Shown here: in pieces, positions 1-24,000 of the stretch
Position numbering within the stretch: position 1 is the stretch's first letter
Layout of the letters: each line of letters starts with the position of its first letter
Source of the DNA: Leptolyngbya sp. PCC 6406
GTDB taxonomy: Bacteria > Cyanobacteriota > Cyanobacteriia > Phormidesmidales > Phormidesmidaceae
NCBI RefSeq assembly: GCF_000332095.2
Contig: NZ_KI913949.1
Span: forward strand, 2,682,205-2,706,204
DNA length: 24,000 nt
Reading direction: 5' to 3'
Notes under the pieces: model-generated
What the model was told of the DNA's origin: nothing
The model's input: only the letters and a program-made list of their open reading frames with translations
Database searches by the model: none
Translations under genes and position numbers: made by a program

Positions 1-810
1 CAGGAGCTGGAAACTGCCCAGCTTGCCGCCACCCAGCGCCGCCAAGAACTGACCACTGTTCGGGAGCAGGTCACCGTGGCCCAGGCCGATATTCAATCGG
101 CCCAGGATACTCTGACGGTGTTGACGGCGGAACAGCAGGATCCCGACTATCTGCTGGAGGTGTACCAGGCCCAGATAGCCAGCCTAGAGGCGGAGCTGGC
201 GACCCTCAGCGCCGATGCCCAGAACACCGCGATCGCGGCTCCCTCCGCCGGACAAGTGCTGAAGGTTCTAGAATCCAGCGCCCGCCACGTCACCCCCGGC
301 ACCCCACTGTTGGAACTGGGCAACGCCAACCGACTGGAATTGGTTATCGATATTCTCTCCATCGATGCCCTGCGGGTGTCCCCCGGCGACCCGATCCAGG
401 TGAACCGCTGGGGCGGGGAAGGCACCCTCAGCGCCACCGTGCGCCAGGTAGAACCCGCCGCCTTCACTGAAACCTCCGCCCTAGGAGTAGATGAACAACG
501 GGTGAATGTGATTGCCGACTTCACCGGAACGCCCCCCGCCCTGGGAGATGGCTACCGCGTAGATGCCCAGATCATTGTTTGGCGGTCAGCGGATGCCCTG
601 CAAGTGCCCGTCAGCGCCCTATTCCGCTGCGATACCGACTGGTGTACCTTCGTGGCAGAAAATGGCCGCGCCCAACAGCGCCAAGTAGAACTCGGCCCCC
701 GCAGTGACTTTGCCGCTGTGGTGGAGGCAGGACTAGAGGAAGGGGATCAGGTGATCCTCTACCCCGGCGACCAGATTGACTCTGGGGTCCGGGTGCGGGG
801 GCGACGGTGA
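1..810 (+). CDS. HlyD-family periplasmic adaptor (membrane fusion protein), C-terminal part; the 5' end lies upstream of the window
   Basis: Frame 1 is open from nt 1 (QELETAQLAATQRRQELTTVREQV...) into the listed ORF 76..810. It has a coiled-coil-like Q/A/E-rich stretch followed by a beta-barrel-like tail (APSAGQVLKV..., GDQVILYPGDQI), as is typical of HlyD/MFP adaptors. Stop is TGA at 808-810. Confidence 0.8.
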   Translation, partial: QELETAQLAATQRRQELTTVREQVTVAQADIQSAQDTLTVLTAEQQDPDYLLEVYQAQIASLEAELATLSADAQNTAIAAPSAGQVLKVLESSARHVTPGTPLLELGNANRLELVIDILSIDALRVSPGDPIQVNRWGGEGTLSATVRQVEPAAFTETSALGVDEQRVNVIADFTGTPPALGDGYRVDAQIIVWRSADALQVPVSALFRCDTDWCTFVAENGRAQQRQVELGPRSDFAAVVEAGLEEGDQVILYPGDQIDSGVRVRGRR

Positions 811-3800
811 AGCCAGTCCTTGGGGGGGCGGGCTCCGTGGAGTAGGGCGTAGAAGCAGGGGATGATGAACAGGGTCATCAGGGTCGCAAGGGAAAGGCCG
901 GAGAAAACTACAATCCCCATGGGCTGGAGAAATTCTGACCCTTCTCCCAGGCCCAGAGCCAGGGGAAAGAGCCCCAGCACCGTCGTCACCGTTGTCATCA
1001 AAATCGGTCGCAGCCGTTGGGGAGCCGCCAAAATCATGGCCCGCGTCGGGTCACAGCCAATGCGATCGCGGATTTGATTGGCCAGTTCCACCAGAATGAT
1101 GGCATTGTTCACGACGATACCCACCAGCAGCACTGCCCCCACGATCACCGTTGCGCCGATGGCGGTCTGGGTGACAAACAGCCCCAAAATTCCCCCTGCC
1201 AAGGCCAGGGGCACCGTCAGCATGATCACCAGCGGGTCGATGAGGGAGTTGTACTGTACCGCCATCACGGTAAAGACTAGGAACGCCGCAAGACCACCCA
1301 AAATGACGACGGCCCCCTGAATTTCCTGGTTACTGCGGGCGCTGTAGCTGGGGAGGCGGCTCACCCCCTCCGGCAGGGTCAGGTCCGCCAAAATGGTATC
1401 CGCCTCCGTGAGGGCATCCCCCAAACTAGCGCCCTCCCCCAGACTCCCTTCGATGATGAACACCTGGCGTTGGTCGATGCGCTTGATTTCCCCCGGTGCT
1501 TGCCCATCTTCGATGCGGACTACATCCCCCAATCGCACGGGTTGGCCGCTCTGGGTAAAGAGGGGCAATGTGGCCAGGTCCGCTGGGTTCCGCACTAGGG
1601 TATCGGGGGTTCGTACCCGCACATTCACTAGGCGATCGCCCCGCTGCAATTGGGTTGCGATCGCACCACCTAATAAGGTCTGGACTGTGGTGCCTAGATC
1701 CCGAGCAGAGAGGTTGAGGTCCGCCGCCCGTTCCCAATCAGGACGAATTTGAATTTCAGGCTGGGGAGGGCCAGCATCGGGCAGGTAGGTGGCGAGGGTC
1801 GCTTGTTCCCGAAATGCCGCCAGAATTTGTTCCCCCGCCGCCTCTAGGCGACCGGTATCGCTGCCTTCAAGCACAATATCCACATCTGCCCGCACCGGAG
1901 AGTTGTTCAAGGTTAGACCCCGGACGCCACCGGGGGAAACCCGCATTCGGGTTTGAACCAGATTGAGCTGGTTGAGGCTGGCGTTGAGGCGATCGGCAAA
2001 GGCCGCCACATTGGTCCCCGGTTTCAGGGTAATGGTGCTGGATCCTCGCAGAGCATTTTCGCTGACGTTGGCTCCAAACAGCGCCCCACCGGAGGTACTA
2101 AAGGCAAACTCCGTCTCCGGTTGCTCCAGAATCAGGGCATCCACCGCCCGCATCACCGTCTGGTTTTCCGCCAGGGTGGTACCGGGGGGAAACTGCACCC
2201 GCAGGTTGGCCTGTCCAGTACTAATCCGGGGCAGAATTTCCTGGGGAATGCCCTGCACCATAGCGAGGCTAGTACCCCCCAGGACGAGAAATGCGATCGC
2301 AACCACAACCAAGGGCCGCCCCAGCACCCACTGCAACAATTGCCCATAGCGCTGGGTGACCCCCTGAAGCCGCTGATCAAACTGGCGAATGGGCCAAAAC
2401 TGTTTCAACCCACTGGTGCCGGGAATGGCCAGTAGGCGGGAAGCCAGGGTCGGCACCACCGTCAGCGCCACTACTAGGGAGGCTGCCACGGCGAAGCTAA
2501 TGGTCAAAATCAACTCATTAAAGAGCAGGGCAATAAAGCCCCCAATCAGCAAAAAGGGCAACACCACCACCAAGTTGGTAATGGTAGAAGCCAAGAGGGC
2601 CGACTCCAACTCCTGGCTGCTGACAACGGCCTGATCAATCATCTGGGCCTGGGAAATGGGGTGTTCCTCACCTGCGCCATTGCCATTTCCATTGCCGTTC
2701 CCATTTCCATTGCCGTTGCCATTCCCATTGCCATCGCTGCCCGCTACCCCATAGCGGCTGAGGGATTCCGCCCCCTTAGCAATGTTCTCCAGCATGACGA
2801 TGGAGTTGTCTACCACGATGCCCACCCCCAGAGCCAAGCCCCCCAGGCTGAACACGTTCAATGACAGGCCAAAAACCCCAATCAGCAGGATTGCCACCAG
2901 CACCGCCAGGGGAATCGCCACCACAATGATCAGGGTTTGGCGCAGAGATCCCAGAAAGAGCATAACTGCGATCGCGGCCAGCCCCGCCCCGGTCAGCCCC
3001 GCCGAAGAGACATTACGAATGGAATTTTGAATAAAGACCGACTCATCCAAAGTGACATTCAGGAGCAGATCCTCTGGGATAATGCCCGATTGCCGCAGTT
3101 CTTCTAGCCGCTGCTCAACCCCCTGCACCACCTCAATACTGTTAGCATCCGCCTGCTTTTGCACACTTACCTTGACCGCAGACTCCCCATTCAGGGTCAC
3201 AAAAATCCGCTGTTCTTCGGTGCCATCCACAACATCGGCAAAGTCCCGCAGGTACACCTGCTGCCCCGTCCCATTACCGACAGGAAAAATCAGATTGCGC
3301 AGTTCATCAGCACTTTGAAACCGTCCCGTAATCCGGGTCAAGGGTTCGCCATCGTCCCCCTGGATGCGTCCACCAGAAGTATCTTGATTGCGATCGCTGA
3401 GGGCCGAGACCACATCGGTTAAGCCCAGACCCAACCGCTGGAGGCGTATGGGGTCTAGATCAACCCGGACCTCCTCCTGCGCCCCCCCCGACACGTCCAC
3501 ACTGGCCACTCCCGCCACCGTGCCTAAACTACGAGCCAATTGTTCATCGGCAAACACCCGCAGCGCACTCCCCGGCAAAGAAGGCGAGGTGAGCGCCATC
3601 TCATAGACGGGCAGTTGGGACGGATCAAATTTAAATAGCCGGGGCTGGCCAATGCTATCGGGCAAACTCGCCCGCGCTCGGTTCAGGGTGGCGGTAGCAT
3701 CGTTCAGAGCTTGATCAATATCGCCCCCCGGCTGGAAATACAAATCCAAGCTGATCTGCCCCTCCCGCGTGGTGGACACCACCTGGGTCACCCCCTCCGT

Positions 3801-4034
3801 CGCCGCCAGCGCCTGCTCTAGAGGACGGGTCACCTCATCGATCGCCACCTCTGGCGACACCCCCGGCGCATCCGCCCGCACCCCAATCCGGGGATAGGTA
3901 ATGGAGGGCAGCAAGTCTACCGGGAGGCGCACGACGAAGAAGACACCGACGATAATCACCGCCAGGGCCAACATCAGAGTGCCGATGTGGCGACGGATGG
4001 AAATAGTGCTGATGGAGGATGGTGGGGTGGTCAT
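759..4034 (-). CDS. RND efflux transporter permease (AcrB/AcrD/AcrF family), 1091 aa
   Basis: The 1091-aa ORF has an N-terminal TM1 (IGTLMLALAVIIVGVFFVV) followed by RLPVDLLPSITYPRIGV. Hydrophobic TM clusters occur in two halves, and the length and architecture match RND permeases. It lies downstream of an MFP gene on the same strand. Confidence 0.95.
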   Translation of the reverse strand: MTTPPSSISTISIRRHIGTLMLALAVIIVGVFFVVRLPVDLLPSITYPRIGVRADAPGVSPEVAIDEVTRPLEQALAATEGVTQVVSTTREGQISLDLYFQPGGDIDQALNDATATLNRARASLPDSIGQPRLFKFDPSQLPVYEMALTSPSLPGSALRVFADEQLARSLGTVAGVASVDVSGGAQEEVRVDLDPIRLQRLGLGLTDVVSALSDRNQDTSGGRIQGDDGEPLTRITGRFQSADELRNLIFPVGNGTGQQVYLRDFADVVDGTEEQRIFVTLNGESAVKVSVQKQADANSIEVVQGVEQRLEELRQSGIIPEDLLLNVTLDESVFIQNSIRNVSSAGLTGAGLAAIAVMLFLGSLRQTLIIVVAIPLAVLVAILLIGVFGLSLNVFSLGGLALGVGIVVDNSIVMLENIAKGAESLSRYGVAGSDGNGNGNGNGNGNGNGNGNGAGEEHPISQAQMIDQAVVSSQELESALLASTITNLVVVLPFLLIGGFIALLFNELILTISFAVAASLVVALTVVPTLASRLLAIPGTSGLKQFWPIRQFDQRLQGVTQRYGQLLQWVLGRPLVVVAIAFLVLGGTSLAMVQGIPQEILPRISTGQANLRVQFPPGTTLAENQTVMRAVDALILEQPETEFAFSTSGGALFGANVSENALRGSSTITLKPGTNVAAFADRLNASLNQLNLVQTRMRVSPGGVRGLTLNNSPVRADVDIVLEGSDTGRLEAAGEQILAAFREQATLATYLPDAGPPQPEIQIRPDWERAADLNLSARDLGTTVQTLLGGAIATQLQRGDRLVNVRVRTPDTLVRNPADLATLPLFTQSGQPVRLGDVVRIEDGQAPGEIKRIDQRQVFIIEGSLGEGASLGDALTEADTILADLTLPEGVSRLPSYSARSNQEIQGAVVILGGLAAFLVFTVMAVQYNSLIDPLVIMLTVPLALAGGILGLFVTQTAIGATVIVGAVLLVGIVVNNAIILVELANQIRDRIGCDPTRAMILAAPQRLRPILMTTVTTVLGLFPLALGLGEGSEFLQPMGIVVFSGLSLATLMTLFIIPCFYALLHGARPPKDWLHRRPRTRTPESIWSPG
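2676..2735 (-). repeat. In-frame hexanucleotide (GGN-AAY) repeat encoding D(GN)9G inside the RND gene
   Basis: Plus strand reads gccattgccatttccattgccgttcccatttccattgccgttgccattcccattgccatc. This translates on the minus strand to SDGNGNGNGNGNGNGNGNGNGAG. Third codon positions vary between units. Confidence 0.9.
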
Positions 4035-4052
4035 GGGGGTGGGGGTGTGTGA

Positions 4053-4142
4053 GGGTGATGGGGTGATGGGGTGATGGGGTGGGGTGATAGGTGACAGGTT
4101 CTAGGAATTTTGAGTTTTGAATTTTGAATTTTGAATTGAATT
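4053..4142. repeat. Two adjacent microsatellite-like tandem repeats just upstream of the RND start codon
   Basis: gggtgatg occurs 3 times perfectly (4053-4076) with degenerate copies to about 4090. Then (a)ttttga occurs about 4 times (4107-4139). Confidence 0.85.
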
Positions 4143-4205
4143 ACCTGTAGGGGCGCGGTTTCCGCGCCCAATGCAGGATGCCGGTTCTGTGTTCAATTAA
4201 GTTTG

Positions 4206-4282
4206 TTTCTGGTGCCCTGGCTCTGCCTGGGTACCTCTGCCGGAGGCTCTGCCTCCCCTGTGTTCCGTAGGGGCAATCCCTT
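4206..4282 (+). repeat. Dispersed 77-nt repeat, copy 1 (MITE-like or small cyanobacterial repeat)
   Basis: Its reverse complement matches 12193-12269 with 4 mismatches by hand alignment. A 48-nt core is perfect: ggcagagcctccggcagaggtacccaggcagagccagggcaccagaaa. Confidence 0.9.
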
Positions 4283-4387
4283 GTGGTTGCCCTTTTTGCT
4301 GGATGATTAGGATGCTTGCCCGGTGGGCGGGTGACCGATATTGGGTTAGAGGGGTGGTCCTGGGGGCGGACAGGATCAGGGAATTGC

Positions 4388-5680
4388 CTACTGGGGGTCT
4401 GACAATATGCTCAGGCGCACGGTTTGTCCATCTTCTAGGGGACGATCGCTGCGGACCACCACCTGTTCACCGGGGTTGAGCCCTGACAGGATGGCTACTT
4501 GACCATTGCTGCGATCGCCGAGTTCTACCGAACGGGCTACCACCTTGGGGGCATCGCTGTCCCGGTCTTGAACCACGAAGAGGGTGGGCGGTTCTCCTTG
4601 GAGCGCTTCCGTGGGTACCACGACGGCATCCGAGCGCTGACCGAGAAATCGTAGCCGTGCTAACAGGCCGCTGCCGATGCGGCCCTGGGGATTGGGAATG
4701 GTTACCTCCACTGGCAGCAGACGGGAGGTGGTGTCGGCTACGGGGGTGATGCGGGTGACTTGGCCCGTGGCAGTGAGGTCGGGAAAGGCGTCTAGGCGCA
4801 CCTCCACGGGTTGTCCCCGGCTGATGCTGCTCAGGTTCAACTCCGACACCTCGACGGTGATCTTGATGGTGCTGAGGTCGCCGATTTGCAGGAGTTCTGC
4901 CCCAGTCTGGGCAAAGTCACCGGGCTCCACCAATCGCCCCAGGACAATGCCGGAGAGGGGCGATCGCACCGTGGCGAAGGCTAGCCGCTCCTGGGACTGG
5001 GCGACCACCGCCCGCTGGGAATCTACGCGCCCTCGGGTGGCATTCACCGCCTGTTGCCGGGTCCGCACTTGTTCCTGGGCTGATTGCAATGCTTTCTGGG
5101 CCGTATTTAGCACCAGTTGGGCCTGCTCTGCATCCTGTAAGGACACTGCTCCGGCGTCAGCAAGTTGCCGCAGGCGATTGGCTTCAATGCGGGCCTGCTC
5201 CACCTGGAGTTGGGCTTGGTCTACGGCGGTTTGGGCATCGCTGACCCCCGTCTGGGCTTGAGCCACCTCCGCCTGACGGGCAGCGAGTTCGGCCTGGGAC
5301 TGATTGACCCCCACTGTCAGCAGGTTGGGATCCAGACGGGCCAAGACCTCCCCGGACCCCACCGCATCCCCAGCGTCGGCGAATAGGTCAATCACCTGAC
5401 CCTCCACTTGGGCGCGGAGAGTGACAGATTGGGCCGGACGGGTTGTTCCGGTATATTCCAGGGCATCCTCCACGGAGCCTGTCGTCACCACCTGAGTCTC
5501 GACAGCGACGGGCTGGTCGTCGCCCCGTTCTCGGGGACCAGATTGGGCCACACTCTGGGGCATCCAGCTACAGCCGCTGCCCAGGGCTCCAACCATGAGA
5601 GCGGTGCCCAGTAGGCGGGGCAACATCTTACGGGGGGAATTTATGGCTTGAAGCACCATCGTTCTCCTGGAACACTCCAT
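4388..5680 (-). CDS. RND efflux periplasmic adaptor subunit (MFP/HlyD family), probable lipoprotein
   Basis: Contains a Q/A-rich coiled-coil hairpin (AQSQAELAARQAEVAQAQTGVSDAQTAVDQAQLQVEQARIEANRL) flanked by beta-barrel segments. The likely true start is ATG at 5626, giving MLPRLLGTALMVGALGSGC with a signal peptide and Cys. It lies upstream of the RND permease on the same strand. Confidence 0.9.
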   Translation of the reverse strand: MECSRRTMVLQAINSPRKMLPRLLGTALMVGALGSGCSWMPQSVAQSGPRERGDDQPVAVETQVVTTGSVEDALEYTGTTRPAQSVTLRAQVEGQVIDLFADAGDAVGSGEVLARLDPNLLTVGVNQSQAELAARQAEVAQAQTGVSDAQTAVDQAQLQVEQARIEANRLRQLADAGAVSLQDAEQAQLVLNTAQKALQSAQEQVRTRQQAVNATRGRVDSQRAVVAQSQERLAFATVRSPLSGIVLGRLVEPGDFAQTGAELLQIGDLSTIKITVEVSELNLSSISRGQPVEVRLDAFPDLTATGQVTRITPVADTTSRLLPVEVTIPNPQGRIGSGLLARLRFLGQRSDAVVVPTEALQGEPPTLFVVQDRDSDAPKVVARSVELGDRSNGQVAILSGLNPGEQVVVRSDRPLEDGQTVRLSILSDPQ

Positions 5681-5893
5681 ATATTTCGGATATCGAGGCA
5701 GTTCAGTCAGTTATTCAGAGGTAAAAGTAGAACAAGGCTGGGGCCGGGTTTTTCTGCATTCAAAGAAAAACGATGGGCGCGGTCCCTAACAACTTAACAA
5801 ATGCTTCACAATTTTTCGGGTAAATCTATCAAAACTCTAGACTGCAATTTATCGAACATCCTGGAAACGCCACAAGTATAGGCAGATCAATCC

Positions 5894-6520
5894 ATGGCAA
5901 AACTCCCTCCCAAGGACTATATCCAGGCGGTGGATGTCCCCAAATCGGTGACCCTAGGCGCTATTGGCATCGTCCGATCGCCCTACACCGAGCGTCACGG
6001 CACTCCCCGCCAGTCCCAACTCCAAGCGGCCCCGGCGGATTATGAACCCGCGATCGCACATATTGAGCTATTCCCTGAGGTGATTCCCCCGGAGGCCCTG
6101 AAGGATCTGGAGGGCTTTGAATACCTGTGGCTGATCACCTGGCTGCATTTGAACCAGCATTGGAATCCGACAGTGATGCCGCCCCGTGGTCCCCGCGTGC
6201 GCCGGGGCACCCTAGCCACCCGCGCCCCCCATCGTCCTAACCCCATTGGCCTCAGCGCCACCCGTCTGCTGAACGTACAGGGATTAACCCTGACAGTGGC
6301 AGGGATTGACCTCCTGGATCAAACCCCGGTGCTGGATATCAAGCCCTATGTACCCTACTGCGACGCCTTTCCCCAAGCCCGCAGCGGCTATGTGGGGGCG
6401 GTGGAACAGGCGGGTGGCCACGAGCCCGATGTATTTGGCCTTCAGGGCCATCCCCTGGCTCCGCCGCGATCCTCTGGAACTGGGGATTTGCCGGCCCCAA
6501 CTGGCCCAGCCAGCGCCTAA
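5894..6520 (+). CDS. trmO: tRNA (m6t6A37) methyltransferase TrmO / TsaA(YaeB)-family protein
   Basis: TsaA-like motifs are present: IGIVRSPYTERHGTPRQ, RPNPIGLS, LLDQTPVLDIKPYVPY. The C-terminal tail is low-complexity and P/S/G-rich. Confidence 0.85.
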   Translation: MAKLPPKDYIQAVDVPKSVTLGAIGIVRSPYTERHGTPRQSQLQAAPADYEPAIAHIELFPEVIPPEALKDLEGFEYLWLITWLHLNQHWNPTVMPPRGPRVRRGTLATRAPHRPNPIGLSATRLLNVQGLTLTVAGIDLLDQTPVLDIKPYVPYCDAFPQARSGYVGAVEQAGGHEPDVFGLQGHPLAPPRSSGTGDLPAPTGPASA

Positions 6521-6690
6521 AGTAAAACTAGGGCGTGTGGACAATCAACGGCGAAATCTTTACCGGGCAGGCATGACCACGCCCGCTTTATTGAATCGAG
6601 CTAGGGGCTGTAACCGTTTTGCCATCAGGAGTCTAGCTTTCATTAGCCCCTATCCCTGTGCCGCCTATTGCTGATGATCCTTGAGGAACC

Positions 6691-6975
6691 ATGCTGGACC
6701 AATCGCTACAATTTCTGACCCCGGAGGAATCCGCCGCTGTGGATCGGGCGCTGATGACCACCCCCGAGAAATTTCTGACCCGTCTGACGATCTCCACCGC
6801 CAAACTACTCAAGGCGATCGCCCAAGATCTCGGTACGCCGATTGAAGCCCTAACGCCTGAACAGATCATTGCCTGGTTTGAAGCAGATGCAAAACGAAAG
6901 CAGGAGCAAGGGGTAAATGCATCGGTCCTTAAGTGGCAAGCTCCAGAACTGGAGGATCTCACCGGCCACCCCTAG
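6691..6975 (+). CDS. Hypothetical protein (94 aa)
   Basis: ATG-initiated ORF with host-like codon usage and no competing ORF of better quality. I recognise no family. Confidence 0.45.
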   Translation: MLDQSLQFLTPEESAAVDRALMTTPEKFLTRLTISTAKLLKAIAQDLGTPIEALTPEQIIAWFEADAKRKQEQGVNASVLKWQAPELEDLTGHP

Positions 6976-7021
6976 GGGGTGGGCGAAATCCTACTGAGTA
7001 GGCCAGCCGAGGGGGAGACTT

Positions 7022-7063
7022 GCCAAAGAGGAATGGCCAAAGAGGAATGGCCAAAGAGGAATG
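7022..7063. repeat. 14-bp tandem repeat, 3 copies (gccaaagaggaatg)
   Basis: Perfect copies at 7022-7035, 7036-7049 and 7050-7063, in the intergenic region upstream of the AAA+ ATPase gene. Confidence 0.95.
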
Positions 7064-7188
7064 GCCAGTCACCTGGAACTACCCAAGCATAAAGCACGGC
7101 TAACCTGGCCAGACACGAGAAGCTTCCCGAGACGGGTGCCCCTCCCGTATTGGGCACTCTAGGGCCAGTAATCAACTCCGGGGGCATC

Positions 7189-8721
7189 ATGTCTTTTGCC
7201 AGCAGCGTTCGCCACTTCCAGACCTTGGTCCTCTCCTTCCACGGCATGGTGGTGATTGAAACCGTGGAAGAAGAGCGGGTGCAGACGCTGATTAATGCTG
7301 CCGTCAACGATCTGCAGATGGCGGTCTTTGAATGGAGTGTGGCCTCAGGTCTGACCCGGTCCCAGGGCAACCTGCATAACCGTTGGAGCAACGAATACAC
7401 CCCACCGGGAATACAACAGCCTCAGTTGATTGAGGGGACTTGTGAGCCCCTAGAGGTACTGCGCCACATTCAGTCCATGGGCTATCAGGCTATCTACTGG
7501 CTTAAGGATTTTGCCTGCCATCTAGAGAATCCCATCATTGCCCGCCAGTTACGAGAGCTGCTGCACCAGTTTTCCCACAACCGTTCCACCCTGGTATTGA
7601 CGGGGCACAACATCTCCCTTCCGGCAGATATTGCCCAAGAGGTGGTGTACTTTGACCTGAAGTTACCGGAACCGGATGAACTGTACCAGGCCATTACCGA
7701 AGTTCTGAAATCTCTTAAGGGCCGAGTCAAGGTGGAAATTCACCCCGAGGGTATCAATGCCTTGGTGAAGGCGATGCGGGGAATGACGCTACAACAGGCC
7801 CGCAAGGTGATCGCCTACGCTGCCCTCGACGACGGCAAACTCAGTCCCGACGATGTCAAGCGGGTGCTAGAGCGGAAGATCCAGGTGCTCCATGAGGAGG
7901 GGTTACTGGACTATATTCCCCCAGAGATGAACCCGGCCCAACTGGGGGGATTTAACGGCCTCAAGGCTTGGCTGACGCGGGCACGGATGGGATTTAGTGC
8001 CCAGGCGCGGGCCTTTAATCTGCCCACCCCTCGGGGCATTTTGATCGTGGGTATCCAGGGATGTGGTAAGTCTCTAGCCGCAAAAACCATTGCCCGAGAA
8101 TGGTCGATGCCGTTGCTGAAGTTAGATGCAGGGCGTCTTTACGACAAGTACATTGGCGAATCGGAGAAAAACTTTCGGCGAGCGGTAACCCTGGCGGAAA
8201 CTATGGCTCCAGCAATACTGTGGATCGACGAGATTGAGAAAAGTATGGGCCAATCTGATAGCGATAGTGACGGGGGGCTCAGCCGCCGTCTCTTTGGCTC
8301 TTTTCTCACTTGGCTTCAAGAGAAGTCGGAGGAGGTATTTGTAGTGGCGACTGCCAATGATCTGTCCCGTATTCCCCCAGAACTGCTGCGAAAGGGACGT
8401 TTTGATGAGATTTTCTTTGTCGATTTGCCCGATGAACAGGAAAGGGTAGGAATTCTCCAAATCCACCTGATCCGGCGCAAGCAGGATCCCCGTCGCTTTG
8501 ATCTGCCGACCCTGGTGCAGGTGACGGATGGCTACAGCGGCGCTGAGATCGAGCAGGTGATTATTACCGCCCTCTATCGCGCTATCCACGAAAAATGCCC
8601 TGTGGATACTCAACTCCTAGTGGAGGAGATACAGGCCACAGTGCCCCTCTCTATTAGTCGCCGAGAAGATTTACACCGCCTACGGGCGATGGCGATGGAT
8701 CGCTTTGTGCCTGTGCGCTGA
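7189..8721 (+). CDS. AAA+ family ATPase, Ycf46-like (single AAA domain with a roughly 270-aa N-terminal region)
   Basis: Walker A is GIQGCGKSLAAK and Walker B is ILWIDEIEK. The C-terminal part has a second region of homology (ATANDLSRIPPELLRKGRFDEIFFVDLP). The N-terminus (FQTLVLSFHGMVVIETVEEERV) resembles Ycf46-type proteins. The ORF track starts at TTG 7150, but ATG 7189 (MSFASS...) is more plausible. Confidence 0.85.
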   Translation: MSFASSVRHFQTLVLSFHGMVVIETVEEERVQTLINAAVNDLQMAVFEWSVASGLTRSQGNLHNRWSNEYTPPGIQQPQLIEGTCEPLEVLRHIQSMGYQAIYWLKDFACHLENPIIARQLRELLHQFSHNRSTLVLTGHNISLPADIAQEVVYFDLKLPEPDELYQAITEVLKSLKGRVKVEIHPEGINALVKAMRGMTLQQARKVIAYAALDDGKLSPDDVKRVLERKIQVLHEEGLLDYIPPEMNPAQLGGFNGLKAWLTRARMGFSAQARAFNLPTPRGILIVGIQGCGKSLAAKTIAREWSMPLLKLDAGRLYDKYIGESEKNFRRAVTLAETMAPAILWIDEIEKSMGQSDSDSDGGLSRRLFGSFLTWLQEKSEEVFVVATANDLSRIPPELLRKGRFDEIFFVDLPDEQERVGILQIHLIRRKQDPRRFDLPTLVQVTDGYSGAEIEQVIITALYRAIHEKCPVDTQLLVEEIQATVPLSISRREDLHRLRAMAMDRFVPVR

Positions 8722-8790
8722 TGCGGGATGGGGAGATGAGGGGCAGCCCTTGGGGGGAGGATCCTAATGGATGAAAATGGAGCCCAATTG

Positions 8791-8829
8791 AAAAGCGGCC
8801 AGTTTTCCCCAAGTAGACTGGCCGCTTTT
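8791..8829. terminator. Bidirectional rho-independent-type terminator hairpin
   Basis: aaaagcggccag (8791-8802) pairs perfectly with ctggccgctttt (8818-8829), with T runs on both strands. It sits between the convergent AAA ATPase gene (+) and psbEFLJ (-). Confidence 0.75.
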
Positions 8830-9148
8830 CACAGATTAAAATGTCTTAAACCCAGAGTAACCTAGTACTCTGCGGCGTCAATACCCTAATCGTTCTATCG
8901 TGGTACATCTCGGCCCCTCACCGTTCGGCTGAGCTCACGCCGAAGCCCTAACCCTCTCCCAAGGGGAGAGGGGACCGGAAAAATTGGCCTAGTGTGACGA
9001 TAGTGGACTGATTTACGCCCTACTGTACTAGCCTCAGAATGAACCGAAGACTAGGGTCTAAATTGCGCGATCGCGGCAGCGAACTTTCTAGACTATGGCA
9101 GTCAGGAACCGACACGGCGCAACCCTTAGTGTATTCCCGTCGAAGGAC

Positions 9149-9268
9149 TTACACTGCGGAACCGACCCCAGCGTAGGCTCCGTAGAAGAAAAGACCCACT
9201 ACCACAAGTACCCCTGTACCCGCGATCGTTGCCACCAGCCAGAGGGGGATTCGCCCATTTTCAAACAT
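9149..9268 (-). CDS. psbJ: Photosystem II protein PsbJ (39 aa)
   Basis: Hand translation of the minus strand gives [39 protein letters not shown]. It is not in the ORF track because it is too short. It is the last gene of psbEFLJ. Confidence 0.9.
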
Positions 9269-9348
9269 GCGTTACAGCTCCTACCCAAGATATTCCAACA
9301 CAGCATCGATATGGGGATAAAGCCCAAGCTCTACCGCCCACCCATCAT

Positions 9349-9468
9349 TTAGTTAAAGAAGTAGCTAGAAAACAGTAGCCCCAGCACAAAAATTAACAGT
9401 AGGCCCAAAAACAGAGAGGTTCTGTTGAGCTCAACTGGTTGCTTATTAGGGTTTGGTGTCCGATCCAC
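9349..9468 (-). CDS. psbL: Photosystem II protein PsbL (39 aa, GTG start)
   Basis: Hand translation gives (M)[38 protein letters not shown], which carries the canonical PsbL signature. The start is 10 nt after the psbF stop. Confidence 0.9.
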
Positions 9469-9477
9469 AATAGGCTC

Positions 9478-9612
9478 CTATCGCTGAATAAACTGCATTG
9501 CTGCGATCGCGCCCAAGAAAAAGACCGTCGGAACGGCTAAGGCGTGAACAGATAGCCATCGAACCGTAAAAATGGGATAAACCGTAGGTTCGTTCGGGGA
9601 ATTACTAGTCAT
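9478..9612 (-). CDS. psbF: Cytochrome b559 beta subunit PsbF (44 aa)
   Basis: Hand translation gives [44 protein letters not shown], including the heme-ligand His in the RWLSVH context. Confidence 0.95.
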
Positions 9613-9664
9613 TGATGATTCACCACTTAATTCAAACGCGGGTTGTTAACCGATCGAGGGACTC

Positions 9665-9913
9665 CTATTCGGCAAGGAAATCCTTAATCTGCTGCTTGGC
9701 ATCATACCGATCAGACACGATGGGCAGCTCCATCTGGTTGCTCTGATAGTATTCGTTCGGGCGGGGAGTGCCAAAGGCGTCATAGGCTAGCCCCGTACTC
9801 ACAAACAGCCAGCCTGCAACAAACAGGGCCGGAATGGTGATGCTGTGAATGACCCAATAGCGAATGCTCGTAATGATGTCTGAAAACGGGCGCTCGCCTG
9901 TAGAACCTGCCAT
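9665..9913 (-). CDS. psbE: Cytochrome b559 alpha subunit PsbE (82 aa)
   Basis: The ORF translation is [56 protein letters not shown]..., the canonical PsbE sequence. Confidence 0.97.
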
Positions 9914-10035
9914 GCTAACCTCTCCTATGATTCAGATGCTTAAATTCTATTATCCAATGATACGGAACGCTAATCCCTGTCACAAGCCCATGTAGCGAAT
10001 TTCATAACTATGAAATAAAAGAAGAAAGCCGAAAT

Positions 10036-10050
10036 CCTTGTGGAACAAGG
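10036..10050 (-). terminator. Candidate terminator hairpin downstream of ycf48
   Basis: ccttgtggaacaagg forms a 5-bp stem with a 5-nt loop (ccttg/caagg). On the minus strand it is followed by the T-rich stretch atttcggctttcttctttt. Confidence 0.4.
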
Positions 10051-10115
10051 CTCATAGGTGTTCTTTTGAGTATGAAACTGGCCACAGGGGCATCAACCTA
10101 GGGAATCCTCCTCCC

Positions 10116-11150
10116 TTAGACTGCCGCCTTGCCCTCGTATCGCAGCAGATAGCCCCGCTGGCCGAGAATAAAGCCCTGCTCAGGGGACATAAACAGAATG
10201 CGATAAAAATTGGAAGGCACCGCGCTTAGCTCCTTGTCCTTATACCAGGTCTTGCCCCCATCCTGACTATTGAGCAAATTACCGCTGCCACCAGAAACCC
10301 AGATCTCATCAGGGGTGCGGTAGCCCATGTCTAGGAGCCCCCAACTAGAGGCAAGTTCGGGATTGAGGGGATCTTGCCAGCCGTCTTCACTTCCCGTTGG
10401 GGAAAATTGCAACTGCCCTCCCCGCGCAATCAGCCATAGACCACCGGACTTGTCGAAGCCAATATTCTGCAAGCGGCGGGAATTTTGACGATTGTGGGGT
10501 TCCCAGTCCAACTCCCCTGGGGTCCAGGTGGAGTAGAAGTTGCCTCGGGAAGACACCGCCACGTAACTGCCGTCTTCACTACGGGTCATGTTGCGGACCA
10601 CGCCTACGGCCCCTAAAACTAGAGCCTTCCAATTTTTGCCGCCGTCCTTGGTGCGATAAATCGCCCCCACGTCTGTGGCTAACTCCACTTCATTGGCCTT
10701 GAGGGCGGTGACCATGAAGGGGGTTCCCGGTAGTTTTTCACTCAGGGGCACCTTTTCCCAAGAGCCACCGCCGTCACGGGTGTGGAGCAAAATACTGGGT
10801 TGACCTGCAACCCAGCCTTCCTGGTCAGCAAAGCTGACGGAGGTGAATGTATAGCGTTGGTCTCCTAAATTTAGCGATCGCGGCTCCCAAGTCTTGCCGC
10901 CATCGGTGGTTTCCAACAGGGTGGTACGGCTCCCCACCAGCCAACCATGGCTGGGGTCTGCCGTAAAAGCAATATCAGAGAAGGTTGCCTCTGTCTCCAG
11001 AGAAATTACCTCCCACGGGTTAGAGTCCAAACTCGGCAAGAAAGCATTGCCACAGCTCACCGCCAGAATCGCCACCGCCGCAATGGCCAAAGACCGGCCC
11101 CTCAGGGCCATCGCCGCCCATCTTTTGATCTGAACCACCAAAGCTTGCAT
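10116..11150 (-). CDS. ycf48: Photosystem II assembly factor Ycf48 (HCF136 homologue), lipoprotein
   Basis: Shows beta-propeller repeat signatures (TTDGGKTWE, TRDGGGSWEK, TKDGGKNWK, SQDGGKTWY) and a signal peptide with Cys (AILAVSCGN). The probable start is ATG 11150 (MQALVV...), because the ORF-track start at 11267 adds an implausible leader. It lies between rubA and psbEFLJ, the conserved cyanobacterial arrangement. Confidence 0.93.
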   Translation of the reverse strand: MQALVVQIKRWAAMALRGRSLAIAAVAILAVSCGNAFLPSLDSNPWEVISLETEATFSDIAFTADPSHGWLVGSRTTLLETTDGGKTWEPRSLNLGDQRYTFTSVSFADQEGWVAGQPSILLHTRDGGGSWEKVPLSEKLPGTPFMVTALKANEVELATDVGAIYRTKDGGKNWKALVLGAVGVVRNMTRSEDGSYVAVSSRGNFYSTWTPGELDWEPHNRQNSRRLQNIGFDKSGGLWLIARGGQLQFSPTGSEDGWQDPLNPELASSWGLLDMGYRTPDEIWVSGGSGNLLNSQDGGKTWYKDKELSAVPSNFYRILFMSPEQGFILGQRGYLLRYEGKAAV

Positions 11151-11431
11151 CGGTAATAAATCGCCTAAATTAAAAAATCTACAGCTTGTTGTCGTAGCAG
11201 TGAGAATTCCAGCTTTACCGCTCTGTCCCAGGCTACTGTGTACACATATTCCGGCCCTCACCCCCAAGCCCTAGCGGCCTTCAACAAAGGGGGATGTAGA
11301 GCTTGCTCTTCCCGCAGGGTGGGGCAAGCCCTGTCCGCAAGGGTTCCAGGACTTGTGTATACACACTAGCGATCCACGAGAAGCCCCTGAGAATCGAGAC
11401 TGAAAACCCGAGAGCGCCAGATCCAGCGTTC

Positions 11432-11815
11432 CTATCTCAGCCCATAGAGGCTCAGAAAAAACAGCACCCCAAGCCCCAAAGCCCCAAAGATGAGGATGTT
11501 TTTTTGGCCGGGAGTCAAGGCATTCACCCCGAATCCGTAGCGGAGATTCTCCTTGAAACCAGAGGGTGAACCTACCGGGCCAATATTGCTGAACTGCTTC
11601 TGGGGTGCGCCACACACCGGGCAGCGCCAACTCGGAGGCAAATCCGTAAAGGCAGTGCCCGCCGCAATCTTCCCCCTATCATCCCCCTTCACGGGCTCAT
11701 AGGTGTAACCACAGGCGCGACATTCAAACTGATCCATCTCTCGGGGGCTCAGGGGAGCTTTGGCCCCGTCATCTCCAGTCTGAAATTCGGGCTCAGCATT
11801 CACGTCTTCTACCAT
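11432..11815 (-). CDS. rubA: Membrane-anchored rubredoxin RubA
   Basis: Has two CxxC pairs (CRACGYTYEP... WRCPVCGAP) plus a C-terminal TM helix (ILIFGALGLGVLFFLSLYGL). It lies upstream of ycf48. Confidence 0.93.
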   Translation of the reverse strand: MVEDVNAEPEFQTGDDGAKAPLSPREMDQFECRACGYTYEPVKGDDRGKIAAGTAFTDLPPSWRCPVCGAPQKQFSNIGPVGSPSGFKENLRYGFGVNALTPGQKNILIFGALGLGVLFFLSLYGLR

Positions 11816-11908
11816 GCTTCCTCCTACCTACGCTGCAATGGATCTTGCCGGGACGCTGCTGCATAACTGCCACAGACCAATGCTCATAACCACGACTAGC
11901 GCCTATAT

Positions 11909-11940
11909 CGCTTTATAGCTTTGGCGCTTTATAGCTTTGG
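11909..11940. repeat. 16-bp perfect tandem duplication (cgctttatagctttgg, 2 copies)
   Basis: Copies at 11909-11924 and 11925-11940, in the rubA/ndhC divergent intergenic region. Confidence 0.95.
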
Positions 11941-11989
11941 CCAACTTGCTAAGGATACTGGGCACCTGTGTGATGCTCAGGACTCCATC

Positions 11990-12017
11990 AAATTAGCTCA
12001 CAGAAATTAGCTCACAG
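11990..12017. repeat. 14-bp perfect tandem duplication (aaattagctcacag, 2 copies)
   Basis: Copies at 11990-12003 and 12004-12017. Confidence 0.95.
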
Positions 12018-12132
12018 TCTTGCCCTAAGGGACTCGCAGGAAAATATGTACCCGCTGATCCCTAACCGGACTGAGAACTGCCATAAGCGCTTGCGGCCTG
12101 TTCCAGAGGCTTAAATGAGACGTTTGTAACGA

Positions 12133-12161
12133 TTATGACATATAACGTCCTACTCTATAAT
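12133..12161 (+). promoter_or_regulatory. Candidate sigma70-type promoter for ndhCKJ
   Basis: TTATGA (12133-12138), a 17-nt spacer, then TATAAT (12156-12161), about 260 nt upstream of ndhC. This is a pattern match only. Confidence 0.3.
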
Positions 12162-12192
12162 TCCTGCGATGTTACTTTGAACTCACGGCAGC

Positions 12193-12269
12193 AAGGGCTT
12201 GCCCCTAGGGAACACAGCGGGGGCAGAGCCTCCGGCAGAGGTACCCAGGCAGAGCCAGGGCACCAGAAA
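12193..12269 (-). repeat. Dispersed 77-nt repeat, copy 2 (inverted relative to copy 1 at 4206-4282)
   Basis: See copy 1. It lies in the putative ndhC 5' leader. The listed ORF 12135..12338 is made largely of this repeat. Confidence 0.9.
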
Positions 12270-12420
12270 TACCCCCTTACCCCTCCCTCAATGCTCCCCC
12301 TCAAAAATTCTCAACCCCCAACCCTGTTGCCAGCCTGATGAATCGCCAAATGTAAATTAAGATGTTTACCAGTGTCGGGGCTGGCGATGGCTCTCCGGCA
12401 GGTTCAATCAGGTATTAGCC

Positions 12421-12783
12421 GTGTTTGTTCTCAGCGGATACGAATATTTCGTCGTTTTCCTTATTATTTGTGGATCGGTGCCGGTCTTAGCCCTAACCCT
12501 AGCTGGCTTTCTCAGCGCCAAGGGGCAAGGAGCCGCTCGACGCACCACCTATGAATCTGGTATGGAGCCCATCGGTGGCGCTTGGATCCAGTTCAACATT
12601 CGCTACTACATGTTTGCCCTGGTGTTCGTGATTTTCGATGTGGAGACGGTGTTTCTCTACCCTTGGGCCGTGGCGTTTAACCAACTGGGGATACTCGCCT
12701 TTGTAGAGGCCCTGATTTTTATCGCCATCCTCGTAGTGGGCTTGGTATATGCATGGCGCAAAGGAGCATTGGAATGGTCGTAA
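12421..12783 (+). CDS. ndhC: NAD(P)H-quinone oxidoreductase subunit 3 (NdhC), GTG start
   Basis: Translation is [25 protein letters not shown]...YESGMEP...[13 protein letters not shown]...[11 protein letters not shown], the canonical NdhC/NuoA sequence. Confidence 0.95.
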
Positions 12784-13511
12784 AGCCTGAGGCTAGCAAG
12801 TCAATTCTGGCTCCAGACGAGCGAATGATGAATCCCGTGGGACCGCCGACGGTAACCCAAGATTTGTCTGAGAATGTCATCCTGACCACGGTGGATGATT
12901 TATACAACTGGACTCGCCTGTCTAGCTTGTTTCCCATGCTCTATGGGACTGCCTGTTGCTTCATTGAGTTCGCGGCCCTGATTGGTTCTCGCTTTGATTT
13001 CGACCGCTTTGGCTTGTTGCCCCGGTCGAGTCCCCGCCAGTCGGACCTGATTATCACCGCTGGCACCGTCACGATGAAGATGGCTCCAGCACTGGTACGC
13101 CTCTATGAGCAGATGCCGGAACCGAAGTACGTCATTGCTATGGGAGCCTGCACTATTACTGGGGGCATGTTCAGCAGCGACTCTCCGACCGCTGTGCGGG
13201 GGGTGGATAAGCTAATTCCGGTGGATGTGTATATTCCCGGCTGCCCGCCCCGCCCTGAGGCCATCTTTGACGCCATCATCAAGTTGCGGAAAAAGGTGGC
13301 CAATGAGTCTATGTCAGAGCGCGATCGCTTAGTCCAGACCCACCGTTACCATCAGGTCACCCATAAGCTGAAACCCGTTCCCCCTATTCTGACGGGGGAA
13401 TATCTGCGCTCCGGCACAAGGGAAGCCCCTTCGAAGGAGTTGATGGCGGCGATGGGAATGCCGGTGAACCCAGCGCTGGAGCAAGCTGAGGAGGAAGTGA
13501 GCAATGGCTGA
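12753..13511 (+). CDS. ndhK: NAD(P)H-quinone oxidoreductase subunit K (NdhK/NuoB)
   Basis: Contains [48 protein letters not shown] and PGCPPRPEA, the Fe-S cluster N2 ligand motifs. An alternative start at ATG 12774 overlaps the ndhC stop by 10 nt. Confidence 0.95.
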
Positions 13512-14046
13512 GGAGAAAACAGCCCCCCAGGGGACAGAGCCGGAAGCCAGTGAAACTGGCTCCATTGTCGAAGCTGGGGACGTGTCTAAATGGTTGACGG
13601 AAAATGGCTTTGGCCACGAGATTCTAGAGCCAGATCACCTCGGCGTTGAGGTCTTGAAGGTTGAGCCCCAGTTCCTGATTCCCTTCTGTACGGCGCTGTA
13701 TGCTTACGGATTTAACTATCTCCAATGCCAGGGAGCCTATGACGACGGGCCGGGGGAAGCGCTGGTCAGCTTTTATCACCTGACGAAGGTGGATGACAAT
13801 GCTGATCACCCGGCGGAGGTTCGGGTCAAGGTGTTCTTGCCTCGGGATAATCCCAGGGTGCCTTCGGTGTACTGGATCTGGAAGGCGGCGGACTGGCAAG
13901 AGCGAGAAAGCTATGACATGTATGGCATTTTCTATGAGGGCCATCCAAATCTAAAACGGCTACTGATGCCGGAGGACTGGGTGGGCTGGCCCCTGCGAAA
14001 GGATTACATCTCGCCAGATTTCTACGAACTCCAAGACGCCTATTAA
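13504..14046 (+). CDS. ndhJ: NAD(P)H-quinone oxidoreductase subunit J (NdhJ/NuoC)
   Basis: Contains SKWLTENGF...[30 protein letters not shown]...[29 protein letters not shown]. Overlaps ndhK by 8 nt. Confidence 0.95.
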
Positions 14047-14146
14047 GGGACTTTCGAGGAGCCTTAGAGGGTGTTTGATCGCTATGCCTGCTACCTAGTC
14101 GATGCAAAATCCTGAAACCCTCGATAACGAGTAGTGCTGTGTGCCT

Positions 14147-14181
14147 TCAAGAGGCGCGGTTATACATACCGCGCCTCTTGA
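14147..14181 (+). terminator. Strong hairpin downstream of ndhJ (operon terminator candidate)
   Basis: tcaagaggcgcggt (14147-14160) pairs perfectly with accgcgcctcttga (14168-14181) around a 7-nt loop. No long T tract follows. Confidence 0.6.
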
Positions 14182-14197
14182 TCTATCCGCACCTTTT

Positions 14198-14227
14198 AGA
14201 TCGGGAATATTGAGATCGGGAATATTG
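14198..14227 (+). promoter_or_regulatory. 15-bp perfect tandem direct repeat (agatcgggaatattg, 2 copies) ending 11 nt upstream of the hsdM ATG
   Basis: Copies at 14198-14212 and 14213-14227. Each contains GATC and the palindrome AATATT. The position suggests an operator or leader element. Confidence 0.4.
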
Positions 14228-14238
14228 GACTGATAAGC

Positions 14239-16692
14239 ATGGACAGCGCCGTACACAACAAGCTGGTCTCCCTGATCTGGTCGATCGCCGACGATTGCCT
14301 CCGCGATGTCTATGTACGAGGCAAATACCGCGATGTTATCCTCCCCATGTTTGTGCTGCGGCGGCTCGACTGCCTGCTAGAGGTCACAAAAGATGCCGTA
14401 ATGGAGGAGGTGCGCTTCCAGACGGAAGAAGTGGGCCTGACTGAATTTGACCCTGAGGCTCTGAAGCAAGCCTCAAGCCACGTTTTCTACAACACCTCAG
14501 ACTGGACTCTGAAGAAGCTGGTAGAAACGGCCTCCAACAATCGCCAGATCCTAGAGGCCAACTTCAAAGCCTACTTAGATGGCTTCAGCCAGAACGTCAA
14601 AGAGATTATCGACAGCTTCTACCTGCGCGACCAGATTCGGCGCATGGTGCAGGCTGATGTGCTGCTCGACGTGCTGGAGAAGTTCACCAGCCCCAACATC
14701 AACTTCAGCCCCCACGACACCACCGATCCGGATGGGCGCAAGCTGCCGGGGTTGAGCAACCTGGGCATGGGCTATGTGTTCGAGGAGCTGATCCGTAAAT
14801 TTAACGAAGAGAACAACGAAGAAGCCGGGGAGCATTTCACCCCCCGCGAGGTGATCAAGCTGATGACTCACCTGTTGTTTATGCCGGTGAAAGACCAGCT
14901 TCCCCCAGTGATGCTGATTTACGACGGAGCCTGTGGGTCAGGGGGAATGCTCACCGAGTCCCAGAACTTCATCAACGACCCGGAAGGCGGCATCAAGTCG
15001 GATACCAAGGTTTACCTCTACGGCAAGGAAGTCAACAGCGAAACTTACGCCATTTGCCAGTCGGACATGATGATCAAGGGCAATAGCCCAGAAAACATCA
15101 AGTTCGGCTCCACCCTGGCAACGGATGATTTCGGCGACATGCGCTTCGACTTCATGCTAGAAAATCCGCCCTATGGCAAGTCCTATAAGGCCGACCAGAA
15201 ATACATCCTGGATGGCAAGGAAGTGCTGGATCAGCGGTTTGTCGTGCCCCTGAAAAACTTCTGGGGTGAAACCACCCTGGAACCAGCAATCCCCCGGTCT
15301 TCTGACGGACAACTGCTGTTCCTGATGGATATGGTCAGCAAAATGAAGCCCCTCAGCCAGAGCCCCCTCGGTTCCAGGGTGGCCTCGATCCACAACGGGT
15401 CATCGCTGTTTACGGGGGATGCGGGCAGTGGGGAGAGCAACATTCGCCGCTACATCATCGAGAACGACTGGCTGGAGGCGATCATCCAGTTGCCCCAGAA
15501 CCTGTTCTACAACACAGGCATTTCGACCTATATCTGGGTGTTGTCGAACCACAAAGCCCCGGAGCGCAAAGGTAAGGTGCAGCTCATTGACGCTTCGGAG
15601 CTATACCAGAAGCTGCGGAAGAACCTGGGGGCGAAGAACTGTGAGTTTGCCCCTGAGCACATTGAGCAGATTACCCGCCTGTATCTGGACCTGGTGGATC
15701 AGCCAACGCTGCCCCCCAATGGGGACGGCGAACAACCGCCCCGCCCGATCTCGAAGGTGTTTCGGAATCGAGACTTTGGCTTTTATAAGGTGACGATTGA
15801 GCGCCCATTGCGGCTCTCGGCCCAGTTCACGCCAGAGCGGGTGGCGGCGCTGCGGTATGCGCCAGCGCTGGCGGAGGTGATGGCGTGGGCCTATGGCAAG
15901 TGGGGCGACGATATCTACACCACTCTGGCTGAACACAAGCAGGTAATTGAAGACCACCTTGAGAAGGAAGAAATCAGCCTGAATCCGAAGAACCGTAAGG
16001 CTTTGTTTACCCCTAAGACCTGGACGGCCCAGCGGGAACTGATGCAAGCGGCTGAGCAGCTTATGGAGTCGATCGGGCAGGATGAGTGGAGCAATTTCAA
16101 CGCTTTTTCAGAAGCGGTGTCGGACTCGCTGAAGGAGCTGGGGCTGAAGCTGTCGGCCAGTGAACAGAAGCAGATCTTCAATGCCGTGACCTGGCGGGAT
16201 GAGTCGGCGGCGAAGGTGGTAAAGAAGGCCCACAAGCTGAAGGGCGAGAAGTTGGCGGCGCTGCTGGCGGCGTTGGACACGACGGCGGCGCACCTGGCGG
16301 ACTTTGGCTACTGGCCCACGGAGCAGGCCGGGGTGTGGATTGAGTATGAGACCGACAGCGAGTTACGGGATACGGAAAGCATTCCGCTGAACTATGCCCA
16401 CTCTTCGAGAAGCGCAGAGCGCTACACCCCCAACCCCTCTCCCAACGTTAAGAGAGGGGGGCAACAAATCCATCACTACTTTTTGCAGGAGGTGCGGCCC
16501 CATGTGGGGGATGCCTGGATTGACCTGGACAAGACTCAGATTGGCTATGAGGTTAACTTCAACAAGTATTTCTACCAGCACAAGCCGTTGAGGAAGTTAG
16601 AGACGGTGGTTGAGGAGATTTTGGCGTTGGAGGAGAAGACGGAAGGGTTGTTGAAGCGGTTGGTGAGCTTTGGGATGGTAGCCGATGGCTAG
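14239..16692 (+). CDS. hsdM: Type I restriction-modification system methyltransferase subunit HsdM (long form, 817 aa)
   Basis: Has an HsdM N-terminal domain (KLVSLIWSIADDCLRDVYVRGKYRDVILPMFVLRRLD), SAM motif I (YDGACGSGGML) and catalytic motif IV (NPPYGKS). The C-terminal GYEVNFNKYFY region is typical of this HsdM family. Confidence 0.95.
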   Translation: MDSAVHNKLVSLIWSIADDCLRDVYVRGKYRDVILPMFVLRRLDCLLEVTKDAVMEEVRFQTEEVGLTEFDPEALKQASSHVFYNTSDWTLKKLVETASNNRQILEANFKAYLDGFSQNVKEIIDSFYLRDQIRRMVQADVLLDVLEKFTSPNINFSPHDTTDPDGRKLPGLSNLGMGYVFEELIRKFNEENNEEAGEHFTPREVIKLMTHLLFMPVKDQLPPVMLIYDGACGSGGMLTESQNFINDPEGGIKSDTKVYLYGKEVNSETYAICQSDMMIKGNSPENIKFGSTLATDDFGDMRFDFMLENPPYGKSYKADQKYILDGKEVLDQRFVVPLKNFWGETTLEPAIPRSSDGQLLFLMDMVSKMKPLSQSPLGSRVASIHNGSSLFTGDAGSGESNIRRYIIENDWLEAIIQLPQNLFYNTGISTYIWVLSNHKAPERKGKVQLIDASELYQKLRKNLGAKNCEFAPEHIEQITRLYLDLVDQPTLPPNGDGEQPPRPISKVFRNRDFGFYKVTIERPLRLSAQFTPERVAALRYAPALAEVMAWAYGKWGDDIYTTLAEHKQVIEDHLEKEEISLNPKNRKALFTPKTWTAQRELMQAAEQLMESIGQDEWSNFNAFSEAVSDSLKELGLKLSASEQKQIFNAVTWRDESAAKVVKKAHKLKGEKLAALLAALDTTAAHLADFGYWPTEQAGVWIEYETDSELRDTESIPLNYAHSSRSAERYTPNPSPNVKRGGQQIHHYFLQEVRPHVGDAWIDLDKTQIGYEVNFNKYFYQHKPLRKLETVVEEILALEEKTEGLLKRLVSFGMVADG

Positions 16693-17098
16693 GGATTTGT
16701 TTCATGATTTAGTTAGATCTGCGCTGGAAGCTGAGGGCTGGACGATCACCGACGATCCCTATGAAGTTAGGCTCGATCGCAGCAAGTTTCAAATTGATTT
16801 GGCCGCAGAACAAATCATTGCAGCAGAAAGGGATAGTACTAAAATTGCGGTTGAAATCAAGAGTTTTCTGAGTCCATCAGTTGTCACAGACTTTTATGCC
16901 GCATTGGGTCAATTTTTAAGTTATCGCTTGGTTTTGCAAGAGGTAGAGCCACAACGAATTCTTTATCTGGCTGTTCCTGTCGATAGTTATGATCGGTTTT
17001 TTTAATCTAAATTTGCTCAGTTAGCCTTACATGAATATCAACTGAAGTTGGTTGTCTATGATTCCGAAAAAGGAGACATTGTAGAATGGATAAGTTAA
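16685..17098 (+). pseudogene. xisH: xisH (XisH-family protein) interrupted by an in-frame TAA at 17003-17005
   Basis: The N-terminal 106 codons match the XisH family (ARDLFHDLVRSALEAEGWTITDDPY...KIAVEIKSF...LYLAVPVDSYDRFF). After the TAA the same frame continues as SKFAQLALHEYQLKLVVYDSEKGDIVEWIS*, the usual XisH C-terminus. That frame ends 13 nt inside xisI. Confidence 0.8.
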
Positions 17099-17421
17099 CG
17101 ATTTATCGTCAGCATATCAAAGCTTTGCTATCCCAGTATGCAGGTTGGGGTAAATCCAAGAAGCCGTATGAATCACAACTTCTATTTGATGAGACACATG
17201 ACCATTATTTATGGTTAGATGTGGGCTGGGATGGATCCAAGCGGATTTATCATCCGGTCATGCATTTTGATATTAAGGATGAAAAAATCTGGCTACAGGA
17301 AAATATGACGGATTTGAATCCGGCTGCGGATCTGGTGGATATGGGTGTGCCAAAGGCGGACATTGTGTTGGGCTTACAACCACCGTATAAGCGACCCTAC
17401 ACTGACTATGGGGTGGCGTGA
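17086..17421 (+). CDS. xisI: XisI-family protein
   Basis: Translation is MDKLTIYRQHIKALLSQYAG...DHYLWLDVGWDGSKRIYHPVMHFDIKDEKIWLQENMTD...VPKADIVLGLQPPYKRPYTDY, the canonical XisI sequence. Confidence 0.9.
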   Translation: MDKLTIYRQHIKALLSQYAGWGKSKKPYESQLLFDETHDHYLWLDVGWDGSKRIYHPVMHFDIKDEKIWLQENMTDLNPAADLVDMGVPKADIVLGLQPPYKRPYTDYGVA

Positions 17422-17521
17422 ACGGGGATAAGTCACCAACTTCTCTATAGGTGTCAATGAGCTTTTTACCCCTTGTAATTTTGGGATGTTGTGGGAGAAA
17501 GACTAAGTGGTTTGCCTTGGG

Positions 17522-17647
17522 TTCTACAACAAGCAGCACAAGCCGTTAAGGGATCTGAAAACGGTGATTGAGGAGATTTTGGTGTTGGAGGAGAAGACGG
17601 AAGGGTTGTTGAAGCAGTTGGTGAGCTTTGAAAATTCGGGTGTTTAG
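17522..17647 (+). pseudogene. Remnant copy of the hsdM 3' end (last ~41 codons plus stop)
   Basis: 17534-17630 aligns to 16576-16672 with about 10 mismatches in 97 nt. In frame it reads FYNKQHKPLRDLKTVIEEILVLEEKTEGLLKQLVSFENSGV*, against YQHKPLRKLETVVEEILALEEKTEGLLKRLVSFGMVADG* in the intact gene. Confidence 0.8.
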
Positions 17648-17698
17648 GGATGGAGGGAAAACGATTTTTCTGCTCGTATTTAGGAGAGGAACAGTGAT

Positions 17699-18022
17699 AT
17701 GGACAAAAACTTAACCTTTCGCTACGACCGCGTGGGAGACATCCTCTATATCGATCTGTGCCCTCCCTATGCGGAGCAGGAGTCTGAGGAAATCGGGGAT
17801 GAAATTATTGCCCGGTTCAACCCAGAGTCAAATGCGATAGAAAATTTAGAGATTTTGTTTTTCTCGCAACGCTTTGCTGATAAGCCGTTATTTGAGTTGC
17901 CAATCTTAGCTGATTTCAAGTTGGCGAGTCAAGTTTCAAAGCCCTGCCTGATATCGCAGTTACGCCGAGGGGAAGTTGCTGCCAATCCTGATCTATTCAC
18001 AAACCACGATCGCCCGTTTTGA
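17699..18022 (+). CDS. DUF2283-like small protein
   Basis: The N-terminal pattern (FRYDRVGDILYIDL...SEEIGDEIIARFNPESNAIENLEILFFSQR) matches the DUF2283 fold signature. An RBS-like aggagagg lies upstream. Confidence 0.65.
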   Translation: MDKNLTFRYDRVGDILYIDLCPPYAEQESEEIGDEIIARFNPESNAIENLEILFFSQRFADKPLFELPILADFKLASQVSKPCLISQLRRGEVAANPDLFTNHDRPF

Positions 18023-18025
18023 ATA

Positions 18026-18271
18026 ATGCCCACAGTTTTAAGAATTGGTGCCTATCGTTTTTATTTTTACAGTCATGAACCCAACGAACCACCCCATGTG
18101 CATGTTGATCGTGATGCGTCATCCGTCAAGTTTTGGTTAGAGCCAGTGAGTTTAGCGAAAAACCTAGGATTTAGCGCAAAAGAGTTGCGCAAGCTAGGAG
18201 GGTTGGTTCAAGAGCATCAAGCAGAATTATTGGAGGCGTGGCATGGCTACTTTGGCAATTCAAACGGATGA
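18026..18271 (+). CDS. DUF4160 domain protein
   Basis: MPTVLRIGAYRFYFYSHEPNEPPHVHVDRD...FSAKELRKL...LLEAWHGYF is the characteristic DUF4160 N-terminus, with the PPHVHV motif. Confidence 0.85.
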   Translation: MPTVLRIGAYRFYFYSHEPNEPPHVHVDRDASSVKFWLEPVSLAKNLGFSAKELRKLGGLVQEHQAELLEAWHGYFGNSNG

Positions 18272-18515
18272 GCGGGTGAAGGCGGTGAGTTTCACGGAGG
18301 ATGCCATCAGCGTAGGGCTAATGGATGGGCGCATCATTACGGTGCCGCTGGTGTGGTATCCGCGCTTGCTGCACGCTACACCAGAGCAGCGGAAAGGCTG
18401 GGAAATTTGTGGTGGTGGCTATGGGTTGCACTGGGAAGCGATTGATGAAGACCTGAGCACGGAAGGAATGCTGCGGGGTGCGCCTGCGCCCGGTGCGGTG
18501 GGGGAGGTGGAGTGA
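18243..18515 (+). CDS. DUF2442 domain protein
   Basis: VKAVSFTEDAISVGLMDGRIITVPLVWYPRLLHATPEQRKGWEICGGGYGLHWEAIDEDLSTEGML is a typical DUF2442 sequence. It overlaps DUF4160 by 29 nt, and its TGA shares one base with the hsdS ATG. Confidence 0.8.
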   Translation: MATLAIQTDERVKAVSFTEDAISVGLMDGRIITVPLVWYPRLLHATPEQRKGWEICGGGYGLHWEAIDEDLSTEGMLRGAPAPGAVGEVE

Positions 18516-19822
18516 TGCCGACGTTTCCAAGGTATGAGAGTTACAAGGATAGCGGGGTTGAGTGGTTGGGAGAGATTCCGAATCATTGGAATTTTCACAA
18601 ATTAAAGCATATTGCTAAAGTTCGGTTAAGCAATGTAGACAAGCACTCAAGAGCTAATGAGCTTCCAGTCAAACTTTGTAACTACACCGATGTCTATTAT
18701 AGGAACTTTATTACCAGTGAAATTTCTTTCATGGAGGCTACTGCTACGGAAGAGCAGGTTCGTAGTTTTGCTCTAGAAAAAGGTGATGTTCTGATCACAA
18801 AAGACTCAGAATCATTCGACGATATTGCAGTTCCTGCATATGTTCCTGAAACACTGGCAAACACTATATGCGGCTATCATCTGGCACATATAAAACCGAC
18901 TTATATGGAGGGTAGCTATCTATTTAGAGCTTTTCAAGCCGAAGGAATTTCGTCACAGTTTAGAGTGTCTGCCAATGGAATAACAAGGTTTGGAATCGGC
19001 AAAAGTGCAATTAATGATGCAATTTTCCCACTTCCTCCCGTTGAAGAACAGAAGCGGATTGTTGAGTTTTTAGATCGCACTACCACCGAGATAGACCGTG
19101 CCATTTCCCAAAAACAACGCCTCATCGAACTCCTGCAAGAACAAAAAGCGATCGTCATCAATCAAGCCGTTACCCAAGGGCTAAACCCAAAAGCATCAAT
19201 GCGTGATAGTGGCCTCAATTGGCTGGGGTCGATTCCTCCGCATTGGGATGTCCGGCGAGCCAAGTTTCTCTTTAGAGAAGTAGATGAGCGTTCTCAGACT
19301 GGAACTGAAGAACTGCTCTCTGTTTCTCATATGACGGGAGTAACACCGCGATCAGAGAAGAACGTTTACATGTTCATGGCAGAAGACTACACAGGTTCCA
19401 AACTCTGCCGAAAAGACGACTTAGTTATCAATATTATGTGGGCCTGGATGGGTGCATTAGGCGTTTCAGACCGAATTGGAATTGTCAGTCCCTCCTACGG
19501 AGTCTTCAGGCAGATGGAGCCAGACACCTTTAATTCTTGGTATCTAGAGCATCTATTACGCAGCACGGAGTATGTTGCTCAATACAACAGAATCTCAACA
19601 GGCTTGCATTCATCTAGACTTCGGCTCTATGCCCATATGTTCTTAGGTATGGAAATCCTCTTGCCACCTAAGAAAGAGCAGGATCGGATTACATCAGTAA
19701 CTCTTGAAAGAACGCGGCAAATTGACGAAGCCATTAACTCTATTGAGTCTGAAATAACCACTCTAGGAGACCTTCGCTCAATCCTTATCTCCAAAGCCGT
19801 AACTGGAAAAATAAAAGTCTGA
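18515..19822 (+). CDS. hsdS: Type I restriction-modification specificity subunit HsdS (two target-recognition domains)
   Basis: The motif WLGEIPNHWNF...(TRD1) is followed by the central conserved helix EEQKRIVEFLDRTTTEIDRAISQKQRLIELLQEQKAIVINQAVTQGLNP. A second WLGSIPPHWDV...(TRD2) is followed by EQDRITS...LGDLRSILISKAVTGKIKV. The ORF track starts at GTG 18512, but ATG 18515 is more likely. Confidence 0.93.
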   Translation: MPTFPRYESYKDSGVEWLGEIPNHWNFHKLKHIAKVRLSNVDKHSRANELPVKLCNYTDVYYRNFITSEISFMEATATEEQVRSFALEKGDVLITKDSESFDDIAVPAYVPETLANTICGYHLAHIKPTYMEGSYLFRAFQAEGISSQFRVSANGITRFGIGKSAINDAIFPLPPVEEQKRIVEFLDRTTTEIDRAISQKQRLIELLQEQKAIVINQAVTQGLNPKASMRDSGLNWLGSIPPHWDVRRAKFLFREVDERSQTGTEELLSVSHMTGVTPRSEKNVYMFMAEDYTGSKLCRKDDLVINIMWAWMGALGVSDRIGIVSPSYGVFRQMEPDTFNSWYLEHLLRSTEYVAQYNRISTGLHSSRLRLYAHMFLGMEILLPPKKEQDRITSVTLERTRQIDEAINSIESEITTLGDLRSILISKAVTGKIKV

Positions 19823-19832
19823 GGGCGAAATT

Positions 19833-19886
19833 ATGGTCAATCAAACCAATCAAGACATTCCCCTCACCGCTGTTAGAAGAAAATAG
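19833..19886 (+). other. 17-codon mini-ORF resembling the hsdR 5' leader (probable scar of the original hsdS-hsdR junction)
   Basis: ATGGTCAATCAAACCAATCAAGAC... (MVNQTNQDIPLTAVRRK*) starts 10 nt after the hsdS stop. Compare hsdR ATGGTCAGCAAAACCAATGAACGA (MVSKTNERAL) and the MNT gene ATGATCAGCCAAACCAACGAACAA (MISQTNEQALTAV). Confidence 0.45.
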
Positions 19887-19898
19887 GAGGAAACCCTG

Positions 19899-20159
19899 AT
19901 GGTCAATTCATCTCTGGATACCCAAGTTCGCTATGTCACCAACGCCGCTGGCAAAACCACCGATGTGTTGGTGCCCCTGGAATTGTGGCAACAGCTCATT
20001 CACGCCCTGCAAGATCCTGATAGTGGTCTGGCCTGGATCGATGAGCACGAACCCAACGCGAAAATTCTGGCAGATTTGCAAACCTCGCTTCAACAAGCTG
20101 CCGCAGGGCAGACCTTTCCGGTTGCTCAGCTTTGGGATGATTTGGATGACGAGCCATGA
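19899..20159 (+). CDS. Putative type II antitoxin (partner of the downstream RelE/ParE toxin)
   Basis: An 86-aa acidic protein. Its N-terminal beta-strand/helix pattern (VRYVTNAAGKTTDVLVPLELWQQLIHAL) is common in cyanobacterial antitoxins. It has a 4-nt ATGA overlap with the toxin gene. Confidence 0.6.
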   Translation: MVNSSLDTQVRYVTNAAGKTTDVLVPLELWQQLIHALQDPDSGLAWIDEHEPNAKILADLQTSLQQAAAGQTFPVAQLWDDLDDEP

Positions 20160-20491
20160 CGAACGTTCGATTTACGTCGAGTTTTAAGCGTCGTCTCAAA
20201 GGGCTTAAAAAACGCTATCGTCAAGTTCAAGCCGATCTACAGCCGATTATTCGAGAACTCGAACAAGGCCACCTCATTGGTGATCAAGTTTCTGGAGCCA
20301 CTTCTACAGTTTTCAAAGTACGTGCCAAGAATAGCGATATTCCCACAGGCAAAAGTGGCGGGTATCGGATTATCTACCAGGTGCTTTCTCCCGAAAACAT
20401 TCTGCTGCTGCTCGTTTATGCTAAATCCGACCAGGCCGATGTCAGTATGGGAGAGATCGAAACTGCTATTGCCAAAGCTCTAGAAGAGTGA
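20156..20491 (+). CDS. RelE/ParE-superfamily type II toxin
   Basis: Contains FTSSFKRRLKGLKKRY...VFKVRAKNSDIPTGKSGGYRIIYQV...ILLLLVYAKSDQADVS, the characteristic RelE/ParE (Gp49/HigB-like) core. Confidence 0.85.
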   Translation: MTNVRFTSSFKRRLKGLKKRYRQVQADLQPIIRELEQGHLIGDQVSGATSTVFKVRAKNSDIPTGKSGGYRIIYQVLSPENILLLLVYAKSDQADVSMGEIETAIAKALEE

Positions 20492-20498
20492 AGAACCT

Positions 20499-20816
20499 AT
20501 GATCAGCCAAACCAACGAACAAGCCCTTACTGCTGTAATGGTTCTCCAAACCTTGCGATCGCAGCCCAACCTGTTCACCCAATTCAAAATCAAAACCCTC
20601 GCCCTCTTCGGCTCCACCGCCCGCAACGAAGCCACCGACACCAGCGACCTCGATTTTTTGGTGGAATTTGAAGGATCTACCACCTTCGACCTCTATATGG
20701 ATCTGAAATTTTTCCTGGAAGACCTGTTTGAGAAAAACGTCGATTTAGTCACCAAGGGTTCTCTCAAGCCGCAGATTGCCGACATCGTGCTAGCGGAGGC
20801 GATCAATGTCGCCTAA
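20499..20816 (+). CDS. Minimal nucleotidyltransferase (MNT, DNA polymerase beta-like; antitoxin half of HEPN/MNT modules)
   Basis: Carries the LALFGSTARNEATDTSDLDFLVEF motif (GS...DxD). The first 13 codons resemble the hsdR leader. The native start may be ATG 20538 (MVLQTL...). Confidence 0.85.
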   Translation: MISQTNEQALTAVMVLQTLRSQPNLFTQFKIKTLALFGSTARNEATDTSDLDFLVEFEGSTTFDLYMDLKFFLEDLFEKNVDLVTKGSLKPQIADIVLAEAINVA

Positions 20817-20849
20817 ACTGACGCTTTACCTCAATAACATCCTCAAATG
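20805..20849 (+). pseudogene. Possible remnant of the cognate HEPN/DUF86 gene (14 codons)
   Basis: An ATG overlaps the MNT 3' end, as is typical for MNT-HEPN pairs. It reads MSPKLTLYLNNILK*, resembling the DUF86 N-terminal ..YL.DIL.. pattern, and then terminates. No intact HEPN ORF follows. Confidence 0.3.
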
Positions 20850-20916
20850 AACAAGCCTTGGCAAGACATATCGAGCAGTCCGACTAAGATAGAAACACCG
20901 TAGGAAAGGCCAGCCG

Positions 20917-21522
20917 ATGGTTCAACTCCAGCCCGAACGACTCAAGCCCCCCTCCCCAGACCAGCGCATTGTCCACTCCGGCATTACCTGGCAGCAATTC
21001 AAGCTGATTCAGTCGGGCTTTGGCGATACCCGCAACGTGCGCCTGTTTTACTACAACACCACCGTCGAAATCATCATGCCGGGGCGCGATCACGAATTTT
21101 TCAAATCCATTATTGGCTTTCTACTAGAGCTCTTTTGTCTAGAAACAGGCACCGAATTTGAACCCCTGGGCTCCACCACCCAAGAGCGAGAAGGCGAAGC
21201 CTCCGCCGAACCGGATGAGTCCTACTGTTTTGGCGCATCTAAGCCCACCCCCGATTTAGTCCTTGAAGTGATTGTTACCAGCGGTAGCATCAAGAAACTG
21301 AACCTCTATCAAGTGTTGAACATCCCCGAAGTTTGGTTTTGGGAAGATGGCGTGTTCAGCCTCTATCGGCTGCGAAGTTCCGAATATGAGGCAATCAGCC
21401 AAAGCGAAATTCCAGAACTGGAAACACTGGATATTGAACTGCTCACCCGCTGCGTGTTGATTGCCGAAACTTCCCGCCTTGATGCCGCTAATATCTTCCG
21501 CAATGCACTGAAGTCTAAATGA
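20917..21522 (+). CDS. Uma2-family (DUF820) putative endonuclease, copy 1
   Basis: Contains VRLFYYNTTVEIIMPGRDHEF...EPDESY...PDLVLEVIVTSGS...YQVLNIPEVWFWEDG, which is Uma2 / PD-(D/E)xK-like architecture. Confidence 0.85.
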   Translation: MVQLQPERLKPPSPDQRIVHSGITWQQFKLIQSGFGDTRNVRLFYYNTTVEIIMPGRDHEFFKSIIGFLLELFCLETGTEFEPLGSTTQEREGEASAEPDESYCFGASKPTPDLVLEVIVTSGSIKKLNLYQVLNIPEVWFWEDGVFSLYRLRSSEYEAISQSEIPELETLDIELLTRCVLIAETSRLDAANIFRNALKSK

Positions 21523-21557
21523 TCCCCTGCTCTATTAAGTTTTGAGGCTGGTTTGCC

Positions 21558-22109
21558 ATGACCGTCACCCCCTACAAATGGACATTGGATCGCTACCATC
21601 AAGCGATTGATGCAGGTTTGTTTGACGACCAACCCATAGAGCTACTCCGGGGAGACCTCATCGTTACGCCGCCAGAGGGAAAACTCCATGCCTACTACAA
21701 CAGTGAAGTAGGGGACTATTTGCGGGCACTGCTGGGCAGTCGAGGTAAAATCCGTGAAGCTCATCCCATTACCCTCCCAAACGACTCCGAGCCCATTCCT
21801 GACCTAGCAATTGTGAAGCCCCTAGGGGCGGTATACCTAGAGCATCACCCCTACCCTGGCGATATTTTCTGGCTGATCGAATTTTCCAAAGCCACCCTTA
21901 GCCCAGATCTCACCGTCAAGCGTGCGATTTATGCCGAAGCGGGGATTCCTGAATATTGGGTAGTGAATCTGAACCACAAAGAACTGAACGTCTTCCGAGA
22001 CCTAGACAACGGTCACTACACCATTGAAGAGACCTACACCACAGGCCATGTTTCTCCCTGTGCGTTTACCAACATTGAAATTTCTGTGCAACGCCTGATG
22101 AATCCCTAG
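21558..22109 (+). CDS. Uma2-family (DUF820) putative endonuclease, copy 2
   Basis: Contains YKWTLDRYHQAIDAGLFDDQPIELLRGDLIVTPPEG..H......IPDLAIV...LIEFSKATLSPDLTVKRAIYAEAGIPEYWVVNL, the canonical Uma2 sequence. Confidence 0.88.
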   Translation: MTVTPYKWTLDRYHQAIDAGLFDDQPIELLRGDLIVTPPEGKLHAYYNSEVGDYLRALLGSRGKIREAHPITLPNDSEPIPDLAIVKPLGAVYLEHHPYPGDIFWLIEFSKATLSPDLTVKRAIYAEAGIPEYWVVNLNHKELNVFRDLDNGHYTIEETYTTGHVSPCAFTNIEISVQRLMNP

Positions 22110-22123
22110 TCGAGATCAGCCCT

Positions 22124-24000
22124 ATGGTCAGCAAAACCAATGAACGAGCGCTGGAAGATTGCATCGAAGCTGCATTGGTGGAGGGTGCCCGCTATGAAAA
22201 GGGCGACCCGGCTGACTTTGACCAGGAGTTTGCCTGCGATCGCGAGAAATTCTGGCGCTTCCTGGAAACCACCCAGCCCGAACAACTGGCCAAGGTGCAG
22301 GATCAGCCCAACTGGCAGCGGCTAATTCTGGAGCGCTTTCACCGCAAAGTCAAAAAAGACGGCATCCTCTCAGTGCTGAAAAAGGGCATCGCCATCAACG
22401 ATGCCGACTTTACCCTGCTCTACAGCCTGCCCTACAACGACGCCAACCCTACCATCCGCGAAAACTTCGATCGCAATATCTTCTCCGTCACCCGCCAGGT
22501 TCACTACTCCGAAAGCAACCCTGGCCTGTCCATCGACCTGGTGCTGTTTATCAACGGCATGGCGATCGCCACGATGGAACTCAAAAACCCCTGGTCTGGC
22601 CAGACCGTCTACCACGCCAAAAAGCAATACTGCCAAGACCGCGACCCCAAAGAAACCCTGCTCAACTTTGGCCGCTGCCTCGTCCACTTCGCCGTAGACC
22701 CCGACGAAGTCTGGATGACCACCAAACTGGCCCAGGACAAAACCTACTTCCTCCCCTTCAACCAAGGCTGCAACTACGGCAAAGGCAACCCGCCGAATGT
22801 GGGGGCCGACGGCACATCGGGCGGCCACAAAACCGCCTACCTGTGGGAAGACGTGCTCACCCGCGCCAGCCTCGCCACCATCATTGAGCACTTCGTCCTG
22901 CTAGAGGGGGACAAAAAAGATCCCCTCCCCAAAAAGACCCTGATCTTCCCCCGCTACCACCAGCGCGATGTGGTGCGACAGTTGCTCAGCCATGCCAAAA
23001 CCCACGGCCCTGGCCAGAAGTACCTGATTCAGCACTCCGCAGGTTCCGGCAAGTCCAACTCCATCACCTGGACCGCCTACCAACTGATCGAACTCTACCC
23101 CGATGGGGCCGACCGACCCCTGTTTGATTCCGTCGTGGTGGTCACCGATCGCCGCATCCTCGACAAACAACTGCGGAACAACATCAAAGACTTTTCCGAA
23201 GTCAAAAACATTGTCGCCCCTGCCTTCAAATCCTCTGACCTGAAAGCCGCGCTGGAGCAGGGCAAGAAAATCATCATCACCACCATCCAGAAATTTCCCT
23301 TCATCGTCGATGGCATCGAAGACATGGGCGGTAAGAACTTTGCCGTGATCATTGACGAAGCCCACTCCTCCCAGAGCGGCCTTGCTGCCGACAAAATGAA
23401 CATGGCCCTGGGCAACGATGACAACGATGACAACGATGACGACGAGCCCGAAGACAACCAGGATCGCATTCTCAAAGTGATGGCAGGCCGCAAGATGAGC
23501 CCCAACGCCTCCTTCTTCGCCTTCACCGCCACCCCCAAAAACACCACCCTAGAGAAATTTGGCCAGCCCACCCCAGACGGCGGCTTCGAGCCCTTTCACC
23601 TGTATTCCATGAAGCAGGCGATCGAAGAAGGCTTCATTCTAGATGTGCTGGCCAACTACACCACCTACCGCAGCTACTACGAGATTCAGAAATCCATCGA
23701 GGAAAATCCCGAATTTGAAACCGTCCGCGCCCAGAAAAAACTCCGGGAAAAAGTCGAAAACCACTACCTGACCATCAACACCAAAGCCAACATCATCGTT
23801 AACCACTTCCTGGAGAGCGTGGTTGCCCCCAAGCAGCTCAAAGGCAAAGCCCGAGGCATGGTCGTCACCCGCAACATTGAAGCCGCCATTCGCTATTTTT
23901 TCGCCATCCGCGACGGGCTCAAAGCCGCCAACGCTCCCTTTGGCGCGATCGTCGCGTTTTCCGGCAAAAAGACCATCGACGGCATCGAATACACCGAAGA
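22124..24000 (+). CDS. hsdR: Type I restriction endonuclease subunit HsdR, N-terminal ~625 codons (continues past the window end)
   Basis: The hand-translated frame is open from ATG 22124 to nt 24000. It shows a PD-(D/E)xK nuclease motif (SIDLVLFINGMAIATMELKN), helicase motif I (QHSAGSGKSNS), the DEAH box (VIIDEAHSSQ) and FTATPK. It is absent from the ORF track only because there is no stop codon in the window. Confidence 0.93.
   Translation, partial: MVSKTNERALEDCIEAALVEGARYEKGDPADFDQEFACDREKFWRFLETTQPEQLAKVQDQPNWQRLILERFHRKVKKDGILSVLKKGIAINDADFTLLYSLPYNDANPTIRENFDRNIFSVTRQVHYSESNPGLSIDLVLFINGMAIATMELKNPWSGQTVYHAKKQYCQDRDPKETLLNFGRCLVHFAVDPDEVWMTTKLAQDKTYFLPFNQGCNYGKGNPPNVGADGTSGGHKTAYLWEDVLTRASLATIIEHFVLLEGDKKDPLPKKTLIFPRYHQRDVVRQLLSHAKTHGPGQKYLIQHSAGSGKSNSITWTAYQLIELYPDGADRPLFDSVVVVTDRRILDKQLRNNIKDFSEVKNIVAPAFKSSDLKAALEQGKKIIITTIQKFPFIVDGIEDMGGKNFAVIIDEAHSSQSGLAADKMNMALGNDDNDDNDDDEPEDNQDRILKVMAGRKMSPNASFFAFTATPKNTTLEKFGQPTPDGGFEPFHLYSMKQAIEEGFILDVLANYTTYRSYYEIQKSIEENPEFETVRAQKKLREKVENHYLTINTKANIIVNHFLESVVAPKQLKGKARGMVVTRNIEAAIRYFFAIRDGLKAANAPFGAIVAFSGKKTIDGIEYTE
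23414..23440 (+). repeat. 9-nt in-frame tandem repeat (aacgatgac, 3 copies) encoding NDDNDDNDD in hsdR
   Basis: Copies at 23414-23422, 23423-23431 and 23432-23440, within the acidic segment GNDDNDDNDDDEPEDNQD after the DEAH box. Confidence 0.9.

Follow-up and report, generated by a model that had tools for sequence, protein, structure and literature searches.

New immune systems are now being discovered by way of genes embedded in restriction-modification (R-M) and other defence operons, and we know of no explanation so far for how such genes enter these operons or why close relatives differ in them. Accessory and defence genes described in type I R-M operons are PrrC, the Campylobacter rlo genes and TgvAB, under the heading of 'guilt by embedding' (PMC11411939; bioRxiv 10.1101/2024.01.29.577857; PMC12707154). 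As in the locus analysed here, GmrSD, toxin-antitoxin pairs and nucleases lie between hsd genes in such operons and the content differs in close relatives; whereas those three reports deal with content and function, the present locus carries apparent insertion scars. The words 'recombination' and 'remnant' are absent from the searched text of the Payne et al. preprint, none of the literature texts searched interprets duplicated ends of hsd genes as scars of insertion, and we found no description in the literature of C-terminal displacement for type I R-M operons. For T6SS effector-immunity arrays and rhs loci, displacement has already been put forward as a model (PMC5361080).

The window, a 24,000-nt stretch of DNA from Leptolyngbya sp. 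PCC 6406 that was analysed as a whole, contains a complete type I R-M operon (hsdM, hsdS, hsdR) interspersed with small toxin-antitoxin-like genes (Table 1). HsdM carries the HsdM_N and N6_Mtase domains (Pfam, E = 2e-21 and 3e-53), with HsdS and HsdR encoded in the same operon, and is 80-88% identical to cyanobacterial HsdM proteins; an exact look-up of the protein gave no record in the index searched. The DUF2442 gene overlaps the hsdS start. A second match to the hsdS N-terminus, ~650 nt into every hsdS, is the normal internal HsdS repeat and was rejected as a scar. Scans of 16400-18600 and 14000-20000 for promoters, terminators and Rfam families returned nothing above chance.

Table 1. Features of the hsd operon in the window (positions counted from its first letter).
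Feature	Position	Strand	Basis
Intact hsdM, type I methyltransferase subunit, 817 aa, ends ...LVSFGMVADG*	14239..16692	+	Pfam HsdM_N + N6_Mtase
Repeat copy 1, conserved 3' core of the working hsdM	16576..16672	+	Repeat search, BLASTN
xisH, PD-(D/E)XK-type protein, in-frame TAA 17003-17005	16685..17088	+	Pfam XisH with stop read through
xisI, intact, 111 aa	17086..17421	+	Pfam XisI, 110/110 profile positions
Spacer, no identifiable source	17422..17518	+	First ~12 nt extend the alignment with the L002 xisI/hsdS junction
Putatively displaced hsdM 3' end, pseudogene fragment (copy 2 = 17534-17630)	17519..17647	+	Tail ...SFENSGV, stop 17645-17647; L161 colinearity
Toxin-like gene relic MEGKRFFCSYLGEEQ*; remainder (L161 3747-4012) deleted	17650..17697	+	tblastn, blastn colinearity with L161
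DUF2283 gene	17699..18022	+	Codons 1-77 homologous to L161
DUF4160 + DUF2442 pair, further embedded cassette	18026..18515	+	Pfam
hsdS, specificity subunit	18512..19822	+	Pfam Methylase_S
hsdR 5' part, cut by window end	22124..24000	+	tblastn with L161 HsdR: 89% identity over 625 aa

The initial annotation had described a 97-nt direct duplication of the hsdM 3' end with about 10 mismatches, only 3 of them in a core of roughly 70 nt, and both counts held. The repeat search aligned the two copies without gaps, with 87 of 97 bases identical and 10 mismatches, and BLASTN of the region against itself returned 89.7% identity over 97 nt (E = 1.8e-30); no other repeat near this strength was present between 14000 and 19000. 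The mismatches crowd into the first 27 nt, which hold 7 of them against 3 for the remaining 70 (Fisher p = 0.004), a clustering that simple decay does not predict, and later gene conversion may therefore have occurred. Copy 2 had been read as in frame with a stop of its own and with an ending that differs from that of copy 1. It indeed lies inside a 46-codon ORF (17507-17647) that ends in ...LVSFENSGV*, compared with ...LVSFGMVADG* in the intact gene, and weak hsdM homology, which includes a 6-nt rearrangement, begins ~15 nt before copy 2, near 17519. Of the 10 differences between the copies, eight are unique to copy 2. Unusual synonymous conservation of the 3' ~35 nt of hsdM, as a hot spot or embedded signal, was unsupported in 40 alleles and in 19 cyanobacterial alleles.

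The adjacent and overlapping genes xisH and xisI match Pfam XisH and XisI, the xisH frame not being intact. Its in-frame TAA corresponds to Gln in 4 relatives; with the stop read through, XisH covers 134/134 profile positions and is 88% identical to the intact XisH of a related locus, L168. The gene is a pseudogene in the window and in locus L002, and the window locus is decaying, with a nonsense codon in xisH and two truncated toxin genes. Relatives of xisI (77-83% identity) occur inside and outside hsd loci. The window ORFs scanned against Pfam included no XisF-type large serine recombinase or recombinase domain. The start of xisH overlaps the stop of copy 1 as annotated (ATG at 16685, hsdM stop at 16690-16692), whereas the placement of xisH-xisI exactly between the copies needs correction, 112 nt (17422-17533) separating the xisI stop from copy 2. 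A stretch of 85 nt in this spacer, at the right-hand join, had no match. When the same 112 nt were compared with five hsdS starts for an hsdS 5' fragment, the best case was equalled or beaten by 39 of 500 shuffles.

Comparison with related loci showed that each copy is orthologous to a different allele class. A relative whose hsdM ends much like ...SFENSGV and is directly followed by the DUF2283 gene had been predicted, and L161, found through full-length HsdM relatives and not through a search with the remnant peptide, corresponds to it: its hsdM, encoding a protein 85% identical to the window HsdM, ends in ...SFGNLGV* and precedes a 109-aa toxin-like gene and then DUF2283. Positions 17534-17684 align (84.8%, 151 nt) to the 3' end of L161 hsdM including the stop, and on into the following gene as far as codon 12; positions 17686-17929 align to the L161 DUF2283 gene (90%), the two DUF2283 proteins being 97% identical over 77 aa. 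Residues 1-14 of the L161 109-aa protein, which matches PBECR2 (a RelE/barnase-like family) weakly and under the Pfam cutoff, align to the toxin relic at 86% (tblastn). From ~17930 on, the last 30 codons of the window DUF2283 gene are similar to the C-terminal part of another antitoxin-like gene (L002 3475-3786).

The relatives with hsdM followed by xisHI, also anticipated initially, exist in other cyanobacteria. Modules of hsdM end and xisHI colinear with the window were found in L002, L171, L165 and L001, and the window hsdM tail plus xisHI aligned at 80% over 819 nt with L002, at 81% over 794 nt with L168 and at 74% over 922 nt with L171. In L168 and L170 the xisHI pairs stand outside hsd loci, together with a decayed hsdM end of 60-140 nt. 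Since each copy is colinear with a different allele in its tail and flank, the window juxtaposes two allelic 3' ends and not the products of a local duplication. More generally, the HsdM C-terminus is conserved, variation is confined to the last 4-8 codons, and from allele to allele the codons that follow ...LVSF change together with the cargo downstream of them: xisH is linked to ..DG*, GmrSD to G(D/E)AN* or GEM(T/K)*, SocA/PemK to G(G/D)SVKI*, and the PBECR2-like gene to GNLGV*/ENSGV*. This covariation marks the conserved hsdM terminus as the site of exchange, in keeping with the earlier suggestion that it anchors cassette exchange. Close relatives (HsdM 85-88% identical) carry wholly different cargo at the hsdM-hsdS spot, and the hsdM-hsdS gap reaches at least 300 nt in 67 of 142 loci.

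We propose, with a probability of about 0.75, that copy 2 once formed the 3' end of a previous hsdM allele and was displaced through recombination by an incoming tail plus xisHI, with its cargo still attached. That the repeat is a recombination scar with the original 3' end displaced had been suggested from the window itself; the colinearity of copy 2 and its downstream region with L161, and of the xisHI side with other modules, supports it. The former hsdM 3' end would be linked to its own cargo, the toxin relic and DUF2283, and the incoming DNA would have consisted of an hsdM 3' end with a different tail, xisH and xisI. On the left, this DNA would have paired with conserved hsdM sequence and entered by homologous recombination; on the right, it would have been joined illegitimately ~130 nt before the resident stop codon, and the resident 3' end would therefore have been pushed downstream and not replaced. 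This would leave hsdM functional but with a new tail, introduce the new cargo and create a short direct repeat. Such homology-facilitated illegitimate recombination ('3'-end displacement') would repeatedly stack small accessory cassettes of toxin-antitoxin-like and nuclease genes in the hsdM-hsdS gap within this family of type I R-M operons.

The left junction of the window insert lies within conserved hsdM and the right one (~17434-17533) in sequence with no homologue, and no microhomology was demonstrable at the right-hand join; we infer the order of events, the nature of that join and the route of DNA entry. Besides the clustered mismatches and the unmatched right-hand join, the core of the intact copy counts against displacement: it is typical of the window's own hsdM clade and approximately identical to the cores of L161, L162 and L163. 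The donor would therefore be a close relative, or the left crossover fell within the last ~45 nt, which would only work with a recipient segment present twice, as on two chromosome copies or through a circular intermediate. A further point against displacement is that no sampled allele joins the hsdM sub-lineage with the KLETVVEEIL core to the window xisHI lineage. A chimeric hsdM 3' third, which the initial annotation had suggested looking for, was absent at 150-nt resolution (sliding-window identity); its nearest relatives are L163, L162 and L161 up to the core end, and a switch occurs only at the tail (~16630-16672). GC drops from ~0.57-0.61 to ~0.38-0.45 across the hsdM/xisH border.

The remnant scar recurs in related loci. 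We found hsdM-end remnants in at least 8 of ~170 such loci, representing ~6 independent junctions, between or after the cassettes of L001/L165, L002, L006, L107 (two), L112 and L161; a second match in L005, a messy 5.6-kb mosaic, was left out of the count. The cargo that these remnants flank includes Fic, PIN, YhcG nucleases, PDDEXK_3 and DUF2283, so displacement is not specific to xisHI. Their left boundaries vary between events (~-15, 13, 45, 46 and 60 in core coordinates), and neither an integrase (Pfam scan) nor inverted repeats (repeat search) were found at cassette or remnant boundaries. The L001/L165 join coincides with a TGA common to the xisI stop and the hsdM TTGAGG. A fixed att-like boundary was rejected: the remnants of L001/L165 and L002/L006 start at Leu-Arg codons, other events differ, and by a rough estimate the coincidence is not significant among six events.

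Direct repeats that bracket the cargo would also be produced by Campbell-type integration, in which a circle carrying part of the hsdM 3' end, xisHI and the spacer enters through a single homologous crossover in the hsdM core, leaving hybrid repeats on either side and permitting later loop-out. A crossover within the core would fit the near-identity of the last 70 nt relative to the first 27, as well as a native-type core joined to a donor-type tail in the intact gene. An hsdS 5' fragment is fused to the remnant in L002, L006 and L107, which would be expected had a linear piece running from an hsdM end through cargo to an hsdS start circularised, and both junction elements of L107 share one junction sequence. 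Nevertheless, neither a circular form nor an excision product was observed, comparison of the window spacer with hsdS 5' ends gave nothing significant, alleles show no unusual conservation in the 3' block of the core, and 97 nt are too short to locate a crossover. We consider this route unlikely for the window. As circularisation itself needs an illegitimate join, it would be a variant of 3'-end displacement and not a contradiction of it.

With still lower probability, hsdM-end fragments, often joined to an hsdS 5' fragment and with hsdR 5' fragments as their counterpart, could serve as portable recombination sites through which cassettes loop out and re-enter via 50-130-nt homologies, in an integron-like array that needs no integrase; in a stronger version, hsdM end plus xisHI would form a self-propagating homing module, the XisH nuclease cutting hsdM ends free of xisHI. 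Site-specific or homing insertion as the explanation of the window repeat, with the hsdM end att-like and hsdM end plus xisHI an autonomous mobile module promoted by the XisH nuclease and XisI as directionality factor, or by an unlinked recombinase, seems improbable to us. XisH has a PD-(D/E)XK fold and XisHI aid XisF-mediated excision of the fdxN element (PMC3424549, PMC4853749), which would suit such a role; the hsdM-stop/xisH-start overlap GATGGCTA(G/A) is common to two diverged hsdM sub-lineages, and xisHI pairs at non-hsd sites retain an hsdM-end fragment. However, these ectopic pairs may just as well be what is left of decayed hsd loci, similar remnants flank cargo devoid of xisHI, event boundaries vary, the window hsd operon has no recombinase, and xisH is dead in two of the loci.

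That slippage or unequal sister exchange duplicated the hsdM 3' end in situ and the copies then diverged, without a foreign allele, is very improbable. Within the 97-nt core each window copy finds its best match in the other (88-90%), and cyanobacteria are polyploid, both of which would favour it; however, tails and flanks orthologous to different allele classes (L161-type and xisH-linked) contradict it, and it leaves unexplained the arrival of cargo, with xisHI between the copies and a sharp fall in GC. We give practically no credence to chance similarity or to copy 2 as part of an intact gene of different function: its ORF is open and annotated by NCBI as a 46-aa hypothetical protein, but the BLASTN E value is 2e-30, the ORF has no Pfam match and is homologous only to the last ~40 HsdM residues, the non-synonymous changes confined to copy 2 (K>D, E>K, V>I, A>V, R>Q) fit decay, and a protein database search with the peptide, of little power for so short a query, returned the ORF itself only. 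Three further candidates were rejected: a transposon or IS target-site duplication (a 97-nt repeat at 90%, with no terminal inverted repeats and no transposase), an integrase-mediated island at a gene 3' end (no integrase, and remnant boundaries that differ among six events) and an integron cassette array (no IntI integrase found, no inverted repeats at cassette boundaries).

Scars at hsdM ends offer a concrete and testable mechanism for the entry of cargo into R-M operons. Conserved hsdM ends, and apparently those of hsdS and hsdR, would act as homology anchors, the cargo moving together with the last few codons of hsdM, and occasional one-sided recombination would stack new cargo ahead of old. 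Short duplicated gene ends would provide a simple sequence signature for dating and ordering cassette gains, and the public 46-aa 'hypothetical protein' deserves to be flagged as a pseudogene fragment.

Among known systems, integron arrays resemble the window in that new cassettes enter beside a fixed point, older ones are pushed downstream and short repeats separate them; in contrast, the window has neither an integrase nor attC-type imperfect inverted repeats, its separators are hsdM and hsdS fragments, and their boundaries vary. Islands and prophages at the 3' ends of tRNA or protein genes are likewise flanked by direct repeats, and there as in the window the incoming DNA supplies its own copy of the 3' end, so that the target gene is kept intact. 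Unlike them, the window has no integrase, its repeats are 90% and not 100% identical with a length that varies by event, and the insert is ~0.85 kb. In the T6SS effector displacement of Vibrio cholerae (Kirchberger et al. 2017, PMC5361080), a different system in another phylum, homology upstream is combined with an illegitimate join downstream, as proposed here, and double-crossover replacement, which leaves no scar, is commoner; 3'-fragment scars mark a minority of loci, as in our set. The genes retained there are immunity genes selected for protection against kin, whereas in the window they are antitoxin-like partners and embedded defence-type genes.

The closest parallel is C-terminal displacement in rhs loci and the orphan cdiA-CT/rhs-CT modules (Jackson et al. 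2009, cited in PMC5361080). There, homology is anchored in a conserved region of the gene, the resident 3' end and its partner gene are superseded by incoming ones and shift downstream, and the displaced 3' end keeps short homology to the main gene; repetition gives rise to arrays (PMC5361080). All of this has counterparts in the window. The displaced 3' end encodes in those loci the variable toxin domain and thus the payload (PMC5361080); the hsdM 3' end is instead conserved, only 4-8 tail codons vary, the payload consists of separate downstream genes, and the host gene encodes a methyltransferase and not a polymorphic toxin. The window has a downstream 3' fragment homologous to the full gene and linked to its former partners, and the arrangement recurs in relatives. 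With a conserved HsdM C-terminus and separate cargo, the locus would therefore work like a displacement array and not like a polymorphic-toxin locus, which would extend 3'-end displacement from polymorphic-toxin loci to a housekeeping-type defence enzyme.

In the window, a type I restriction-modification operon follows ndhK/ndhJ (gene coordinates in the table). The initial annotation had reported that the 3′ end of its hsdM is duplicated around xisH-xisI, and a repeat search of the window together with self-BLASTN (E = 1.8e-30) upheld this: 16576-16672, the end of the working hsdM (copy 1), and 17534-17630 (copy 2) form a direct repeat of 97 nt, 90% identical without gaps, in which 7 of the 10 mismatches are concentrated in the 27 nt at the 5′ end (Fisher p = 0.004). 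As had also been stated, the copies end differently. The working hsdM terminates in ...LVSFGMVADG-stop and copy 2, which lies within a 46-codon ORF (17507-17647), in ...LVSFENSGV-stop. xisH and xisI do lie between the copies, the xisH start codon at 16685 overlapping the hsdM stop, but not exactly as had been claimed, since a 112-nt stretch is found there too. No match was found for its positions 17434-17518, and an hsdS 5′ fragment suspected in this spacer was without statistical support. GC content drops from ~0.57-0.61 in hsdM to ~0.38-0.45 in xisHI. The in-frame TAA of xisH replaces a Gln (CAA) conserved in four relatives, and the gene product otherwise shares 88% identity with an intact XisH; the xisH of the related locus L002 also contains an in-frame stop, at another position.

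Two repeats were noted between ndhJ and hsdM, one inverted (14 nt, perfect; 14147-14181) and one in tandem (15 nt; 14195-14224). Inside hsdM, an in-frame mini-insertion (16394-16470) contains a palindrome (CCCCTCTCCC...GAGAGGGG) and encodes ...TPNPSPNVKRGG...; it is also present, with differing lengths, in L163 and L002, two other hsdM loci, and absent from L006, a third. This distribution suggests that a small dispersed repeat has been accommodated in a surface loop.

Coordinates and gene orders of the features in the window and in related loci (L handles)
Locus	Feature	Coordinates	Remark
Window	hsdM	14239-16692	HsdM_N + N6_Mtase
Window	xisH	16685-17088	full XisH profile match, in-frame TAA 17003-17005
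Window	xisI	17086-17421	intact
Window	112-nt stretch	17422-17533	origin mostly unmatched
Window	hsdS	18512-19822	
Window	hsdR	starts 22124	continues past window end
L161	hsdR 5′ extra copy	6361-6471	
L163	hsdR 5′ extra copy	7395-7505	
L004	hsdR 5′ extra copy	13664-13774	
L107	hsdS-hsdM fusion ORFs	5039-5173, 6309-6449	
L002	hsdS-hsdM fusion ORF	4215-4382	
L006	hsdS-hsdM fusion ORF	6561-6725	
L001, L165 (A. marina)	hsdM-end remnant		hsdM-xisH-xisI-remnant-hsdS; one junction common to both, xisI stop TGA coincides with hsdM TTGAGG
L002	hsdM-end remnant		hsdM-antitoxin-PIN-remnant-xisH-xisI-hsdS
L006	hsdM-end remnant		hsdM-Fic-remnant-hsdS
L161	hsdM-end remnant		cargo-remnant-hsdS
L112	hsdM-end remnant		PDDEXK_3-remnant-next cassette
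L107	hsdM-end remnants		three YhcG nuclease genes, two remnants separating them

An HsdM scan of one genome per species and of a metagenome collection yielded 160 related loci, to which closer relatives were added by protein look-ups. In L161, whose HsdM is 85% identical to that of the window, an intact hsdM ends in ...SFGNLGV-stop; the genes after it encode a 109-aa protein, a 77-aa DUF2283 protein and HsdS. A relative with a copy-2-like hsdM end and DUF2283 had been predicted by the initial annotation, and L161 is such a locus, with the 109-aa gene in between; the product of this gene matches PBECR2 (RelE/barnase-like) weakly, below threshold. Two alignments link copy 2 to this locus: window positions 17534-17684 match the end of L161 hsdM, its stop codon and 12 codons at the start of the 109-aa gene (84.8%, 151 nt), and positions 17686-17929 match DUF2283 of L161 (90%; 97% for the protein, over 77 aa). 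On sequence grounds, copy 2 is thus the 3′ terminus of an hsdM allele of the L161 type, with the cargo of that allele still attached. The toxin-like gene downstream of copy 2 has been cut down to MEGKRFFCSYLGEEQ-stop (17650-17697). The DUF2283 gene ends in 30 codons (17930-18022) that its L161 orthologue lacks and that resemble the C-terminus of an antitoxin-like gene of L002 (3475-3786; 59% over 27 aa); this foreign C-terminus has the appearance of a further fusion scar. Of the ten differences between copies 1 and 2, eight occur in the displaced copy only, and five alter the amino acid, changes that would be expected of a decaying fragment. In the NCBI annotation of Leptolyngbya sp. PCC 6406, 17507-17647 is entered as a hypothetical protein of 46 aa; it is a pseudogene fragment.

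The core of the working hsdM, that is, its conserved 97-nt 3′ stretch, is almost identical to the cores of the nearest relatives (L161, L162 and L163). The suggestion that the 3′ third of hsdM is chimeric was not borne out, as sliding-window comparison revealed no switch of nearest relative up to the core end. From about 16615-16630 on, the hsdM tail together with xisHI runs colinear with modules of other genomes (L002, 80% over 819 nt; L168, 81% over 794 nt; L170, 77%; L171, 74% over 922 nt). Both hsdM sub-lineages have an identical overlap between the hsdM stop and the xisH start, GATGGCTA(G/A). No donor allele with the window's exact combination of a KLETVVEEIL-type hsdM core and an L168-like xisHI was present among the sampled loci. 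Where xisHI pairs occupy non-hsd sites, 60-140 nt of decayed hsdM 3′ end stand directly upstream of xisH (L168 4544-4599, L170 ~4470-4599); either the module would move with its anchor or lost hsd loci would have left these relics.

Cargo between hsdM and hsdS is present in about half of this operon family, the gap measuring at least 300 nt in 67 of 142 loci and the genes being adjacent in 72. In relatives whose HsdM is 85-88% identical, the cargo is unrelated (GmrSD; SocA and PemK; the PBECR2-like gene and DUF2283). Across alleles, the few tail codons after ...LVSF vary in step with the cargo: they read ..DG-stop with xisH, G(D/E)AN-stop or GEM(T/K)-stop with GmrSD, G(G/D)SVKI-stop with SocA/PemK and GNLGV-stop or ENSGV-stop with the PBECR2-like gene. 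From this pairing we infer that cargo moves together with the hsdM tail, with the exchange points in the conserved core, and the role of exchange anchor that the initial annotation had assigned to the conserved hsdM terminus is thereby supported.

Remnants of hsdM ends were also found in other loci (table). In L107, the YhcG nucleases are only 28-35% identical among themselves, whereas the separators match the adjacent hsd genes at >90% identity. The remnants of L002, L006 and L107 are fused in frame to hsdS, giving ORFs of 44-55 codons between embedded cassettes that join the first ~22 hsdS codons to the last 20-33 hsdM codons; the two ORFs of L107 have a common junction sequence. The left boundaries of the remnants vary from event to event, and neither an integrase nor boundary inverted repeats were found. 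The recurrence with varied cargo, the differing boundaries and the lack of such elements argue that the process forming these remnants is recurrent, without specificity for xisHI and without a fixed site. Although the non-hsd xisHI pairs retain an hsdM end directly upstream, site-specific insertion or homing driven by XisH is unlikely, given that scars of this kind also flank other cargo and that xisH is a pseudogene in both the window and L002.

The best fit to these sequences is a mechanism that would combine homologous pairing within conserved hsdM sequence on one side with an illegitimate join on the other, not far upstream of the stop codon of the resident gene, the resident hsdM end and its cargo being pushed downstream and not replaced. 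As a possible variant, a circular intermediate could enter through a single crossover, which would fit both the hsdS-5′/hsdM-3′ fusions and the clustered mismatches between the copies. Besides displacement, scarless exchange with anchors on both sides, in hsdM and in hsdS, is probably behind most cargo differences. All the repeats seen are short; longer ones may have been lost again by recombination, and a join placed further downstream would presumably disrupt hsdS.

Mirror-image scars occur on the hsdR side, where an extra copy of the first ~37 hsdR codons lies upstream of the Uma2 cassette preceding the real hsdR (table). The MNT genes of the window and of L161 open with the first 10 codons of hsdR (MxSQTNEQAL; 20499-20528 in the window). 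The hsdS-hsdR gap of the window (19899-22109) holds an antitoxin-like gene with a RelE/ParE-like gene, MNT and two Uma2 genes, and its content differs among relatives. Three nuclease- or toxin-like genes of the window have been inactivated, with their partner genes retained: 14 codons are left of the PBECR2-like gene beside DUF2283 (17650-17697) and about 14 of HepT (20806-20850) beside MNT (20499-20816), the full HepT-MNT pair being present in L161, and xisH has its nonsense codon (17003-17005) beside xisI. In Acaryochloris marina MBIC11017 (L001), hsdS appears split into two overlapping ORFs, and hsdR ends after about 190 codons, followed by an unrelated ORF (regions 13252-14534 and 15860-17270).

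Accessory and defence genes embedded in type I operons are established (PrrC, rlo genes, TgvAB, 'guilt by embedding'; PMC11411939; bioRxiv 10.1101/2024.01.29.577857; PMC12707154). In the papers searched we found no description of duplicated hsd gene ends as insertion scars, and neither 'recombination' nor 'remnant' occurs in the Payne et al. preprint. Displacement through one-sided homology is the model put forward for effector-immunity arrays of T6SS and for the 'C-terminal displacement' of rhs loci (PMC5361080). The hsdM case would work like polymorphic-toxin loci, in which 3′-end displacement is established; in contrast to them, the displaced hsdM end is a conserved, non-toxic terminus that would serve as an anchor only.

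Follow-up and report, generated by a model that had tools for sequence, protein, structure and literature searches.

Genes embedded in type I R-M operons are already known, as with PrrC in EcoprrI, the rlo genes of Campylobacter and TgvAB in VPI-2 of Vibrio cholerae (PMC11411939; PMC12707154; bioRxiv 10.1101/2024.01.29.577857), and a "guilt-by-embedding" survey was published by Payne et al. 2024 (bioRxiv 10.1101/2024.01.29.577857). As in the locus described here, non-hsd genes lie in these systems amid hsdM, hsdS and hsdR on one strand, and toxin-antitoxin or nuclease-type genes dominate. The passages of these sources that were searched contain no embedding route, no duplicated hsd ends at cassette borders and no hsdR-derived N-terminus on an embedded gene, and the words "recombination" and "remnant" gave zero matches in the searched text of Payne et al. 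Within the portions of the literature searched, no published account of duplication scars of the sort reported below was found.

The locus lies in a 24,000-nt stretch of DNA from Leptolyngbya sp. PCC 6406, analysed as a whole and called the window hereafter. It is a type I R-M operon with embedded genes, in which hsdM (Pfam HsdM_N and N6_Mtase), hsdS and hsdR are all identifiable with Pfam and all on the + strand. According to Pfam and NCBIfam, the non-hsd genes are XisH, XisI, DUF2283, DUF4160 and DUF2442 between hsdM and hsdS, and RelN/RelE, MNT and two Uma2 genes between hsdS and hsdR. Promoter-like and terminator-like sites show no excess within the operon. The features concerned are as follows.

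16576 to 17630, + strand: XisH-XisI cassette flanked by a duplication of the hsdM 3' end (repeat family D1)
18512 to 19822, + strand: hsdS, specificity subunit (Pfam Methylase_S; conserved C-terminus by alignment)
19823 to 19832, + strand: hsdS-to-leader spacer of 10 nt, GGGCGAAATT, of the same length in related loci
19833 to 19886, + strand: copy 1, a 17-codon dead-end ORF, MVNQTNQDIPLTAVRRK then stop, with its ATG 10 nt past the hsdS stop
19899 to 20491, + strand: cassette 1, RelN-like antitoxin (19899-20159) and RelE/ParE toxin (20156-20491) (Pfam, NCBIfam)
20499 to 20528, + strand: copy 2, leader MISQTNEQAL, in frame as MNT codons 1-10 (nt match to the hsdR start)
20499 to 20816, + strand: MNT/MntA-type nucleotidyltransferase, type VII antitoxin, 105 aa (Pfam NTP_transf_2/Polbeta); the annotated protein is 100% identical to P0001
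20806 to 20850, + strand: HepT (HEPN toxin) remnant, 14 codons, MSPKLTLYLNNILK, then stop (alignment to the intact HepT of loci L025 and L004)
20846 to 20887, + strand: copy 4, hsdR codons 6-18 and stop, NEQALARHIEQSD (homology to the L025 relic)
20888 to 20916, + strand: shared adapter or 5' UTR, GATAGAAACACCGTAGGAAAGGCCAGCCG, with a Shine-Dalgarno motif, directly 5' of the first Uma2 gene (Uma2a), present in other loci
20917 to 22109, + strand: two Uma2-family genes (20917-21522 and 21558-22109; Pfam Uma2)
22124 to 24000, + strand: hsdR, running past the window end, with copy 3, MVSKTNERALEDCIEAAL, as its true start (Pfam HSDR_N, ResIII, SWI2_SNF2); its complete product is P0121, 1000 aa

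A preliminary description of this DNA had placed three copies of the hsdR leader at the ATGs 22124 (MVSKTNERAL, hsdR), 20499 (MISQTNEQAL, MNT) and 19833 (17-codon ORF). These coordinates are exact, and copies 2 and 3 do share 24/30 nt, as it had counted. When both strands of the window were scanned with either 30-mer, this match was the sole outlier (next-best 18-19/30). The looser likeness of copy 1 is also real: it matches copies 2 and 3 at 17/24 nt, the best value in the window (next 15-16). We then compared Smith-Waterman scores with those of 5000 random 63-nt segments of the window. Copies 2 and 3 score 22, for a background maximum of 15 (0/5000), while copy 1 scores 15 with copy 2 (0-5/5000 background segments) and 14 with copy 3 (0-7/5000). 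In addition, the repeat search of the window independently grouped the three copies as family D4. Given the lone 24/30 outlier, the alignment scores and this repeat family, the similarity far exceeds an effect of A/C-rich composition, and is well beyond what would be expected of A/C-rich leaders.

The description had nevertheless overlooked a fourth, 5'-truncated copy at 20846-20887, between the HepT remnant and Uma2a; the stretch between the two Uma2 genes holds no leader copy. Within the window, copy 4 is weakly similar to hsdR (24-41/5000 background segments), and it aligns at about 90% identity with the full relic of locus L025, MVSQTNERALARRIEQSD and stop, plus the junction. Its ATG and first five codons appear to have been removed by the same deletion as HepT. 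Copy 1 is not the direct copy of the hsdR leader that had been proposed. After a 3-nt gap it continues into MNT-specific codons (MVNQTNQDIPLTAV vs. MISQTNEQA-LTAV), so it was copied from the 5' end of an MNT gene, of a different allele, rather than directly from hsdR. Copy 1 is what remains of an MNT gene already bearing the hsdR-derived leader, cut down to its first 14 codons, and it parallels the 48-codon MNT fragment found 10 nt past hsdS in loci L005/L006.

To trace the origin of the leader, we searched for HsdR homologues with a query deprived of its first 30 residues, i.e. without bias for the N-terminus. Eighty of the 120 homologues start with M[VI][ST][QK][TS]NE.ALE, and most others are close variants. 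MVSQTNEQALE is near-invariant at the N-terminus of this family of about 1000 aa across bacterial phyla, and every match to the leader pattern (118/118, from diverse phyla) falls in an hsdR gene or a fragment of one. On MNT, the leader was seen solely in cyanobacterial proteins (all named sources are cyanobacterial). The N-terminus MVSQTNEQALE..IE..L is strongly conserved at the protein level in this HsdR family, and the leader of MNT is truly hsdR-derived.

The borrowing of the MNT 5' end from hsdR therefore stands, the motif being near-universal on HsdR, whereas the local event that had been proposed does not: the leader::MNT fusion is common to dozens of MNT homologues in a cyanobacterial MntA clade. 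The borrowed part amounts to about 10 codons rather than 13, since "TAV" is part of the N-terminal helix of MNT itself (LTAETVL in relatives). Nor is the internal ATG at 20538 the usual MNT start, residue 14 being Met in 3 of the 78 homologues of the same length. Leader-bearing MNTs lie 10 nt past hsdS or past an hsdS 3' relic (L130, L128, L025, L001/3), and every context examined is a type I locus or a decayed one, often with that 10-nt distance. In these contexts no MISQTNEQAL-type N-terminus was found on an MNT away from such loci, the finding that the preliminary description had named as fatal to the fusion idea. The MNT fusion is real, of hsdR origin, and old. Across divergent MNT subclades, codons 1-5 (MVSQT) show stronger conservation than the four that follow. 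This excess conservation means that one old fusion followed by simple vertical descent is insufficient, and that the initiation region must also have been under selection or have undergone gene conversion with hsdR leaders.

We then surveyed the junctions of other loci. An uninterrupted hsdS-(0-13 nt)-hsdR arrangement is common in many genomes (e.g. L008, L011, L028, L065, L068, L072, L084, L104, L112, L119 and L122). A metagenome contig, L133, also has it, with a spacer of exactly 10 nt; HsdR identity there is 89%. The comparison points clearly to hsdS stop, about 10 nt, hsdR as the ancestral arrangement. In the window and in L105, L025, L130, L132 and L133 the spacer has the same length, exactly 10 nt (alignment and junction survey), and it would be the hsdS/hsdR translational-coupling junction, kept. 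In the window, hsdS ends in ..AVTGKIKV with its stop codon at 19820-19822, and this TGA followed by GG forms GAGG, a Shine-Dalgarno-like motif serving the next ORF. The TAG of copy 1 overlaps the Shine-Dalgarno motif of the antitoxin, AGGAGG.

In other cyanobacterial loci, different cassettes are bordered by relics of the hsdR 5' end, which number one to four and measure 27-205 nt. L105 reads hsdS, 10 nt, an 18-codon relic, antitoxin-RelE, hsdR; L109 reads a 23-codon relic, Uma2b, hsdR; L118 has a 9-codon hsdR relic; and L025 and L004-6 read leader::MNT, HepT, an 18-codon relic, Uma2a. In L132 (HsdR 90% identical), copies of 35, 205 and 165 nt (97, 96 and 89% identity), each starting at ATG -1 or -2, accompany the real start. 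In L105 and L016 the antitoxin-RelE cassette directly precedes the hsdR leader, and the adapter preceding Uma2a in the window recurs 5' of Uma2a in L004 and L025 and 5' of antitoxin-RelE in L105 and L016. Uma2 homologues fill the corresponding interval in L004, L021, L109 and L118. An upstream copy cut at a variable point and an intact downstream copy are found in the window, L005, L105, L109, L118 and L132, with left breakpoints at codons 9, 10, 11, 14, 18, 23, 48, about 55 and about 68. In L016 and L021, cassettes lie past hsdS without a leader relic; a scar after hsdS is therefore not universal. The hsdM 3' end appears to carry the same type of scar: 97 nt are duplicated at 16576-16672 and 17534-17630 (90% identical), and an hsdM 3' relic is also found 3' of XisHI in L016, L021 and L078.

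These comparative data (L133, L105, L109, L118, L025, L004-6, L132) strongly favour the proposal of successive insertions at the hsdR start, with a copy of the target left behind each time. The repeats are very probably scars of nested cassette insertions in the hsdR 5' end, with an ancient MNT fusion. Insertion would have targeted the 5' end of whichever gene came first after hsdS, and the order of events is deduced from nesting alone. A Uma2 cassette would have inserted past hsdR codon 18, leaving the relic MVS..EQALAR.IEQSD and stop upstream and an intact hsdR downstream. An MNT-HepT pair would then have inserted past codon 10 of this relic, fusing the hsdR start in frame to MNT; this step would be old, being common to the cyanobacterial MntA clade. 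A RelN/RelE cassette with its own downstream leader would have inserted past codon 14 of the resident MNT, giving copy 1, and a later deletion would have taken HepT from codon 14 through to leader codon 5.

Since the breakpoints vary, the recombination is not site-specific. Together with the variable relic lengths (27-205 nt), right-hand copies starting at the ATG and the lack of recombinase, transposase and terminal repeats, they make a homology-anchored process most likely. No recombinase was found among the window ORFs tested with Pfam, no transposase in the cassettes (Pfam) and no terminal inverted repeats at their flanks (repeat search). A transposon or IS with target-site duplication was rejected on these grounds, the duplications of 27-205 nt moreover not being of fixed length. 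The particular route is proposed tentatively: it may be single-crossover (Campbell-type) integration of a circularised donor carrying a cassette and an hsdR or MNT 5' segment, or homology-facilitated illegitimate recombination (HFIR). Selection would retain just those insertions that restore an intact downstream gene. The first ORF after hsdS would inherit the hsdS-coupled translation-initiation junction, cassettes without promoters would be linked through short spacers, and the direct repeats would offer homology for further cassette gain, loss and shuffling.

Other explanations were weighed against nested insertion. Chance or compositional likeness of A/C-rich sequences just past start codons, with no common descent, is practically negligible. 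Short matches can arise by chance, as is illustrated inside hsdM at 15330, where 14 nt are identical to the hsdR start (repeat family D9). However, the 30-mer scan, the Smith-Waterman scores, which beat all or nearly all background segments, and the lengths and identities of the L132 relics led us to reject it; relics elsewhere span 18-68 hsdR codons at 89-97% nt identity, and every copy is in register at an ATG at a cassette boundary. It is scarcely more credible that the fusion is local and recent, with an MNT cassette inserting at this hsdR and borrowing 13 codons. The MNT leader does lie in frame and look like the start of the resident hsdR, but dozens of homologues in other cyanobacteria carry it, its hsdR-like codons number only 10, and the hsdR leader of L105 is a closer match to copy 2 (26/27 nt, counted from the leader sequences) than the hsdR start of the window itself (24/30), all of which contradicts such an event.

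The leader could also be a dedicated recombination site comparable to integron attI/attC, used by a site-specific recombinase, perhaps involving XisH/XisI. One sequence repeatedly bounds cassettes in many genomes, the adapter following the 18-codon relic precedes two unrelated cassettes, and XisH/XisI pairs recur in these loci, themselves flanked by duplications. XisH and XisI are not known to be recombinases. Scattered left breakpoints (codons 9 to about 68), the absence of attC-like inverted repeats in the repeat search of the window and the lack of integrase or serine recombinase among tested window ORFs or listed in related loci (barring unrelated IS/Tn3/integrase genes in L132) make such a site improbable. 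Unlikely too, although less so, is functional co-option, in which the N-terminal decapeptide of HsdR, or the mRNA encoding it, would be a module (an hsdS-coupled initiation enhancer, or a stability or partner-binding tag) that MNT keeps. On HsdR the motif shows extreme conservation across phyla though wobble positions vary, divergent MNT subclades keep MVSQT although the residues after it diverge, and the leader erodes on MNTs of decayed loci (MLNEPKPT and MTQDTKAQ in L125; one copy frameshifted). Co-option does not account for relics that are non-coding or truncated, as is copy 4 with its missing ATG; no experimental role is known for this HsdR N-terminus, and no terminal degron could be found in EcoKI HsdR, of a different HsdR family (PMC4231737), which also counts against it. 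Co-option is compatible with the scar explanation, not an alternative to it.

Compared with integron arrays, the locus likewise stacks small promoter-less cassettes one way at one site, with combinatorial content across genomes and a related sequence marking each boundary. Unlike integrons, which rely on IntI, attI and attC hairpins, its boundary repeats are 5' coding fragments that differ in length and have unfixed breakpoints; no IntI tyrosine recombinase was found by the array in the ORFs tested across the window (Pfam), no attC-type imperfect inverted repeats at cassette borders (repeat search), and Rfam gave no match. After single-crossover integration, the insert is flanked by direct copies of the anchor, and Campbell-type integration and HFIR are both able to put foreign DNA beside a homologous anchor. 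An insert between direct anchor repeats, the Campbell-type geometry, is the one observed here. In classical HFIR, recipient DNA is more often deleted than duplicated, unlike here. HFIR in naturally transformable bacteria has been summarised (PMC3240628).

Finally, the MNT resembles the antitoxin of MntA-HepT type VII modules, with the nucleotidyltransferase fold signature (Pfam NTP_transf_2 at 3e-14; GSxxR...SDxD motif present as LFGSTARNEATDTSDLD). In relatives an overlapping HepT gene comes next, whereas here no intact cognate HepT lies directly 3' of MNT; with HepT reduced to 14 codons, the MNT antitoxin is now an orphan. The NCBIfam MntA match starts only at residue 28 (residues 28-99, score 45.6, under the curated cut-off of 60), and the protein carries a 10-residue N-terminal extension that comes from hsdR.

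From position 14239 onward, the window carries a single type I R-M operon on the + strand, with small genes interspersed. Its flanks are housekeeping genes (an NADH-dehydrogenase 20-kDa/30-kDa subunit pair, psbE, ycf48 and an RND efflux pump).

Features of the type I R-M operon in the window
14239-16692, +, hsdM
16685-17421, +, XisH and XisI
17534-17630, +, hsdM 3' relic
17699-18515, +, DUF2283, DUF4160 and DUF2442
18512-19822, +, hsdS
19833-19886, +, 17-codon ORF (copy 1)
19899-20491, +, RelN-like antitoxin and RelE/ParE toxin
20499-20816, +, MNT (105 aa; 100% match to the NCBI protein of Leptolyngbya sp. PCC 6406)
20806-20850, +, HepT remnant, 14 codons
20917-22109, +, two Uma2 genes
22124 to window end, +, hsdR (1000-aa protein; 100% match to the NCBI protein of the same strain)

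HsdM (14239-16692) has 817 aa, with about 330 residues past the N6_Mtase domain; in the related locus L004, two separate ORFs, a 504-aa HsdM and another of 186 aa, cover the same region. No known RNA family was found in the window.

The preliminary description had placed copies of the hsdR 5' leader (a MVSQTNEQAL-type start) at 19833 (copy 1), at 20499, where MNT begins (copy 2), and at 22124, the hsdR start itself (copy 3). These positions are exact, and copies 2 and 3 share 24 of 30 nt, as it had counted. When the 30-mer of copy 2 or 3 was slid along both window strands, the sole match above 19/30 was the other copy; copy 1 matches each of them at 17/24, the best in the window. Smith-Waterman comparison with 5000 random window segments gave 0/5000 for copies 2 and 3, 0-5/5000 for copies 1 and 2 and 0-7/5000 for copies 1 and 3. 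In addition, an unprompted repeat search of the window grouped the same three copies as one family. The three copies are thus confirmed, and chance similarity is ruled out by the window-wide scans and the Smith-Waterman background. An exact 14-nt copy of TATGGTCAGCAAAA, from the hsdR start, also lies inside hsdM (15330-15343), but it was not counted as a leader copy because about one such match is expected by chance per 10 kb. An inverted repeat (20552-20570 / 22228-22246) has the cyanobacterial HIP1 palindrome, GCGATCGC, at its centre and is probably not locus-specific.

One genome per species was scanned for M-[VI]-S-[QK]-T-N-E-x-A-[LF], expressed as a degenerate DNA pattern. At least 118 loci were found, in hosts that include Gamma-, Delta- and Zetaproteobacteria, Bacteroidota, Cyanobacteria and an Erysipelotrichaceae MAG; among the matches listed, all stand at the start of an hsdR gene or of a 5' fragment of hsdR, and none opens a gene of another family. 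As this sample is biased by construction, a second search used the HsdR query without its first 30 residues. The pattern M[VI][ST][QK][TS]NE.ALE opens 80 of the best 120 homologues, and N6, E7, A9, L10, E11 and L18 are invariant in these 80; the others are mostly one-residue variants (e.g. MPSQTNEQALE, MTSQTNEQALE). The wobble bases differ freely between taxa, so the constraint acts on the protein. The leader is thus the native N-terminus of HsdR, and any transfer must have gone from hsdR to MNT. In HsdR (22124-22180; loci L007-L124; proteins P0121-P0240), the motif MVSQTNEQALE..IE..L is almost invariant across phyla, and the next 40 residues or so are highly variable. No sequence relative of this HsdR family was found among solved structures (PDB) at E <= 1e-5, and the literature searched gives no function for the motif. 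The sole study found, on EcoKI, which has a different HsdR family, ruled out simple terminal ClpXP degrons (PMC4231737). Outside cyanobacteria, no multi-copy leader was seen in 8-kb blocks, a weak negative given that the blocks are arbitrary cuts.

Among the best 120 homologues of MNT (an MntA-type nucleotidyltransferase antitoxin), 36 start M[VI]S[QK]T, of which MVSQTNE in 17, and 78 have exactly the N-terminal length of the window protein. The internal ATG at 20538, near which the MNT core had been expected to begin, is not a conserved start, since Met occupies position 14 in just 3 of these 78. Leader indels in the homologues are in frame. Every leader-bearing MNT whose surroundings were examined belongs to a type I locus or to the decayed remains of one; among these, none was found away from such loci. 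MNT follows hsdS by 10 nt in L130, L025 and L001/3, L128 keeps an hsdS 3' relic (..KAVTRKI-stop), and in L004-6 MNT lies within a full locus. Of two apparently leaderless relatives, P0081 (in the decayed L125) retains a leader relic with a frameshift, and P0107, with a different N-terminus, adjoins BrxL and DndB. L125 (4002-7637) holds an hsdM 3' relic, XisH-XisI and DUF3024, together with three MNT-HepT pairs in tandem, in which erosion of the MNT leaders has left MTQDTKAQ, MLNEPKPT and one with a frameshift. The MNT fusion is thus real and hsdR-derived, but ancient and clade-wide. The proposal that the first 13 codons were borrowed from hsdR holds as to origin but not extent: the fusion point falls after L10, the following 'TAV' aligning with the LTAETVL helix of relatives. 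Moreover, MVSQT is better conserved over divergent MNT subclades than the residues after it; descent alone leaves this unexplained, and it suggests either selection acting on the initiation region or gene conversion involving hsdR leaders. The window MNT is an orphan, its toxin partner HepT being cut to 14 codons (20806-20850); intact MNT-HepT or MNT-MNT2-HepT sets occupy the same position in L001, L004 and L025.

In many of the at least 118 loci, HsdS ends ..AVTGKIKV(A)-stop and the hsdR ATG follows 0-13 nt on. The uninterrupted hsdS-(10 nt)-hsdR junction, sought since the preliminary description, occurs in the metagenome contig L133 (hsdM, GmrSD, hsdS, 10 nt, hsdR), and the HsdR proteins of L133 and of the window share 89% identity. 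The GmrSD-family gene of L133 (6827-8692), between hsdM and hsdS, recalls TgvAB and BrxU. Other loci contain cassettes bordered by relics, i.e. leftover copies of the hsdR or MNT 5' end.

Cassette arrangements in related loci
L105 (Egbenema): hsdS, 10 nt, MVSQTNEQALENCIERSN-stop, antitoxin, RelE, hsdR
L109: hsdS, 23-codon relic, Uma2b, hsdR
L118: hsdS, MVSQTKNRA-stop, ..., Uma2a, Uma2b, hsdR
L025: hsdS, leader::MNT, HepT, MVSQTNERALARRIEQSD-stop, Uma2a
L004-6: hsdS, 48-codon MNT fragment, XisH, XisI, full MNT, MNT2, HepT, MVSETSEQALARYIKQSD-stop, Uma2a, ..., hsdR
L132 (HsdR 90% identical): four copies, of 35 nt (97%), 205 nt (96%) and 165 nt (89%), then the real start

In L132, each copy starts at ATG -1 or -2; between the copies lie an IS, a 360-aa ORF and a DUF433-DUF5615 pair. 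The scar is not obligatory: in L016 and L021 the Uma2b cassette directly follows hsdS without a relic, which rules out a relic always standing after hsdS.

These loci allow the copies in the window to be re-read. A fourth copy (20846-20887), just past the HepT remnant, can be recognized as leader codons 6-18 plus the stop, lacking the ATG, because over 20846-20916 the window matches the L025 relic and its Uma2a junction at about 90% identity; the window has lost the whole stretch that ran from codon 14 of HepT to codon 5 of the leader. With one 3-nt gap, copy 1 runs on into MNT-specific codons (MVNQTNQDIPLTAV against MISQTNEQA-LTAV), and its length is that of MNT alleles such as P0088 (MVSQTNHDPALTAD). 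It is thus the 5' stump of an MNT gene, of an allele other than that of copy 2, and not a direct hsdR copy; arrival of the RelN/RelE cassette would have left it behind. A comparable relic is found in L005, where an MNT stump of 48 codons stands to the left of XisHI. The junction from the RelE stop to the leader (7-10 nt) is homologous in the window, L105 and L016, whereas past that leader stands MNT in the window and hsdR in the two others; copy 2 and the L105 hsdR leader are identical at 26 of 27 positions (counted from printed sequences). After the 18-codon relic, a shared adapter (..GACTAAAATAGAGACACTGTAGGA..) precedes Uma2a in three loci and antitoxin-RelE in two. This adapter (20888-20916 in the window; also L025, L004, L105 and L016) is conserved over about 30 nt (GACTAAAATAGAGACACTGTAGGAAAG..), precedes two unrelated cassettes and looks like a portable 5' UTR with a Shine-Dalgarno motif. 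Such mosaics of copies, junctions and adapter point to repeated recombination inside the leader region.

In the window and the related loci, the insertions are nested. The upstream copy is cut at a variable codon (9, 10, 11, 14, 18, 23, 48, about 55 or about 68) and the downstream copy is intact. XisH-XisI is flanked by two direct copies of a 97-nt segment from the hsdM 3' end (16576-16672 and 17534-17630; 90% identical), which form the same type of scar as that of hsdR, at a gene 3' end. The hsdM 3' relic also follows XisHI in L016, L021 and L078, and in the decayed L125 an hsdM 3' fragment precedes XisHI. Nesting, loci at successive stages and the same geometry round XisHI all support the proposal of successive insertions that leave target copies, hsdM duplication included.

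No recombinase or transposase was found among the window ORFs tested, and the repeat search of the window gave no terminal repeats or hairpins at the cassettes. A site-specific att-like site and a transposon target-site duplication are rejected on account of the variable breakpoints and of the lack of recombinase and hairpins. We infer that insertion was homology-anchored. A circularised donor, made of the cassette and an hsdR or MNT 5' segment, would produce exactly such a structure by a single crossover, and selection would retain only events regenerating the downstream gene. Homology-facilitated illegitimate recombination is the alternative to this integration of a circle.

In the cyanobacterial loci compared, the spacer from hsdS to the leader is exactly 10 nt, and the hsdS TGA followed by GG gives a GAGG about 8 nt before the ATG, a classic arrangement for coupling. 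The ORF standing first after hsdS would inherit the hsdR initiation region. Between hsdS and hsdR, promoter-like and terminator-like sites are in no excess over shuffles, the spacers are short (10, 12, -4, 7, 28, 35 and 14 nt) and the antitoxin AGGAGG and the copy 1 TAG overlap; it is therefore probable that the array is read as a single, translationally coupled operon.

That type I loci harbour embedded genes is well known, examples being PrrC, TgvAB, the rlo genes and those of the large survey of Payne et al. (PMC11411939; PMC12707154; bioRxiv 10.1101/2024.01.29.577857). In the parts of the literature covered by our search, neither a duplication of hsd gene ends where cassettes border on them nor an hsdR-derived N-terminus on an embedded gene was found described. 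Genes embedded in R-M and other defence operons now serve to discover immune systems, and their route in and their expression are largely undescribed. The present loci offer a readable record that begins with uninterrupted junctions, passes through loci with one cassette and reaches arrays of four layers, an hsdR-start relic marking every layer. They provide a testable model of embedding, in which homology-anchored insertion restores the downstream gene and puts its initiation region to renewed use, and extra MVSQTNEQAL-type starts would be a simple signature of cassette borders in this HsdR family. They also give an example of an antitoxin family whose N-terminus was taken from a restriction enzyme, and draw attention to a motif, almost invariant yet unstudied, at the N-terminus of a widespread HsdR family.

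A broader and rather unlikely reading would make the cyanobacterial hsdS/hsdR junction a cassette-capture platform and, in addition, the HsdR N-terminal decapeptide a functional tag co-opted by the MntA clade. The hsdR 5' leader would then be a homology handle for the gain, loss and shuffling of cassettes, and together with the 10-nt coupled initiation region it would form a portable expression adapter. If true, such a platform would be a functional analogue of an integron, but without an integrase.
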